Assembly: GCA_038321865.1 (NCBI GenBank)
Contig: JBBQFH010000003.1
Location: 1 to 64,000, forward strand
DNA from: Gemmatimonadales bacterium
Lineage (GTDB): Bacteria > Gemmatimonadota > Gemmatimonadetes > Gemmatimonadales > GWC2-71-9
Reading direction: 5' to 3'
DNA length: 64,000 nt
The notes below the pieces were generated by a model. That model saw only the letters and a list, made by a program, of their open reading frames with translations. It was not told the DNA's origin and searched no databases. This document shows, piece after piece, positions 1 to 64,000 of the stretch (within the stretch, counting starts at the first letter, position 1; every line of letters starts with the position of its first letter). The translations under genes and the position numbers were made by a program.

Positions 1-92
1 AGGTTGAGCAGCCCGGCGAAGAGCAGGCCAAGCGCAAAGGCGAGGGCCACGAGCCCTCCGAACTTCAGCCAATTCAGCGAACGTGCCGACAT
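1..92 (-). CDS. 5' fragment of a membrane-anchored or exported protein, possibly an HtrA/DegP-like protease; runs off the window
   Basis: ATG at 92, reads MSARSLNWLKFGGLVALAFALGLLFAGLLN (hydrophobic N-terminus); product is a guess. Confidence 0.45.
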   Translation of the reverse strand, partial: MSARSLNWLKFGGLVALAFALGLLFAGLLN

Positions 93-235
93 GGAGCGTC
101 CTTCGACTTTCTGCCCGTTTGGGCCGTCGGAAGCCGGCGCGGAAGCGCCGGAGCCGGATACTCTAATCTAACGCAGATGCCCCGAACCCGGTTTCGGTCG
201 CGCCGGGCCGGGGCTCCGCCGTCCCTCGCTGCTGT

Positions 236-2155
236 CTACTTCTTGTCGTCTACGATCTCGTAGTCCGCCTCGACCACGTCGTCCGGACCCGGAGCCCCGC
301 TGCCTGCCTCGGCCCCGGGCTGGCCGGACTCGGTCGCGCTCTCCGACGTGCCGGCCTGGCTCTGGTACAGCGCCGCGCCCGCCGCCGAGTACGCGGCGTT
401 GAGCTCGTCGAGCGCCTTCCGGATGCCGTCGGCTTCGCCGGTCCGGAGCGCCTGCTTGCCGCTCTCGACCGCGGCATCGAGCCGGGTCTTGGCCTCGGCC
501 GGCAGCTTGTCCACCCATTCCTTGCTGTCCTTTTCGACCTTGTACACCAGGCCATCGAGCTGATTGCGGGCCTCGATCTGGTCGCGCCGCGCCTTGTCCT
601 CGGACGCGTTGGCCTCGGCTGCCTTCACCATCTTGTCGATGTCGCTGTCCGACAGACCGCTCGAGGCCTCGATCCGGATCTTCTGCTCCTTGCCGGTCGC
701 CTTGTCGCGGGCCGAGACGTGCAGGATGCCGTTGGCGTCGATGTCGAAGGTCACTTCGACCTGGGGCATGCCGCGCGGTGCCGGCGGGATGCCGGTCAGC
801 TGGAACTTGCCGATGGTGCGGTTGTCGACCGCCATCTGGCGCTCACCCTGGAGCACGTGGATCTCGACGGTGGTCTGGTTGTCCTCCGCCGTAGAAAACG
901 TCTCCGACTTCTTGGTTGGAATCGTGGTGTTCCGGGGGATCAGGACGGTCGTCACGCCGCCCAGCGTCTCGATGCCGAGCGAAAGGGGGATGACGTCGAG
1001 CAGCAGCACGTCCTTCACCTCGCCGCCGAGCACGCCGCCCTGGATCGCGGCGCCGATGGCGACGACCTCGTCCGGGTTGACCGAGCGGTTGGGCTCCTTG
1101 CCGAAGAACTCCTTCACGATCTCCTGGATCTTCGGGATACGGGTCGAGCCGCCGACCAGGATCACCTCGTCGATGCTCTTCGGGTCGAGTCCGGCATCCT
1201 TGAGCGCCTTCTGCATCGGCGGCAGCGTGCGCTGGATCAGGTCGTCCACCAGTTGCTCGAACTTGGCCCGGCTCAGCGAATAGTTCAGGTGCTTCGGCCC
1301 GCTCTGGTCGGCCGTAATGAACGGCAGGTTGATGTCCGTCTGCTGGGTGCTCGACAGTTCCATCTTCGCCTTCTCGCCGGCTTCCTTGAGGCGCTGGAGC
1401 GCCATCGGATCCTTGGAGAGGTCGATGCCCTGGTCGCGCTTGAACTCGGTGACCAGCCAATCGATGACGCGCTGGTCAAAGTCGTCGCCGCCCAGGTGGG
1501 TGTCGCCGTTGGTGCTCTTCACCTCGAAGACGCCTTCGGCCAGCTCCAGCACCGAGATGTCGTAGGTGCCGCCGCCGAGGTCGAACACCGCGATCTTCTC
1601 ATCCTTCTTCTTGTCGAGCCCGTACGCGAGTGCCGCGGCCGTCGGCTCGTTGATGATTCGCATGACCTCGAGGCCCGCGATCTTGCCGGCATCCTTGGTG
1701 GCCTGGCGCTGGGCGTCGTTGAAGTAGGCCGGCACGGTGATGACCGCCCGGTCCACCTTGGTGCCGAGATAGTCCTCGGCCGTCTGCTTCATCTTCTGCA
1801 GGATCATCGCGGAGATCTCGGGGGGCGAGTACTTCTTGCCCTGGATCTCGACGGTCGCGAGGCCGTTGGTGCCGTTCTCGGTCTTGTAGGGCACCCGGCC
1901 CGCCTCTTCCTTGACCTCTTCCATCCGCCGGCCCATGAACCGCTTGATCGAGAAGATCGTCTGCCGGGGGTTGGTCACTGCCTGGCGCTTGGCCACCTGG
2001 CCGACCAGGCGCTCGCCATCCTTGGTGAACGCGACGACCGACGGCGTGGTCCGTCCGCCTTCGGCGTTGGGGATGACGACGGGGTCTCCCCCCTCCATCA
2101 CGGCCACGACCGAGTTGGTCGTCCCGAGGTCGATGCCGATGATCTTGGAAGCCAT
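236..2155 (-). CDS. dnaK: Chaperone DnaK (Hsp70)
   Basis: [32 protein letters not shown] motifs; 639 aa. Confidence 0.99.
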
Positions 2156-2373
2156 GCCTGCTCCTCGTTGAGCGTAGAATTACTGCCGGAATCGCGCGCG
2201 AGACCGGAACCGCCACCGCTCAAAGCAAGCCACGTACCGGAAATATCTGCCGTTTTGACATAAAAACGGCGTGAGCAGAGTCACGGCGACGCAGTCTGGC
2301 TCAGCCTACAATCGGGTCAGCCTGACCGCAACGCCATCCGCTGCGCTGCTCGCGGCTTCACGAGGAGTACCCG

Positions 2374-2523
2374 ATGCTCTGGACGATTGTCGTAGTCCTG
2401 CTGGTCCTGTGGCTGCTCGGCGTCGTGTCGGCCTTCACGCTCGGCGGCTTCATTCACGTGCTGCTGGTGGTGGCCGTCGTCATCGCCATTCTCCAGCTGA
2501 TCCAGGGCCGCCGAGTGGTCTGA
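2374..2523 (+). CDS. Small membrane protein, lmo0937-like family
   Basis: GAGGAG RBS; MLWTIVVVLLVLWLLGVVSAFTLGGFIHVLLVVAVVIAILQLIQGRRVV (49 aa); below ORF-track cutoff. Confidence 0.85.
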   Translation: MLWTIVVVLLVLWLLGVVSAFTLGGFIHVLLVVAVVIAILQLIQGRRVV

Positions 2524-2537
2524 CGCGGCCGCCGTCC

Positions 2538-3674
2538 ATGCCAGCCGCTCCACGCCGCCGGGCCGCCCGGGGCCCGGATCCCGTTCGCTACGCGCTCGTC
2601 GGGCTGGGCCATATCTCCCAGGTCGCCGTGCTCCCGGCCTTTGCCCACGCCCGGGAGAACTCGGCCCTGACCGCCCTGATCTCCGATGACCCGGTGAAAC
2701 GGCGGACGCTCGGCCGTCGCTATGGCGTGAAGCACCTCTATTCCTATGACGAGTACGGAGAGGCGCTGGCCGGCGGGGAATTCGATGCCGTCTACATCGC
2801 GCTGCCGAATCACCTCCACCGTGACTACGCCGTGCGGGCGGCCGATGCCGGCATCCACGTGCTGTGCGAGAAGCCGCTGGCCCCGACCGAGGCCGACTGC
2901 TACGCCATGATCCACGCCGCCCAGCGGAACGACGTCCGGCTGATGACGGCGTACCGCCTCCATTTCGAGCCCGCCAACCTGAGCGCGATCGACCTGGTGC
3001 AGGCCGGCCGCCTGGGCGAGCCGCGCCTCTTCAACTCGACCTTCACCCTGCAGGTGAAGCCGGGGGACATCCGGCTCAACCCGCACGAGATGGGCGGTGG
3101 CGTGCTATACGATATCGGGATCTACTGCATCAACGCCGCGCGGAATCTGTTCCGGGCCGAGCCGGAGACGGTGTTCGCCACGGCGGTGCACGGCACCGAC
3201 GCGCGCTTCGCCGCGGTTGAAGAGTCGGTCAGCGCGGTGCTCACCTTCCCGGGCGACCGCTTGGCCAGCTTCGTGGCCAGTTTCGGCGCCAGCGACGTGG
3301 CGCACTATCGCGTCGTCGGCACCGAGGGTGACCTGGTGCTCGATCCGGCGTACGAATACGCCGGGGAAATCACCCGGACCCTCACGGTGGACGGCCGCTC
3401 GCGCGAGAAGACCTGGCCCAAGGCCGACCAGTTCGCACCGGAGCTGGTGAACTTCTCGCGCGCGGTTCGAGCCGGGACGGACCCCGAGGCATCGGGCCGG
3501 GAGGGGCTGTGCGACGTGCGCGTCATCCGTGCCCTCTACCGGTCGATCGAGGAGGGGGCGCCGATCCGGCTTCCGCCGTTCGAGAAGGCGGAGAGGCCCG
3601 GCAAGGCGCACGCGATGCACAAGCCGGGGGTGCGGAAGCCGAAGCTGGTCAACACCCAGCCGACCAGCGATTGA
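2538..3674 (+). CDS. Gfo/Idh/MocA family oxidoreductase
   Basis: YALVGLGHI, VYIALPNHLH, HVLCEKP, GGVLYDIGIY; start placed at ATG 2538. Confidence 0.95.
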   Translation: MPAAPRRRAARGPDPVRYALVGLGHISQVAVLPAFAHARENSALTALISDDPVKRRTLGRRYGVKHLYSYDEYGEALAGGEFDAVYIALPNHLHRDYAVRAADAGIHVLCEKPLAPTEADCYAMIHAAQRNDVRLMTAYRLHFEPANLSAIDLVQAGRLGEPRLFNSTFTLQVKPGDIRLNPHEMGGGVLYDIGIYCINAARNLFRAEPETVFATAVHGTDARFAAVEESVSAVLTFPGDRLASFVASFGASDVAHYRVVGTEGDLVLDPAYEYAGEITRTLTVDGRSREKTWPKADQFAPELVNFSRAVRAGTDPEASGREGLCDVRVIRALYRSIEEGAPIRLPPFEKAERPGKAHAMHKPGVRKPKLVNTQPTSD

Positions 3675-4633
3675 GTCCGCGGGCCCCGGCGCAGCCGGAC
3701 TGGATCGAGCCGATGCTCGCGACGCTCACCGCGGACCGGTTTTCCGATCCGCGCTGGGTGTTCGAGCCCAAGCTGGACGGGATCCGCTGCCTCGCCTTCG
3801 TGCGGCGAGGAGAGGTGCGCCTCCTGTCGCGGAACCGAAAGGAGCTGGGCGGGGCCTATCCCGAGGTCGTGGCCGCGCTGGGGGCGGCCGGCCGGGACAT
3901 GATTCTCGACGGCGAGGTCGTGGCGCTGACCAAGGGGGTCTCGAGCTTCCAGCTGCTGCAGCAGCGGAGCGGGCTTCGCGGCGACCAGGCCTCCCGGAGC
4001 CGGGTCCGCGTCCATTATTACATCTTCGACCTGCTGCACCTGGACGGACGCGATCTTCGCGGACTGCCCCTGACCGAGCGCCGGGCGCTGCTCCGCGACG
4101 CGCTCGAGGCCGGCGGCCCGCTGCGGCTCACCTCCCAGCGGAAAGGCGCCGGCGAGAAGTACTACGCCGATGCCTGCCGGCGGGGGCTCGAAGGGGTCAT
4201 CGCCAAGCGGGCCGACGCCCGCTACTCGGCCGGGCGGTCGGCCGACTGGCTCAAGTTCAAGTGCGTCAGCGGACAGGAGATGGTGATCGGCGGGTGGACC
4301 GATCCGCAGGGCAGCCGGACCGGGTTCGGGGCGCTGCTGGTGGGATATCATGACGGCGACCGCCTGCGCTACGCCGGCAAGGTGGGAACCGGCTATGATG
4401 ACGCCACGCTCAGGTCGCTGTCGGCGAAGCTGGAGCGGCTGAAACGGGCGAAGTCGCCGTTTGCGGACGCGCCGGCCATGAAGTCGGTCCACTGGGTGCA
4501 GCCGACGCTGGTGGCCCAGGTCGGCTTCCATGAGTGGACCAGCGGCGGCCTCCTGCGCCAGCCGCGGTTTCTCGGACTCCGGGACGACAAGCGCGCGGCC
4601 ACCGTAGTGCGGGAGCGACCCCGACCAGTCTGA
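3671..4633 (+). CDS. ATP-dependent DNA ligase (LigD/LigC-type ligase domain only)
   Basis: EPKLDGIR (adenylated Lys), LDGEVV, FDLL, EGVIAK, WLKFK, LRQPRFLGLRDDK; TTG start overlapping upstream stop is inferred. Confidence 0.93.
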   Translation: MSPRAPAQPDWIEPMLATLTADRFSDPRWVFEPKLDGIRCLAFVRRGEVRLLSRNRKELGGAYPEVVAALGAAGRDMILDGEVVALTKGVSSFQLLQQRSGLRGDQASRSRVRVHYYIFDLLHLDGRDLRGLPLTERRALLRDALEAGGPLRLTSQRKGAGEKYYADACRRGLEGVIAKRADARYSAGRSADWLKFKCVSGQEMVIGGWTDPQGSRTGFGALLVGYHDGDRLRYAGKVGTGYDDATLRSLSAKLERLKRAKSPFADAPAMKSVHWVQPTLVAQVGFHEWTSGGLLRQPRFLGLRDDKRAATVVRERPRPV

Positions 4634-4642
4634 GGAGAGGCC

Positions 4643-5383
4643 GTGTTTCCCTATCGCGACGACAATCCGAGCCTGGCCACCCCCTGGGTCACGATCCTGA
4701 TCATCGCGGTCACCACGGCGGCGTGGCTGCTGGTGCAGGGGATGGGGACCGAGCCCGCCCTGTCGCGCTCGGTCTGCGAGCTGGGGCTGATTCCGGGCGA
4801 GCTGCTGTCGCGGTTGCCGCCCGGCGCGACGCTCCAGATGACCCCGACCGCGCGCTGCGTGCTGGGGGAGGGGCCGTCGTGGTATACGCCGCTCACGTCG
4901 ATGTTCCTCCACGGGGGCTGGTTCCACCTGATCGGCAACATGTGGTTCCTCTGGCTCTTCGGAAACAACGTCGAGGACTCGATGGGCCGGGGGCGCTACC
5001 TGGCCTTCTATCTCCTGTGCGGGCTGGCCGCGGCGGCGGCGCAGACGCTGGCCCAGCCGTCGAGCCCGGTGCCGATGATCGGCGCGTCGGGGGCGATCAG
5101 CGGAGTGATGGGCGCCTACGTCATTCTCTATCCGCGGGTGCGGATCCACACCCTGATCGTGCTCGTCATCTTCTTCACCCGGGTGGAGCTGCCCGCCTGG
5201 GTGATGCTGGGCTACTGGTTTGCCCTCCAGCTGTTCAGCGGCGCCATGTCTTACGGCAACGACAAGGGCGGGGTGGCGTTCCTGGCGCACGTGGGCGGCT
5301 TCCTCGCCGGCGCGGTGCTGATCACCCTGTTCAAGCGTCCGGAACGGGTGGCCCAGCATCGTGCGCTGGCGCGCTCGATGTGA
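4643..5383 (+). CDS. Rhomboid family intramembrane serine protease
   Basis: SMFLHGGWFHLIGNM, GASGA, AFLAHVGGF. Confidence 0.95.
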   Translation: MFPYRDDNPSLATPWVTILIIAVTTAAWLLVQGMGTEPALSRSVCELGLIPGELLSRLPPGATLQMTPTARCVLGEGPSWYTPLTSMFLHGGWFHLIGNMWFLWLFGNNVEDSMGRGRYLAFYLLCGLAAAAAQTLAQPSSPVPMIGASGAISGVMGAYVILYPRVRIHTLIVLVIFFTRVELPAWVMLGYWFALQLFSGAMSYGNDKGGVAFLAHVGGFLAGAVLITLFKRPERVAQHRALARSM

Positions 5384-5465
5384 CCGGTGACATGGCGTCC
5401 GCCGGCCCCGCCGCCTAGGTTCCATTCTGCAGGGAACGCCCGAAGGGTTTTCGCTGTTCTGGCAG

Positions 5466-6611
5466 GTGCTGGGAACTGCTCACTGGAGGCACCACACGTC
5501 GACGCGTACTGTAACCTTCCCGAACCGTGATGCCGCCGGATTTGTGAAGGAGATGAAGCAGCGGGTGGCCGAGTATTTCGCATCCCGTGGCGGCCGCACC
5601 AAGGGCGACTGGCGGATGGTGGTCAAGACCATCACCCTCTTCGCGGTCCTGTTCGGCGCGTACGGGCTGATCCTGACCGGCTGGTTCTCCCCGCTCGGGA
5701 TGCTGGGCCTGACGATGGTGATGGGCGTGGGGATGGCCGGCATCGGCTTCAGCGTGGCGCACGATGCCCTGCACGGCGCCTACGCCGAGCGGGCGTGGGT
5801 CAACAAGGTGATGGGGTACAGCTTCGATTTGCTGGGCGCCAACGGGTACATGTGGAAGATCACCCACAACGTGGTCCACCATACCTACACCAACATCCAG
5901 GGCGTGGACGGCGACCTCGAAGTCTCGCCCTACCTTCGCCTCTCGCCCCGCTCGGCCTACCGTCCGATCCACCGCTACCAGCACTGGTACGCCTTCGCGG
6001 CCTACAGCCTGTCCACCCTGGTCTGGGTGCTGCTCAAGGACTACCGGTATTTCCTCCGCGGCGAGCTCGGACCCTACAAGGACAAGAAGCACGAGCCGGT
6101 CGAGTACGTCACGCTGATCGTCGCCAAGCTGGTCTACTACGGCTGGGCCATCGTGCTGCCGCTGGTGCTGCTGCATCTCGCCTGGTGGCAGGTGGCGATC
6201 GGGTTCCTCGTGTTCCACCTGACCGCCGGCATCATTCTCGGCATCATCTTCCAGCTGGCCCACGTGGTGGAGCAGACCGCGCACCCGCAGCCGGACGAGA
6301 CTGGTGCGATGGAGCACGCCTGGCTGCTGCACGAGCTGGAGACCACAGCCGATTTCGGCCAGCAGAATCACCTGCTCACCTGGTACGTGGGCGGGCTCAA
6401 CTACCAGATCGAGCACCATCTCTTCCCCAAGGTGTGCAGCGTCCACTACCCGGCGATCAGCGTCATCATCCGGGAGCTGGCCCAGAAGTACGGGATGCCA
6501 TACCACAACAACCGCACGCTCAGGTCGGCCATCGCCTCGCATCTCAAGGTGCTGCGGATCCTGGGCACGGGCGCCACGGAAATCCCCGCGCCGGTCGAAG
6601 CGGCCGCCTGA
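5466..6611 (+). CDS. Membrane fatty acid (acyl-CoA) desaturase
   Basis: His boxes HDALH, HNVVHH, QIEHH; start uncertain. Confidence 0.93.
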   Translation: MLGTAHWRHHTSTRTVTFPNRDAAGFVKEMKQRVAEYFASRGGRTKGDWRMVVKTITLFAVLFGAYGLILTGWFSPLGMLGLTMVMGVGMAGIGFSVAHDALHGAYAERAWVNKVMGYSFDLLGANGYMWKITHNVVHHTYTNIQGVDGDLEVSPYLRLSPRSAYRPIHRYQHWYAFAAYSLSTLVWVLLKDYRYFLRGELGPYKDKKHEPVEYVTLIVAKLVYYGWAIVLPLVLLHLAWWQVAIGFLVFHLTAGIILGIIFQLAHVVEQTAHPQPDETGAMEHAWLLHELETTADFGQQNHLLTWYVGGLNYQIEHHLFPKVCSVHYPAISVIIRELAQKYGMPYHNNRTLRSAIASHLKVLRILGTGATEIPAPVEAAA

Positions 6612-6652
6612 ATCGGCTGGCGGCTCCCGCCGCCGGCCGGGTATCTTGGGAG

Positions 6653-7666
6653 ATGGCCAGGCCCACCGAACACCAGCGCCCGACCTCCCCAGGAAGCCGG
6701 GCGCTCGACATTCCCGTCGCTCCCCGCAATCCCGGCATGCCGCTCGAGCTCGACTGGGTGCGCGAGGTGCGGATCAACCGGAGCGCCGTCGAGCGGCGCG
6801 CCGCCGCCCTCGGCGCCCGCCGTACGGTCAAGAAGGAATGGCAGGCCGCCTGGCTGCTCCGCGCCGTCACCCTGATGGACCTCACGACGCTCGCGGGCGA
6901 CGACACCGCCGGCCGGGTCCGCCGTCTATGCGCCAAGGCGCGGCACCCGGTGCGGGCCGACATCCTCGAGGCACTGGGCGCCGAATCGCTTCCGATCCGG
7001 GTGGCGGCCGTCTGCGTCTACCACACGATGGTCGAGACCGCCGTCGCGGCGCTTCGGGGATCGGGGATTCCCGTCGCCGCGGTCTCGACCGGCTTTCCCG
7101 CCGGTCTCTCGCCGCTGGAACAGCGCATCGCGGAGATCCGCGCGTCGGTGGCCGCCGGTGCCGACGAGATCGACATCGTCATCACCCGCGGCCACGTGCT
7201 CACCGGCAACTGGACCGCGCTCTACGACGAGGTCCGCGCCTTTCGCGAGGCCTGCGGCGACGCCCACATCAAGACGATTCTCGGCACCGGCGAGCTGGGC
7301 ACCCTGCGGAACGTCGCGCGGGCGAGCCTGGTCTGCATGATGGCGGGCGCCGACTTCATCAAGACCTCGACCGGCAAGGAAGGGGTCAACGCCGTGCTGC
7401 CGGTGGGTCTCGTCATGGTCCGGCAGATCCGTGACTACCTGGAGCGCACCGGCCATCTGGTCGGCTTCAAGCCCGCCGGCGGGATCCGGACCGCGAAGGA
7501 GTCGCTCGACTGGCTCGGCATGATGAAGGAGGAGCTGGGCGACCGGTGGCTCCGGCCCGAGCTCTTCCGCTTCGGCGCCAGCTCCCTGCTCACCGACATC
7601 GAGCGCCAGCTCGAGTACTACGCGACCGGCCGGTACTCCGCCGCCTATCGTCATCCGATGGCCTGA
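6653..7666 (+). CDS. deoC: Deoxyribose-phosphate aldolase (long type)
   Basis: MDLTTL, GADEIDIVI, GADFIKTSTGK, GFKPAGG, RFGASSLL. Confidence 0.96.
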   Translation: MARPTEHQRPTSPGSRALDIPVAPRNPGMPLELDWVREVRINRSAVERRAAALGARRTVKKEWQAAWLLRAVTLMDLTTLAGDDTAGRVRRLCAKARHPVRADILEALGAESLPIRVAAVCVYHTMVETAVAALRGSGIPVAAVSTGFPAGLSPLEQRIAEIRASVAAGADEIDIVITRGHVLTGNWTALYDEVRAFREACGDAHIKTILGTGELGTLRNVARASLVCMMAGADFIKTSTGKEGVNAVLPVGLVMVRQIRDYLERTGHLVGFKPAGGIRTAKESLDWLGMMKEELGDRWLRPELFRFGASSLLTDIERQLEYYATGRYSAAYRHPMA

Positions 7667-7676
7667 GGACACGCCC

Positions 7677-10079
7677 ATGGCTTCGATCCCCGAGATCTTC
7701 GAGACGATGGCGTACGGCCCCGCGCCGGAGGCGGCCGCGCCCGCGCTCCAGTGGCTGAGCGAGCGCGGCGGCGAGATGCAGCTCTTCATCGGCGGGCGCT
7801 GGGTCAGGCCGGCGGACGGCGAGTACTTCGATTCGACCAACCCGGCGACGGGGAAGGTGCTGGCGCGGGTGGTCCAGGCGGGCGAGGCGGAGGTGAACGC
7901 CGCCGTCACCGCGGCGCGCGCGGCGCAGGCGGCGTGGTGGGAGGCGGGCGGCCATGTGCGCGCGCGCTATCTCTATGCGCTCGCCCGCCAGGTGCAGAAG
8001 CACTCGCGGCTCTTCGCGGTGCTGGAGACGCTGGACAACGGGAAGCCGATCCGGGAGTCGCGCGACATCGACATCCCGCTGGTGGCCCGGCACTTCTATC
8101 ACCACGCCGGCTGGGCCCAGCTGATGGACCGCGAGCTGCCGGGCCGGGTGCCGGTGGGCGTGGTCGGGCAGATCATTCCGTGGAACTTCCCGCTCCTGAT
8201 GCTGGCGTGGAAGATCGCGCCGGCGATCGCGATGGGAAATACCGTCGTGCTCAAGCCGGCGGAGTTCACATCGCTGACGGCGCTGCTGTTCGCGCAGATC
8301 TGCGCGGACGCCGGGCTGCCGGCGGGCGTGGTGAACGTGATCACCGGCGATGGCCGCACCGGCGAGCTGCTGGTGAAGCACCCCGACGTGGACAAGATCG
8401 CGTTCACCGGCTCGACCGACGTCGGCCGCCTGATCCGCGTGGCGACTGCAGGCACCGGCAAGAAGCTGTCGCTGGAGCTGGGCGGGAAGTCGCCGTTCGT
8501 GGTGTTCGAGGACGCCGATCTCGACAGCGTGGTAGAGGGCGTGGTCGACGCGATCTGGTTCAACCAGGGGCAGGTCTGCTGCGCCGGCTCGCGCATTCTG
8601 GCGCAGGAGGGGGTGAGCGAGCGGCTCATCGCCAAGCTGCGGGCGCGGATGGAGACGCTCCGCGTGGGCAACCCGCTGGACAAGGCGGTGGACATCGGCG
8701 CCATCATCGCACCGGTGCAGCTGGAGAAGATCCAGCAGCTGGTGCAGCAGGGACAGGATGAGGGTGCGACGATGTGGCAGCCGTCGTGGAGCTGCCCGAC
8801 CGAGGGCTGCTTCTATCCGCCGACACTCTTCACCGACGTGGCGCCGTCGGCGACGATCGCGCAGGTCGAGATCTTCGGGCCGGTGGTCGTGATGATGACG
8901 TTCCGGACGCCGGACGAGGCGGTCGAGCTCGCCAACAACACCCGCTACGGCCTCGCGGCGAGCGTCTGGAGCGAGAGCGTGAACCTCGCGCTCGACGTGG
9001 CGCCGAAGCTCAAGGCCGGCACGGTGTGGATCAACTGCACCAACGTCTTCGATGCGGCGTCGGGGTTCGGCGGCTATCGCGAGAGCGGGTTCGGGCGCGA
9101 GGGCGGGCGCGAAGGGCTACGGGAATACGTGAAGTATGCATGGGACAAGGGCGCGGCCGTCGAGGCCGCCGCGCCGGCCAATCCGGCAAAGGCGACGAAA
9201 CCCGCCGCGCCGCCGGCCGCCGCTCCGGCGGGCGGACCGCCGCCGATCGACCGCACCGCCAAGCTCTACATCGGCGGCAAGCAGGCGCGGGCCGATTCGG
9301 GGTACAGCGTGGCGCTCACCGGTGCCGGCGGCGGCCGGATCGGCGAGGTGGGGAAGGGCAACCGGAAGGACATCCGCAACGCCGTCGAGGCGGCGCACAA
9401 GGCGAGCGCGTGGAGCCGGAGCACCGGGCACAATCGCGCTCAAATTCTCTACTACATCGCGGAGAATCTCGCCGCGCGGGCGGACGACTTCACCCGCCGC
9501 CTGGCCGAGCTCGGCGCCGCTGACGGCGCGGCGGAAGTCGAGGCGTCGATCCGGCGCATCTACACCTACGCCGCCTGGGCCGACAAGTGGGACGGCGCCG
9601 TCCACCACACGCCGTTCCGGAACGTGACCCTCGCCATGCCCGAGCCGCTCGGCGTGATCGGCGTGGTCTGTCCCGAGGCGCGTCCGCTGCTCGGCTTCGT
9701 GTCGACCGTGATGCCGGCGATCGCCCTCGGGAACGCGGTGGTTGCGATCCCGTCGGAGCGCGGTGCGCTGGCGATCACCGATCTCTACCAGGTCTTCGAT
9801 ACGTCGGACGTTCCCGCCGGCGTGATCAACATCGTCACTGGCCCGCGGGACGAGCTGTCCGCCGTCCTGGCGGCACACGATGACGTGGACGGGCTCTGGC
9901 ACTTCGGGTCGCGCGAAGGTGCGGCGGAAGTGGAGCGGCTGGCGGCGGGGAACATGAAGCGGACGTGGGTGAGCTACGGGCGGGGGCGGGACTGGAATGA
10001 CGCCGAGCAAGGCGAGGGCGAGGAGTTTCTGGAGCACGCGACGCAGGTGAAGAATATCTGGGTGCCGTATGGGGAGTGA
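7677..10079 (+). CDS. Two-domain aldehyde dehydrogenase (ALDH16-like), coupled to deoC
   Basis: IIPWNFP, FTGST, LELGGKS, GQVCCAG, EIFGP plus second ALDH-like domain; 800 aa. Confidence 0.94.
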   Translation: MASIPEIFETMAYGPAPEAAAPALQWLSERGGEMQLFIGGRWVRPADGEYFDSTNPATGKVLARVVQAGEAEVNAAVTAARAAQAAWWEAGGHVRARYLYALARQVQKHSRLFAVLETLDNGKPIRESRDIDIPLVARHFYHHAGWAQLMDRELPGRVPVGVVGQIIPWNFPLLMLAWKIAPAIAMGNTVVLKPAEFTSLTALLFAQICADAGLPAGVVNVITGDGRTGELLVKHPDVDKIAFTGSTDVGRLIRVATAGTGKKLSLELGGKSPFVVFEDADLDSVVEGVVDAIWFNQGQVCCAGSRILAQEGVSERLIAKLRARMETLRVGNPLDKAVDIGAIIAPVQLEKIQQLVQQGQDEGATMWQPSWSCPTEGCFYPPTLFTDVAPSATIAQVEIFGPVVVMMTFRTPDEAVELANNTRYGLAASVWSESVNLALDVAPKLKAGTVWINCTNVFDAASGFGGYRESGFGREGGREGLREYVKYAWDKGAAVEAAAPANPAKATKPAAPPAAAPAGGPPPIDRTAKLYIGGKQARADSGYSVALTGAGGGRIGEVGKGNRKDIRNAVEAAHKASAWSRSTGHNRAQILYYIAENLAARADDFTRRLAELGAADGAAEVEASIRRIYTYAAWADKWDGAVHHTPFRNVTLAMPEPLGVIGVVCPEARPLLGFVSTVMPAIALGNAVVAIPSERGALAITDLYQVFDTSDVPAGVINIVTGPRDELSAVLAAHDDVDGLWHFGSREGAAEVERLAAGNMKRTWVSYGRGRDWNDAEQGEGEEFLEHATQVKNIWVPYGE

Positions 10080-10309
10080 CGAAGTGGCGGGCGAGTTGAA
10101 TAACAGCCCGGCCCGCGCACGGATTGTGACGCGCTGCAATCGACCTCTGAGGCTCGCCTAGCCCTGAAACTGCCGCGGCTTATTGGCAACCAATTAACCT
10201 CGCTTGCGCGGCCTATTTCTCGGTCGACCTGCGCAGACCGGCCGTTGGCCGAGCGATGGTCGAGATCGGTTGCGGACGCGCCACCTTGTGAGAGTGCCAC
10301 TCACAAGCC

Positions 10310-10327
10310 GCCTATCTCGCATTAGGC
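10310..10327 (+). other. attI-like site heading the upstream cassette array
   Basis: GCCTATC-TCGC-ATTAGGC; TTAGGCGGT is the reverse complement of the end of the first cassette (ACCGCCTAA); resembles 53231-53248; no attC left arm upstream. Confidence 0.65.
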
Positions 10328-10377
10328 GGTTGTCGACGTCCCGTCAGCAGTCGAGGTGTCGCTAAATCGGAGGATGC

Positions 10378-10938
10378 TTGGCACCTGAATGGACCTGCGC
10401 GCAGTGCGGCGAGCGGCACAGTCGCGACTTCGATCATTGCTGGAAGTGTGGTGCGAGCGGGCCACCCACTCTTCCTACGAGCGGTCTTGATGGGGATGAA
10501 TCAGAACTGGCGAGAGAACCTCCGCCGACGCCGGTTGGCGGCTGGACACGGCTTGGAGCGGACATTGTGGCCGGCGCCGGCTATGGTCTGGCGACCGCCG
10601 GCGTGCTCTTCCTCATGATCCTGTTCCGCGGACCGCAGATGGGTGCCAGGTATGACCTGAGTGGCATGCTGAAGGATATTGTCCAGCCGCTTTTGGCATG
10701 CGGCCTTGCCGGCGGTGCCTTGGTCGGTCCGCTCCGCCCACTGATGCGCACCGTGCCTGGGGCCGCAGTGGTCGGCGCAGCAGCAGGCGGTGTGCTTGGA
10801 ATCACGATGCAGGTGATTCCGCAGGGCTGGGAAGGCTACGAGAACTGGGTCACGTTCTATGTGGCCGCCCTCCTGTCGGGAGTGTTCGCGTTCCGCCGCT
10901 GGCGGCAGCCGCCAGGGCATTCCAAGCGCACCGCCTAA
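10378..10938 (+). CDS. Cassette: zinc-ribbon membrane protein
   Basis: WTCAQC...HCWKCG plus about 4 hydrophobic helices; GGAGG RBS; stop TAA inside attC R''. Confidence 0.75.
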   Translation: MAPEWTCAQCGERHSRDFDHCWKCGASGPPTLPTSGLDGDESELAREPPPTPVGGWTRLGADIVAGAGYGLATAGVLFLMILFRGPQMGARYDLSGMLKDIVQPLLACGLAGGALVGPLRPLMRTVPGAAVVGAAAGGVLGITMQVIPQGWEGYENWVTFYVAALLSGVFAFRRWRQPPGHSKRTA

Positions 10939-11028
10939 TCACTGCATGCAGCAGACAGGGCCACCGAGCTACTCCGCGTGCGCTGAGATTTGACTAGTGG
11001 CCCTGCAGCTGATGCGAGGGCATTAGGC
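10933..11028 (+). repeat. attC site (AAT/ATT core)
   Basis: GCCTAAT-CACTG-CATGCAGC...GCTGATG-CGAGGGC-ATTAGGC. Confidence 0.92.
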
Positions 11029-11048
11029 AGACCACAACCGGAGGCGCC

Positions 11049-11381
11049 ATGCGTTACGGCGTGTGGGTGCTCGCCCCCCTCCTCCTGGCCTGCGCGCACG
11101 CGGCAGTCGGGAAGCAGGCGGTTGCTCCGGAGGTCGAGTGCGACGGCAGTTCTTGTGAGCGGCCAATCGTCGTATATGCCGGCAGGGATCTGGCGGCCAT
11201 TAGCTGGGAGTAGTTTTGCTTGGCCAAGCATTATCCGGAGCATGGGCCGGTCGGTGAGGCTCTGGCCCACCGGAACGGGGGCTCCTACGATGAGCTGCAC
11301 GTTCCCACGGCTGATGGCCAGACCGCGTTCGTGTGCTTCGATATCGCCGCGGCGGATCATTCGTCATCTCGAGTCCTTTGA
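11049..11381 (+). pseudogene. Cassette lipoprotein gene with in-frame TAG at 11211
   Basis: GGAGG RBS, LLLAC lipobox, DGSSCERPIVV...WE*FCLAKHYP...YDEL...CFDI; frame continues past the stop. Confidence 0.6.
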
Positions 11382-11382
11382 A

Positions 11383-11404
11383 GCTGATGCGCGTTGCGTT
11401 ATAC
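11383..11404 (+). repeat. Right half of a canonical (GTT) attC site
   Basis: GCTGATG-CGCGTTGC-GTTATAC; no matching left arm. Confidence 0.65.
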
Positions 11405-11441
11405 CGCTACCTGACCCGTACCGCCGATAGGAGGAATCCGA

Positions 11442-12161
11442 ATGGCTAGATGCACCGCGCCCGTATACGGCCACCGCTCGGCAAGCGCCGCTGCAAACTG
11501 CCCTGCATGCGGCGGACGTTATCGCGGCTACGGAGGCTACGGGTCATACTCGTCCTACTCTTATTCCTCGCCAAGCAGCGGTGGCGTTAGCAGAAGCAGC
11601 AGCGGTGGGGGAGGAGGCGGTCGCAGGCCTCGATGGTCGCCGAGCACTTCGTCGCTGGTCTACACACCTATCGAGGTGGCAGCGCTCACGCCAGTCCGCA
11701 ACAACGTCGAGAAGCTGGCTACAGTGCCTGACCTTCGCGATGTCTTTCTATGCCACGCATGGGACGACCGACAAGGCGCCGCGAAAGAGCTTCACGATCT
11801 CTTGGAGTCGCGGGGCGTGAAGGTATGGTTCAGCGAAAAGGACGTGAGCCTTGGCGTTCCGCTGCTTCGTGCCATCGACAAAGGCCTGGCTCATTCGCGA
11901 GTCGGGATCGTGTTGGTGACCCCGGCGCTGCTGCGCCGCTTGCCGAATGAAGGCATCGCTGACAAAGAGCTCTCAGCACTCCTCGCAGGCGAACGGCTCG
12001 TACCCGTTGTACACGGAACGACGTACGAAGCGCTTCGTGATGTCAGCCCACTTCTGGCCTCGCGAAGCGGCCTAAGCACCGCAGAAGATTCCATGGTAGG
12101 CGTGGCGGACAAGCTCGCTGAACTAGTTTCGCTTGAGCTCTGTCCCATCACCAAACCGTGA
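11442..12161 (+). CDS. Cassette: TIR-domain protein with N-terminal Cys/His motif
   Basis: DVFLCHAWDD, VKVWFSE, IDKGL, SRVGIVLVTP, ADKEL; N-term C..H..CPAC and Gly/Ser linker. Confidence 0.88.
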   Translation: MARCTAPVYGHRSASAAANCPACGGRYRGYGGYGSYSSYSYSSPSSGGVSRSSSGGGGGGRRPRWSPSTSSLVYTPIEVAALTPVRNNVEKLATVPDLRDVFLCHAWDDRQGAAKELHDLLESRGVKVWFSEKDVSLGVPLLRAIDKGLAHSRVGIVLVTPALLRRLPNEGIADKELSALLAGERLVPVVHGTTYEALRDVSPLLASRSGLSTAEDSMVGVADKLAELVSLELCPITKP

Positions 12162-12254
12162 ATCGCGCTTACCAGTGATAAAGGAATCGAAGCCGTGTGC
12201 ACGATCATCCTATCTATCGGCACCGGCTCTGGCTCAGACATCGGTGCGCGAGCG

Positions 12255-12290
12255 GTATAACAGTCGTTGCAGTTGACAAGCGATCTAAGG
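12255..12290 (+). repeat. Left half of a canonical (AAC) attC site, truncated
   Basis: GTATAAC-AGTC-GTTGCAGT-TGAC; AGCGGTATAA is the reverse complement of TTATACCGCT at 11399. Confidence 0.7.
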
Positions 12291-12327
12291 ATTAGGCAGC
12301 AACTCACTCTTGCAAAGGCGGAGCGAG

Positions 12328-12840
12328 GTGACCGAAGATTTCCCGTACACAGCCTTTGAGCTTCCTGACGGTATAGACCCCGATCCCTGGGCGCGGGCGC
12401 TGCTAGAGCAAATCGAACGCGATGTGCGCCAAGGTAGTCGTGCGCCGTCCGATCGGCCACGAGTCTATTTCAGCGGCCACTCAATACGTGGAGATGACCA
12501 ACCACTTCAGGTAATCGCTGAGAATGATGCATACCGATCTGTTATAAACTTTGATATACGAGATTTTGATGCCGACGTACTGAGACGACGCGATTTGCCC
12601 AGTGATGTTGTTCCAGTGACGACCGCCAATGCAGGCTCCGGCCGGACGTGTTGTTTCCTGCGTGGGATCTGGCGTATCACCCTCCTGAATGGGCAATCCG
12701 CCCTGAGTTTTGTGAACGTCACGACTGGCGAGACCCGTGTGGTGAGCCTTAATGCACACGAGAGCATAGACGAGGCTCGGCTAGACAGCATGTACGCAAC
12801 GGACCTCCATGCATTGTTCCGCCGCAGCGGCGCCGAGTAG
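12328..12840 (+). CDS. Cassette: hypothetical protein
   Basis: ORF fills the cassette bounded by TTAGGCAGCA (12292) and TGCTGCCTAA (12851). Confidence 0.65.
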   Translation: MTEDFPYTAFELPDGIDPDPWARALLEQIERDVRQGSRAPSDRPRVYFSGHSIRGDDQPLQVIAENDAYRSVINFDIRDFDADVLRRRDLPSDVVPVTTANAGSGRTCCFLRGIWRITLLNGQSALSFVNVTTGETRVVSLNAHESIDEARLDSMYATDLHALFRRSGAE

Positions 12841-12854
12841 ACTCCGCATCTGCT

Positions 12855-12950
12855 GCCTAATCACTGCATGCAGCAGACGAGGGCGCCAGGCATTTGTGAT
12901 CGTTTGAGTATTTGATTGGCGCCCTCGCAGCTGATGCGACGGCATTACAC
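12855..12950 (+). repeat. attC site (AAT/ATT core)
   Basis: GCCTAAT...GAGGGCGCCA/TGGCGCCCTC stem...ATTACAC. Confidence 0.9.
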
Positions 12951-13160
12951 CGCCAAACAACTGCCGGGATGACATGGTAGATCGGTGCCAGCCGTTTGCT
13001 CTGATCCATAGGCATTGGAGCGACCGCCCGATCCGATGCGATAGGCGTTAATCCCGCAGGATGTTGAGGATCGCGTTCGACCGTCAGGGACACCGTTACA
13101 CACGATCTCCTTTCGGTGGAGCTACCCTAAGCCTGGGACTGACTACCCATACGCTGACCC

Positions 13161-16100
13161 ATGAACCTGGCAACTGCAACGGATCTCAATCGTTGGGCGG
13201 ACCTGCGGGAGTCCCAGGGTATTCTGCCCCAGCTCGTACGTCGCCTGATCTCGGCTACCGGCAGCGGCGTGACGCGGCTCTCGGTTCGAGCCGGCGAGGG
13301 AGTAGCCCTTCCTGATTGGGACGGTGTCGTCGACGCCAGTGAGGCTGATGCTCACGTCCCCACGGGAAGGTCGGTATGGGAGATGGGCGTCGGCGGAGAT
13401 CCGAGAGCTAAGGCGACCCAGGACTACCGCAAGCGGACAGACGACCCCGGCGACGTGAATCGCGCGGAAGCTGCCTTCGTCTTCGTCACCCCGCGGAGGT
13501 GGCCTGGAAAGGAGGAATGGATCCGGGCGAAGGCCGGCGAGGGGCTGTGGAAAGAGGTCATCGCCTATGATGCCGATGACCTCGAGACGTGGTTAGAGCG
13601 CGCGCCGCATGTCCATGCCTGGATCTCAGCTCTACTGGGCAAGGACCCCTACGAGGTCGAGAGTCTGGAAACGTGGTGGGAGAGTTGGGCTGGCGCGACA
13701 AACCCGCCGCTTCGGCCAGAGCTGCTGCTGTCGTCGCGCGAGAGCGAAATCGCACGGGTGCGCGAGGTCACGACCGCGGCACCCGCTAGTCTGACAGTCT
13801 CTGCGGACAGTCAAGAAGAGGCGGCCGCGTTCGTTGCTTCCGCTCTGCGTTCACCGGTCGGAGCGGCAGCGAATCAGCTTGAGCGGGCGCTAATCGTGCG
13901 CACACCGTCCGCTTGGCGCCTCGTCGCTATGAACGATCGCCCGATGATATTGGTACCCCTTTTTCCGAATCCACAGGTCTCAGCTGCGGTCGGGCGCGGG
14001 CATGCTGTGATCGTCCCCCTCGGACGGGAGGTCGAGGCCTCTAGCGGCGTGAACCTGCCCCGGCTGCGGAGGGCAGCGATTGAAGGTGAGCTGTTGGAGA
14101 TGGGTATACCAGAGCAACGCGCCCGGTTGCTCGCTACGCTAGGGCGGCGGAGCCTGCTCTCACTTCGGCGAGGCTTGGCTGTCCATCCAGAGTTGGAGCA
14201 GCCGGCGTGGGCTCGGGCGGATCGCGCTCGTTGTGTTCTTCCTGCCGTTCTCGCTGGCCGCTGGAACGATCGAAGAGAAGGCGATCGCGCGGCCGTCAGC
14301 CAACTTTCCGGCCGATCGTACGACGACTTTGCTGCTGAGGTAACCGGGTGGGCCAACGCCTCCGATCCCCCGACGCGTCGTGTGGGGGACGTCTGGCTCA
14401 CAACGGCGAAGGATGACGCGTGGCAACTGCTGGCTCGATATGCGACAGATGACGATCTGGATCGCTTCAGCACAGTTGCTCGGGAGGTGATATGTGGCGA
14501 GGACCCGACCATAGGTCTCCAGCGCGGCGAACGCCTACTTGCCCCCCTTCTCGGTAAGCAGCGCGAACATTCCCCGCACCTGATCGAGGGATTGGCCGAG
14601 ACGCTCGCGCTCATGGCCGCGCTGTCGGACCGAGTACTGCTGCCCGGCGGTCGTCGGGGGCAGGAGCTGGCTACCGATGTTGTTCGTTCACTTCTTGATG
14701 CGGCCAACCGTGATCTGACAGGGCGCCGTTGGATCGCTGTCGCGAGTACCCTACCGTTGTTGGCTGAGGCAGCGCCGGAGGCCTTCCTGGCGGCGGCGGA
14801 AGCTGGTTTGGCAGGGGAAGGTCCAGTGCTGTTGAAGGTGTTCCAGGATGGTGGCGAATACGACTCCTTCTTCGGTGCCTCGGCACACCCTTCGCTCCTC
14901 TGGGCGATCGAGGGTATCGCCTGGTCGACAGACTATCTTGCGCGTGCGGCTCTTCTACTCGCACGGCTGAGCAGGCTTGATCCGGGAGGGAAGCTGGTCA
15001 ATCGCCCTTCCGCGAGCCTCCGGAACATGCTGCTGATGTGGCGACCGGGGACCTCAGCCACCGTTGACGAGCGGCTCCAGGTAGTGGATATCATCCGCAG
15101 CCGGGAACCGGAGGTCGCGTGGAAACTGATCCTCCAGCTCATCCCGACAGGGCACGAATCTGCGAGTAGCACGCATTCGCCGAAATGGAGAGACTGGAAG
15201 CCGGAAGACCTGCGGCGGGCCACTTACGGGGACATCGCTCATGCGGTCCGCGAACTGGCAAGGCGCGGTTTGCAGGACGTCGGGGTGCGCGGGGATCGGT
15301 GGGTGGCGCTGTTGAGCCGCATTGCCGACCTTCCCGGCGATCTGCGCCAGGCTGTTATCGATCAGCTGGCTGAAGCGGTACTCCAGTTCGGGGAAGGAGA
15401 TAAGGCAGTCGTGGCGAATGAGCTCCATGCGCTCATCGGGAGGCACCGAGAGTTCACCGATGCTGAATGGGCGATGGATCCGGCGGACGTTGAACGTCTT
15501 CAGCAAGTCCTTCCAGGTCTGGAGCCGGCGAGCCCACTCGCCAGAAACGCATGGCTCTTCCAGTCAGGGGCATCATTCCGTCGCCGCCGGGGTGGTACGG
15601 GTGCGCAGGATCTCCCCGATGCGCAACGGGAGGCGATGACAGAGTGCCTCGTTGCGGTCAGCATTGGGGAGATTCTCACTTGGGCGGAGACGTTCGACTC
15701 CAACGGCTACAGTCAGCACGCCATCGGTTGGGCGCTCGCCGCGGTGGGCTTGGACGGAACTGACGCGTCCCTTGTAATACTTGAGTCGCTAACAGCAGAG
15801 AGCAGGAAACAGGCAACTGTCGCCGCTGCATACGTGTCTCGGATGGCGCAGACACACGCGACGGATTTGGTCGGCTGGACCAACAACATCATCTCCGGTA
15901 CAGGTGCAGCCTGGGCTCCAGATCATAAGGCCACCTTCCTTGCTGCGTTGCAGCCAAGTGAAGAACTGTGGGAATTCGTGGAGTCGCTTGGTGCCGCTGT
16001 GGAGAGGGGGTACTGGCAGCGGATGGGGCCCTACAACCTTCCCCAGGATCAGCGTTCTCGCGATCATGCATCACGGAAGCTGATGGCGTACGATCAGCCG

Positions 16101-16943
16101 TATGCCGCTGTGATGCTGCTGGATCCACATGGCGAAGTCGATCCTCCGTCCCTGGAGCTGATTGCTGAAGCACTCGAGGCCGTCGTGAGGATCGAGGCAT
16201 CTGGCCCACTCGACAGCATGTTCTCATACCATGTAGACCGGCACCTCAGGCGCCTCGAGGAAGCCGCGTTCGATGAGCACCGGCTCGCCCGAATCGAGTG
16301 GAGCTACCTGCCACTGTTTAGGTACGAGAATCGGCCGATGCGGGTCCTCCACCTCGCGTTGGCGAATGAACCGACTTTCTTCGTTCAGGTGATCGAGGCC
16401 GTCTATCGCGCCGAAGGTGAGGAGCCACGGGAGCTATCGTCCGAGGAAGCCAGCAAGGCGGCCATCGCGCGAGATCTACTCGGGTCTTGGCGTCACCTGC
16501 CAGGCAGGCGTGAGGACGGTTCGATCGATCCCGAAGCACTGAACGCTTGGGTCGATGCTGCTCGCGCACAGCTCACGGCAAGCGGCCGTTTAGGGATTGG
16601 TGATCACGTCATCGGGCAGGTCTTGCGATACGGCCCCGGCCCACGTGAGGATCAGTGGCCGGCGCAGGAAATCTGCGAGCTCGTTGATCGAATTGGGAGC
16701 GACGACCTAGCGAGCGGTTTCCGAATAGAGGTATTCAACAGCCGCGGGGTTACCACTCGTGCGCCCACTGACGGCGGACAGCAAGAGCGGGCCTTGGCCG
16801 CGCAGTATCGGAGGTACGCTGAGGCGGTCCGGTTGCGCTGGCCGCGGACTGCAGTCGTCCTGAGGAGCCTGGCAGAGACCTATGAAGCCGACGCCGTGCG
16901 CGAGGACGCCAACGCCGACCTCACCGAAGATCTTTGGGGATGA
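13161..16943 (+). CDS. Cassette: 1260-aa protein with putative restriction-endonuclease-like N-terminus and helical C-terminus (candidate defence protein)
   Basis: Long intact ORF; WDG...SVWEMG...KATQDYRKR...FVFVTPRRW; function inferred. Confidence 0.7.
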   Translation: MNLATATDLNRWADLRESQGILPQLVRRLISATGSGVTRLSVRAGEGVALPDWDGVVDASEADAHVPTGRSVWEMGVGGDPRAKATQDYRKRTDDPGDVNRAEAAFVFVTPRRWPGKEEWIRAKAGEGLWKEVIAYDADDLETWLERAPHVHAWISALLGKDPYEVESLETWWESWAGATNPPLRPELLLSSRESEIARVREVTTAAPASLTVSADSQEEAAAFVASALRSPVGAAANQLERALIVRTPSAWRLVAMNDRPMILVPLFPNPQVSAAVGRGHAVIVPLGREVEASSGVNLPRLRRAAIEGELLEMGIPEQRARLLATLGRRSLLSLRRGLAVHPELEQPAWARADRARCVLPAVLAGRWNDRREGDRAAVSQLSGRSYDDFAAEVTGWANASDPPTRRVGDVWLTTAKDDAWQLLARYATDDDLDRFSTVAREVICGEDPTIGLQRGERLLAPLLGKQREHSPHLIEGLAETLALMAALSDRVLLPGGRRGQELATDVVRSLLDAANRDLTGRRWIAVASTLPLLAEAAPEAFLAAAEAGLAGEGPVLLKVFQDGGEYDSFFGASAHPSLLWAIEGIAWSTDYLARAALLLARLSRLDPGGKLVNRPSASLRNMLLMWRPGTSATVDERLQVVDIIRSREPEVAWKLILQLIPTGHESASSTHSPKWRDWKPEDLRRATYGDIAHAVRELARRGLQDVGVRGDRWVALLSRIADLPGDLRQAVIDQLAEAVLQFGEGDKAVVANELHALIGRHREFTDAEWAMDPADVERLQQVLPGLEPASPLARNAWLFQSGASFRRRRGGTGAQDLPDAQREAMTECLVAVSIGEILTWAETFDSNGYSQHAIGWALAAVGLDGTDASLVILESLTAESRKQATVAAAYVSRMAQTHATDLVGWTNNIISGTGAAWAPDHKATFLAALQPSEELWEFVESLGAAVERGYWQRMGPYNLPQDQRSRDHASRKLMAYDQPYAAVMLLDPHGEVDPPSLELIAEALEAVVRIEASGPLDSMFSYHVDRHLRRLEEAAFDEHRLARIEWSYLPLFRYENRPMRVLHLALANEPTFFVQVIEAVYRAEGEEPRELSSEEASKAAIARDLLGSWRHLPGRREDGSIDPEALNAWVDAARAQLTASGRLGIGDHVIGQVLRYGPGPREDQWPAQEICELVDRIGSDDLASGFRIEVFNSRGVTTRAPTDGGQQERALAAQYRRYAEAVRLRWPRTAVVLRSLAETYEADAVREDANADLTEDLWG

Positions 16944-17448
16944 ACATGTTGAGAGCACGACCGTGACATGGTTGGTCCCATTTCGCGGTCTCGTCAGATC
17001 GTCGGGATCCAAACATGGCGACCGAGATCGAGCAGGATGTCGCCGTGCCGCCTACTAGATGATCGCGGCCATCCGCGCCAACACAGGCGAGTTGCGCGCG
17101 TCACAACGTTCCCGACGGCCAGCGGAAGCTGGAGCAGAAGACTTGTTCGCTGCCAGCGAACTCTTTGCAAAGGCTAGGTTGATGCTTCACCCTGACAAAG
17201 CGAATCACGGTGGCAGGTCACGGGTTCGTGCAGGCGGAGATATATCGTCAGCGCATACGGGTCACGTACCATCGGACTTTGTTGACGCGTTCAAGACGCT
17301 CCAGCAGTTACAGCCGAAGGTCAGATACGGCAGTAACTACGCACTATCGATCCTCCTGAGGGTCGACGCCTCTCCAGCGGTTAGTGACTTTTGCTCGCAG
17401 ATTGCTGCAGGAAGACCACGGTGCCCCCCCACCGGACGAGGTTCGGCG

Positions 17449-17546
17449 GTCTATCACTGCATCCAGCCGGCAAAGCGGCCGGGCTTTTGCCCTGCATGCC
17501 TTGGGGAACACATGGCCGCTTTGCAGTTGATGCGAGGGCATTAGTC
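17449..17546 (+). repeat. Degenerate attC site
   Basis: GTCTATCACTGCATCCAGC...AAAGCGGCC/GGCCGCTTT...GTTGATGCGAGGGCATTAGTC; close to attC 54137. Confidence 0.8.
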
Positions 17547-17561
17547 GCCAGCGGAGTCAGC

Positions 17562-18041
17562 GTGATTCTGCATCTCAGCCACCGTATATGTAGGGGCAGT
17601 CACGCTGACCTATTTGATCCGGCGGACGGCTGGATCTACAAGCTATTTCGGACGAGCAAGCCGACGTTTCACAACGGTCGGGCTCTAGCTGCTTTTCATG
17701 CCGAGCTGGAAGCGTTCAGGCTCTCCGCGACTGACCCGATAATTGCGAACCACGTTCCGGCATTTAACGGCCCAACGCCGATCGATGCGGTACTGGACTC
17801 AGCCGGTAGAAGCCGAGCCGCATGGTACCTATTGGAGTGTTGCTATCGAACCGCGCGGCTACCAGGCCCAGAGTGCCGAGTATTCGGCTGGCCAGCTGAG
17901 CGAGAAGCTGAAGGAGCAGCGCTATTGAAACGCTTTGATGAAGTTGGGATCCGACACGCCGTCGACGCTTCCGTCTTTGGTACCGACCCGGGGCAGACCA
18001 TGAAGTTCGTCGACATAGCAACGTTCGACGCGCGCGCGTAG
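17562..18041 (+). CDS. Cassette: small protein with kinase-like motifs
   Basis: GGAG RBS + GTG; RGSHADLF, IYKLF, AELEAF, KFVD. Confidence 0.55.
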   Translation: MILHLSHRICRGSHADLFDPADGWIYKLFRTSKPTFHNGRALAAFHAELEAFRLSATDPIIANHVPAFNGPTPIDAVLDSAGRSRAAWYLLECCYRTARLPGPECRVFGWPAEREAEGAALLKRFDEVGIRHAVDASVFGTDPGQTMKFVDIATFDARA

Positions 18042-18060
18042 CAGGGATCCAGGCTTCGGC

Positions 18061-18157
18061 GCCTAATCACTGCATGCAGCAGACAGGGCCACCGGACTAC
18101 TCCGCATGTCTTGAGATATGATTCGTGGGCGCTGCAGCTGATGCGAGGGCATTACGC
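18061..18157 (+). repeat. attC site (AAT/ATT core)
   Basis: GCCTAAT...GCTGATGCGAGGGC-ATTACGC. Confidence 0.9.
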
Positions 18158-18163
18158 GGCGTC

Positions 18164-18655
18164 GTGAATGCAGCGAGGCTGTCATTGACCGTTTGGGCCG
18201 TCGTCATCTTTGTGGCACTTGCCATTTGGCTCGCGCGAGCTAGTGCAAAGCAGGCGCGCAAGCCCGTCGGGCCGCGTTTTCCGGAGCGCTACGATCTCGA
18301 CAATTCGCAGCACGTAGCGCTGATAGATCGAATCAGAGGCCGCTACAGCCATTTGATGGGGTACGATAACAGCCCATATGCAGGCTGCATGTACAAGCCG
18401 GCGAGCCTACTCCCGTATCCAAAGCCGGAAATCGAGAAGGCGATTCGCAGCTTGCTGTCGTACGCTAATGGCTCGAGTGGGTCGCGTTTGCTCAATCCAT
18501 CGATTCGCAACCAAGACGTCGTAGATCAGCTAGAGGTGGCGTTAGCCACTCTGACCATGTTCCTGGATTTACCGCCGCAAGACCTTCCCACTGAGCCGAG
18601 GCAGAATGGCGTGGTAGGTGCGGCGCACTGGAGCGCTAGCGAAGCAGGCGGTTAA
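18164..18655 (+). CDS. Cassette: hypothetical protein with N-terminal membrane anchor
   Basis: Hydrophobic segment then soluble domain; stop in degenerate R''. Confidence 0.65.
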   Translation: MNAARLSLTVWAVVIFVALAIWLARASAKQARKPVGPRFPERYDLDNSQHVALIDRIRGRYSHLMGYDNSPYAGCMYKPASLLPYPKPEIEKAIRSLLSYANGSSGSRLLNPSIRNQDVVDQLEVALATLTMFLDLPPQDLPTEPRQNGVVGAAHWSASEAGG

Positions 18656-18740
18656 TCAGTTGCATGCACCAGACCGGGCCACTGACGTTTAGACCATGCC
18701 TGGGATTTGAGTAGCGGCCTGAGGTAGCTGATCGAAACGC
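18650..18740 (+). repeat. Strongly decayed attC site
   Basis: GGTTAATCAGTTGCATGCACCAGACCGGGCCAC...GTAGCTGATCG; right core lost. Confidence 0.65.
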
Positions 18741-18836
18741 CGCCTGTACACGCGCGTGAGATCATTGGCGCCCGGGTCCGGTCCAGCAATTGGCCAATCC
18801 GCCGTACGTTCCACTGCCCCAGCCCACAGGCAGCCG

Positions 18837-19985
18837 ATGCGCAACGTGTTCATGCTCTATATGCCGCCGGGAAACCGGCAAGCCATGGTGCATTACGAGG
18901 ACACGATTCGCCAGCGGGTCCCGCTGGAGCGCATCGCGCCCCTCGTCAGCCGCAGCTTGGCCGATGAGCTGAAGCGCGTCTTTCAGTCGAATCGAATTGC
19001 CGTTTGGGGATCGGTTCCCGGGCCGCGCAACCAGCAGACGTTCGATCGGATGACCGCCGGCGATTACGTCCTCATCGTCGAGGGCGACCACATCCGGCTC
19101 CTGGGGCAGATTGCGGCGAAGACCGCTAACGCGGGGCTCTCGCACGAGCTATGGCGTCCGCTCCAAGGGGATGAGAATGCCTCCTGGTCTCTCGTCTACT
19201 TCATCGCCAATGCGCGCGAGCTCGACGTGCCCTTCTCGGCGCTGTGCGATCTATTCGGGTTCCGGAGCTCCTTTCAGCTTCGTGGCCTGACGGGCGTGGC
19301 GGCCAGCCGCCTCGAAACATTCTACGCTCGTTACGACGACCTTTACTCGGTGCTCGTGAAGCTGGAAGCGCGCCAGCCGATTGTCGAGCGCCAGGAGCCG
19401 AGGCCCGCAGCCTCCGTCGCCGCGGCGCCAGCAACCGAGTTGCAGCTTGACGATGTGGAGCGTGTGCTGCAGCCCGACGGAATATCGGACCACGTGCGCA
19501 TGCAGTGGAAGCTCGCGCGGCTCGGTATCAAGGCTGGCGAAAAGGTCTGGGTGCCAACTGGCGACCAGGGGAAGCTAAAGCGTTCGTTCGAGTTTGACGC
19601 TTTCGACAAGGAGTTCAGTTCGGGAATCGATCTACCACATTCCTATGTCGAGAACATCGATGTGGTCTGGAAGCAGGAGTTTCGCATCGCGGCCGCCTAC
19701 GAAATTGAGAATTCCACATCCATCTATTCGGGCCTGCTCAGGTTTTCCGACCTAATGATCCTGGCGCCGAACACCATCTACCCACTCTTCGTAGTCGCGC
19801 CGTCAGAGCGCAAGAACCGGCTCCGCGAGCAGCTCCGCCGGCCTACGTTCAAGCGGATGAATCTGGCGGAACACGTCAGGTTCCTGTCGTACGAAGCGGT
19901 GGATGAGATCGATGAGTTCTTCCAGCAGCATGAATCAGGACTGACTGTAGACATCCTCAAAGGCCGGTCGGAGGCTTCGGGTTGA
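18837..19985 (+). CDS. Putative restriction endonuclease: EVE/PUA-like N-domain plus PD-(D/E)XK-like C-domain
   Basis: IAVWG...TFDRMTAGDYVLI; ENIDVVW...AAYEIENSTSIYSGLLRFSDL. Confidence 0.65.
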   Translation: MRNVFMLYMPPGNRQAMVHYEDTIRQRVPLERIAPLVSRSLADELKRVFQSNRIAVWGSVPGPRNQQTFDRMTAGDYVLIVEGDHIRLLGQIAAKTANAGLSHELWRPLQGDENASWSLVYFIANARELDVPFSALCDLFGFRSSFQLRGLTGVAASRLETFYARYDDLYSVLVKLEARQPIVERQEPRPAASVAAAPATELQLDDVERVLQPDGISDHVRMQWKLARLGIKAGEKVWVPTGDQGKLKRSFEFDAFDKEFSSGIDLPHSYVENIDVVWKQEFRIAAAYEIENSTSIYSGLLRFSDLMILAPNTIYPLFVVAPSERKNRLREQLRRPTFKRMNLAEHVRFLSYEAVDEIDEFFQQHESGLTVDILKGRSEASG

Positions 19986-20244
19986 AAGCGGCGCTCACGA
20001 CGTGAGCGGTGTGCTGATGACAGTAACAAGCATGGCCAACCTCGTCTTCAGCATAAACCAATCCTTGGACGGCTGCGCTGATTAGCCGCGAGCGCCGCCG
20101 AAGAGCGCCACGAGATCATCGTGAGCTCGTCGCGAGAGGCCGGCGCCCAGCCGAGCCGCTCCGTGAGGATGTCGGGCCGCCCGTCTCCGAGCCGCCACCG
20201 CATGTGACCGTCTGACCCGTTTGCCGGCACCTGAGCCGCCGCTA

Positions 20245-21348
20245 CTACCGCGCGGTGAGCCGGTAGCTCACGAGGTGCTGCACATCGCCCGCATCCAGAT
20301 AGGCGCCAAGCAGGTAGTCCGTTCCCACCTCGTACACGTCGAGATCGAATGGAAACCGCAGATGAGCCAGACGTGTGCCGTCCGGCCGAATGGCTTCGAT
20401 CTCGGTCGCAGGATCACCTTTGGGGCTGATCACGACCCAGAGAGTACCGGCAGGGCCGGGCAGGATGGTCCGGTAAGCCGGCACGTATTCCGGCATCGGC
20501 GTCGCCATCAGCCGCTTCCTGTTTGCCGCGCGAGCCGCCGCTTCCCGGAGGCTGGATACGATCCTGTCAATCGTGGCATCGTAGTTGGCGGACGTGGGGT
20601 GACGGCGTGGCACATCAAGGGCGAACCCGCCATCAGGCCGGCCGTCCGCAGTAAAACGGTCGACCCGTGCCGAGTCTCCCGTCCCGACGTAGAGTCGGCC
20701 GGGGACCAGGGCGATCGACGTGAGCGCGCCGAGGGGCCGATTGGTTCCGAGGACGACGGGCGCGACGGCACCCAGGCTGTCGCCACTCGTGCTGACCACT
20801 AACACGGCGCCGGAATAGACCGGCGATGCGGTTGATGTGAGGGGCGTAATGGCCAGGACGGCGATCCGTCCCGCCCGATCGCAGCTGATCTGAAGCGGAT
20901 CTCCCGGAAGCCGTGATTGCCGGATGAACGCCCCGGCCGAATCGAGTACGGTCAGGCGGGCATGCATCCGGTCCCAGGCATAGAGCGTATCCGCGCCGCA
21001 CTGCTGGATGGAGACCAGATCCTTGTACTCTCCCGGACCATCGCCCGGTCGGCCGACGACCCGGATTGGTGTCCCACTCGCCGAAAAGAATCTCAGCACC
21101 GAAGATCCACGATCGGCGGCGACTACCTGTCCACCGGAGAGACGGGTCGCCCCGACCAGTTCACCGATTTGGCCGCGCCCCGTGTCGCTTGCCGCCGAGA
21201 CATCCATCACGGGACTTGCCGACACCGCGATTGACCCGGTCGCGCCGGCTTCAAGGTCTGAGCGGCGTGCAGAGCTGTGCTCGGCCGCGCAGGCGCTTCC
21301 GATTACAAGGAGTAAGGGCAGCGCGTGGATCGGGGTCATCGATCGCAT
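20245..21348 (-). CDS. Exported 6-bladed beta-propeller protein
   Basis: Signal/lipobox-like N-terminus, GRPGDGPGEY, repeated beta blades. Confidence 0.8.
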   Translation of the reverse strand: MRSMTPIHALPLLLVIGSACAAEHSSARRSDLEAGATGSIAVSASPVMDVSAASDTGRGQIGELVGATRLSGGQVVAADRGSSVLRFFSASGTPIRVVGRPGDGPGEYKDLVSIQQCGADTLYAWDRMHARLTVLDSAGAFIRQSRLPGDPLQISCDRAGRIAVLAITPLTSTASPVYSGAVLVVSTSGDSLGAVAPVVLGTNRPLGALTSIALVPGRLYVGTGDSARVDRFTADGRPDGGFALDVPRRHPTSANYDATIDRIVSSLREAAARAANRKRLMATPMPEYVPAYRTILPGPAGTLWVVISPKGDPATEIEAIRPDGTRLAHLRFPFDLDVYEVGTDYLLGAYLDAGDVQHLVSYRLTAR

Positions 21349-21620
21349 GGATTCCTATTGTGCGACTAGAAGTCGTTGGGCTGCAGCGATCAATCTGGCG
21401 TCGATTGTCGCCGTCGGATAGCATCCAGGCGCGGGCGCGCCCCTCTTGCGACGGCTCCGCTCATTCCCCCCAGGCGGCGGTTTCAGGTTCTACTTGTCGC
21501 ATTCAGGCGTGGAGGGCAATCTTTCCGAGGACTCGCGGATCTCGGGGCTCCCGAGTGTGTGGCGCGATTGCCGATTTTGACCCCATGGTTCCGCAGCAGG
21601 CAGCTCCCGTTGGAGGGTTC

Positions 21621-21956
21621 ATGCGTACCGTGCGATTGATCATTACGATCGTCAGTCTATCCCTCGGCGGCGTGGCGAGCGCCCGGGCACAGGTGCCCGT
21701 TGCTGGGGTGCATGCCCAGTTTGAGGTTGAGCCGCTGGTTCGCGCGGCACCGGCATGGCCTAAACAGCGGATTGATGTCCAGAGGACGAGCGCAATGCCG
21801 CGCCGATCGGTGACCTGCCGGATGCGGGTGGTGCGTGGGGCATCGCCGGCTGACAGCATGCCCGTCGCCCGTCGCGAGACCAGCATCGCGCAGACGATGC
21901 CGATTGTTCCCGGCACCTGTGATTCGAGTGGGGTCGCGGCCGCGAAGGTTCATTAG
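21621..21956 (+). CDS. Small secreted hypothetical protein
   Basis: GGAGG RBS, signal peptide MRTVRLIITIVSLSLGGVASARA. Confidence 0.6.
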   Translation: MRTVRLIITIVSLSLGGVASARAQVPVAGVHAQFEVEPLVRAAPAWPKQRIDVQRTSAMPRRSVTCRMRVVRGASPADSMPVARRETSIAQTMPIVPGTCDSSGVAAAKVH

Positions 21957-22019
21957 TCAGCAGCGGCGCACTGCATGCACCCGGGCAAGGCGGGCTGGCC
22001 TCAGGGATAGGAGATCTCA

Positions 22020-22583
22020 ATGCGCTTGCTGGGTGCGCTGCTGGCGTGCCTGACCGCATGCACGCCTGGCGGACCGGCCCACTCGCGCGAGGCAGAGCGC
22101 CGAGATTCCGTTCGTGCGGACGCGCTGCATCACGAGGCGGCCGCGCGTGGCGCGGCGCTCATGCGCCAGAAGGATTCCGTGCGGGCCGCGGCCGCCGCGG
22201 CGATCGTCGATTCGCTGGTACGCCTGGAGCCCGATTCCGACGTGGTTCGGGCCATAGCGCGCGGCGATTCGCGCTTTCTCGCCTTCCAGGAACCTGAGCC
22301 CACAGTGCCCGGCGTCCCCACCGACTTCTGGGCATATCCCGGAGCACCGGCCTTGAAGTATCTCGTTCCGCCTTCGGCGGCGGTGGACCGGCGCGGGGAG
22401 GCCACGGCGGCACTGACCGCGTACATGCAGGCATTCAACCGAACGATGGCCCAGCACATTGGACGCATGCCCGGCCGAGCACGGCCGACCACCTGGCAGC
22501 TGATGCCCCTCCCATCAGGCCGCACCAAGTGGAGATCACATTATGCCAGCCGTCGCGACCGATACGGACGATCTGCGGGCTGA
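22020..22583 (+). CDS. Hypothetical lipoprotein (3' end may read through a decayed attC)
   Basis: AGGAG RBS, LLACLTAC lipobox. Confidence 0.55.
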   Translation: MRLLGALLACLTACTPGGPAHSREAERRDSVRADALHHEAAARGAALMRQKDSVRAAAAAAIVDSLVRLEPDSDVVRAIARGDSRFLAFQEPEPTVPGVPTDFWAYPGAPALKYLVPPSAAVDRRGEATAALTAYMQAFNRTMAQHIGRMPGRARPTTWQLMPLPSGRTKWRSHYASRRDRYGRSAG

Positions 22584-23151
22584 CGCCGCCCGCCTCGCCT
22601 TCGCACTGATCCGTTTCGAGGGGCTGGCCGCGCACCTCTCGCGAGCGAGCACGCCGCCTGGACTCCCGCGGATCGGTACCGACGCCTACACGTTCATACC
22701 TTCCTGGAGGGCCGTTCCCGGGGACCAGGTCGAGGCATTTCTCGTGGGCCTGCCGTCCCCTGCGCTCCTGGCCCCCACGACGACCCGCGGCTCGATCGCG
22801 CTGCAATTGCTGCACGAGCTGAGCGGGGACCGGCGACGGTGGGCCGAGAAGACGTTCAGCAATTACGCCACGGGGCTGGAGGAGATGGCTCGGCAGCTCG
22901 AATTGTCACCCCAATCGCGGATCCTCGTCGAGTTCGACGACGAGTCGCATGTATTCTCGTTCGCCGCCGTGCGCGAATGCAGCCAGCAGTTCGCCGTCCA
23001 TGTGGGCTGGAATCTCGGGGCTCTGCCGGATGATTCGCGTGCCGACGCGGTCATGGGTCTGTTGCGGGGCGACGGACGGTGGTACAAGGGGCGGTCCTGC
23101 TGGGTCCCTCGCGCTGCGCCTTCGCATGAGCCTGAGGCTGGAACTCCCTGA
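22543..23151 (+). CDS. Hypothetical protein
   Basis: GGAG RBS, 202 aa ORF. Confidence 0.6.
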   Translation: MPAVATDTDDLRADAARLAFALIRFEGLAAHLSRASTPPGLPRIGTDAYTFIPSWRAVPGDQVEAFLVGLPSPALLAPTTTRGSIALQLLHELSGDRRRWAEKTFSNYATGLEEMARQLELSPQSRILVEFDDESHVFSFAAVRECSQQFAVHVGWNLGALPDDSRADAVMGLLRGDGRWYKGRSCWVPRAAPSHEPEAGTP

Positions 23152-23246
23152 CGTGCCTTGCAGCTGACACGTGTGGGTGCCGGCTGGCTTAAGTACAGAT
23201 TTCCCTCCGCGTAACCCACTGGCCTGACAGTACTTGTGAGGAGGCC

Positions 23247-23287
23247 TGTCGCAAATAGGGCCCTAGTTGTCGCAAATAGGGCCTAGT
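23247..23287 (+). promoter_or_regulatory. Tandem direct repeat with 21-bp period, probable regulator-binding site
   Basis: TGTCGCAAATAGGGCCCTAGT / TGTCGCAAATAGGGCC-TAGT, 130 bp upstream of 23417. Confidence 0.5.
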
Positions 23288-23416
23288 TTCGCTGATCCTC
23301 ATGTCCTATGATCGCGCGTACTCCTAAAAACGGCTGTGGCCATCCGATCGAAGCGATCATAGTCGTGCGACAGCTCGAGCGTGGCAGGCTAGCCTCTCTC
23401 ACGAGTGAGGTACACG

Positions 23417-23956
23417 ATGCGTAACAGACTGACCGCCCTTGCGGCTCTGGTCGCGCTGTGCGGAACGCTAGGGGCAGCGTCTCCGCGATCCAACGACACT
23501 TACGCTGTGCCGACGCCCAGAGGAAGCGCGCCGGCTGCGCTGTCAGCAGCGCTCCAACCCACCAACTGTTTCTACTGTATGATCTGTCAGGAGAATACCG
23601 GGCATAGCACGCCGGGAGCGCAGGTCGATGGCGTCCAGTACGGCCATACATGTTTCGCGGGGTATACGACGTGCGGTGCGTCCGACCACCCGGCCTGTAG
23701 TTGGTCGCAGGGAGTAGCGGCCCCGGCCCGCGTCGCGGAATACATGGCGCTCGCCTCCGCAGCCGGTCGCGGAAGTACCGCGGCGATCGGCAGCCTCCTG
23801 AAGGACTTTCCCGAACGAGCCTCATACAACGCCGGCCGACAAGCGTTGCAGCTCGCAGGCTGCACGCCCGATAGTCGTGTCGGCAACATCCCGCTAAGCG
23901 TGCGTCAAGTTGCGACACTTGCCCTGACGCCCGACACGAAGCTGGCCGCGCGATAA
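23417..23956 (+). CDS. Secreted Cys/His-rich protein (paralog 1)
   Basis: GAGG RBS, signal peptide, NCFYCMIC...H...HTC...C...HPAC...GC. Confidence 0.8.
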   Translation: MRNRLTALAALVALCGTLGAASPRSNDTYAVPTPRGSAPAALSAALQPTNCFYCMICQENTGHSTPGAQVDGVQYGHTCFAGYTTCGASDHPACSWSQGVAAPARVAEYMALASAAGRGSTAAIGSLLKDFPERASYNAGRQALQLAGCTPDSRVGNIPLSVRQVATLALTPDTKLAAR

Positions 23957-24056
23957 CGTAGCTGGCTAGCCTGCCACGCGACCGGCCGGTGCAGATCGGG
24001 GGCGGATCGACCACCAAGGAATCTTTTCTTCTATTGCGGGCGCTCGGCTCGGGAAG

Positions 24057-25193
24057 GTGTCTGTGATTAGCCATCGTGCTCGGAGAGGTCGGCCCATCTC
24101 GCTCGCAGTACTCGGCGCGATCCAGTTGATCAGCAGTGCCTCCTCGCTGTTACCTCAACAAGTCTCCGCCCCATCGAACCGTGCCACGTGTGCGACTTGC
24201 CGAATCGTGGTGACGCAGCTCGCAGAACTTGGCGACGCCGACGGACCAGGCGCCTTGTACAGCCGGCCCACATCGATCGTTCGCGATTCACGCGGCCGGT
24301 TCTTCGTCATCGCTCCGGAAGGCGGCCCCTCGCTCCCACAGGTCTTCGGGCAGGATGGACGTTTCATCGCTGCCCTCGGGCGCCTCGGCCAAGGGCCGGG
24401 GGAATACACGCAACCCTACGCGATTGCTCTCAGTGCTGGGGATACTATTCACGTCTTCGACTTGGGATCCCGACGCCACAGCATCCTTGGGCCCGATCTC
24501 AAGTTTGTACGAAGCCAACCGCTGCCCGGCGTGGTGAAGGCCGCTATCGCAGTGCCCGGCGGTGGCTTCATCGTCGCGGCGGATGTCGGCACCCCCGCGG
24601 CAGTCGGTTTCCCGCTGCACCGGTTGAATGATCACGACGTCGTGGTCGCATCATTCGGACCTGATTCGCTATTCCCCGGGCAGGATTTGGCCCGTGCTAG
24701 CCGCCAACTGTCTGCCGCCCGCGATGGCGGCCTGTGGTCGGCCCGGCTGGCGCATCGATACGAAATCGAGCGATGGTCGTTCGATGGAAAGCTTGCGAAG
24801 CGAATCACTCCGAAGGTGGCATGGTTTCGCCCGTACGAAGCCAGCTGGGCCCCGACCCCTACGCGGGCACCGGCGTCGATCGTCAAGGCAGTATGGGAGG
24901 ATGCCGCGCACAACCTTTGGGTACTTGGCTTGACCGCCGATCCCAAATGGCGCCAAGGGCTAGAGCGAGGTGTACGGCGTGAAGGAATGATGACGTATGG
25001 TTGGGCCGATAAGTCGCTGATCTTCGACTCCATCCTCGAAGTGCGAGACGGCGCTACTGGTGCGCTCCTTGCCTCGCGTCGCATGCCCGAGTTTATGGAA
25101 TTGGGCGTCGGCAACGGCGTCGTGGCGGGCTCCATCGAACGTGAGGATGGTCGAATGGTGACCCGGGTGTGGCAGGTCAGGCTCTCTCACTAG
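24057..25193 (+). CDS. Exported 6-bladed beta-propeller protein
   Basis: Signal peptide, CATC, GRLGQGPGEY, NHL-like blades. Confidence 0.8.
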   Translation: MSVISHRARRGRPISLAVLGAIQLISSASSLLPQQVSAPSNRATCATCRIVVTQLAELGDADGPGALYSRPTSIVRDSRGRFFVIAPEGGPSLPQVFGQDGRFIAALGRLGQGPGEYTQPYAIALSAGDTIHVFDLGSRRHSILGPDLKFVRSQPLPGVVKAAIAVPGGGFIVAADVGTPAAVGFPLHRLNDHDVVVASFGPDSLFPGQDLARASRQLSAARDGGLWSARLAHRYEIERWSFDGKLAKRITPKVAWFRPYEASWAPTPTRAPASIVKAVWEDAAHNLWVLGLTADPKWRQGLERGVRREGMMTYGWADKSLIFDSILEVRDGATGALLASRRMPEFMELGVGNGVVAGSIEREDGRMVTRVWQVRLSH

Positions 25194-25204
25194 GGAGGTG
25201 CACT

Positions 25205-25747
25205 ATGTACAGCTCTCAACTTCGGCGACTCGGTGTCCTCATAGTCGGGTTGGCCACGAGCGGACTCGTTGGCGCCGCGGCGCCGGCGGATCGGGGCGTG
25301 CCAGCTCGGCCGGTATTTGCCTCCACGCGGCTCGCAATCGTTGCGCCGGAGCCGAATAACTGCTTCTACTGTATGATGTGCTCGGAGAGCGCAGGGCATA
25401 TGACACCGCAGGGTGCCATGGATGGTGTGCAGGGTGGTCACGCGTGCTTTGTTGGGACCATCTATTGCGCGTGGCAGGAGCATCCCTCATGCTCACTGCA
25501 GGGGACGGCACTCCCCACTCGAATCGAAGAGTACATGACGCTGGCGGCCGCTGCTGGGAGGGGGAGCACGACCGCAGTCGCGAAACTGCTGCTGGAATAC
25601 GCCGACCAGGTCACTTTCAATGCGGAGCGCCAGTCGCTTCAACTCGTCGGCTGCACGCCGGAAACGCGCAACGGGAACATTCCGCTGAACGTGCGGCAGG
25701 TCGCCATGCTGAAGCTCAACGGCAGCGTCCAGCTCGCCTCAAAGTAG
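25205..25747 (+). CDS. Secreted Cys/His-rich protein (paralog 2)
   Basis: GGAGG RBS, signal peptide, NCFYCMMC...H...HAC...C...HPSC...GC; aligns with 23417 almost without gaps. Confidence 0.8.
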   Translation: MYSSQLRRLGVLIVGLATSGLVGAAAPADRGVPARPVFASTRLAIVAPEPNNCFYCMMCSESAGHMTPQGAMDGVQGGHACFVGTIYCAWQEHPSCSLQGTALPTRIEEYMTLAAAAGRGSTTAVAKLLLEYADQVTFNAERQSLQLVGCTPETRNGNIPLNVRQVAMLKLNGSVQLASK

Positions 25748-25785
25748 ATCACGTTGTTGGCATCCGGCCGACGGGTGCCCCCATT

Positions 25786-26352
25786 GTGACGGGCGCGCGT
25801 TCCGGACTTGTGACAGCGGCGTACCGTGCCAGGCTGGAGCCCGTCGCGGATGCGGCGGGCTTCTTACCCTTCTTGGGAGGCTGCGACACCATCGACGCCG
25901 ACACGCTGTTTCGCTCGCACGCAAGGGCCGTTCACGCTATTGGCCGTCGGTATTGCCGCAATGCATCCGACGCCGACGAGGTGGTGCAGGACACCTTCCT
26001 TGAAGTGTGGCGGAGCCGTCACCAGTTCTCTGGATCTGGGCCGATCAGTGCGTGGATCCATGCAATCGCGACCAGTAAGGCGCTGATGCTGCGGCGCCGG
26101 GAGCAGGTGCGGGCAACCTGGCCACTGTTCGATGGGGATGCCCAAGCCCTAGACGAGCCGTTGGAACTGCGTGTTGACCTGAGCGCGGCGCTGGAGCGCC
26201 TGGATGGGCTGTCGCGGCGCGTCACCTGGCTGCACGATGTCGAAGGCTGGAGGCACCACGAGATCGGGGCAGCGGCCGGTATCACGGTGACGTGCTCGAA
26301 GAGCAGACTTCGGCGGGCGCGACGCACGCTGCGGCGGTATTTCCTGGGATGA
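25786..26352 (+). CDS. ECF-family sigma-70 factor
   Basis: DADEVVQDTFLEVW, AWIHAIA (region 2); LHDVEGWRHHEIG...KSRLRRAR (region 4); start uncertain. Confidence 0.85.
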   Translation: MTGARSGLVTAAYRARLEPVADAAGFLPFLGGCDTIDADTLFRSHARAVHAIGRRYCRNASDADEVVQDTFLEVWRSRHQFSGSGPISAWIHAIATSKALMLRRREQVRATWPLFDGDAQALDEPLELRVDLSAALERLDGLSRRVTWLHDVEGWRHHEIGAAAGITVTCSKSRLRRARRTLRRYFLG

Positions 26353-26599
26353 CACGCAACCGTTAGGGAGCGCTCAAGGCTCGCCCAGGAGGAAAGGATC
26401 GACTAATGATCATTCGGGCGACAGCACCGGCGAAGCCGCGATCTCGCCCCGTGTACGGGTGGTAGAGCGATTCATCGGCGGGCTCGCAGCGATGCCGCCA
26501 ACAATAATCGAGATTTCTGATTCCGGGTTGACCCCTTCGTGGGAGTCTGAGTGGCGCGGAAAGCGATTCCGCGGAACTCACTTTGCCGTTGGTCGTGAC

Positions 26600-27171
26600 C
26601 GTACGCATAGAATTATTGTGGCGCTCATCGCGGGCTTCGCTTCCAGTGGGCCTGCTCGCCGCCACCACAGCCCGTCCCGGGGGATGCTGGCACCGCAACT
26701 TGCCGCGCGAGCGACGTGACGACCGTCATGATTCTGAGCGCGTTGAAGGGGGCCGCGAGTGCCAGTGACTCCTCCTCGGCACAATCGCGGCGGAGCGTTC
26801 ACCTGCCCGCCGTGAGCGCTGACAGTGTGTATGAGATAAGGAGCGACAGCGTCTGCGCACAAGCTGCGTCAAGCATGGATTCGCTCGCCTCACCGAGACA
26901 GCATGCTGCGGTGACACTCATCAAGGCAGGCTCCGTCTTCGTCGCGTTCGATCCGACCGATCGGGCCGGCGAGTACCTGAAGCTGTACATACTGGACAGC
27001 AGGTTTCGATACCTCAGCGGCGTACTGGAGCAGCTGCCAGCGAAGCGATGTCCTCCTCAATGCCGAGTGTCGTCGGCGTCCCGAATCAGGCACACCCAGC
27101 GCCGCCGGCACCCGCCCACTTTTCCACATGCCCGCCTCGTGGCCGTTCCATCCGCCGTCTCGCGCCGGTGA
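26600..27171 (+). pseudogene. Probable degraded secreted-protein gene
   Basis: Signal-like RIIVALIAGFAS in one frame, globular-looking LPAVSADSV...CAQA...FDPTDRAGE...LDSRFRYL in another; boundaries approximate. Confidence 0.35.
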
Positions 27172-27770
27172 ATATTTGGTGGGCCGCCCACTTCGCGGCG
27201 CCGAAGACGCTCGCGGTTCAGGGTGACGTGCCGTTGGCCCTGTCGCACGGCTCGTCCACCGCGCCGTCCGCGTCGCCCATCCATGGTTTCGCGTTCATCC
27301 TCGACTGGGCCCACACGATCCCGCCTATGACGCGCCCCTGATTCCACCGCAGCGTCGAACGGCGCTCTGTGCGCACACGTATTTTATTGTCCGGACGCAA
27401 CTTCCGCCATCGCCCGTCGCACTGATCCGCCGCTGTGTTGATTCCCCGCAGGTACGCGTCCACCCGCCGTCGGACCGCCTTCGTCTTCACAACTTCCGTC
27501 TCGTCATCCGCGCGGCCGCATCGCCCGCCGGCGATGACGCGTCGGTCGCTGATCGGACGCGTTCATCGTCCAGCGGCCGCGTTTGTCTCCACTGATTGCG
27601 CCAGAATATTTCCGTCGCCGCGCGCGCCGCCGCACATCTGTGGAAAAAAATCTGGCACGTCTATCGCATCTCGGGGGTTCGGGCCGGCGAGAATGCCGGG
27701 AGCCGACCCGCTCATTCATCTACCGGTTCGATGTCCCGGCCGTCAACCGGCCAACGTACTGGAGGGATGT

Positions 27771-28466
27771 ATGTCAGGGAGAACTCGCAGGATCCTGGAA
27801 ATGGCCCGCCGCGCGCTCGCGTTCGTCGTCGCGCACCCGGACCAGAGCGCTGGCTTCACCACCGCCACCGCGCAGCTCGCCGAAGCACTCGCCAGCGCCG
27901 GCGCGCTGTCGGACCAGCAGTACAACGGCATCCGCGGCGTCCGGAGCGCCACGGCCGAGAAGATGAACCTCCGGCGGAAGATCCGGTCGCCGCAGCTGGA
28001 ACACCTGGCCAGCGTCGCCCGGCTCGCCACGCGGGAAGTGCCGGAAATCGACCGGAAGTTCGTCCTGGTCCGGTCGGGCGCCCCGAACCTGGCCTTCCGC
28101 ACCGCCGCCCGGGCGATGCTGACCGCGGGGCAGGCGGAGAAGGACGTGCTGCTGAAGCACGGGTTGAACGAGTCGGTGTTCGCCGGACTGCAGGCGTTGC
28201 TCGACCAGTTCGACGCCGCCACCGAGAAGAGCGACGAAGCCCGCCGCTCGCACGTGGGCGCCAGTCTCGCGCTGAACGGGGTGGGCCACGAGCTGCTCCA
28301 GATCGTGGCGGTCCTGGACAGCATGAACCGGCTTCGTTTCGAGGACAACGCGGAGAAGCTGGCGGAGTGGAAGCAGGCCAGCAGCGTACAGAGCACCTCC
28401 CGGACGGCGCCCGAGGTTGCGCGGGAGGCCACGCCCGCCGCTGCAGCGGCGACGCCCGTCACATGA
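27771..28466 (+). CDS. Hypothetical helical protein
   Basis: GGAGG RBS, host-like GC-rich codon usage. Confidence 0.8.
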   Translation: MSGRTRRILEMARRALAFVVAHPDQSAGFTTATAQLAEALASAGALSDQQYNGIRGVRSATAEKMNLRRKIRSPQLEHLASVARLATREVPEIDRKFVLVRSGAPNLAFRTAARAMLTAGQAEKDVLLKHGLNESVFAGLQALLDQFDAATEKSDEARRSHVGASLALNGVGHELLQIVAVLDSMNRLRFEDNAEKLAEWKQASSVQSTSRTAPEVAREATPAAAAATPVT

Positions 28467-28619
28467 ACGCGAGGTGAACAGGAGAGTTTCTGATGTCAGA
28501 TGACGAAGGACAGTAAGCCGCCGCCGAGTTGGAACATCGGCGGCGGTTGTCGTTTGGGCGACGGGGCAATATCGCGTTGCAGGCCCGCGTCCAGACGCAT
28601 TGTTCGAATCGCGAAGGTG

Positions 28620-29291
28620 TCATTCCAGCTGCGGTGCCGTTCGCACCCCACGCACGATCAACCAGACTCCAAGCACGATCTCGAACACGCCCGTCGGCGC
28701 CCAGATGAGCATCGACGGGGCGTTGCCGCTCAAAAACTGCAGTGAGAAAGCGCCGATCAGCAGCAACGACGCGAGGACGCCGAGCCACGCGAGTGCCGCG
28801 GGAACGAGCCGGCCGCGCAGCATCAGCCATGTAAAGAGCGTGCTCCCGACCGCGAAGAAGGTGGCGGCGACGGTGACGTTCCACGTCTTGAGCTGCAGCA
28901 GCAGGCCGGCAATCACGGTGGCCTCGGGCGTGGCGCTCATCGCGCTGCCGCCCCTCGCGAACCAGAGCAGCCCGAGTGTGGCCATCAGCGGCACCATGAT
29001 CGAGAGGCCCTCGCCCACGCGACAGATCAGCGCAAGCAGGGCAATGTCAGGGTCCTCGTCGCGCGTGAGGCCATGGAGTGCGACACCCAATGTCAGCGCG
29101 ATGAAGGCCGTAACCAGACCCAGGAACATGTTGAGCCGCACCAGCCCCTCGTGCGATGCGATGACGGTGAGTCGTTCAGCGGTGCCGGTTACGTTGGGCA
29201 TACCGCGCGCAAGCAACAGCGCGGTGACACCGAGCACGATGTAGAGCAGAAAGGCGTAGCCCGCGACTCGGGCGTTGGTGCGTGTCGTCAT
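28620..29291 (-). CDS. DUF4386-like membrane protein
   Basis: NARVAGYAFLLY...RLVPAALAWLG...FEIVLGVWLIVRG. Confidence 0.8.
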   Translation of the reverse strand: MTTRTNARVAGYAFLLYIVLGVTALLLARGMPNVTGTAERLTVIASHEGLVRLNMFLGLVTAFIALTLGVALHGLTRDEDPDIALLALICRVGEGLSIMVPLMATLGLLWFARGGSAMSATPEATVIAGLLLQLKTWNVTVAATFFAVGSTLFTWLMLRGRLVPAALAWLGVLASLLLIGAFSLQFLSGNAPSMLIWAPTGVFEIVLGVWLIVRGVRTAPQLE

Positions 29292-29968
29292 GTCATCGTC
29301 TCCTCGGTGAGGGTTATCCCGCGCAGCGGCGTGCGCGATCGCAACCGCCATAGCCAGTACAACATCACGATAATGATCAGGACGACCGGAACGGCGAGGG
29401 TCGTTGGCGAGATCAGCACGTCGGGCAGCACCTTCTCGACTCGACGGCGCGGGCCCAGGAAGAACGACGCCGTCGCAATCCAGAGCGCCATGCAGGCGCG
29501 CCAGACATGCCGACGGAGGCGGGGCGCGCCGCGGAGTACGGCACCGCGCAGGATCCGGACGTCGCCGCGCAAGCCGAGCAAGGCGGCCGAGGCGAAGAGC
29601 AGGTAGCCGACCATGGCAGCCGTGTGATCAAGCGATTGCGCTGCACACGCGAGGCTGATGATCGCCACCGCGGCAGCCGCGCCCATCGCCAGCACGAGTG
29701 TCCTGTTCCATCCCACAGTCGTGGGCCGCACCGTGATCAGCGCGGTACTCACGAGATAGGTGGCGAGCAGCCCTCCGAGGACGCTCGCAATGGCGCCCTT
29801 CCAGACCGCGATCGCCGTCCCCGTGAAGGTCAGCACCAGCATCGCTGCGACAAATGCGAGCCCGCCGCTGCGATGCAGCGAACCGCCCTTGGGCGAGAAG
29901 AGCACGGTGAATCCGACCACGATCGCGAGCGCGCCCGCGAGCATGTGGACGAAATAGGGGCCTGGCAC
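29288..29968 (-). CDS. DUF2306-like membrane protein
   Basis: HMLAG...KGGSLHRSGG...RLRRHVWR. Confidence 0.75.
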   Translation of the reverse strand: MPGPYFVHMLAGALAIVVGFTVLFSPKGGSLHRSGGLAFVAAMLVLTFTGTAIAVWKGAIASVLGGLLATYLVSTALITVRPTTVGWNRTLVLAMGAAAAVAIISLACAAQSLDHTAAMVGYLLFASAALLGLRGDVRILRGAVLRGAPRLRRHVWRACMALWIATASFFLGPRRRVEKVLPDVLISPTTLAVPVVLIIIVMLYWLWRLRSRTPLRGITLTEETMT

Positions 29969-30041
29969 GGGTGCCTCCGAACGAAGTCGAGGGGCAGGTC
30001 AACAGCGTCGTCAGTCGACGACCGATAAAAGGCAAACGTAT

Positions 30042-30057
30042 AACTAAGTAAATAGTT
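30042..30057. promoter_or_regulatory. Palindromic operator candidate (AACTA-N6-TAGTT)
   Basis: Inverted repeat in an AT-rich patch between the BlaI-like gene and the DUF2306-like gene. Confidence 0.45.
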
Positions 30058-30099
30058 TCACGAGGCTGGACGCTGCCTCTGGCCTTGGTCGGCTGCCCA

Positions 30100-30477
30100 C
30101 TATCTGCGGTTTGGCTTCGGGGGATTCAGGAGCTCGCGCATCCGGGCGAGTTCCTTGTCGGTCAGGCGGTGCTGATCGATCAGGTTGGCCAGCAGCTTAA
30201 CCGGCGAGCCGCCGTAGATCTTCGCGATCACCCGGCCGAGAGCAGTCTTGCCAGCGGCGCTGGCATCCAACACGGGGTAGTAGAGGTGGGCCTTCCTCTC
30301 GCCCTTGCGGTGTGCGACGTACTTCTTCGCCTCGAGCAGCCGGATCACAGTCGAGATGCTGGTGTATGCCAGGTCAGGATCGACACGATCACGCACCTCG
30401 GCCGCCGTCGCCTCACCGAGCTCCCAGAGCACACTCATGACGTCGAGCTCGCGCTGGGTGAGGTGCAGGTCCTTCAT
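30100..30477 (-). CDS. BlaI/MecI/CopY family transcriptional repressor
   Basis: LTQRELDVMSVLW, LAYTSISTVIRLLEAK, AHLYYP. Confidence 0.92.
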   Translation of the reverse strand: MKDLHLTQRELDVMSVLWELGEATAAEVRDRVDPDLAYTSISTVIRLLEAKKYVAHRKGERKAHLYYPVLDASAAGKTALGRVIAKIYGGSPVKLLANLIDQHRLTDKELARMRELLNPPKPNRR

Positions 30478-31394
30478 CGACCGACACTCGCTGCCGCCGT
30501 CGACAGCACTCGGTCCGTCGGAAGCATCGGGTGCGGCGCGAGCAACACGGCGATGAACAGGGCGAGTGCGAGGGCTGGGAGTGCGATGCGCCACGCCAGG
30601 CTCAGCTGCAGCGGCATGACGAGTGCGCCCAGGCGTCGCTCCAGCATCCCTGCGCCGAGGAACGCGGGCTGCAGCCGCGGGTCGGGCTGCCCGGCGGCAG
30701 CGACCTTGAGCAGGAGGGCTGCGTAGGTCTCGCGATCACCGAGTGCACCAACGACGCGACGATCGCAATCCATCTCGAGCGCGAGCCGGAGTCGCCGCAC
30801 CTGCCACCAGAGTGCCAGGTTCCATGGCATCACGATCAGCGGCAGCCACACGAGGAAGAGCATCCGCGCGTCGTTTGTGCGACGGTGTTCGTCCTCGTGC
30901 CGCACCACGTACCGCCGCTGAGCGGGCGGCAAGCCCATCACCCAGCGCGGCAGCAGAATGCGCGGGTGAAACACACCCACGGTCGCGGGCCCGATGGCAT
31001 CGGTCATCACGACCGGCACACCATCGATCACCTGCTCGCCAGGTTGATCACGACGCGCCGCACGGACGAACAGTGCGACTCGGCACATCTCGAACAGCAC
31101 CCACGTCATGAGCAGCCAGGTCATCACCTGCCATGCACCCATGATGAAGGGATTGAAGTCGGCGGTATGGCTGAGCCAGCCCGTCCACGCAGCGCCGTGA
31201 TGCAAATGTGCTGCGGACGCGCCGAGAACAGCGCTGTGCTTGGCACGATAGAGCGGCGGCACGAGCAGCGTCCCGGCAATGGTGACGCACCAGATCCAGC
31301 GACGCGGCGCATCAGCTGGAAGCGCGCGCTCGAACAGCAGCCCGGCCACACCGAGGAGCGTGCCCACGCCGATTATGTAGAGCAGGCAGAGCAT
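30474..31394 (-). CDS. M56 family (BlaR1-like) metallopeptidase
   Basis: GPATVG...PRILLP, VRHEDEH, EMDCDRRV; no C-terminal sensor domain. Confidence 0.9.
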   Translation of the reverse strand: MLCLLYIIGVGTLLGVAGLLFERALPADAPRRWIWCVTIAGTLLVPPLYRAKHSAVLGASAAHLHHGAAWTGWLSHTADFNPFIMGAWQVMTWLLMTWVLFEMCRVALFVRAARRDQPGEQVIDGVPVVMTDAIGPATVGVFHPRILLPRWVMGLPPAQRRYVVRHEDEHRRTNDARMLFLVWLPLIVMPWNLALWWQVRRLRLALEMDCDRRVVGALGDRETYAALLLKVAAAGQPDPRLQPAFLGAGMLERRLGALVMPLQLSLAWRIALPALALALFIAVLLAPHPMLPTDRVLSTAAASVGR

Positions 31395-31479
31395 CGCGGA
31401 GCGTTCTCCTGCAACGTTGCACGGATGGAACGAATGACTGGGAATCTTGCTGGTATGATAACACACGCCGCAGAGCTTA

Positions 31480-33057
31480 TCAGGCGGGAGCCACCGCGGC
31501 CCGGATCGCGATCTCGCGCCGGGTGAGCTTCGCCAGCACGTCCGCCTTTCGCGCGCCACCCCAGCACTCGAGCGACAGATCGGCTCCCGAGAAGCGCGGC
31601 ACCACCGTGATCTCGACGCGGTCGCGCGTCAGCTCGGCAGTGAGGCTCTCGACGATCGCGGTGTGGCCGCGGTCGAGTCCGTCGGCCACCCGGAGCAGCG
31701 CGCTCAGCCGCTTGACCGTCTCGCGGTCTTCCGCCTTGAGCGCCGCGTATTCCTCATGCGAGCGCTTCGGTCCCGACTTCCGGTGATACCGGCTCACCAG
31801 CGCCACCAGCATCCGGTCCCGCGCGGAGAGGTTCAGCCGGTCGGCGTGCATGATCAGCTGGTAGCTGTGCCGGTGGTGCCGCTGGTAGCTGATGAGCTGG
31901 CCGACGTCGTGCAGCAGCCCGGCGGTCTCCAGGACGAAGCGCTCCGCCGGATGCGCGCCGAGCGCGGGGCCGAGCTGGTCGAAGAGGAGCAGCGCGAGAT
32001 GGCGGACGTGCTCCACGTGCCGCCGGTCCGACTGGCACCGCTCGGCGAACTCGCGCACCAGGCGCAGCGGATCGGTGCGCCGCTCGATCCCGGCACCGGC
32101 CATCTCCAGCAGCAGCCCCTCGCGCAGTCCGTACGCGCTCACCGTGATCGAGCGCGCATTCGCCAGTGCCAGCAGCTCGGCGCAGACGGCGACGCCCGCC
32201 AGGATGATGTCGGACCGCTGGGGGTTGAGGCCGGGCACGGCGCGCCGCTGCTCCGGCGTCTTGGTCGCCAGCCACTCGAGGAGGTGCTCCACCTCCGCGG
32301 TCGCGACCGAGAGCCCGTGGACCATGGCCGGACCCGACCCGCCCCGGCGCGCTACCGCCATCCGGGCGAGGTTGGTAAAGGTGCCGCCGGAGCCGATCAC
32401 GCGGGACGCGGTCCACTCGCGGTCGGCCAGCTCCCGGCGGAGCTGTTTCCGGATATGGCTCCGGAGCTTCCGCACGCCGGTGAGCGAGTCCTTCGAGCCG
32501 CCGAGATAGAGCTCGGTGAGACGGACGGCGCCGAGGGGAAGCGATTGGGTCAGCTCGACCAGGCCGTTGACGGCGCCGATCAGCTCGAGACTCCCGCCGC
32601 CGATGTCGGCGACGAGGGTCCGGGTATCGTCGAGCTGGAAATGATGCGCCACCGAGCGGTAGGAGAGCGACGCCTCCGTCTCGGCGTCGATCAGCCGGAG
32701 CGGAATCCCCAGCTCGCTCCGCACCCGGGCGATGAACTCGCCGCCGTTGGACGCCTCACGCACCGCCGCCGTGGCGACGGCGGAGATCCGCTTGACCCCC
32801 CGGCGCTCGCAGACGTCACGCATCCGGCGGAGGGCGGTGAGCGCGCGTTCCATCGCCGCGTCGTCGAGCTGGCCGGTGGTGGCGAGCCCCTGGGCCAGCC
32901 GGGGCTGATCCTTCACCTCGTCGATCACCGTGAGCCCCGACGCCGGATCGTACTCGGCGACGAGGAGCCGGATCGAGTTGGATCCGACGTCGAGCGCGCC
33001 CAGCCGCTCGCGCGGCTCGGCGGCGGCCGGCGGGGTGGGCTCGACCGAATCGCTCAC
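31480..33057 (-). CDS. ppx: Exopolyphosphatase Ppx/GppA
   Basis: LDVGSNSIRL, ATAAVREA, DIGGGSLE, GLREG, LLHDVG. Confidence 0.95.
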   Translation of the reverse strand: MSDSVEPTPPAAAEPRERLGALDVGSNSIRLLVAEYDPASGLTVIDEVKDQPRLAQGLATTGQLDDAAMERALTALRRMRDVCERRGVKRISAVATAAVREASNGGEFIARVRSELGIPLRLIDAETEASLSYRSVAHHFQLDDTRTLVADIGGGSLELIGAVNGLVELTQSLPLGAVRLTELYLGGSKDSLTGVRKLRSHIRKQLRRELADREWTASRVIGSGGTFTNLARMAVARRGGSGPAMVHGLSVATAEVEHLLEWLATKTPEQRRAVPGLNPQRSDIILAGVAVCAELLALANARSITVSAYGLREGLLLEMAGAGIERRTDPLRLVREFAERCQSDRRHVEHVRHLALLLFDQLGPALGAHPAERFVLETAGLLHDVGQLISYQRHHRHSYQLIMHADRLNLSARDRMLVALVSRYHRKSGPKRSHEEYAALKAEDRETVKRLSALLRVADGLDRGHTAIVESLTAELTRDRVEITVVPRFSGADLSLECWGGARKADVLAKLTRREIAIRAAVAPA

Positions 33058-33761
33058 GGCCCCGCCGCCTCGGCGGGCAGCGCTTCGCCGCCGTCCTCCG
33101 CGTGGTGCTTGATGGACTTGCCCTCCACCAGGAAGACCACGTCCTCGCCGATGTTGGTGGCGAGGTCGGCGACGCGCTCGAGGTTCCGGCTCACCAGGAA
33201 CAGCTCCATGCCGGCGCTGATGGTGTGCTGGTCCTCCATCATGTGCGTGAGCAGGATGCGGAAGACCGAGTCGTGCAGCGCATCCACCTTGTCGTCCCGG
33301 CGGCAGACTTCCCGGCCGGCCTTGGCATCGCCGCGGATGAACGCCTCGAGGGCGTCCGACAGCATCTCGCGGGCGAGGCGCGCCATCTCGACGATCTCCG
33401 GCTCCGGCGTGATCGGCCGAGTCTGCACCAGGCGCTGAGTGGACTGCGCGATGTTGACGGCGTGATCGCCCACCCGCTCGAGATCGTTGGCGATCTTGAG
33501 GGCGGAGGTGAGCATCCGCAGGTCACGCGCCATCGGCTGCTGGAGCGCGAGGAGATTGACGCAGCGATCCTCGATCTCGATCTCCATGTTGTCGATCAGC
33601 CGGTCGCCGGCGATCACCTGCGCCGCCTTGGCGCTGTCGCGCTCGAGCAGCGCCTCGATGGCGAGCCCCAGCGCCGCCTCCGCCTCACCCGACATGGTGA
33701 GGAGGCGGGCCTTGAGATCGTTCAGCTCGTCGTGGAAGTGCCGCCTGACGTCGGGGCTCAT
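33054..33761 (-). CDS. phoU: Phosphate signalling protein PhoU
   Basis: [30 protein letters not shown]. Confidence 0.97.
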
Positions 33762-34603
33762 CCGAACCTCCCGGTGATGTACGCCTCGGTGCGCTCATTG
33801 CCCGGGGCGGTGAACATGCGGTGGGTGTCGCCGTACTCGATCAGCTCGCCCGCCTCGAAGAAGGCGGTGAAATCGGAGACCCGCGCCGCCTGCTGCATGT
33901 TGTGGGTGACGATCACGATGGTGTAATCCTTCTTCAATTCGAAGATAAGCTCCTCGACCTTCTGGGTGGCGTTGGGGTCGAGCGCCGACGCCGGCTCGTC
34001 CATCAGCAGCACGTCAGGCTGGTTGCCCAGCGCGCGGGCAATGCAGAGCCGCTGCTGCTGGCCACCGGAAAGACTCGTTCCCGGCGAATCGAGCCGGTCC
34101 TTCACCTCGTCCCACAGCGCAGCCTGGCGGAGGCAGCGCTCCACCAGCTCCGGCAGCTCGCGCTTCGGCACCAGCCGGTTGAGGGCGGGGCCGTAGGCGA
34201 CGTTGTCGTAGATCGAGCGGGGGAAGGGGTTGGGCCGCTGGAACACCATGCCCACCCGCTGGCGCAGGGTCACGAGGTCCATCCCCGCGGCGAAGATCGA
34301 CCGGCCCTCGACCAGGATGTCGCCTTCGTAGCGGGCGCCGGGTGCCAGATCGTGGAGCCGGTTGATCGAGCGCAGGAAGGTGCTCTTGCCGCTGCCGGAC
34401 GGGCCGATCACCGCCGTCACGGCTCGGCGCCGGATCGCGAGATCCAGCCCCTTGAGCACCAGCCGCTCGCCGTAGGAAAAGCGGAAGCCGCGCACGTCCA
34501 CCGCCGGTCCCGCGCCGGCATCGCCCTGCGGTCTGGGCGCCGGCGGCACGGGTGCGGCGGTGAGTGCGCCTGCCATCGTTGGTCGCGTCATGGTCGTGGT
34601 CAT
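33758..34603 (-). CDS. pstB: Phosphate ABC transporter ATPase (copy 2)
   Basis: [30 protein letters not shown]. Confidence 0.95.
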
Positions 34604-35376
34604 CCGAATCGTCCGGTGATGTAGGCCTCGGTCTGTTCCTGCTTCGGCGCGGTGAAGATCCGCCGGGTCGGGCCGGTCTCGATCATCTCGCCGACGTAGA
34701 AGAACGTCGTCGTGTCGGAGACACGGGCCGCCTGCTGCATGTTGTGCGTCACGATGACGATGGTGAAATCCTTCTTGAGATCCACCAGCAGGTCCTCGAT
34801 CCGCTGGGTGCCCTGCGGGTCGAGCGACGCGGTCGGCTCGTCGAGCAGGATCACCTCCGGCTGCGGCGCGATCGTCCGGGCGACGCAGAGCCGCTGCTGC
34901 TGTCCGCCGGAGAGCGCCATCGCGCTCTTTTTCAGCCGGTCCTTCACCTCGTCCCACAGCGCCGCCTGCCGGAGCGAGCGCTCGACCGCCTCGTCGAGCT
35001 CGCCGCCGCGGAGCTTGCCGACCTTGTTGGAGACCCGGAGTCCGGCCGCGACGTTGTCGTACACCGAAAGCATCGGAAACGGCGTGGGCTTCTGGAACAC
35101 CATGCCGACCCGCCGCCGGAGCTGCATCGCGTTCACCTTCGGCCCGTAGACGTCCTCGCCGTCGAGCAGGACGCGGCCCTGAATGGCGGCGCCCTCGGTC
35201 AGCTCGTGGAGGCGGTTGATCGTCCGGAGGAAAGTGGACTTCCCGCACCCGGACGGGCCGATCAGGGCATGCACCTGATTCTCGGCGAAGTCGAGCGACA
35301 CATTCTTCACGGCGGCGAAGGTGCCGTAGGTCGCGGTGAGCGAGTCGGTGGCGAGACGGCAGGCGGTGTCACCCAT
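34600..35376 (-). CDS. pstB: Phosphate ABC transporter ATPase (copy 1)
   Basis: [30 protein letters not shown]. Confidence 0.96.
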
Positions 35377-36232
35377 GCCGCGTCCTCCCGATGGTGAGAC
35401 GGGCCGCGACGCTCAGCACGAAGACCACGATGATCAGCACCAGCGCCGACGCCCAGGCGAAGCGGTGCCACTCCTCGTAGGGGCCGGTCGCGTAGGTGAA
35501 GACGGTGAGTGGGAGCGCCGCCATCGGCTGGTTGAGTTTGGTGCTGAAGTACTGGCTGCCGAGCGCGGTGAAGAGGAGCGGCGCCGTCTCACCGGCGATG
35601 CGCGCCACGGCGAGCATGCTGCCGGTGACGATGCCGGGCAGTGTGGAGCGCACCACCACGCCGAGCGTCGTGCGCCAGCGCGGGTAGCCGAGGGCGAGTG
35701 CCGCCTCGCGGAGCGAGTTGGGCACCAGCTTGATCATCTCCTCGGTGGTCCGCATGACCATCGGGATCATCAGCATGGCGAGGGCCGCGCTGCCGGCCAG
35801 GGCGGAGAAGTGCTTCTGCTTCGCCACGATGAGCGTCCAGGCGAAGACGCCGATCACGATGGAGGGCGTGCCGTTGAGGACGTCGGCCACGAAGCGGGTG
35901 ACCCAGGTGAGCCGGCTCGAGCGGTACTCGGCGCAGTAGATCCCCGCGGCGATCCCGATGGGGAGCCCGATGAGCGAGGCGACGCCGACGATGACCAGTG
36001 TGCCGACGATGGCGTGAGCCACCCCGCCGCCGACTTCGCCCGCGGGGACCGGGAGCTTGGTGAAGAAGGCGAGGTTGAGACTGCTCGCGCCCTTGATGAC
36101 CAGCGTCGCGAGGATCAGGACGAGCGGCAGGACCGCCAGGATGACCGCCGCGATCATCAGGCCGACCATCACGTTGCTCTTGGCGCGCCGGAACGCGCGG
36201 CGGCGGGCGCCGGATGCGGCCGCGGAAGTCAC
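35369..36232 (-). CDS. pstA: Phosphate ABC transporter permease PstA
   Basis: [27 protein letters not shown]. Confidence 0.96.
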
Positions 36233-37182
36233 AGCGCGCTGCTCCCGGCGCCCGAGCCGCGCGCCACCCGCCAGATGAGCAGGCGGGCGCCGGCGTTGAC
36301 CACCACCGTCACCGCGAAGAGCACCAGCGCCACGTAGGCGAGCGACGACAGGTGAATGTCGCCGACCGCCTCGGCGAATTCGTTGGCGATCGCGGCGGCC
36401 ATCGTGTAGCCCGGCGCGAAGAGCGAGGTGGCGATCTCGTGGCGGTTCCCGATCAGCATCGTCACCGCCATCGTCTCGCCGAGGGCGCGGCCGAGGCCGA
36501 GGATCACGGCGCCGATGATGCCGGAGCGGGCGTAGGGGATGACGGCGCTGGTGACTGCCTCCCAGCGGGTGGCGCCGAGGGCGAGCGCCGCCTCGCGCTG
36601 GCTGTTGGGCACGGCGAGCAGCACCTCGCGCGCCACCGACATGATGTAGGGCATCACCATGATCGCCAGGATGATGCCGGCGGAGAGCATGGAGGGGCCG
36701 TAGATCGTGCCCTGGAAGAAGGGCAGAAAGCCGAGGGTATCGCGGAGCAGCGGAAAGACGCTCGACTTGAGGAACGGGATGAGGACGAAGATTCCCCAGA
36801 GGCCGTAGACCACGCTGGGGATCGCGGCCAGCAGGCCGATCACGAAGGCCACCGGCTGCCGGAGTGCATTGGGCGCGAATTCGGTGAGGTAGATCGCGAC
36901 GCCGAGCGAGAGTGGGACGGCGATCACCAGCGCGATGAGCGAGGAGACCAGCGTCCCGAAGATCAGCGGCAGCGCCCCGAACTGCTCGGCGACCGGATCC
37001 CAGGTGCTGGTCGTGACGAAGCCGAGCCCGAAGCGCCGGACCGCCGGCGCCGCCTCACCCCAGAGCTGCCAGATCAGGAGCGCGAGCAGGACCGGGATGA
37101 CGACGGCGGCGACGGTGAGGATGGTGCGGAAGACGCGGTCGCCGTGGCTGCGTCGGAAGAGGGTCGGGCGCGCGGTCGTCAT
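36229..37182 (-). CDS. pstC: Phosphate ABC transporter permease PstC
   Basis: AAIPSVVYGLWG, GRALGETMAV. Confidence 0.96.
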   Translation of the reverse strand: MTTARPTLFRRSHGDRVFRTILTVAAVVIPVLLALLIWQLWGEAAPAVRRFGLGFVTTSTWDPVAEQFGALPLIFGTLVSSLIALVIAVPLSLGVAIYLTEFAPNALRQPVAFVIGLLAAIPSVVYGLWGIFVLIPFLKSSVFPLLRDTLGFLPFFQGTIYGPSMLSAGIILAIMVMPYIMSVAREVLLAVPNSQREAALALGATRWEAVTSAVIPYARSGIIGAVILGLGRALGETMAVTMLIGNRHEIATSLFAPGYTMAAAIANEFAEAVGDIHLSSLAYVALVLFAVTVVVNAGARLLIWRVARGSGAGSSAL

Positions 37183-37217
37183 GGAGCGGGAGTCTACCGG
37201 CGCTCCCGCTCCATGGG

Positions 37218-37244
37218 GTCACGACAACGTAACGAATGCGTCAC
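37218..37244. promoter_or_regulatory. Pho-box-like direct repeats
   Basis: GTCAC-N6-GTAAC-N6-GTCAC (11-bp period) upstream of pstC. Confidence 0.6.
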
Positions 37245-37264
37245 GACCACCCCCATGCCCTATG

Positions 37265-38329
37265 CTACATCGCGGCCAGACGTGCGCGCACCAGCTCGAT
37301 GACGGGCATCGGAAGCGGGCCATACTGCAGGTCGGCGGCCATGCGCTGAGCCTCGGGGCCGATCATCCAGGTGCCGAAGGCCTTGAGCTGGCCGGCCTTG
37401 GCCGTGTCGCTCATCGTCTTGTGAAGGAGCAGCCAGGTGAATGATGAGATCGGATACGCGTCCGCACCCGCCGCGTTAGTGATCGACACCCGGAAATCGG
37501 TATCACGCCCTAACGCGGCGCCGGCGGCAGCGGCACTCACACTCTTGAGCGACGCCTCGACGAAGGCGCCCGAGGCATTCCTGACCTGGGCGTACGGCAG
37601 CTTGTTGGAGACGGCGTAGATCAGCTCGACGTAACCGAGCGACCCCGGATTCTGCTTGACCTGCTGCGTCACGCCTTCGTTGCCCTTGCCGCCCAGGCCG
37701 ACCGGCCAGTTGACCGACGTATTCTTGCCGACCTTGCTGCTCCACTCCGGAGACACCTTGGTGAGGAAGTCGGTGAAGATGTAGCTGGTGCCTGATCCAT
37801 CCGAGCGGTGGGCGACGATGATGTCACCCGCGGGCAGCTTTGCGCCGGGATTCAGCTGCACGATCCGCCGGTCGTTCCACTTGGTGATCTTTCCCAGAAA
37901 GACATCGGCGATGAGAGGGCCATCGAACTTGAGCACGGTGGCTCCGAGCTCCGGCACGTTGTAGGTCAGGACGACCGCGCCGAGGACGGTTGGAATATGG
38001 ACCACGTTGCCCTGGACCGCCGCGACCTGCGCATCAGTCATCGGGCCGTCCGTGGCGCCGAAGTCGACGGTGCCCTCGGTAAACTGGCGGATTCCGCCGC
38101 CGGAGCCGATGGACTGGTAGTTGATGTGTACGCCGGTGGCCTTGGCGTACGCATCGAACCACTTGGTATAGATGGGATTGGGGAATGTCGCGCCGGCACC
38201 TGTGAGGGTGCCGCTGGCGGGCGTCGACGGCACAGCGGCATCGCTGGACTGCTTGGGTGCGTCCTTCGTCGTGCAGGCCACCGCTGCGAGGCCGAGTGCC
38301 ACGAGCAGGGTTTGTGACGGTGATCTCAT
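37265..38329 (-). CDS. pstS: Phosphate-binding protein PstS (lipoprotein)
   Basis: LAAVAC lipobox, GAGATFP, GSGGG, RSDGSGT. Confidence 0.96.
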   Translation of the reverse strand: MRSPSQTLLVALGLAAVACTTKDAPKQSSDAAVPSTPASGTLTGAGATFPNPIYTKWFDAYAKATGVHINYQSIGSGGGIRQFTEGTVDFGATDGPMTDAQVAAVQGNVVHIPTVLGAVVLTYNVPELGATVLKFDGPLIADVFLGKITKWNDRRIVQLNPGAKLPAGDIIVAHRSDGSGTSYIFTDFLTKVSPEWSSKVGKNTSVNWPVGLGGKGNEGVTQQVKQNPGSLGYVELIYAVSNKLPYAQVRNASGAFVEASLKSVSAAAAGAALGRDTDFRVSITNAAGADAYPISSFTWLLLHKTMSDTAKAGQLKAFGTWMIGPEAQRMAADLQYGPLPMPVIELVRARLAAM

Positions 38330-38412
38330 GGTGAGTCCTCGCGCCCGGTGAAACGCCGGAGCGGCCGGCGCCCCGGGAAAGGCGCCGGCCGCTCTCCTAC
38401 GCCAGGAATATA

Positions 38413-39462
38413 CTATTTCGCCGCGATCGCCTTGCCGTTCGACATCAGCGAGGGGAGCCGGCCGCGCACCAGCTGGACCACTGCCTTCGGCAGCGGCGCG
38501 TACTTGAGCTCGGCCGCCATCGCCTGCGCCGCCGGCGTGATCATCCAGGCCAGGAATCCCTTGACCGCGCGCGCCTTGGCGGCGTCAGCCATGTCCGGCC
38601 GCACCAGCAGCCAGGTGAACGACGAGATCGGGTAGCTGGCGGCGCCCGGGGCGTTGGTGATCGAGACCCGGAAATCGGTGTTCTTCTCGAACTTGGCGCT
38701 CGCCGCCGCGGCGGTGACGGAGGCCAGCGAGGGGTCGACGAACTTGCCGGCCGAGTTCTGCACCGTCGCGGCCGGCAGATTGTTCGAGATGGCGTAGATC
38801 AGCTCGACGTAGCCCAGCGAGCCCTCGGTCTGCTTCACCTGCTGCGTCACGCCGTCGTTGCCCTTGCCGCCGAGCCCGACGGGCCAGTTGACCGAGGTAT
38901 TACGGCCGACCTTGCTGCTCCACTCCGGTGAGACCTTCGACAGGTAGTCGCTGAAGATGTAGCTGGTGCCGGAGCCATCCGAGCGGTGCACCACGATGAT
39001 GTCGGCATTGGGCAGCTTCACGCCGGGGTTGAGCCGCGCGAGCCGCGGGTCGTTCCACTTGGTGAGCGACCCCATGAAGATGCCGGCGATGGCCGTGCCG
39101 TCGAACCGAAGCTTCGCCGCGCCGATCGCGGGCAAATTGTAGGTGAGCACCACCGCGCCCATGACGGTCGGGACGTGCAGCACCTTGCCCTGGACGGCGG
39201 TAATCTGGGCGTCGGTCATCGGGCCGTCGGTGGCGCCGAAGTCCACGGTCCCTTCGGTGAACTGGCGGATACCGCCGCCGGAGCCGATGGACTGATAGTT
39301 GATCTGCACGCCGGTCTGCTTCCCGTAGACGTCGAACCACTTGCTGTAGATCGGGTTCGGGAAGGTGGCGCCGGCGCCGGTGAGCGCGGTCTGCGCCGCG
39401 GCCGGCTGTGCCGCCAGGATGAGTGCGCCCAGCAGGGCTGCGCTCGAGAGTTTGCGAATCAT
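38413..39462 (-). CDS. pstS: Phosphate-binding protein PstS (cleaved signal peptide)
   Basis: AAAQ signal, GAGATFP, GSGGG, RSDGSGT. Confidence 0.96.
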   Translation of the reverse strand: MIRKLSSAALLGALILAAQPAAAQTALTGAGATFPNPIYSKWFDVYGKQTGVQINYQSIGSGGGIRQFTEGTVDFGATDGPMTDAQITAVQGKVLHVPTVMGAVVLTYNLPAIGAAKLRFDGTAIAGIFMGSLTKWNDPRLARLNPGVKLPNADIIVVHRSDGSGTSYIFSDYLSKVSPEWSSKVGRNTSVNWPVGLGGKGNDGVTQQVKQTEGSLGYVELIYAISNNLPAATVQNSAGKFVDPSLASVTAAAASAKFEKNTDFRVSITNAPGAASYPISSFTWLLVRPDMADAAKARAVKGFLAWMITPAAQAMAAELKYAPLPKAVVQLVRGRLPSLMSNGKAIAAK

Positions 39463-39490
39463 CTGATCCTCTTTCGTGGCGTCGGGCCGG

Positions 39491-40612
39491 TCAGAAGGTG
39501 AACTGGGCCTGGAACAGCCCCTGGGTCTTGGTCGCGTACTGCGCCGGGGTGGTGATGCCGCCCTCGTAGGCGATGTTGTCCACGTCGGCGAGGAGGCGGA
39601 GGTTCGGCGTGAGCTGGTATGACGCGCCGGCGATGAAGCGCGTCTGCCGGTTGTTGGCGACGTCGGTATTCGGATCGGTGATGTCCACCCGGCCGATGAT
39701 CGAGGCCTTCGAGTTCGGGATGTGGAGCACGCCGAAGGCGCTGACCACGCGGCCCTTGACGGTGGCGCCGGTCGGCGTGGCCGGGGCGGGCGGGTTGTCC
39801 GACCGGTCCTCGGTGTGGGTGTACTCGGCGGCCAGCGTCACGAGCTTGCTCCGATAGGAGAGCATGCCGAGGAAGCGGTCACGGCGGCCGCCGCCGGTGG
39901 GCTTCCCGACCTGGGCGTAGGCCGTCGCGCGGAGGCCGCCGACCTTGCTCCCGTCATCGGTGGCGAGGATCCGGGCGGAGACTCGGCCCATGACGTCCTT
40001 CCGCTTGTCGCCGGGGGCCTTGTTGTAGTTCTCGCCGTTGTAGACGCCGACCTGGGCGTTGAGCAGGTCCTTGCTCCAGCTGCCGTCCACGCCGGCGCCG
40101 AAGTCGGAGCTGGAGATGTAGCCGCCGCGCTCGAGCGCCATCTGTCCCTGCATCCGGTAGTCCCAGAGCGCCTCTTCCCAGTCGAGCAGTGGCGTGTGAA
40201 TCTGGCCCAGCTTGAAGGTGAGCGGGCTGCCGTGGGGGGTGTAGCCGAAGTAGGCGTACTTGAGGCGGTAGCCGAGGGAGCCGTCGGCGTTCCGGTAGAT
40301 ATCGGCGGTGACGCGCGTCCCGAGTCCGCCGTTGAACTTCCCGATCACGTTCACGTAGGCCCGGGTCACGTCGAAATTGTTGACGTGGTTCGCCGTGTCC
40401 TTCAGCTGGTAGAGATACTGCGCGTAGACCACGCCGCTGACGGTGATGGGGGAAGGCGCGGGGGCGGACTGGGTCGGCGCAGCGTGGGGTGCCGCCGCGG
40501 CCGAATCGGGTGCGTGCGGCGTCATCGTCGGCTGCTGTCCGGCGAGCCCGCCGCCAACAGTGAACGTGACTACGGCCAGCAGAATCGTGCGACGGGCTAC
40601 CGTGTGCATCAT
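39491..40612 (-). CDS. Outer-membrane porin, probably phosphate-selective
   Basis: Signal peptide, RAYVNV/RLKYAY, C-terminal QAQFTF; heads the pst operon. Confidence 0.75.
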   Translation of the reverse strand: MMHTVARRTILLAVVTFTVGGGLAGQQPTMTPHAPDSAAAAPHAAPTQSAPAPSPITVSGVVYAQYLYQLKDTANHVNNFDVTRAYVNVIGKFNGGLGTRVTADIYRNADGSLGYRLKYAYFGYTPHGSPLTFKLGQIHTPLLDWEEALWDYRMQGQMALERGGYISSSDFGAGVDGSWSKDLLNAQVGVYNGENYNKAPGDKRKDVMGRVSARILATDDGSKVGGLRATAYAQVGKPTGGGRRDRFLGMLSYRSKLVTLAAEYTHTEDRSDNPPAPATPTGATVKGRVVSAFGVLHIPNSKASIIGRVDITDPNTDVANNRQTRFIAGASYQLTPNLRLLADVDNIAYEGGITTPAQYATKTQGLFQAQFTF

Positions 40613-40682
40613 GACCTCGCGTGTGCGTTGGGCGCGTTCCCGCGCCCTGGGTGCTTCAGCGACAGCAAGAACGCCATTCGTC

Positions 40683-40790
40683 GTAACGGCAACCCCGCTA
40701 CCGTGTCACGGATGAGTAACGAAGCACGGCGACGACGCTGCCGGTCACGGCCGTGACAGAACCGTTGCGACTCCATCGCGATTCCGTCAC
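40683..40790. promoter_or_regulatory. Pho-box-like repeats in the divergent porin / TonB-receptor promoter region
   Basis: GTAAC 40683, GTCAC 40705, GTAAC 40716 (22- and 11-bp spacing); palindrome GTCACGGCCGTGAC 40744; GTCAC 40786. Confidence 0.5.
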
Positions 40791-40831
40791 GGGCCACGGA
40801 GAGTTTGCGCTGTCTCTCTCCCGGGAATCCG

Positions 40832-43591
40832 ATGCGCCTGCCCAGTCCGCTGCTCGCGATCGCCATTGCGATCATCGCCACATCGCTCGCGCCACGCGCG
40901 CTGTCTGCCCAGGGGTCCGGCCGCCTCATCGGCCGGGTGGTGGACGCGGATCGGGGCGCGCCCATCGCCGGCGCGCAGGTGGATGTCGTCGGCGGCGCGA
41001 CCACCGCGACGGCGGCGGATGGCCGGTATGAATTTCAGGCCGTCCCTGCCGGAACGGCGTCGGTCCGCGTCCGCATGATCGGGTTTTCGCCGAAGGTGGT
41101 CACCGGGATCGAGATCGCGGCGGGCCGCACGGCGGTTCAGGATATCGCGCTCGCGGCCTCCGCGGTGCAGCTGACCGAGGTCGTCGTGACGTCCGCGGCG
41201 GAGCGAGGGTCGGTGGCGCGCGCGATCGACGAGCAGCGCACCGCCTCGGCGATCGTCAACACGGTGAGCGCGGAGCAGATCGCCCGCAGCCCCGACGCGG
41301 ATGCGGCGCAGGCGGTGCAGCGGGTGAGCGGAGTAACGGTGCAGGATGGGCGGTACGTGCTGGTGCGTGGCCTGGGCGAACGCTACACGACCACCTCGCT
41401 GAACGGGTCGCGCATCCCGAGTCCGGAACCCGAGCGCAAGGTGGTTCCGCTCGACCTCTTTCCTTCGGCGCTGCTCGAGGGGATCACGACCTCCAAGACG
41501 TTCACGGTCGACCAGCCCGGAGACTTCAGCGGCGCGCGGGTGGACCTGAAGACGCGCGACTTCCCGACCGGCCGGGCGATTACGATCTCCAGCTCCGCCG
41601 GATTCAACACGGCGGCGACCGGTGCGGAGGTGGTCAAGGCGCCCACGACGGGCGGCGAGTGGCTGGGCCTCTCGTCTTCCAGCAGGCAGCTGCCGCAGAT
41701 CGTCCGCGATGCCGGCGACTTCAGCACCGTCACCGACGCGCAGCAGAACCAGATCGCCGGCTCGTTCCGGAACGCGTGGAATGCCCACCAGGGCAGGGGC
41801 GCGCCGAACGGATCGGCGGGATTATCGGTCGGCGGGCAGGGGTCGTTCCTGGGGAGGGAGCTGGGCTACATCGGCTCGCTTTCCTATTCGACCGCCCAGG
41901 AAGTGCACAAGGATGAGACCAAGGGTCTCGCGACCAACGGCCCGACGCCTGGTACCGCGCTCCCTTTCAATACATATACTGGCTCGAGTGCCCGCAGCAG
42001 CGTGCTCTGGGGCAGCCTGTTCAATCTGAGCACCCGGCTGGGAACCGGCAGCAAGCTCGCCCTCTCCACGACGTACACACGGACGGCCGACAACGACGCG
42101 AGCGATCTTCGCGGTACCAACGAGGAGTTCGCCAGGGACTTCGCGTTCACCCGGCTCACGTACACGGTCCGTAGCGCCCTCTCTTCACAGCTCCACGGCG
42201 AGCATGCGTTGTTCAATGGGCACCGCTTCGACTGGCAGGCGGGCTATGCGCGTGTCACGCGGGACGAACCGGATCGCTCGGATCTCGGCTACATCGCTGA
42301 GACCGATCCGGCGACCGGCCTGCTCGCTCCGGTCGCGTGGTTCGGACAGGCGCGGTTCGCGACCCGCACATTCAGCGCGCTCAGCGAGCATAGCTGGGAG
42401 CTTGGCGGGAGTTATCGTCTCCCGTTCGGCCGAGGGGACGGAGCGCCGGCGCTGAAGGCCGGCGGGCAGCTCCGGACGGTCGGCCGGAACTCGGACACGC
42501 GGGCGTACGACATCGTTAACCGCACGCTGAGCGACAGCGAGCTGCAGCAGGGCGCGGAGACGATCTTCGACGGGGCCTATGCGGCGGCCGGGCGGCTGCT
42601 GGTCCGGCCAAATGCCAATGCCGGGCGCTATACGGCCGATGACAAGGTCGCTGCGGGGTACGCCCAGGTGGAGCTTCCGCTGCTCGACCGCTCGATCACT
42701 GTGACCGCGGGCGCTCGCGTCGAGCGCTGGGCGCTCGATCTCGAGTCGGTCACGTCTGCCGGGACCGTGGTGCCGGTCCGCCGCCGGGTGACCGACCTGC
42801 TGCCGGCCGCCTCGGTCACCGTTCGGCTGACTCCGTCGCAGAATCTCCGCTTCGCCGCCAGCCAGACGCTGTCGCGCCCCGAATACCGCGAGCTCTCCCC
42901 GGTTCCGTATTTCGAGGGCGTGGGCCTCCTCACGACCTTCGGCAATCCCGATCTCCGGCGCGCGCTGATCCAGAATTACGACGTTCGGTGGGAGTGGTAT
43001 CCGCGCGGCGGCGAGGTGATCAGCCTGGGCGCCTTTGCCAAGCGGTTCACCGGCCCGATCGAAAAGGTGATCGTGCCGCAGGCGGGAGCATCCGCTCTAG
43101 GCTTCGTGAACGCGACCACCGCTCGCAACTTCGGGTTGGAGCTCGAGTTCCGGAAAGGGCTCGACATGCTCCTTCCGGCGCTGGCGCCGGTGGAGCTGTT
43201 CGTGAACGCCACGCTGATGCGGAGCCGCATCCAGCCGGGAAGCGCCGTGCTCACCAATGCCGACCGGCCGATGGTCGGCCAGTCTCCCTACGTCATCAAT
43301 CTCGGTCTGAGCTACCTGAGCGGATCGGGCCGGTGGAGCGCCACGGCGCTCTACAACGTGAGCGGCCGCCGGATCCTCGAGGCCGGGGCCGGTGGGCTGC
43401 CCGACTCGTACGAAGCGGCGCGCCACCTGCTCGACCTGTCGCTGCAGGCGCCCGTCGTGAGTGGCCTCTCCGTCAAGTTCGACGCCAAGAATCTGCTGGA
43501 CGCGCCATACCGCCTCACCCAGGGCGATGTGCTGCGCGAACGCTATACCGCCGGCCGCGTATTCAGCGCCGGATTCACGTGGCGCCCGTGA
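40832..43591 (+). CDS. TonB-dependent receptor
   Basis: Carboxypeptidase-like N-domain, plug VRGLGERY, NPDL, KNLLD, C-terminal GFTWRP. Confidence 0.93.
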   Translation: MRLPSPLLAIAIAIIATSLAPRALSAQGSGRLIGRVVDADRGAPIAGAQVDVVGGATTATAADGRYEFQAVPAGTASVRVRMIGFSPKVVTGIEIAAGRTAVQDIALAASAVQLTEVVVTSAAERGSVARAIDEQRTASAIVNTVSAEQIARSPDADAAQAVQRVSGVTVQDGRYVLVRGLGERYTTTSLNGSRIPSPEPERKVVPLDLFPSALLEGITTSKTFTVDQPGDFSGARVDLKTRDFPTGRAITISSSAGFNTAATGAEVVKAPTTGGEWLGLSSSSRQLPQIVRDAGDFSTVTDAQQNQIAGSFRNAWNAHQGRGAPNGSAGLSVGGQGSFLGRELGYIGSLSYSTAQEVHKDETKGLATNGPTPGTALPFNTYTGSSARSSVLWGSLFNLSTRLGTGSKLALSTTYTRTADNDASDLRGTNEEFARDFAFTRLTYTVRSALSSQLHGEHALFNGHRFDWQAGYARVTRDEPDRSDLGYIAETDPATGLLAPVAWFGQARFATRTFSALSEHSWELGGSYRLPFGRGDGAPALKAGGQLRTVGRNSDTRAYDIVNRTLSDSELQQGAETIFDGAYAAAGRLLVRPNANAGRYTADDKVAAGYAQVELPLLDRSITVTAGARVERWALDLESVTSAGTVVPVRRRVTDLLPAASVTVRLTPSQNLRFAASQTLSRPEYRELSPVPYFEGVGLLTTFGNPDLRRALIQNYDVRWEWYPRGGEVISLGAFAKRFTGPIEKVIVPQAGASALGFVNATTARNFGLELEFRKGLDMLLPALAPVELFVNATLMRSRIQPGSAVLTNADRPMVGQSPYVINLGLSYLSGSGRWSATALYNVSGRRILEAGAGGLPDSYEAARHLLDLSLQAPVVSGLSVKFDAKNLLDAPYRLTQGDVLRERYTAGRVFSAGFTWRP

Positions 43592-43635
43592 GACCGCTGT
43601 CACCGAACGCGAACTTCATCCTCCTGAGGGAATCA

Positions 43636-45375
43636 ATGACCCTGTTTCCTGCGACCAAGCGACTGGCTCTTCTGTCCCTCGCGCTCCTGAGCGCCGAGGC
43701 GGCGGGGTGCAGCAGCGACACCGGCAACGGGCCCAGCCCGCTTGCCGCCCCGACGAACGTCACGGTGACCCAGAACTCGCTGACGTCGGTCACGGTCTCC
43801 TGGACCGCCGCGACGGGGGCGACCAGCTACCTCGTCCAGCGCGCGCCGGATGCGGCGCCGACGGCCTTCGTTCAAGTGGGCAGCGGGCTCGTGGCCGCGA
43901 CGAGCATCCAGGACGTCGTCACTTCGGGTGTGACCAACCACTATCGAGTCGGATCGGTGGCCGGCGCCGACACGGTGTTCGCCACCGCCGTGTCATTCGC
44001 GACGGGCGTGAGGGCGGCGACCATCGCCGCCAACGTCGCCGCGAACCGCACCCTCTTTGCCGACACGCTGTACACCCTCAAGGGCTACATCAAGGTGCAG
44101 CCCGGAATCACCCTCACGGTTCAGCCGGGAACGAAGATCGTGGGTGACACGCTGACGGCCGGCAGCTCGCTCTGGATCCTCCGGGGAGCCAAGATCGACG
44201 CGCAGGGCACCGCGGCGTCCCCGATCGTCTTCACGTCCGCGCGCACGGTCGGCAATCGCAAGCCGGGCGACTGGGGCGGGCTCATCATCATCGGCAACGG
44301 CATCATCAACCGTACCGGTGGGTCGATCCTGACAGAAGGCGGTGCGGCGGGCGCGGCCGAGAACTACGCGGGCGGGACAAACAATGCGGACAACAGCGGC
44401 ACGCTCCGCTATGTCCGGATCGAGTTCGCGGGCTACGACATCTCGAACGGCGCCGGCCAGGAGCTCAATTCGCTCTCGAGCTACGCGGTCGGCAGCGGCA
44501 CGAAGTACGAGTTCATCCAGACGATGAGCGGTCTCGACGACTCATTCGAGTACTGGGGCGGCGCCGTGGACGGACGATACCTGATCTCGTACGAATCGGG
44601 TGACGATCACTTCGACTGGACCGAGGGCTACGTCGGCCGCAACCAGTTCCTCATCGCCCTGCAGACGCAGAAGCTCACGCCGGCCGCGGGAGCCGGGGTC
44701 TTCTCCAGCGATCCGCGCGGGTTCGAGGGCGATGGATGCGATCCGGCGGTGACGGGCTGCACCGTGGTCAACGCAGCACCCGGCGCCGGCACGAGCACTC
44801 CGTACTCGATGCCGGTGTGGGCCAATTTCACGGTGATCGGCCCGGGTCAGCTTGGCGGCTTCCCGACCGACGGCAACGGTGCCGTGCTCCGCCGGGGCAC
44901 GGGCGGCACGCTATTCAACGGCATTCTCGCACGCTGGCCCGGCGTCGGCCTGCAGATGCGCGATGCGTTCACCGACTCGCTTCGCCTGCGCGACTCGCTC
45001 AACATCGCGAACATCGTCCTGGCGGAAAATGGTCCGATCGCGACCCCGACCAACTACGACGCGAACGGGCAGGATACCGACCCGGCGCTCAGCGAGGCCA
45101 GCCGCCGCTTTGCGCAGGCCCCGAAGTTCGCGGCGTCCGGGCACCGGATCGGTACCGCCGCTGCGGCCTTGATCGCCAGCTTGAACCCGGCGGCGCTCGA
45201 CTGGACCCCCGCCGGCGTGGCCACCTCCGGGGGCAGCGCCGTCGTGCCCACGCGGCTCGGCGGGCGGGTCGCCGGATTCTTCGGGGGCACGTTCGTGAAC
45301 ACGAGCTACGTCGGGGCCGCGGATCCCGCGGGTCCAAAGTGGTGGCAGGGGTGGACCATCTACGCGATCAACTGA
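43636..45375 (+). CDS. Lipoprotein with FN3 domain and beta-helix-like domain
   Basis: AAGC lipobox, APTNVTV, GDWGGL, SGTLRYVRIEFAG, DDSFEYWGG, DDHFDWTEG. Confidence 0.85.
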   Translation: MTLFPATKRLALLSLALLSAEAAGCSSDTGNGPSPLAAPTNVTVTQNSLTSVTVSWTAATGATSYLVQRAPDAAPTAFVQVGSGLVAATSIQDVVTSGVTNHYRVGSVAGADTVFATAVSFATGVRAATIAANVAANRTLFADTLYTLKGYIKVQPGITLTVQPGTKIVGDTLTAGSSLWILRGAKIDAQGTAASPIVFTSARTVGNRKPGDWGGLIIIGNGIINRTGGSILTEGGAAGAAENYAGGTNNADNSGTLRYVRIEFAGYDISNGAGQELNSLSSYAVGSGTKYEFIQTMSGLDDSFEYWGGAVDGRYLISYESGDDHFDWTEGYVGRNQFLIALQTQKLTPAAGAGVFSSDPRGFEGDGCDPAVTGCTVVNAAPGAGTSTPYSMPVWANFTVIGPGQLGGFPTDGNGAVLRRGTGGTLFNGILARWPGVGLQMRDAFTDSLRLRDSLNIANIVLAENGPIATPTNYDANGQDTDPALSEASRRFAQAPKFAASGHRIGTAAAALIASLNPAALDWTPAGVATSGGSAVVPTRLGGRVAGFFGGTFVNTSYVGAADPAGPKWWQGWTIYAIN

Positions 45376-45433
45376 TCGCACTAACGGAGACCGGCCGGCG
45401 TCGATCTGGCGCCGGCTGCGTCGCATTCGATGG

Positions 45434-46036
45434 ATGACTGAGATGAAGCGCGCCGCCTGGGCCCTGCTCATCCTGACTGCCGGCTGCCGCGGCGCCGGGC
45501 ACCAGCCACGTGTCGAGGCCGGCGCTACGGCGACCGCCACGGTGGCCTCAGCTCGCCTCGACGATCTGGCCAAGTTTCGTGCGGGTTTGCATCCGACCGA
45601 TACCCTCTCAAACGGCGAGCCGACGCGCGACGCCCTGGTCCGCCGGTTCGTGACGGCGGTCGCGGCCGGCGATACACTCGGCCTCCGCCGGCTGGCGCTC
45701 AGCCGCGCCGAGTTCGCCTACGTGTACTATCCGTCGAACCCGCAGGGCTTTCCGCCCTACGATCTGCACGCGAGTCTGATGTGGTTCATGCTGTCACGGC
45801 GGGGTGAGGTGGGCGCGCAGCGGCTGCTCACGGCGCGAGCCGGCCATCCGCTGCGCTTCATCTCGAGCGCGTGCGATTCAATTCCCAGCCGTGAAGGCGA
45901 GAACACCGTCTGGGGGCCCTGCGCGGTGCGGTACGCGCGCGAGCGAGGCGACACGGTCTCGGAACGGCTGTTCGGCCTGATTGTCGAGCGGCGCGGGCGC
46001 TACAAGTTTTTGAGCTATGCGAACAAGCTGGATTGA
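45434..46036 (+). CDS. Hypothetical lipoprotein
   Basis: LTAGC lipobox; co-oriented with the TonB receptor operon. Confidence 0.75.
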   Translation: MTEMKRAAWALLILTAGCRGAGHQPRVEAGATATATVASARLDDLAKFRAGLHPTDTLSNGEPTRDALVRRFVTAVAAGDTLGLRRLALSRAEFAYVYYPSNPQGFPPYDLHASLMWFMLSRRGEVGAQRLLTARAGHPLRFISSACDSIPSREGENTVWGPCAVRYARERGDTVSERLFGLIVERRGRYKFLSYANKLD

Positions 46037-46065
46037 CGCTAACGTGGCGAACGGGAGAATACCGA

Positions 46066-46269
46066 ATGTCGACTAGACCAATCGGTGTCGCGCGCATCGG
46101 ACAGGGCAAGAAGGCACGCGCGGTGGTGATCTGTGAGGACGGGTCGGGATACGTCTATTCGCATCGTGATTACGAGTGGACGGCCATACCGCCAGTTCCA
46201 GGAAGCAGAGCCGCCAGCGAGGTGCGGGAGAGCGATGGCACTTCAACTGCCACTGGCGGACCGCTCTGA
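46066..46269 (+). CDS. Small hypothetical protein
   Basis: GGAG RBS; VVICEDGSGY...WTAIPPVPGS. Confidence 0.45.
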   Translation: MSTRPIGVARIGQGKKARAVVICEDGSGYVYSHRDYEWTAIPPVPGSRAASEVRESDGTSTATGGPL

Positions 46270-46687
46270 GCAGCGGGTGCCCGGAACGTGAGAAGCGTGA
46301 TGCCGGCAAGGTGGAGGATGCGAGTGTAACAACCTGGCCGCCGGGTCTGGCGGCATCCGCCTGGCGCATGCACTTTCGGCGGTCTCGCGGAGTCACCTTG
46401 GCTACGAGGAGCGATCACGTGTTGCGCCGCGGAAGATTATCTCACGAAGGCGGGCCGGTGGTGGCGAATGCCTGGATCGCGCTGGCCGTGTCGCGACACG
46501 GCGGCGCCACATGGTCGGCTGTGGTGCGTGTCCCCGCCACCGCGCGGCTCGCCATTGGAGACCGCATCATGCTCGAGTTCGACGATGGGGAGCATCGAGG
46601 CGGGGCGATCGCCCTCACGCGGCGCGACCGGTCGGAGCAGATGGTGATGATCGAGAGTGGAGCGGCCGAACACCCGTACGGTATCGA

Positions 46688-46819
46688 TCGAATGAGCGCC
46701 GCCACGCGCAACGCGAGTTCCGGCGGGGAGATCGGCTTGATGAGATAGTCGTCGGCACCGAGTGGAATACCCTCGATGCGGTCGGCCTCGTCCCGCCGGG
46801 ACGTGAGCAGGATGACGCA
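46688..46819 (-). pseudogene. Fragment of an OmpR/PhoB-type receiver domain
   Basis: [43 protein letters not shown]; no N-terminal half or DNA-binding domain. Confidence 0.75.
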
Positions 46820-46875
46820 CGAAGCCCTCGCTCTGGCGGTGAGGGCTTCGTCGTTCCGGGAAAGGGCAAGTCGTG

Positions 46876-48348
46876 TTAGGGCGTTGCGCCGGCGAAGAAG
46901 ATCTCCAGGTTGGTTTCCAGTGCGCCGGTCTTCGGGCCGACCCCGGTCCACGTCATGAGAGCCCGGTCCGGGAGCGACACGAGCCCGTTGTAGTCCCCGA
47001 TGAACGGCCGGATGCCGCTGCCGCTGGGCACGCCGTAGAGCGACGGGTCGAAGCCGGCGGTGCTGATGCGCTGCGTCTGCCAGGTGGCTCCGCCATCGCT
47101 GCTCGAGGCCAAGGTGACGTCCACCAGCGTATTGCCGGAGTAGCTCCGGTCGTAGAAGGCCAGATCGAGCCGGCCGCCGCTGGAGATGCCCAGCTCGCCC
47201 TCGAAGCGGTCGCCCGTGCCGGCGAGCGGCGGCAGCATCGTCCAGCTCGACAGGTTGACTGGCTGCCCAGCGGCCGGCGCCGCGGCGTACGCGAGGTACA
47301 CCTTGGCTCGGCCGTCGGCGGCGATGTCGTCCCAGGTGACGTAGAGCCGGTTTCGAGTGGCGTCGAAGGCCGGGACCGGGTACGAGCCGCCCGCGCGGAA
47401 CGGTCCGCCGCTCAGGTTGAAGCAGGAGGGCGGGAAGGCGCAGACCGGGTTGTTGAAGGTCGCCACCTGCGCCGGCGTGCTCCAGCTGGTGCCGCCATCG
47501 CCGGAGCGCGAGGCGTAGATGACGGTGCCCTTGCCGCCCTGGACGCCGGTATCGAACGTGAGGTAGAGGGTGCCGTCCGGCCCGCTCACGATGCGGGCGT
47601 CCTGGTTGTTGCGGACGGGGCCCTGGGTGACGCGGACCGGGGGGGCGAAGCTGTGTCCGCCGTCGCGCGAGACGGCAACGAGCACCGGCGAGTGCGAGCT
47701 GTTGCCGTTGAACTGCACCCACGACACGTAGATGAAGCCGGTGCGCTGATCCACGAAGATCGACTCGTGGTCGGCGAACTGTCCGTTGGAGCCCTTGCTC
47801 TTGCCGTTGCCCTGCCAGTTGGCGACGTGGACCAGCGGGGTGGTGCGTCCGTCGAGCCAGGTGCGTCCGCCGTCGGTAGAGCGGCTGAGCAGGAGGGCGA
47901 TTTCGGTCGGCGAGCCGAAGGTGAAGGCCTGGCAGACGAAGTAGGCGGTGCCGTCGGGGCCGAAGGCGATGGCCGGGTCACCGCCGGCGTCGTAGCTGCC
48001 GGTGCCGGCGACGGCGGGATCGTTGGTGAACTTCGTCACGCCGGGCAAAAACCCGTTGGGGAGGGTGGCCGTCCAGCTCCGGCCGCCGTCGAAGCTGGCG
48101 TTGACGGCGCAGCCGTCGTTGTAGTTCCAGTCGTTGGCGCCGGTGATGAGGTTGGCGGTATTCCGCGGGTTGGCGGCGAGCGGCGTCTCGTTCTGGGCGG
48201 TGGTGTCGTGGCTGACGTTGACCGGGCTGGTGGCCGAGCCGGCGGTGAAGCGGGCGGCGGGGGACTCGCTGGTCGGGGTATCGGAGCAGGCCAGGGCCAG
48301 CGCGGCGAGCGGCAGCAGCGCGGCGGTGCGGGGCAGTCGAAGTGGCAT
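46876..48348 (-). CDS. BNR/Asp-box repeat (sialidase-like) lipoprotein
   Basis: LALAC lipobox; SxDGGxxW/F repeats. Confidence 0.85.
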
Positions 48349-48509
48349 CGGGGACTCACGTGGGGAGCGGTGGGAAAGCGGTGTGCGGGCGAGGGGAAAT
48401 ATGCGGGCGGTGCCATGGGTCCGCCAGCATCCGGGATCTGCCGGGAACCGAATCCGGGCGCCGGTGTTCCAGACTGGTTGAGCCGCGTTCCGTCCACTCC
48501 GGAGACCCA

Positions 48510-48887
48510 ATGAGCATGCAGGCGATCCTGGTCGTCGACGACGACAGCACGGTCCGTGGCCTGACGTCGCGCATTCTGGTGGCCGAGGGCTTTGCGGTGG
48601 TGGAGGCGACGAACGGCGCCGAGGCGATCGAGCGGGTGGTGGAGTCGGGCGAGCGGGTGCGTCTGGTGGTGAGTGACGTCATGATGCCGGTGCTGGACGG
48701 GATTGGCCTGCTGGAGCGGCTGTCGGTGTCGCATCCGGAGATCCCGGTGATCCTGATGTCGGGCTACAGCTCGACCGAGCTGCGGGCGCACGGGCTGGCG
48801 GCGCCGTGCGGGGTGCTGCAGAAGCCGTTCGCGGCCGACGAGCTGATCGGGCATGTCCGCCGGTGCCTGGCCGGGGCGCCGGTTTGA
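48510..48887 (+). CDS. Single-domain response regulator
   Basis: ILVVDDD, SDVMMP, MSGY, LQKPF. Confidence 0.92.
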   Translation: MSMQAILVVDDDSTVRGLTSRILVAEGFAVVEATNGAEAIERVVESGERVRLVVSDVMMPVLDGIGLLERLSVSHPEIPVILMSGYSSTELRAHGLAAPCGVLQKPFAADELIGHVRRCLAGAPV

Positions 48888-49067
48888 CGTAGAGCCGGGT
48901 GGGTTGAGCAGGGCAGCGTTCCGCCGTTGACGATTCGTCGTCAGCGGCGGTTTTGCGTGGGGCACGCGGCGCGTGGGCTGGCCGGGTGTGACACAAGTCT
49001 ATTCCTCGCTTCACCCTCTCTTCACGGAGTCCGTCGTAGCTTTGCGACCTACGGCTGGGAGGCCCCA

Positions 49068-49469
49068 ATGCGAGTAGCTGACCTGATGACCCGTGACGTG
49101 ATCGGGATCGACCGCGACGCGACCGTCGCCGAAGCGATCGGCCGGCTGGCCGACGAGCACGTCGGCGCCATCGCCGTCGTCACCGGACGCAACCGGCTGG
49201 TCGGCGTCATCTCGACTGCCGACGTGCTCCGCGCCGAGGCGGACACGACCGACACCGACGCGCGCGACATCCTGTTCGAGCAGACGCGCGTGGCCGAGCT
49301 GATGACCGCACGGGCGCTGACGATCGCGCCCGGGGTCGAGGCGCGGGAGGCGGCGCGCCAGATGCTCTACGCCGACGTCCACCGCCTGTTCGTGGAGGAC
49401 GCCGGGGAGCTGGTCGGCGTCATCTCCCAGTCCGACCTCGTCCGCGCGCTGGCACTGGGCAAGGTCTAG
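49068..49469 (+). CDS. CBS-domain protein
   Basis: MRVADLMT, LVGVISTAD, LVGVISQSD. Confidence 0.9.
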   Translation: MRVADLMTRDVIGIDRDATVAEAIGRLADEHVGAIAVVTGRNRLVGVISTADVLRAEADTTDTDARDILFEQTRVAELMTARALTIAPGVEAREAARQMLYADVHRLFVEDAGELVGVISQSDLVRALALGKV

Positions 49470-49852
49470 CGCCGCCGGATCCGCCAGGGAGGGTCGTATG
49501 ATCGCGGCTCTGCATCAGGCACTCGTTGGGCTGGCCGTCGTCGCCGCCCCCGCGTGACCGGCACCATCGGACGCGACATCGTGATCGTTCGCGGCCATCT
49601 CGAACTACGCAGGGGTTCTGCTTGGCGTCGCCGCGCTCGTCACGCGCGCCTGGCTCCGCCGGCGCGCGCCAGTGGAGCCCGCGCCCGTCGAGCCGGTCCC
49701 GGCGATGGCGTCGCACGATCGGAGGGGTGAAGAAGATCTCACGCGTACTTCACCCTCTCGTCATGGGCAGCGTGACATCATTGGGACGCAGCACGATCAG
49801 GCCGGGCATGCCCGCATCATAGAAGGGCCGCTCAGGCGGCAAAGGAGGGTGC

Positions 49853-50419
49853 ATGCGCACAATGTCATTTGCGGCAGCACTACTCGCGATCGGGGCGACG
49901 ACGCTTCCCGCGCAGTCACCGAGGACGCTCGAGCTCCGGCCGATGGCCGGTGCCACCATTCCGACCGGCGCGCAGCGCGACCTGTTCAAGGATGCGCCGC
50001 TGATCGGATTCGGCGTGGCCATGCAGGTCCATCCCAATCTCCATCTCGTCGGCAGCTTCGGCTGGATGCGGGAGCACACCAGGTACGCCGTCACCCAGAA
50101 TGACGCCAACCGCTATCAGTATGACGCCGGTGTGGAGCTGAGCCTCGAGCGGCCCCTGGGCGCCGCGTGGACGGTCCGCCCGTTCTTCGGCCTGGGCGCG
50201 GGCGCGCGCACGTACAATTTCCAGGCGCAGACGCTCGCCACCCGGACGTGTGCCGCCGGCTACGGCGCGCTCGGCAGCGAGTTCCGCCTTGGTGCGACGG
50301 CGCTCCGGCTGGAGGCGCGTGACAACGTCTTCTGCTACAAGTCTCCGATCATCGGCCAGGACTCGCACACCCGCAACGACCTCACATTTTCGTTTGGGGC
50401 GGCGTATCACCTCTGGTAG
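49853..50419 (+). CDS. Small outer-membrane beta-barrel protein
   Basis: Signal peptide, amphipathic strands, aromatic C-terminus. Confidence 0.75.
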   Translation: MRTMSFAAALLAIGATTLPAQSPRTLELRPMAGATIPTGAQRDLFKDAPLIGFGVAMQVHPNLHLVGSFGWMREHTRYAVTQNDANRYQYDAGVELSLERPLGAAWTVRPFFGLGAGARTYNFQAQTLATRTCAAGYGALGSEFRLGATALRLEARDNVFCYKSPIIGQDSHTRNDLTFSFGAAYHLW

Positions 50420-50527
50420 TTCGACCCGGGGCTGGCGTCGCGACTCAGGTCCGCGGCGCCGGCCCACGGTGGCGGCACACATGGCGGCTGCCGAACGAAT
50501 GAATGACCTGTGAAAGTCTGAGGCGTT

Positions 50528-51199
50528 ATGCGAAACGACAGCATGCTCCGCAGCGACCTTCTCGATGAGCTGAAGTGGGATCCCAGCATCCGGAACGAGG
50601 ATATCGCGATCGCGGTCAAGGATGGCGTCGTGACGCTGGCCGGTACGGTCGACACGTTCATGCAGCGCTATGCGGCCCAGCGAGCCGTCGAGCGCGTGAA
50701 TGGTGTGGCCGGGATCGCCAACGATCTCGCCGTGAAGCTTCCGGGGGCGATGGAGCGCTCCGACTCGGATATCGCGCATGCGGCGGTGAACGCGCTGCGC
50801 TGGGACGTGCAGGTCCCGGACGAGCATGTGAAGGTGAAGGTGACCCAGGGCTGGCTCACGCTCGAGGGCCAGGTCAACTTCTTCTTCCAGAAGGACGCTG
50901 CGGAGCGCGCGGTGCGTTCGCTGGCCGGAGTCAAGTCCGTCAGCAACCTGATCGCCCTGCGCCCGATCGTGACCCCGGCGGACGTGAAGACGCGGATCAC
51001 GAGCGCGTTCGGGCGCCAGGCCAAGCTGGACGCGAGCGAGATCACCGTCGAGACGATCGGATCGAGAGTGATGTTGCACGGGAGCGTACGCTCCCACGCC
51101 GAGCGGTGTGATGCCGAGCGGGCCGCGTGGAATGCACCCGGCGTCATGGTGGTCGAGAACGAGCTGTACGTCAGGTCGCTCGTCCCCGCTCTGCTCTGA
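50528..51199 (+). CDS. BON-domain (OsmY-like) protein
   Basis: Three BON repeats (GVVTLAGTV, GWLTLEGQV, VMLHGSV). Confidence 0.92.
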   Translation: MRNDSMLRSDLLDELKWDPSIRNEDIAIAVKDGVVTLAGTVDTFMQRYAAQRAVERVNGVAGIANDLAVKLPGAMERSDSDIAHAAVNALRWDVQVPDEHVKVKVTQGWLTLEGQVNFFFQKDAAERAVRSLAGVKSVSNLIALRPIVTPADVKTRITSAFGRQAKLDASEITVETIGSRVMLHGSVRSHAERCDAERAAWNAPGVMVVENELYVRSLVPALL

Positions 51200-51340
51200 G
51201 CGGCGGTTGATCTACCGACGCGCCGGGCGCACGTTGCCCGGCGCGTCGGCACGTCCGTCACCTCGATCACGCGCGGGTGTTCCGCGCCGCCGGGCGCCGA
51301 TTTGGTGGGTGCAGTGGGTATGTGTGGTGCAACGTGCGCG

Positions 51341-52336
51341 ATGGCCGATGATCCGGGGTCCGTGCTGCCGGGCCCCTCGCGCCCGCGGCTGGTGGTGCAG
51401 ATCCGCCAGGCGATCCGGGTGCGGCATTACAGCCGGCGGACCGAGGAGGCGTACGTCGCGTGGGTGCGGCGGTACGTGCGCTTTCACGGGATGCGGCATC
51501 CCGCCGAGCTCGACGCGGGCGACGTCGCCCGTTTTCTGACCAACCTGGCTGATCGGGGCCGGGTGAGCGCATCCACCCAGAACCAGGCGCTGAGCGCGCT
51601 GCTCTTCCTCTATAGAGATGTGCTCGGCCGCGATTTTGGGTGGCTCACGACGGTGGTGCGGGCCAAGCGGCCCAAGCGGCTGCCGACGGTGCTCACCCGG
51701 GAGGAGGTGGCGGAGACGCTGCGCCGGCTGCCGGGGACGCGGCGGCTGATGGGCGAGCTGCTGTACGGCAGCGGGCTCCGGCTGCTGGAATGCATGCAGC
51801 TCCGGGTGAAGGACGCCGACTTCGGCGGCCGGCAGCTGATGGTGCGGGGCGGGAAGGGCGGGCGGGACCGGGTGACCCTGCTGCCGGGGGTGGTAGCGGG
51901 GCCGTTGCGCGCGCATCTGGAGGGGGTGGCCGCCCAGCATGCGCGTGATCTGGCGAGCGGGGCGGGGCGGGCGCCGCTGCCGGAGGCGCTGGAGCGGAAG
52001 TATCCCGGCGCGGGGCTCGAGTGGGGCTGGCAGTACGTCTTCCCGGCGACCCGCCTCCGCTGGGACCGGCTTCGGAAGGAATGGACGCGGCACCACCTGC
52101 ACGAGTCGGTGCTCCAGCGGGCGGTGTATCAGGCGGCGCGCGAGGCCGGCATCGCCAAGCGGGTGAGCTGCCACAGCTTCCGCCACAGCTTCGCGACTCA
52201 TCTGCTGGAGGACGGGTACGACATCCGGACGGTGCAGGAGCTGTTGGGCCACAAGGATGTGAGCACCGCGATGATCTACACGCACGTGCTGAACCGGGGG
52301 CCGAAGGCGGTGCAGAGCCCGGTGGACCGGCTGTGA
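51341..52336 (+). CDS. intI: Integron integrase
   Basis: [37 protein letters not shown] (integron-specific insertion), [27 protein letters not shown]. Confidence 0.97.
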
Positions 52337-52432
52337 CGGCGTCTCGGCGCGATCGCGTCGGGTCCGAGGGAGGTGGCGAGGCTCCTGACGCGGGCATCGA
52401 GGGATCTCGGACGGGTGGCGTGCCTGCTCAAT

Positions 52433-52498
52433 CCGGTTGCGGCGTGTCTCTCGCCGGTTGCGACGTGTCGCTCGCCGGTTGCGACGTTCCTCTCGCCG
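52433..52498. repeat. 21-bp tandem repeat, 3 copies
   Basis: CCGGTTGCG(A/G)CGT...TCG units at 52433, 52454, 52475. Confidence 0.8.
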
Positions 52499-52809
52499 CC
52501 GGCGAGGCTTCTGTGTGACGCCGCGTCCGGCCTGCGGGTGGTGAGGCGGGTGCTGGCGTGGGTGGCGGGGTTGCTGGCGGGCCGGGTCCGGTCATTCGCG
52601 GATGCCGCGGGGCTCCTGCTTTTGCCTGCGCGGTGTCTCTGTGTCCGATGGTGCCGCCTGACGCTTCCGGCGGCGACCCTCGCGGGTCCGGGCTGACGCC
52701 TGTCGGCTCGCGCGGCACTCGGGGCGGCTGGTGATCACTCGCGCCGGGCCGAGAAAGATTTTGAGCGGCTGAAGCGGGTCGCGCGCGCCCTCGGGCTGGC
52801 GGCGCTCGC

Positions 52810-52905
52810 CCTGATGCAGGACGCGCTCACCCTGATGCCGGCAGTGGGCGCCCTGATGCCGGCAGTGCGTGCGCTGATACCGGCGGTGCTCGCCCTGAAA
52901 GCGGC
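52810..52905. repeat. Degenerate 21-bp tandem repeat, about 4-5 copies
   Basis: CCTGATGCCGGCAGTG-type units at 52810, 52831, 52852, 52873, 52894. Confidence 0.75.
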
Positions 52906-53230
52906 ATGGGGCGGTCTACGGTGTCCGATATGCCGGCTGAGGGATGGTGAGGCGTCTGGGGGCGAAGTGGGGCGCTCGCTCGCGGCGCCGACAAGCGGCG
53001 CCGACAAGCGGGGGGGGGGCCCGGTGGCGGCCTCCTCCTGCGGGCGGTATGCTGGTATGAGCTGCGCGGTCCCGCGCGCCGAGCAAAGCCGCGGCGGCGG
53101 CAGTCTATTTCCCGCTGCCTATTCCCGCCGGATTGCAACGCAGGGCCCGTGGCGGACTTTCGCCGGCATGTCGGCCCTGGTCCGGGTCTGAACCGGCGTT
53201 GGGGGCGCGGTATTGTCTTTCTAATGGGCT

Positions 53231-53248
53231 GTCTAGTTCGCATTAGGC
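53231..53248 (+). other. attI candidate (ATT core)
   Basis: GTCTAGT-TCGC-ATTAGGC; TTAGGCGGC is the reverse complement of GCCGCCTAA ending cassette 1; AT-rich upstream; no attC left arm. Confidence 0.75.
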
Positions 53249-53267
53249 GGCAACTAGGAGGTCGTGT

Positions 53268-54134
53268 ATGCGGAGTCTTTCGTTCCTGATCGCGTTCACC
53301 CTCGGCCTCGGCGTGCCCGGCACCATCAGTGCGCAGAAGCACTGTGCCGCCCGTGATGCCAATGGTGTGGTCCGCGGTCAGGTGCTCGACGAACTTGCGC
53401 GGCAGCCGGTCGAGAATGCGCTGGTGACCGTTCCGGCGTTGCCTGGATGCGCGGTTGTCACGGACGCGCGCGGTCGATTTGGATTTCCGCGCCTAGCCGT
53501 CGGTCCGACGCGGCTGCACGTGGCCTTCGTCGGCTTGCACACTCCCGACCACACGATCAGCGTTGCCGCCGGCGTGCCAGCAGATGTCACCATCCTGCTT
53601 CAAGGCTTCCGGGAGCCCGACATCGCCACTCTGGACCGCTTACCCCCGGCGGAACAGATGAGCATGCTGCAGGCGGTGATCGCCTACTACCGTCAGCCAG
53701 ACCGCGATGGTGAGGTTGCGGCGGTTCGCGAAACCGAACGTGTGACCGGAAGCAGGCCCACGCCTGCACTGGCTCAGCCGGGGTTGCTGTTGTATGTGGA
53801 TTCCGAGACCGTGACAGCGATCGATTCGGCCGCATTGCGCGCAACCGGCACGCAGGTATGCCGGCCACCACAGCTCGCCGGGTGCCCAGGCAATGGCGCG
53901 GTTACGTTTCTCCGCCTGTGGGGACCGCGCCGGACCACCGTAGACACCGCGTTCTATCGAGTTGATGACTTGGTGGCCGATCCTGCCGCTTGCCGCCGCG
54001 GGAACGGCTTCGTGGGCTCATCGCGCAGCGTCGCTATTGTAGCGCGTGGCAGTGACGGCTGGAAGGTCGTCGAATCCCGTCCGAGCTTGAGTGCATCCGG
54101 TAGCTGCGGCCCGCGCCGGCGCGCGGCGCGCTAG
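53268..54134 (+). CDS. Cassette 1: secreted protein with carboxypeptidase-regulatory-like domain
   Basis: AGGAGG RBS, signal peptide, VRGQVLD...TDARGRF. Confidence 0.8.
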   Translation: MRSLSFLIAFTLGLGVPGTISAQKHCAARDANGVVRGQVLDELARQPVENALVTVPALPGCAVVTDARGRFGFPRLAVGPTRLHVAFVGLHTPDHTISVAAGVPADVTILLQGFREPDIATLDRLPPAEQMSMLQAVIAYYRQPDRDGEVAAVRETERVTGSRPTPALAQPGLLLYVDSETVTAIDSAALRATGTQVCRPPQLAGCPGNGAVTFLRLWGPRRTTVDTAFYRVDDLVADPAACRRGNGFVGSSRSVAIVARGSDGWKVVESRPSLSASGSCGPRRRAAR

Positions 54135-54136
54135 CC

Positions 54137-54235
54137 GCCTAATCACTGCATGCAGCCGACAAAGCGGCCGGGTTTTCTCTCTGCATGCCCGAAGTACCTG
54201 ATGGCCGCTTTGCAGCTGATGCGAAGGCATTAGGC
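54137..54235 (+). repeat. attC site (AAT/ATT core)
   Basis: GCCTAAT...ATTAGGC. Confidence 0.92.
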
Positions 54236-54624
54236 CGCTCCAGCGGTCCAGCAAGAACTGGTCGTGGGTTCCTTGATCGGCGCCGCTCCGATGCCGGAGC
54301 GGCAGCCCGGGTGCCCGCCCCCGCAGGTCGCGACGCTAGTCGCTGCGGAAGCGTTGCATTCGCTCAGCGGGCGCCCGCACCTGGCGCGCTGGCGGCGCGG
54401 GCCCAAAGCCATCGGCGCGTCGAGGCAGAACGATCGTGGCACCGCCAGCACGGCGATCTGGTTGGGCGCGCCGCGTCCCTCGATCCAGTGACATTCCGGT
54501 GCTGCGCCCGGCGGCCCCGGTTGGGAGCGTCGGCGCCCATCGTGTGACAGCGGCGCACGGTGCGCCGCGGAACAGCTGGTCTGCGTCGGGCGGCCGAGTG
54601 TGCCGGGTCCATCGAGGGCTAGCG

Positions 54625-54720
54625 TCCTAATTACTGCATGCAGCAGACAGGGCCACCCGAGTTCATGCCATTAGCATAGAATTGATTAGTGGCCCTGCAG
54701 CTGATGCGAGGGCATTAGAC
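54625..54720 (+). repeat. attC site (AAT/ATT core)
   Basis: TCCTAAT...ATTAGAC. Confidence 0.9.
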
Positions 54721-54805
54721 AGGCACGACTTCGGAGGGTCCAATCGAGGAACTTGTTCAGCGTGAGAACTTCACGGCCCGCGATCCGGCAGTTGAAGCCC
54801 GTGTC

Positions 54806-55429
54806 ATGCGCGCGGTCATCGCGCTAATTGTCGTTCCGACCGCCGCGTTCTGCGTCGCGATCTACATGGACTGGAGCCTGCGCGGTCAGGCGTTCTGGCG
54901 GGGGCTGTTCCTCTCCGTCGGCATGAGCCTCTTCTTCAGCGTCGGCCTAACGGCGCTTGCCTTTTTGGTAACGGCGCCTTCCACGCTACGGCGATTGCGA
55001 CAACGATTGGATATGATCTTCGCGAACGACCCGCGGGTTGTGCCGCTGGCTCCGCGTGACGCCACACACCGGCTGGTTTGCGCATGGGTACTCCCGCGCC
55101 GGCGCTTCTATGGCGGGAGCCTCTATGTCTGCGCGACAAGGCTGCGGTTCCAAGGCCACTATCCCGTTGCCCCTTGGTGGCGCCGCGCCCATGAAGAGAC
55201 CCTGGCCCTCGACCTGGGGCCGCTGCGATCCATTGTCATCGAGTGTGGGACGTTGTCGCGAACTTGGTGGGAGCGTTGGTTGGCGGTACCCGCACTTATG
55301 GCAATGGTTCTCAGGTCAGAGGACATCGAACTGATACTACGCTGCGCAGCTGTCGAGGAGGCGGCTCGCGGCCTCGAGGCCTGCCTTGACCGGCTTCGGC
55401 ACGAGGGCACAATGGCCCCGCCTGTCTAA
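54806..55429 (+). CDS. Cassette 3: membrane protein
   Basis: Two hydrophobic helices; stop inside R''. Confidence 0.7.
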   Translation: MRAVIALIVVPTAAFCVAIYMDWSLRGQAFWRGLFLSVGMSLFFSVGLTALAFLVTAPSTLRRLRQRLDMIFANDPRVVPLAPRDATHRLVCAWVLPRRRFYGGSLYVCATRLRFQGHYPVAPWWRRAHEETLALDLGPLRSIVIECGTLSRTWWERWLAVPALMAMVLRSEDIELILRCAAVEEAARGLEACLDRLRHEGTMAPPV

Positions 55430-55520
55430 TCACTGCATGCAGCAGACAGGGCCACGAGAGTTCAAACCATTCTTAGGCATATGATTAGTGAGCCCTGCAG
55501 CTGATGCGAGGGCATTAGAC
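55424..55520 (+). repeat. attC site (AAT/ATT core)
   Basis: GTCTAAT...ATTAGAC. Confidence 0.92.
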
Positions 55521-55537
55521 CGCCACGGAGATCATGT

Positions 55538-56020
55538 ATGCTTCGCTGGATCGGAGCCCTCGTCCTGCTTCTGGGCACCAGTCGGGCACTGCCCGCGCAG
55601 ACCCCGGCGGCGCCACGTCCGAAGGGCGTTCCGGCGCCCACCGCCATCGCGGGACGTCCGGTATGGGACACCAGCTTCGTGCGCGTGCTCAACGCGCCTG
55701 AGCTGCTCGCGGAAGGCGCGGCCGGGCGCCCCCAGCTCCGGGTCCGCGTCACCGGAGTGCTCGGCGCGTGGGCCGAGCTCGACTGCGACTGCCTCCTGAC
55801 CACGCTCTATATCGCGGTGAGCGATGGCGCCGAAGACGAGGCGACGCTGCGTGCCTTCCGGCTCCCGGGGCTGCTGGATCCCAAGATCGACAGCTTGGTG
55901 ACGGAGGCGGACGTGCCCGTGCTCTACGTCAGCTATGGTCTCGCTTCGCAGCGGCGGATCGCGCGGCTGGCGGTCAGCCTTCAGGGGGTGCGCAGCACCG
56001 GAGCGCGAGCCCGTCAGTGA
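55538..56020 (+). CDS. Cassette 4: secreted hypothetical protein
   Basis: GGAG RBS, signal peptide. Confidence 0.7.
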   Translation: MLRWIGALVLLLGTSRALPAQTPAAPRPKGVPAPTAIAGRPVWDTSFVRVLNAPELLAEGAAGRPQLRVRVTGVLGAWAELDCDCLLTTLYIAVSDGAEDEATLRAFRLPGLLDPKIDSLVTEADVPVLYVSYGLASQRRIARLAVSLQGVRSTGARARQ

Positions 56021-56026
56021 GTCGCG

Positions 56027-56122
56027 GTCTAATCACTGCATGCAGCAGACAGGGCCACCGAGCTACTCCGCATGTGCTGAGATATTGATAGTGGCCCTGC
56101 AGCTGATGCGAATGCATTAGAC
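56027..56122 (+). repeat. attC site (AAT/ATT core)
   Basis: GTCTAAT...ATTAGAC. Confidence 0.92.
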
Positions 56123-56148
56123 CGCAACAACGCTCAGCCGGAGAACCG

Positions 56149-56418
56149 ATGATCTCCCAGTGTTCGCAGTGCAGCGGTGCGCTTGTTCGAGGCGATCTAC
56201 GGTCAGGCGTGCTCAGCTTCGGCGACTTCTTCGTTGAGCACGCAGGCGATGAGCGGACATTCATGGGTGCGCCGAAGCCCCGCCCCGGCGTCCAGCGTGA
56301 CAATCGCGTTATCTCATTTGCGTGCACGCAGTGCGGACTTGTGACGAGCTACTTGGAGCGTGCGCTCGCGCCGGGCTCGGACGGCTCCCAGGGGATTTCC
56401 GGACCGCCTGCGGTCTAA
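56149..56418 (+). CDS. Cassette 5: small zinc-ribbon protein
   Basis: CSQC...CTQCG; stop inside R''. Confidence 0.75.
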   Translation: MISQCSQCSGALVRGDLRSGVLSFGDFFVEHAGDERTFMGAPKPRPGVQRDNRVISFACTQCGLVTSYLERALAPGSDGSQGISGPPAV

Positions 56419-56508
56419 TCACTGCATGCAGCAGACAGCGCCACCGGGCTACTCCGCATGTGTTGAAATATGATAAGTGGCCCTGCAGCTGATGCGAGGG
56501 CATTAGAC
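56413..56508 (+). repeat. attC site (AAT/ATT core)
   Basis: GTCTAAT...ATTAGAC. Confidence 0.92.
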
Positions 56509-56526
56509 AGCCAAGGAGGTTGCGAT

Positions 56527-56961
56527 ATGGCAGATCCATTTGCAGGCGTGAACCTTCCCAGTTTCTCCGTGCCGGAAATCCGCATGCCTAGTTACGGCGC
56601 GGTGTCGGCTGCGCAGATGGAGGAGATCTCGCGCAGCTTGGCCGAGGCCGCGGACGCGAAATCCGCCCGAGGCCTAGTCAAACGCCTCATGGCTGAGGTC
56701 CGCGAGTTTGAGGAGAGACTCGACGAAAGTCACGAGGTTGGCGTGAGGCTCGTCTCGTTCGGTCAGAGTTTGGTATTCCATGTTCACCAGATCGGCTATA
56801 TCCAACCCAACCTGGTCACTTTCGCTGGGACTACTGACGATTCTCAGCCAGTGCGTCTCGTGCAGCATATGAGTCAACTGAGCTTCCTACTCATGCGTGT
56901 TCCGCGGCTCAACCCGGAGCAGCCGCGTCGCCCTATCGGCTTTAGGGAAAGTTCAGAGTAG
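56527..56961 (+). CDS. Cassette 6: DUF6173-like protein
   Basis: AGGAGG RBS; EVGVRLVSFG...QHMSQLSFLL...RRPIGF. Confidence 0.75.
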   Translation: MADPFAGVNLPSFSVPEIRMPSYGAVSAAQMEEISRSLAEAADAKSARGLVKRLMAEVREFEERLDESHEVGVRLVSFGQSLVFHVHQIGYIQPNLVTFAGTTDDSQPVRLVQHMSQLSFLLMRVPRLNPEQPRRPIGFRESSE

Positions 56962-56966
56962 CGGCT

Positions 56967-57063
56967 GTCTAATCACTGCATGCAGCAGACAGGGCCACGA
57001 GAGTTCAAGCCATTCTTAGGCATATGATTAGTGGGCCCTGCAGCTGATGCGAGGGCATTAGGC
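56967..57063 (+). repeat. attC site (AAT/ATT core)
   Basis: GTCTAAT...ATTAGGC. Confidence 0.92.
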
Positions 57064-57085
57064 AGTTACACGAACTTGAGGCTCC

Positions 57086-57478
57086 ATGCGACCAAGGATT
57101 GTTGGCAGCCATGACGGCGAACCAGTCTCGCCTGGGCTCCGCCCGCTGCTCAACGACGCCTACGACGAGATTGTTCGGCAGCCATCGAACCTTGGAGCGC
57201 TCAAAGGTGCACTCGATCGCATGCTAGCCTTCCTCTGCTCGGCTCAAGGCAGGACTGCCGCGAACTGCATAGAGGTCGATCGTTTCTTCTTCGCGCACAT
57301 GCTGGACGGCGTGACCTGGGAGCATTTGCCCGAGTCGTACACGGACGTGATGGGCGACATAGGTGGCCAACTCCATAACACGTTTGCCGCACCAGAAATG
57401 GCGGAGAACTTCGACGGCACACCGGAGCAGCTCCTTGAACAGGTGCGCGCGTTGAAGATCGATCCGGGTACTGCCTAA
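57086..57478 (+). CDS. Cassette 7: hypothetical protein
   Basis: ORF fills cassette; stop inside R''. Confidence 0.75.
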   Translation: MRPRIVGSHDGEPVSPGLRPLLNDAYDEIVRQPSNLGALKGALDRMLAFLCSAQGRTAANCIEVDRFFFAHMLDGVTWEHLPESYTDVMGDIGGQLHNTFAAPEMAENFDGTPEQLLEQVRALKIDPGTA

Positions 57479-57570
57479 TCACTGCATGCAGCAGACGAAG
57501 CGGCCGGGCCTTGATGTGTGTCCCTTGAGAATCATTTGGCCGCTTCGCAGCTGATGCGAATGCATTAGGC
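57473..57570 (+). repeat. attC site (AAT/ATT core)
   Basis: GCCTAAT...ATTAGGC. Confidence 0.92.
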
Positions 57571-57601
57571 GGCTCCGAACACCTGGGCCGCGCGCCGCGG
57601 G

Positions 57602-57949
57602 CTACTCATGGCGATGAATCAGCGCTCCGATCAGCGCACCACTGCCGGTGCCAACGACAACGAGGCCTACAGCGCGGCCCCAGCCAGGGCAGTCGGCGTT
57701 TGCGTCTGAATCGCACTGCGTAAGGCTGACAATTGCGAGTGCGGTTCCTGCGACAGCCCCAATGATGAGGCCGCGCTTCCACTGATTCGGCTGGTATGGC
57801 GCCGGCGCACGAACTGAGGCGGCGGTATGCGCGACGGACCATGAAACGATAACGGGGTTCGTGCGTGGGCCTTGGGCGATGGCGGCGGTCGCGAGACAGA
57901 GGCTAGCCAGAGCGCCCCCGACAGTGGTGAGTGCATGGCGCGCTCGCAT
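57602..57949 (-). CDS. Cassette 8: inverted gene for a small secreted glycine-zipper-like membrane protein
   Basis: Signal peptide; GLIIGAVAG...C..C...GALIGAL. Confidence 0.65.
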   Translation of the reverse strand: MRARHALTTVGGALASLCLATAAIAQGPRTNPVIVSWSVAHTAASVRAPAPYQPNQWKRGLIIGAVAGTALAIVSLTQCDSDANADCPGWGRAVGLVVVGTGSGALIGALIHRHE

Positions 57950-58100
57950 TCGGGAACTCCGTGCGGAGGGATTGTCCAGCCTAACGCGATCAGTGTCAGG
58001 AAATCATGAGGTGCACGTGAGAGGCCCGGACTCTGTTCCGCGCGCTCGCGCACTCACTCAAGAACAGAATGAAGGGGAGCCGGCGGTTGTTGGGACAGCC

Positions 58101-58197
58101 GCCTAATCACTGCATGCAGCAGACAGGGCCACCGGCGCCCTCAGCAGTCTTTCGGCATTTGAATGGAGGCCCTGCAGCTGATGCGAGGGCATTAGGC
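58101..58197 (+). repeat. attC site (AAT/ATT core)
   Basis: GCCTAAT...ATTAGGC. Confidence 0.92.
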
Positions 58198-58232
58198 GGC
58201 TGCACAGCCCGTCGTTAAAACCACGAGGTTCC

Positions 58233-58919
58233 ATGCGCCGAACCGCACTCGTGCTTACGCTAGTCTTCATCGGCACCCGACACGCCCAGTCGCAAACGAT
58301 CGGAGCCGTTTGTACGGCGGTGGATCGGCACGCGCTCGTGCGAACAATGACGGTACCCCACTTCCGGGACTATCAGCCCCAGTTAATCGCAGCGCTGACG
58401 GGGCGCGAAGCGAGCGAGCCGTCGCAAAATCAGGTGACCGCGCTTTGGGCGGCCGACTCGGTGAGCGTGCTTTGGAGTCTGTCGGCGATTGTCGCGCACC
58501 CGGAGCAGGTAGGCTCGGAAACGGCTCGCGCGGCCGCCATGATGTACAAGGCACATCATGGCCCGGCCGCCATCATGCTCGTCGGGCAACTCGAGGGTCA
58601 GGTGGCTAGTGAGGTCGCGGTGCCTGACGCCTTGGAGGCCGTGACGCCGCCGCTGCAGCCTCTGGAGGAGGAAGCGGTGTTTGCGCTGACGTGTGATGCA
58701 GTGTGGTTACTGAACGCGTTGGCGCAGGATACGGCCTACAGGGTGCCAAGGCAGCCGACATCGCGCATCCGTTGGGCCGGCCTTGCGGCGGCCACATTAC
58801 GTGAGGGTGCGCGTCTCATAAGAGGCGGTCGCCGACCGATCTTGCTTGGGTGGATCGCCGACCTCAAGGCGCGTGGTGTGCTAACAGACCAGCATAGCGA
58901 GTTCGACGTCGCCCACTAG
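58233..58919 (+). CDS. Cassette 9: secreted hypothetical protein
   Basis: GAGG RBS, signal peptide. Confidence 0.7.
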   Translation: MRRTALVLTLVFIGTRHAQSQTIGAVCTAVDRHALVRTMTVPHFRDYQPQLIAALTGREASEPSQNQVTALWAADSVSVLWSLSAIVAHPEQVGSETARAAAMMYKAHHGPAAIMLVGQLEGQVASEVAVPDALEAVTPPLQPLEEEAVFALTCDAVWLLNALAQDTAYRVPRQPTSRIRWAGLAAATLREGARLIRGGRRPILLGWIADLKARGVLTDQHSEFDVAH

Positions 58920-58934
58920 AATCACGCGAGCCCC

Positions 58935-59031
58935 GCCTAATCACTGCATGCAGCAGACAGGGCCACCGAGCCACTCCGCATGCCTTGAAATATGATGAGT
59001 GGGCCCTGCAGCTGATGCGAATGCATTAGGC
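58935..59031 (+). repeat. attC site (AAT/ATT core)
   Basis: GCCTAAT...ATTAGGC. Confidence 0.92.
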
Positions 59032-59054
59032 AGCAACCATTCACGGAAGGCTTC

Positions 59055-59504
59055 ATGATGACCGCCGCGATTCACGCGATCGGCTCCCCACCAAAACGGG
59101 ATCGCACGGCTTCCGTCCTGCAAACGGCGCGCGTCGCGTTGGCCGTCGCAGGCGCCGCGGCGCTGTACCGCGTTGCCGTCGCGGTTCTGTCGACTCTCGT
59201 TGATGGACCGTCGAAGGTTCGATTTCTCCTTTTTTATGGCACAATCGCGCTGGTCGCAGTCGCGCTGCGGTGGGGCGTTGATCGGCGCGCGAGCGTTGCT
59301 CGCTGGGCCTGCGTGGTCGCCGGGCTCCCAATGGTGGCCGCCCTCATTCGTGGTCGCGGAGCGTTTGCCACCTTTTGGCACTACTTCCCGGTGCCAGTCG
59401 CCGACGTACTCCTTTTCCTCGTGTGGCCGCTGATGATCATCGGCTTCGTTGTGGCGGGAGCTTGTTGTGCGCTAGCGCAATCGGACTCCGCACGCTGGCG
59501 GTAA
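59055..59504 (+). CDS. Cassette 10: membrane protein
   Basis: About 4 hydrophobic helices. Confidence 0.7.
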   Translation: MMTAAIHAIGSPPKRDRTASVLQTARVALAVAGAAALYRVAVAVLSTLVDGPSKVRFLLFYGTIALVAVALRWGVDRRASVARWACVVAGLPMVAALIRGRGAFATFWHYFPVPVADVLLFLVWPLMIIGFVVAGACCALAQSDSARWR

Positions 59505-59526
59505 CCCCAGCTGTTGTGGCGCGGCC

Positions 59527-59622
59527 GCCTAATCACTGCATGCAGCAGACAGGGCCACCGAAGCCCTCAGCATTAGCGTAGAATTGATTAGTGGCCCTGC
59601 AGCTGATGCGAATGCATTAGGC
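59527..59622 (+). repeat. attC site (AAT/ATT core)
   Basis: GCCTAAT...ATTAGGC. Confidence 0.92.
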
Positions 59623-59639
59623 TGCTTCAAGGACCGCCA

Positions 59640-60122
59640 ATGACTCAAGCTGCACGTCGTGTTCTATCGGATTGCGAAGCAGCGCTCACTGACTTCCGCG
59701 GCTCGACGGGCCTGGAGTGGCGCACACGGTGGGTTTCGGTCATCACCCTGCTACGGGCAGTCGGTCACGTCCTAAAAAAGATTGATAGTCATGCCAGCCC
59801 GGCAGCTGCAGCGGCGATTGACGCAGCTCACGGTCGTCTCTGTGCATCGAGGCCGGAGCCGAAGATCTTCTGGGAATTTATCGAGCAAGAGCGAAACAAT
59901 CTGCTCAAAGAGTATGAGTTTGGCGCCCAGCAGAGTGTGACGGTACGGCCGGGTGGCGTTTGGATCAACATGAAAACAGGCGAGTCTGGCGCAAATCCAG
60001 CAGGGCTGACGAGCTACTCCCAACTTATGCGCGCTGGCCCCTTTGCAGGACAAGACCCATGCGATGTGGCGGCGCAGGCGATCGCATGGTGGAGATCGTA
60101 TTTGGACAGCGTCACATTGTAG
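59640..60122 (+). CDS. Cassette 11: helical hypothetical protein (possibly HEPN-like)
   Basis: AAGGA RBS; LRAVGHVL...ERNNLLKE. Confidence 0.7.
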   Translation: MTQAARRVLSDCEAALTDFRGSTGLEWRTRWVSVITLLRAVGHVLKKIDSHASPAAAAAIDAAHGRLCASRPEPKIFWEFIEQERNNLLKEYEFGAQQSVTVRPGGVWINMKTGESGANPAGLTSYSQLMRAGPFAGQDPCDVAAQAIAWWRSYLDSVTL

Positions 60123-60136
60123 CACCCGTGGCAGCA

Positions 60137-60232
60137 GCCTAATCACTGCATGCAGCAGACAGGGCCACCGGCCTACTCCGCCTGTCTTGGGATATGATTA
60201 GTGGCCCTGCAGCTGATGCGAGGGCATTAGGC
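60137..60232 (+). repeat. attC site (AAT/ATT core)
   Basis: GCCTAAT...ATTAGGC. Confidence 0.92.
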
Positions 60233-60344
60233 CACCACCGGTAAGCCTCACGCGTTTGTTATGATTTGCTCATCTTGCCGTCAGCGGCCGGTCAACCGAC
60301 CAGCGTAATGTTTAAGGGACAGATCCCTCGACTGGAGGTCCCTA

Positions 60345-60851
60345 ATGCGCGCCGCTTCCTCCCTCACTGCCCTGACGCTCCTGTGGTCATTCGGGGTTAT
60401 CTGGCGCTTGACCCCCGATGGCCTGGTGAATCTGAGTTCAGCCACCGCACCTATGTCGGGATTTGTTTGTCCGGAGGGACCGCCGCCACCGCCACCACCT
60501 CCGCCCATTCCAGACCCCGTCCCGCTGGCGGTGGCCGTGCTGCAGCGGGCGAGCGAGGTCATCGTCCCTAACGACGGCGACGCGCCTGAGACGCTGGCCT
60601 GGCAAATGATCGAGGCGGATGCCCGGGCTGACAGCATCTGGATTGAGCTAGGCGGGGCGCAGTCGCCGGCGGCGCGGATCTACGCGTTGCGCGGGCTGGT
60701 CTGGACGGATCCGGTGCGGTCGGCGCGCTTGGCGCAGGAGCTTCGGCAGCAGCCGGACGTTGTCACGATCCGCCGCGGAGATGTCGTGCAAGTCCTGCCG
60801 ATGGCCCGGGCCGTCGAGCGCGCAGGGAATCCCGAGTGGCCGCACCGCTGA
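60345..60851 (+). CDS. Cassette 12: exported protein with poly-Pro linker
   Basis: GGAGG RBS, hydrophobic N-terminus, P8 run. Confidence 0.65.
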   Translation: MRAASSLTALTLLWSFGVIWRLTPDGLVNLSSATAPMSGFVCPEGPPPPPPPPPIPDPVPLAVAVLQRASEVIVPNDGDAPETLAWQMIEADARADSIWIELGGAQSPAARIYALRGLVWTDPVRSARLAQELRQQPDVVTIRRGDVVQVLPMARAVERAGNPEWPHR

Positions 60852-60887
60852 CGAGGTCGCTGTAAACCGCCGCTTCGTGCGCCGGTA

Positions 60888-60984
60888 GCCTAATCACTGC
60901 ATGCAGCAGACAGGGCCACCCGGCTACTCCGCATGTCTTGGGATATGATTAGTGGGCCCTGCAGCTGATGCGAATGCATTAGGC
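60888..60984 (+). repeat. attC site (AAT/ATT core)
   Basis: GCCTAAT...ATTAGGC. Confidence 0.92.
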
Positions 60985-61019
60985 CGCAACTGAGCTCCGT
61001 AGACCGCAACCAACTTCTC

Positions 61020-62534
61020 TTGGTATTCGTGCACCAGCCGATCGAGAAAGCCGAGCCGACCACGTCGTCCGAGGCGTTATTGGCGCGACTCGCGACCGGC
61101 GCCTTCCTGACACCCTGGAGCTACCCCCGTGTGCACCGGAACCAGCCTGCCCAGAGCGGAGCGGTCATTGGCAAGGAGCTTTGTGACCTTCTTGTCGTCT
61201 TCGGCAAACATGTCATCATCTTCTCAGACAAGGCGTGCGCGATCGGTCGCTCCAGCGACCTGCAGAAGGACTGGTCTCGGTGGTATCGGCGGGCAGTACA
61301 AGCCTCTGTGCGGCAGGTCCTAGGCGCAGAGCGCTGGCTGCGAGAGCATCCGGACCGGCTATTTCTGGATCCACGGTGCACGACGCCGTTCCCATACGCC
61401 CTGCCGCCTGCTAGTGAAGCGGTCTACCACCGTATCGTCGTCGCGCGCGGCGCAAGCGTGCGCTGCACTCGCGAACTCGGCGGTTCCGGGAGCATGATGG
61501 TGCAAAGCCACGTCACAGGCGAGCCAGATGCTACTCCCCCGCCTTTCACGGTTGGTAATCCCAGCCCGCAGCATGGGGTGATCCACGTACTCGACGATAG
61601 CACGCTGACGTACATCTTCGAGGCACTGGATACGATCGTGGACTTCACTGACTACCTCGACCGGAAAGAGCGGCTGTTCACTTCGGAGGTTGAAGTCTGG
61701 TCAGCAGGCGAGGAGGAGCTTCTAGCTCACTACCTCAAGAACGTGGGATCTGACGGTCACCACGATTTCGTAATCCCACCTGACACGAACGCAGTGGCGT
61801 TCGAGGAAGGAATCTGGGAGGACTTCCAGCGCAATCCCCAACGCATCGCTCAGCTCGAGGCAAACCGGATTAGCTATGCTTGGGATCGGCTCATCGAGGT
61901 GTTTAGTGAGCACGCCTTCGCCGGAACTTCCCAGTTTATATCTCACCCAGGCTTCGGCACTCACGAGCAGTTGCTCCGAGTGCTAGCGAGCGAGGGTCGA
62001 ACGCAACGCCGAGGACTCGCGGAAGCACTCTTCGGCATTCTCAGGGACACTCCCTCCCATTTGCGCGGGACGCGGGTGGTGATACCAGAGCGTCCGGACC
62101 TCCCGTACTATGTGTTCTTGCTGTTGCCGTGGAGGGATGACAAGCCTGACGAAGTGAATCGCCTAGTCAGGCGCAACTTCCTCGAGGCATGCTGCCTGAC
62201 CGTCAAGCTGATACGTCCCGAGGCGCAGACCGTCGTTGGACTTGCGACGGAGAGCGGTCGGACGAATGGAGGATCCGAGGACCTCCTGCTCCTCGACGCG
62301 CGCAAATGGACCCCGGAATTAGAAGCAGAGGCGCGAGAGCTACGCAGTAGGCTGCACCTATTTCCGGAAGTTACACTGCGACCGTATCATCTTAGAGAGT
62401 ATCCTGAGGTCAGTGATGACAAGCCACGCCGGCATGGAACCCGACCGCCAAATAGACCCGCCGGAGGGCCGAGCCGGAACGGCCCCTGCCCGTGCGGCAG
62501 CGGGAAGCGCTTCAAACAGTGCCACGGCAAATAG
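61020..62534 (+). CDS. Cassette 13: NERD-like nuclease-domain protein with C-terminal SEC-C motif
   Basis: KELCDLLVVF...IIFSDK...Q; RNGPCPCGSGKRFKQCHG. Confidence 0.8.
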   Translation: MVFVHQPIEKAEPTTSSEALLARLATGAFLTPWSYPRVHRNQPAQSGAVIGKELCDLLVVFGKHVIIFSDKACAIGRSSDLQKDWSRWYRRAVQASVRQVLGAERWLREHPDRLFLDPRCTTPFPYALPPASEAVYHRIVVARGASVRCTRELGGSGSMMVQSHVTGEPDATPPPFTVGNPSPQHGVIHVLDDSTLTYIFEALDTIVDFTDYLDRKERLFTSEVEVWSAGEEELLAHYLKNVGSDGHHDFVIPPDTNAVAFEEGIWEDFQRNPQRIAQLEANRISYAWDRLIEVFSEHAFAGTSQFISHPGFGTHEQLLRVLASEGRTQRRGLAEALFGILRDTPSHLRGTRVVIPERPDLPYYVFLLLPWRDDKPDEVNRLVRRNFLEACCLTVKLIRPEAQTVVGLATESGRTNGGSEDLLLLDARKWTPELEAEARELRSRLHLFPEVTLRPYHLREYPEVSDDKPRRHGTRPPNRPAGGPSRNGPCPCGSGKRFKQCHGK

Positions 62535-62551
62535 GTCCAGTTATGCTTGCG

Positions 62552-62647
62552 GCCTAATCACTGCATGCAGCTGACAAGGGCACCAGGCCACGAGGCATTG
62601 GCGAACATATTGTAGGTGCCCTTGCAGCTGATGCGAGGGCATTAGAC
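62552..62647 (+). repeat. attC site (AAT/ATT core)
   Basis: GCCTAAT...ATTAGAC. Confidence 0.92.
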
Positions 62648-62700
62648 GTCTGCCGAGTTTGGCAGTAGCTTTCCAAAGCCCTTCTTCCCTGGAACCCTCT

Positions 62701-62907
62701 ATGGTTATCACGATCGAACTGGAGCGCGAGACGGACGGCCGCTGGATCGCCGAGGTCCCGAGCCTGGCCGGGGTGGTGACCTACGGGGCCACACGCGACG
62801 AGGCCGTGGCCCGGGTCCAAGCCCTGGCGCTCCGGGTCTTCGCCGATCGCCTCGAGCACAGCGAAACCGCCCCCGAACTGCTGGATCTGCACTTCCAAGC
62901 CGCGTGA
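62701..62907 (+). CDS. hicB: HicB-family antitoxin
   Basis: IELERETDGRWIAEVPSLAGVVTYGATRDEA. Confidence 0.85.
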   Translation: MVITIELERETDGRWIAEVPSLAGVVTYGATRDEAVARVQALALRVFADRLEHSETAPELLDLHFQAA

Positions 62908-62945
62908 GCGACTGGCCGGCCACCAAGGCACGGCGGTCGAGCTAG
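62904..62945 (+). pseudogene. Truncated HicA-like toxin start
   Basis: GTG overlapping hicB stop, MSDWPATKARR then early stop. Confidence 0.5.
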
Positions 62946-62959
62946 GTGAGGGCGCGCGG

Positions 62960-63244
62960 CTAGTAGTGGTAGCGGGCTTGGAGGAATTCGATGCGGTCCG
63001 CGAACACCTCGTACACCAAGCGGTCCGCTTCGTTGATACGTCGCGACCAGACGTTGCCGCCAAGGTGTTTCAAGTGCTCGGGCTTGCCGAGGCCGGCGAA
63101 GGGTTCACGCAGCACGGCCTCCATCAGATCGAGCACGCGCAAGGCGGTCTTCCGGTTCGTGTCCACCCAGTAGTGGAGATCCTCGCGGAATTCGTCCTGG
63201 AGCGCCGCCACCCGCTTGGTCGAGGCCATGGCGGTGTCAGACAC
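62960..63244 (-). CDS. yoeB: Txe/YoeB family toxin
   Basis: EDLHYW, PFAGLGKPEHLK, WSRRINEADRLVY, QARYHY. Confidence 0.93.
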   Translation of the reverse strand: MSDTAMASTKRVAALQDEFREDLHYWVDTNRKTALRVLDLMEAVLREPFAGLGKPEHLKHLGGNVWSRRINEADRLVYEVFADRIEFLQARYHY

Positions 63245-63247
63245 CCA

Positions 63248-63535
63248 CTACGCGGGGTCCTCGAGGCCGAGCTCACGCCGCACGGCACTCAGATCCTGGG
63301 TTCGCGTCCGGCCGCGGCGGCCGCGCGTGAGGGCCGCCAGCAGCCGAGCGGCATTCTGCGGCGAGCGCAGCAAATAGGCGGTCTCGCGCAGACTGGCGAG
63401 CTCATCGGCTGGAATCAGGGCCATGTCTTCGTGGCCCCGGCGCTGGATGACAGCCACGTCGCGGCTATCCTCGACGGCGTTCCAGATGTCCGCAAGGTGT
63501 TCGCGGGCATGACTATAGCTGACTTTGATGCTCAT
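63248..63535 (-). CDS. yefM: Phd/YefM family antitoxin
   Basis: VSYSHAREHL, LRETAYLLRSPQNAARL. Confidence 0.93.
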   Translation of the reverse strand: MSIKVSYSHAREHLADIWNAVEDSRDVAVIQRRGHEDMALIPADELASLRETAYLLRSPQNAARLLAALTRGRRGRTRTQDLSAVRRELGLEDPA

Positions 63536-63550
63536 GGCGCCTCCGTTTGA

Positions 63551-63573
63551 CTTGTACAGAGACATTGTACAAG
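63551..63573 (-). promoter_or_regulatory. YefM-type operator
   Basis: Two TGTACA palindromes (63553, 63566) just upstream of yefM. Confidence 0.7.
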
Positions 63574-63607
63574 ATAAGCGCTTTGCGGTCAAGGTCTGGC
63601 AGCGCCT

Positions 63608-63704
63608 GCCCAATCACTGCATGCAGCAGACAGGGCCACCCGAGTTCATGCCATTAGCATAGAATTGATTAGTGGGCCCTGCAGCTGATGCGAGGGCATT
63701 AGGC
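63608..63704 (+). repeat. attC site (AAT/ATT core)
   Basis: GCCCAAT...ATTAGGC. Confidence 0.92.
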
Positions 63705-63725
63705 CACACGAGGAGGCCTCGAAGA

Positions 63726-64000
63726 ATGCGCGTCTGGTACCCGGCGTCCCTTGCCCTGTTCATGACCGTTAGCGCATGCGGGGGCAGCTCCATCTGGCAG
63801 GGCCCGACCCCCCGCCTGAGGCAGCCCGGTCGCTCCCAGAGTGTGGTCGGTCGCTGGGCTCTGGTCTCGCTCGTGCGCAATGGGGAGGACTTGACCGACC
63901 GCATGAGGAGCGCCGGCGTTGTCAGCTACTACACGTTCGACGCTGACGGTACCTTCCGCATCATGCGGGGCGACTCCATCACGGAGACAGGCACGTGGTC
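63726..64000 (+). CDS. Cassette 15: lipocalin-like lipoprotein (partial)
   Basis: GAGGAGG RBS, VSAC lipobox, VVGRWAL...TFDADGTF...TGTW. Confidence 0.65.
   Translation, partial: MRVWYPASLALFMTVSACGGSSIWQGPTPRLRQPGRSQSVVGRWALVSLVRNGEDLTDRMRSAGVVSYYTFDADGTFRIMRGDSITETGTW

What the first reader, a model, noticed from the sequence alone, without database searches (positions are those of the whole stretch)
53231..63704. Integron whose att sites use an ATT/AAT crossover core instead of the canonical GTT/AAC
Seen: all 14 attC sites here and 3 intact sites upstream start ...YAAT and end ATTA.... They otherwise keep attC architecture: 5-nt spacer, L'' CAT(G)CAGC pairing with L' GCTGATG around one extrahelical base, a GAC followed by a stem, and 96-99 bp length. 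The change is compensatory (C:G to T:A) at the base next to the crossover, and the attI candidate also reads A|TTAGGC. Cassette starts are reverse complements of their own ends (e.g. TTAGACCGC/GCGGTCTAA, TTAGGCTGC/GCAGCCTAA), as expected if they integrated at A|TT. Established: GTT/AAC is the most conserved element of attC and attI, and described IntI1 secondary sites keep the G. Inference: this IntI has shifted specificity and defines a partly orthogonal cassette pool. I cannot confirm this is absent from the literature.
Basis: partly seen in the sequence, partly recalled or inferred. Interest (0 to 1): 0.92.

Follow-up and report, generated by a model that had tools for sequence, protein, structure and literature searches.

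The report
Integron that crosses over at ATT
A soil or sediment bacterium (Gemmatimonadales) has a complete integron in which the one DNA letter thought to be shared by all integron sites is changed at every site, which should keep its gene cassettes largely apart from those of ordinary integrons.

Summary
The window holds an intact integron integrase gene (51302-52336, +), an attI candidate crossing over at A|TT (53242|53243) and 14 attC sites (54137-63704). Every site reads YAAT...ATTA where canonical sites read YAAC...GTTA.

A covariance model built only from canonical GTT sites of related genomes finds all 14 sites, and the changed pair (U-A for C-G) is a standard pair. Each cassette's start is complementary to its own end, which places the exchange point in the canonical region.

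In 401 genomes of the same family, 465 sites of this attC family were found. All 22 sites in this genus (two species) are ATT, against 4 of 443 elsewhere. A further 37 metagenome contigs carry ATT arrays, and none of them holds a GTT site of this family.

A changed integrase is not needed. Frumerie et al. 2010 showed that IntI1 recombines ATT x ATT at wild-type rate and ATT x GTT about 300-fold worse. The residues near the cleavage site are conserved here, and the two ATT species carry different IntI lineages.

I read this as a natural, lineage-wide, compensated switch of the docking base, giving a partly isolated cassette pool. It is a new variant of a known kind. Five full-text searches found no paper describing a natural case.

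The parts
51302..52336 (+). intI, integron integrase (344 aa from a TTG start; the true start may lie a few codons later), on the same strand as the cassettes
   Evidence: TIGR02249 integron integrase 434.2 bits (cut-off 265), profile 2-315 of 315. Pfam Phage_integrase and Phage_int_SAM_4. VchIntIA 2a3v E 1.7e-83, aligned over residues 30-344 with one single-residue gap.
52337..53241 (+). 905-bp intI-attI spacer holding four short tandem-repeat arrays (52433-52498, 52540-52579, 52804-52906, 52982-53011). The left part of attI lies at its 3' end.
   Evidence: Tandem Repeats Finder. No sigma-70-like promoter was found.
53221..53251 (+). attI candidate; crossover between A53242 and T53243 (...GTTCGC A|TTAGGCGGC)
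   Evidence: The first cassette starts TTAGGCGGC and its own attC R'' flank reads GCCGCCTAA (6 of 7 variable positions match). Inferred, not assayed.
53243..54229 (+). Cassette 1: secreted protein with a carboxypeptidase-regulatory-like domain (53268-54134), plus attC 1 (54137-54235)
   Evidence: Pfam PF13620; R1 55.8 bits.
54137..63704 (+). Array of 14 attC sites with an AAT/ATT core, 96-99 nt each, bounding 14 cassettes. Most cassettes hold one + strand ORF with no Pfam family. Others hold DUF6173 (56470-56961), a SEC-C-motif protein (61020-62534) and YoeB/YefM (62960-63535, -).
   Evidence: (43.1-57.6 bits with a model trained on GTT sites only).
62648..63704 (+). Cassette 14, probably a fusion. 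A small + strand ORF (62701-62907) has lost its attC and is joined to a YoeB/YefM toxin-antitoxin cassette.
   Evidence: This is the only cassette whose start does not match its own end. From about 62926 to 63704 it is 84% identical in DNA to a cassette on other ATT contigs, and that cassette's start there does match this end.
10933..18157 (+). Upstream cluster of attC sites with no integrase beside it (10933-11028, 12855-12950, 17449-17546 degenerate, 18061-18157), all with the ATT core. It sits in lower-GC DNA with a TIR-domain ORF (11442-12161) and a 1260-aa ORF of no known family.
   Evidence: (57.7, 43.1, 24.4 and 36.0 bits).

Best explanation
This is a chromosomal integron of a Gemmatimonadales bacterium. 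It is built and most likely works like any integron. IntI folds the bottom strand of an attC site, cuts it in the R box, and exchanges it with attI or another attC. The difference is that the base pair beside the cut has switched from G:C to A:T in attI and in every attC, so the bottom strand is cut AA|T instead of AA|C. The switch is a lineage-specific variant of the attC family used by related Gemmatimonadales, which keep GTT. That base serves only as the one-nucleotide docking homology between partner sites. ATT sites should therefore recombine normally with each other and poorly with GTT sites, about 300-fold worse in IntI1 assays. This would give the genus a largely private cassette pool without any change in the integrase. 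Shown here: the anatomy, the compensation, cassette permutation, restriction to a clade, and absence of GTT sites on ATT contigs. Inferred: the exact cut position, activity, and the size of the barrier.
For: (1) IntI is intact and passes the integron-integrase model.
(2) Model R1, built from 21 canonical GTT sites of 14 loci from relatives, finds all 14 sites full-length at 43-58 bits, E <= 6e-9, + strand only. The R-box pair is U-A in 18 of 19 aligned rows.
(3) The bottom strand folds with the bulged bases on the arm opposite the AAT triplet. The two bulges are 6 bp apart, as recombination requires (Nivina 2016, PMC5027507, passages).
(4) The cassette permutation rule holds: 84 of 98, with 0 of 20000 permutations as high.
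(5) Relatives have the same attC family with a GTT core, and their arrays are also co-oriented with intI: 31 sites in 10 intI-linked arrays.
(6) Family survey: 465 sites in 74 of 401 genomes. ATT in 15 of 15 in this genome and 7 of 7 in a second species of the genus, against 4 of 443 elsewhere.
(7) 37 metagenome contigs and several MAG contigs carry ATT arrays. 80 of 83 non-redundant full sites are AAT plus ATT. 5' halves, which were not used to select the contigs, read 87 T to 1 C. 3' halves read 90 of 90 A.
(8) A YoeB/YefM cassette is shared between ATT arrays with different neighbours.
(9) Frumerie 2010: ATT x ATT = 1.0, ATT x GTT = 3.1e-3 to 3.4e-3, and no base-specific contact to this nucleotide.
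(10) The cleavage-site residues are conserved.
(11) The second ATT species has an IntI that groups with the IntI of a GTT integron, and its attI position reads A where that relative reads G. Forcing the genus IntIs into one clade gives p-AU 0.033.
Against: No recombination was observed. The cut can only be placed within the conserved ...GCATTA stretch, not to the exact phosphodiester bond. The about 300-fold barrier was measured with IntI1 on other sites, not with this enzyme. In the second species intI and the array lie on different contigs, so their link is inferred. The AU test is marginal and the group was named after I had seen the tree. The pattern surveys only count sites with an exact GCAGCTGATGCG L' box. 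43 of the 443 outside-genus sites come from two unpublished genomes (G205, G254). Four other genomes of the genus (66-87% complete) showed no attC sites at all, so 'genus-wide' rests on two species. IntegronFinder's own attC model could not be run.
Confidence: 0.75

Rival explanations
1. The integrase itself has co-evolved to prefer A:T at the crossover, so the barrier lies in the enzyme as well as in the sites.
For: Every site and attI changed together. This IntI is only 53-73% identical to the relatives' IntIs, so untested residues could matter. VchIntIA W157 aligns with an arginine here, but I could not check that residue's role.
Against: IntI1 needs no change to use ATT x ATT at full rate, and no base-specific contact exists at this nucleotide. 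All the cleavage-site residues named in that paper are conserved. Two different IntI lineages accompany ATT arrays.
Confidence: 0.12
2. The array is an inactive relic and ATT is a fixed neutral change with no consequence for cassette traffic.
For: No direct evidence of recent recombination. The shared toxin-antitoxin cassette is only 84% identical in DNA between arrays. One cassette is a fusion that lost an attC. The upstream cluster is decaying.
Against: In a dead array the two complementary bases would not stay compensated at 14 of 14 sites here and 80 of 83 across contigs. Nor would cassette starts keep matching their own ends. intI is intact. The same cassette occurs with different neighbours.
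Confidence: 0.08
3. The repeats are not recombined at the canonical position, or are recombined by another enzyme, and only resemble attC sites.
For: The exact cut is not mapped. Rfam gave no match anywhere in the window at gathering thresholds; I do not know whether Rfam holds an attC family.
Against: The sites align full-length to a model of canonical sites from relatives' integrons. They lie directly downstream of an IntI gene. They obey the permutation rule at the canonical boundary. Their bulged bases have the canonical geometry.
Confidence: 0.03

Closest known systems
Canonical integrons (class 1 IntI1/attI1/attC; Vibrio cholerae VchIntIA with VCR sites)
   Same: IntI with the integron-specific region. 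attC has R''-L''...L'-R' boxes, an unpaired central spacer, two bulged bases 6 bp apart and a variable terminal loop. Cassettes are circularly permuted at the R' box. attI lies next to intI.
   Different: The core triplet is AAT/ATT instead of AAC/GTT at attI and all attC sites. intI is on the same strand as the cassettes. The L'' bulged base on the bottom strand is C instead of the usual G; this holds for the whole Gemmatimonadales attC family, including its GTT members.
Engineered attCaadA7-ATT x attI1-ATT substrates (Frumerie et al. 2010, PMC2811028)
   Same: Exactly the same substitution, G1 to A with the compensating change in the folded attC and the same change in attI. That pair recombined at wild-type frequency and was about 300-fold down against GTT partners. 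The authors argued that GTT is conserved for cassette exchange, not for mechanism.
   Different: Those were laboratory constructs in E. coli with IntI1. Here the state is natural, fixed in whole arrays of at least two species, and present in environmental contigs.
GTT integrons of related Gemmatimonadales (for example G021, G032, G026, G008, G015)
   Same: Same order and family of hosts. intI is co-oriented with the cassettes. The L boxes are the same (GCATGCAGC...GCAGCTGATGC), as are the GAC and the R-box flanks (YCTAA / TTAGRC).
   Different: They read AAC/GTT. Their sites are mostly longer (90-141 nt against 96-99), and the spacers next to the R boxes differ.
Integrons with intI co-oriented with the cassettes (Treponema and others; recalled, only the search listing of PMC3607928 was seen)
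   Same: intI and cassettes are on one strand.
   Different: I did not check their core triplets. From memory they keep GTT.

Membership tests
Integron (IntI + attI + attC cassette array) | Integron-type tyrosine recombinase (IntI-specific region, catalytic R-K-H-R-H-Y) | tested here: met
   TIGR02249 434 bits against a cut-off of 265. Alignment to 2a3v with one single-residue gap, with K185, H295, H317 and Y326 matching K160, H271, H293 and Y302.
Integron (IntI + attI + attC cassette array) | attC architecture: paired R and L boxes, unpaired spacer, bulged bases opposite the cut triplet on the bottom strand, variable loop | tested here: met
   Model R1 from canonical sites scores all 14 sites at 43-58 bits. 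92.4% of structure cells are paired. DNA folds.
Integron (IntI + attI + attC cassette array) | Conserved triplet 5'-AAC-3' / 5'-GTT-3' shared by attC and attI | tested here: not met
   AAT/ATT at 14 of 14 sites and at the attI candidate. This is the point of the finding. The feature is described as 'completely conserved' in the introduction of PMC2811028.
Integron (IntI + attI + attC cassette array) | Cassettes are circular permutations bounded inside R' (start complementary to own R'' flank) | tested here: met
   84 of 98 positions; 0 of 20000 permutations as high.
Integron (IntI + attI + attC cassette array) | IntI-catalysed attI x attC and attC x attC recombination | not testable with these tools
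   The only run found is kept as contigs that break at every attC, so it gave no usable junctions.
Integron (IntI + attI + attC cassette array) | intI divergent from the cassette array (usual arrangement, not strictly defining) | tested here: not met
   intI and cassettes are both on the + strand. The same holds in 10 relatives.
CALIN (cluster of attC sites lacking an integrase nearby; definition recalled) | Two or more attC sites with no intI nearby | tested here: met
   Applies to the upstream cluster only: sites at 10933, 12855, 17449 and 18061, more than 33 kb from intI.

The most novel reading that the evidence does not exclude
A whole cassette 'gene pool' has split off from the universal integron exchange network by changing the single docking nucleotide from G to A. 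The switch is carried by the sites (attI plus an attC template that is copied onto new cassettes), not by the integrase. It is shared by at least two IntI lineages in one Gemmatimonadales genus and is common in environmental DNA. It would be a natural example of reproductive isolation between integron cassette pools, and a ready-made orthogonal integron pair.
Probability: 0.5. Interest if true: 0.78.

Novelty: new variant of a known kind. Interest (0 to 1): 0.65.

Why it matters
GTT/AAC is treated as the one invariant element of integron sites. The field's explanation is that it is kept only so that all integrons can swap cassettes (Frumerie 2010; Nivina 2016). A natural lineage that moved to ATT at attI and at all attC sites is the case that this explanation predicts.

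It allows the idea to be tested with real partners, using this IntI and the IntI of a GTT relative on ATT and GTT sites. It suggests that cassette pools can become isolated. It warns that attC models and cassette-PCR primers anchored on GTT or AAC may under-count such integrons. It also offers a natural orthogonal site pair for integron-based DNA assembly tools.

Tried and rejected
- Rfam scan of the whole window at gathering thresholds: 0 matches, so it gave no independent attC call. IntegronFinder's model is not available here. I built a substitute model from canonical sites of relatives instead.
- Sequencing runs: one DNA run holds the region, but only as contigs that end at each attC. The three 'joints' have 30-33 letters on one side, lie in repeats, and are likely assembly-graph effects. 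They say nothing on crossover position or activity.
- intI next to ATT arrays on the other contigs I held: tblastn with this IntI against loci L071-L134 found none. Flanks there were only 2-3 kb.
- attC sites in the four other genomes of the genus (G001-G004): none found by pattern or by model R1 (where only 150 of thousands of candidates were scored per genome). G004's intI, the closest to this one at 73% identity, sits at a contig end, so its site type is unknown.
- Sigma-70-type promoter between intI and attI: none found.
- My first generic attC finder was crude and mis-paired the window's own sites. I used it only to read the relatives' arrays.
- Literature: five full-text searches found no paper describing natural AAT/ATT attC cores. 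The library lacks most subscription journals, so this is not proof of absence.
- Rejected as chance: a single 19-mer match in a Veillonellaceae contig with no attC around it.
Full report
**What is there**

The window is the first 64 kb of a 143-kb contig of a 3.4-Mb metagenome-assembled genome. Record titles of its closest relatives name the group Gemmatimonadales.

ORF 51302-52336 (+) is an integron integrase:
- It scores 434 bits on NCBIfam TIGR02249 (cut-off 265) over the whole profile.
- It aligns to the Vibrio cholerae integrase VchIntIA (PDB 2a3v) at E 1.7e-83 over residues 30-344, with one single-residue gap.

Downstream on the same strand comes a 905-bp spacer full of short tandem repeats. 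After it come an attI candidate and 14 cassettes, each ending in a 96-99-nt repeat. Most cassette ORFs have no Pfam family. Exceptions are a carboxypeptidase-regulatory-like domain protein, DUF6173, a SEC-C-motif protein and a YoeB/YefM toxin-antitoxin pair.

**Check of the observation**

Every one of the 14 repeats reads (+ strand) ...YCTAAT-CACT-GCAT[G]CAGC-AG[A]C-stem...stem-GCAGCTGATGC-GAGGGC/GAATGC-ATTAGRC. The R'' box ends in AAT (13 TAAT, 1 CAAT) and the R' box starts with ATT.

Three intact sites and one degenerate site 35-43 kb upstream show the same core. The attI candidate reads GTTCGC-A|TTAGGCGGC, with the A at 53242.

I tested the cassette permutation rule directly. I compared the seven variable bases after each ATTA with the reverse complement of the seven bases before the next site's xAAT.
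- 84 of 98 positions agree.
- Permuting the ends gives 62.8 +/- 3.6, and 0 of 20000 permutations reach 84.
- Pairing the two flanks of the same site gives 62, which is background.

The units that move are therefore bounded inside the conserved ...GCATTA stretch, as in canonical cassettes. The only cassette that breaks the rule (62648-63704) looks like a fusion. Its right part, a YoeB/YefM cassette, is 84% identical in DNA to a cassette on other ATT contigs, and there the cassette start does match this end.

**Are these true attC sites?**

IntegronFinder's model is not available, and Rfam gave nothing at gathering thresholds. I therefore built my own test.

Related genomes of the same family and order have integrons with the same attC family but the canonical core. 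One example is GCCTAAC-CA-GCGCAT[G]CAGCTG[A]CGAGGGCG...GCAGCTGATGCGC-CAGTC-GTTAGGC.

I aligned 21 such GTT sites from 14 loci and wrote the R/L-box structure onto the alignment. From this I built covariance model R1.

R1 finds all 14 window sites full-length on the + strand at 43.1-57.6 bits (E <= 6e-9). It also finds the four upstream sites. In the resulting alignment the pair next to the crossover is U-A in 18 rows and C-G in one weak row. Overall, 92.4% of structure cells are paired.

Folded as single-stranded DNA, the bottom strand pairs its 7-bp R box and its L box. The bulged bases lie on the 3' arm, opposite the 5'-AAT-3' triplet. The two bulges are separated by 6 bp. This is the spacing that Nivina et al. 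2016 report as required (PMC5027507, passages read).

So the site is a canonical attC in every tested respect except the triplet.

**Distribution**

I searched 401 genomes of the same family for GCAGCTGATGCG, then 4-7 bases, then RTTAG.
- The pattern occurs 465 times in 74 genomes (my sum of the table).
- The ATT-only version occurs 26 times in 6 genomes.
- This genome has 15 of 15 ATT. A second species of the same genus (G005) has 7 of 7 ATT, and all seven also have TAAT at R''.
- Four single ATT sites occur in other genera, out of 443 sites there.
- Of those four, one (G309) is a complete compensated ATT-type site standing alone. One (G383) keeps AAC at R''. One (G252) is a remnant with no recognisable 5' half. 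I did not look at the fourth (G156) beyond its 3' half, which is identical to G252's.
- 43 of the 443 sites, all GTT, come from two unpublished genomes (G205, G254). Without them the figure is 4 of 400.

A scan of one genome per species for the 19-mer spanning R''-L'' found further ATT arrays:
- Two contigs binned as Sphingomicrobium hold six sites.
- One contig binned as Casimicrobiaceae holds one site. These contigs may be mis-binned.
- One site in a gammaproteobacterial MAG has AAT at R'' but GTT at R', an uncompensated state.

A metagenome scan for the L'-R' half with ATT returned 41 loci on 37 contigs.

Over all these loci:
- 80 of 83 non-redundant full sites are AAT plus ATT. The other three are mis-anchored matches of my regular expression.
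- The 5' halves, which were not used to select the contigs, read 87 T to 1 C.
- None of the 90 3' halves reads G.

ATT and GTT sites of this family were thus not found mixed on one contig.

**The integrase**

Frumerie et al. 2010 (PMC2811028; abstract, Table 4 and sections read) made exactly this change in the laboratory.
- attCaadA7-ATT x attI1-ATT recombined at 1.0 of the wild-type rate.
- ATT against GTT partners gave 3.1e-3 and 3.4e-3.
- The VchIntIA structure shows no base-specific contact to this nucleotide.

The residues they list near the cleavage site (VchIntIA T22, Y26, K160, G161, H271, H293) and the catalytic tyrosine (their IntI1 Y312; VchIntIA Y302 by my own counting) are all identical in this IntI. 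I counted positions on the alignment: T47, Y51, K185, G186, H295, H317, Y326.

In a tree of 20 IntIs from relatives, this IntI pairs with that of G004 (same genus, site type unknown; support 99). The IntI of the second ATT species pairs with the IntI of G021, which serves a GTT array (support 86).

Forcing the three IntIs of the genus into one clade costs 25 log-likelihood units, with p-AU 0.033. This is marginal, and I named the group after I had seen the tree.

About 115 nt after the stop codon of G005's intI, the sequence GTCCAATACTA-ATTAGGCC aligns with G021's GTCGAATTGAC-GTTAGGCC. The latter is G021's attI by the permutation rule. The A is therefore also at attI in a second IntI lineage. 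In G005, intI and the array lie on different contigs, so that link is inferred.

**Most likely mechanism**

The integron works canonically. The bottom strand folds, it is cut at AA|T, and the 5'-OH T docks on the partner's A.

Only one nucleotide of homology is read. ATT sites therefore recombine with ATT sites, and only rarely with GTT sites. The barrier lies in the sites.

All ATT-type sites share further private features: the CACT spacer, a 5-6-nt 3' spacer and a short loop. They form one attC subfamily. This fits the idea that new cassettes in a lineage receive copies of a lineage-specific attC. A variant template together with a matching attI mutation could then convert a whole pool.

The uncompensated sites seen show that single-step intermediates exist. 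The order of events is speculation.

**Comparison and novelty**

The system is an integron by every tested criterion except the 'invariant' triplet. It shares with its relatives the less common arrangement of intI co-oriented with the cassettes.

The closest precedent is the engineered ATT/ATT pair of Frumerie 2010. Five full-text searches found no description of a natural ATT-core integron. The library is incomplete, and I could not see subscription papers.

Earlier notes of this scan report AAT/ATT cores on gene-less mini-cassettes in other genomes (unchecked by me). The scan has therefore seen ATT cores before on other DNA. Here, by contrast, the whole platform (attI and all cargo cassettes) has switched.

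I rate it a new variant of a known kind. It is of real interest to integron specialists, though largely predicted by existing experiments.

Noticed in passing
window 51302-63704; L026-L040: intI lies on the same strand as its cassettes here. The same holds in 10 intI-linked arrays of related Gemmatimonadales (G021, G032, G026, G038, G025, G027, G033, G008, G014, G015), so the co-oriented layout is the rule in this group.
   Followed up: partly
window 52337-53241: The intI-attI spacer is unusually long at 905 bp, against about 115 bp in G005 and G021. It holds four tandem-repeat arrays (periods 21, 21, 21 and 13). No sigma-70-like promoter was found.
   Followed up: partly
window 54137-63704 and alignment A1: The bulged base inside L'' is C on the bottom strand (G on the top strand) in this whole Gemmatimonadales attC family, GTT members included. 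The literature describes this base as usually G. The second bulged base is the conserved T, 6 bp away.
   Followed up: partly
window 10100-19000: There is a lower-GC stretch (0.60-0.63 against 0.68-0.70). It holds four ATT-type attC sites without an integrase, a TIR-domain ORF (11442-12161) and a 1260-aa ORF of no known family (13161-16943). It looks like a displaced or decaying piece of cassette array.
   Followed up: partly
window 62648-63704; L084-L086, L098, L131: A YoeB/YefM toxin-antitoxin cassette is shared by several ATT arrays (90-94% protein identity, 84% DNA identity). In the window it is fused to a preceding small ORF whose attC is gone.
   Followed up: yes
L084-L088, L091 (DATEIK010000189.1, DATEIK010000120.1, JBDTLK010000221.1): ATT-type arrays lie on short contigs binned as Sphingomicrobium and Casimicrobiaceae. 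These are either mis-binned Gemmatimonadales DNA or transfer of ATT cassettes to other phyla.
   Followed up: no
L089 (CAWBBR010000002.1), L074 (- strand, position 8454), L072 (- strand, position 3363): Single sites have only one of the two complementary changes: AAT with GTT, or AAC with ATT. They are possible one-step intermediates or decaying sites.
   Followed up: no
G000 contig C17, about 21653 (- strand): A solitary site of the same family elsewhere in the genome has CAAT at R'' and ATC in place of ATT at R'.
   Followed up: no
window 53864-54254, 57774-58164, 60120-60510: In the one run that holds this region, summed contig depth jumps to 44-190 in bins containing some attC sites, against about 9-12 elsewhere. 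This attC family is therefore present on many other contigs of the same sample.
   Followed up: no
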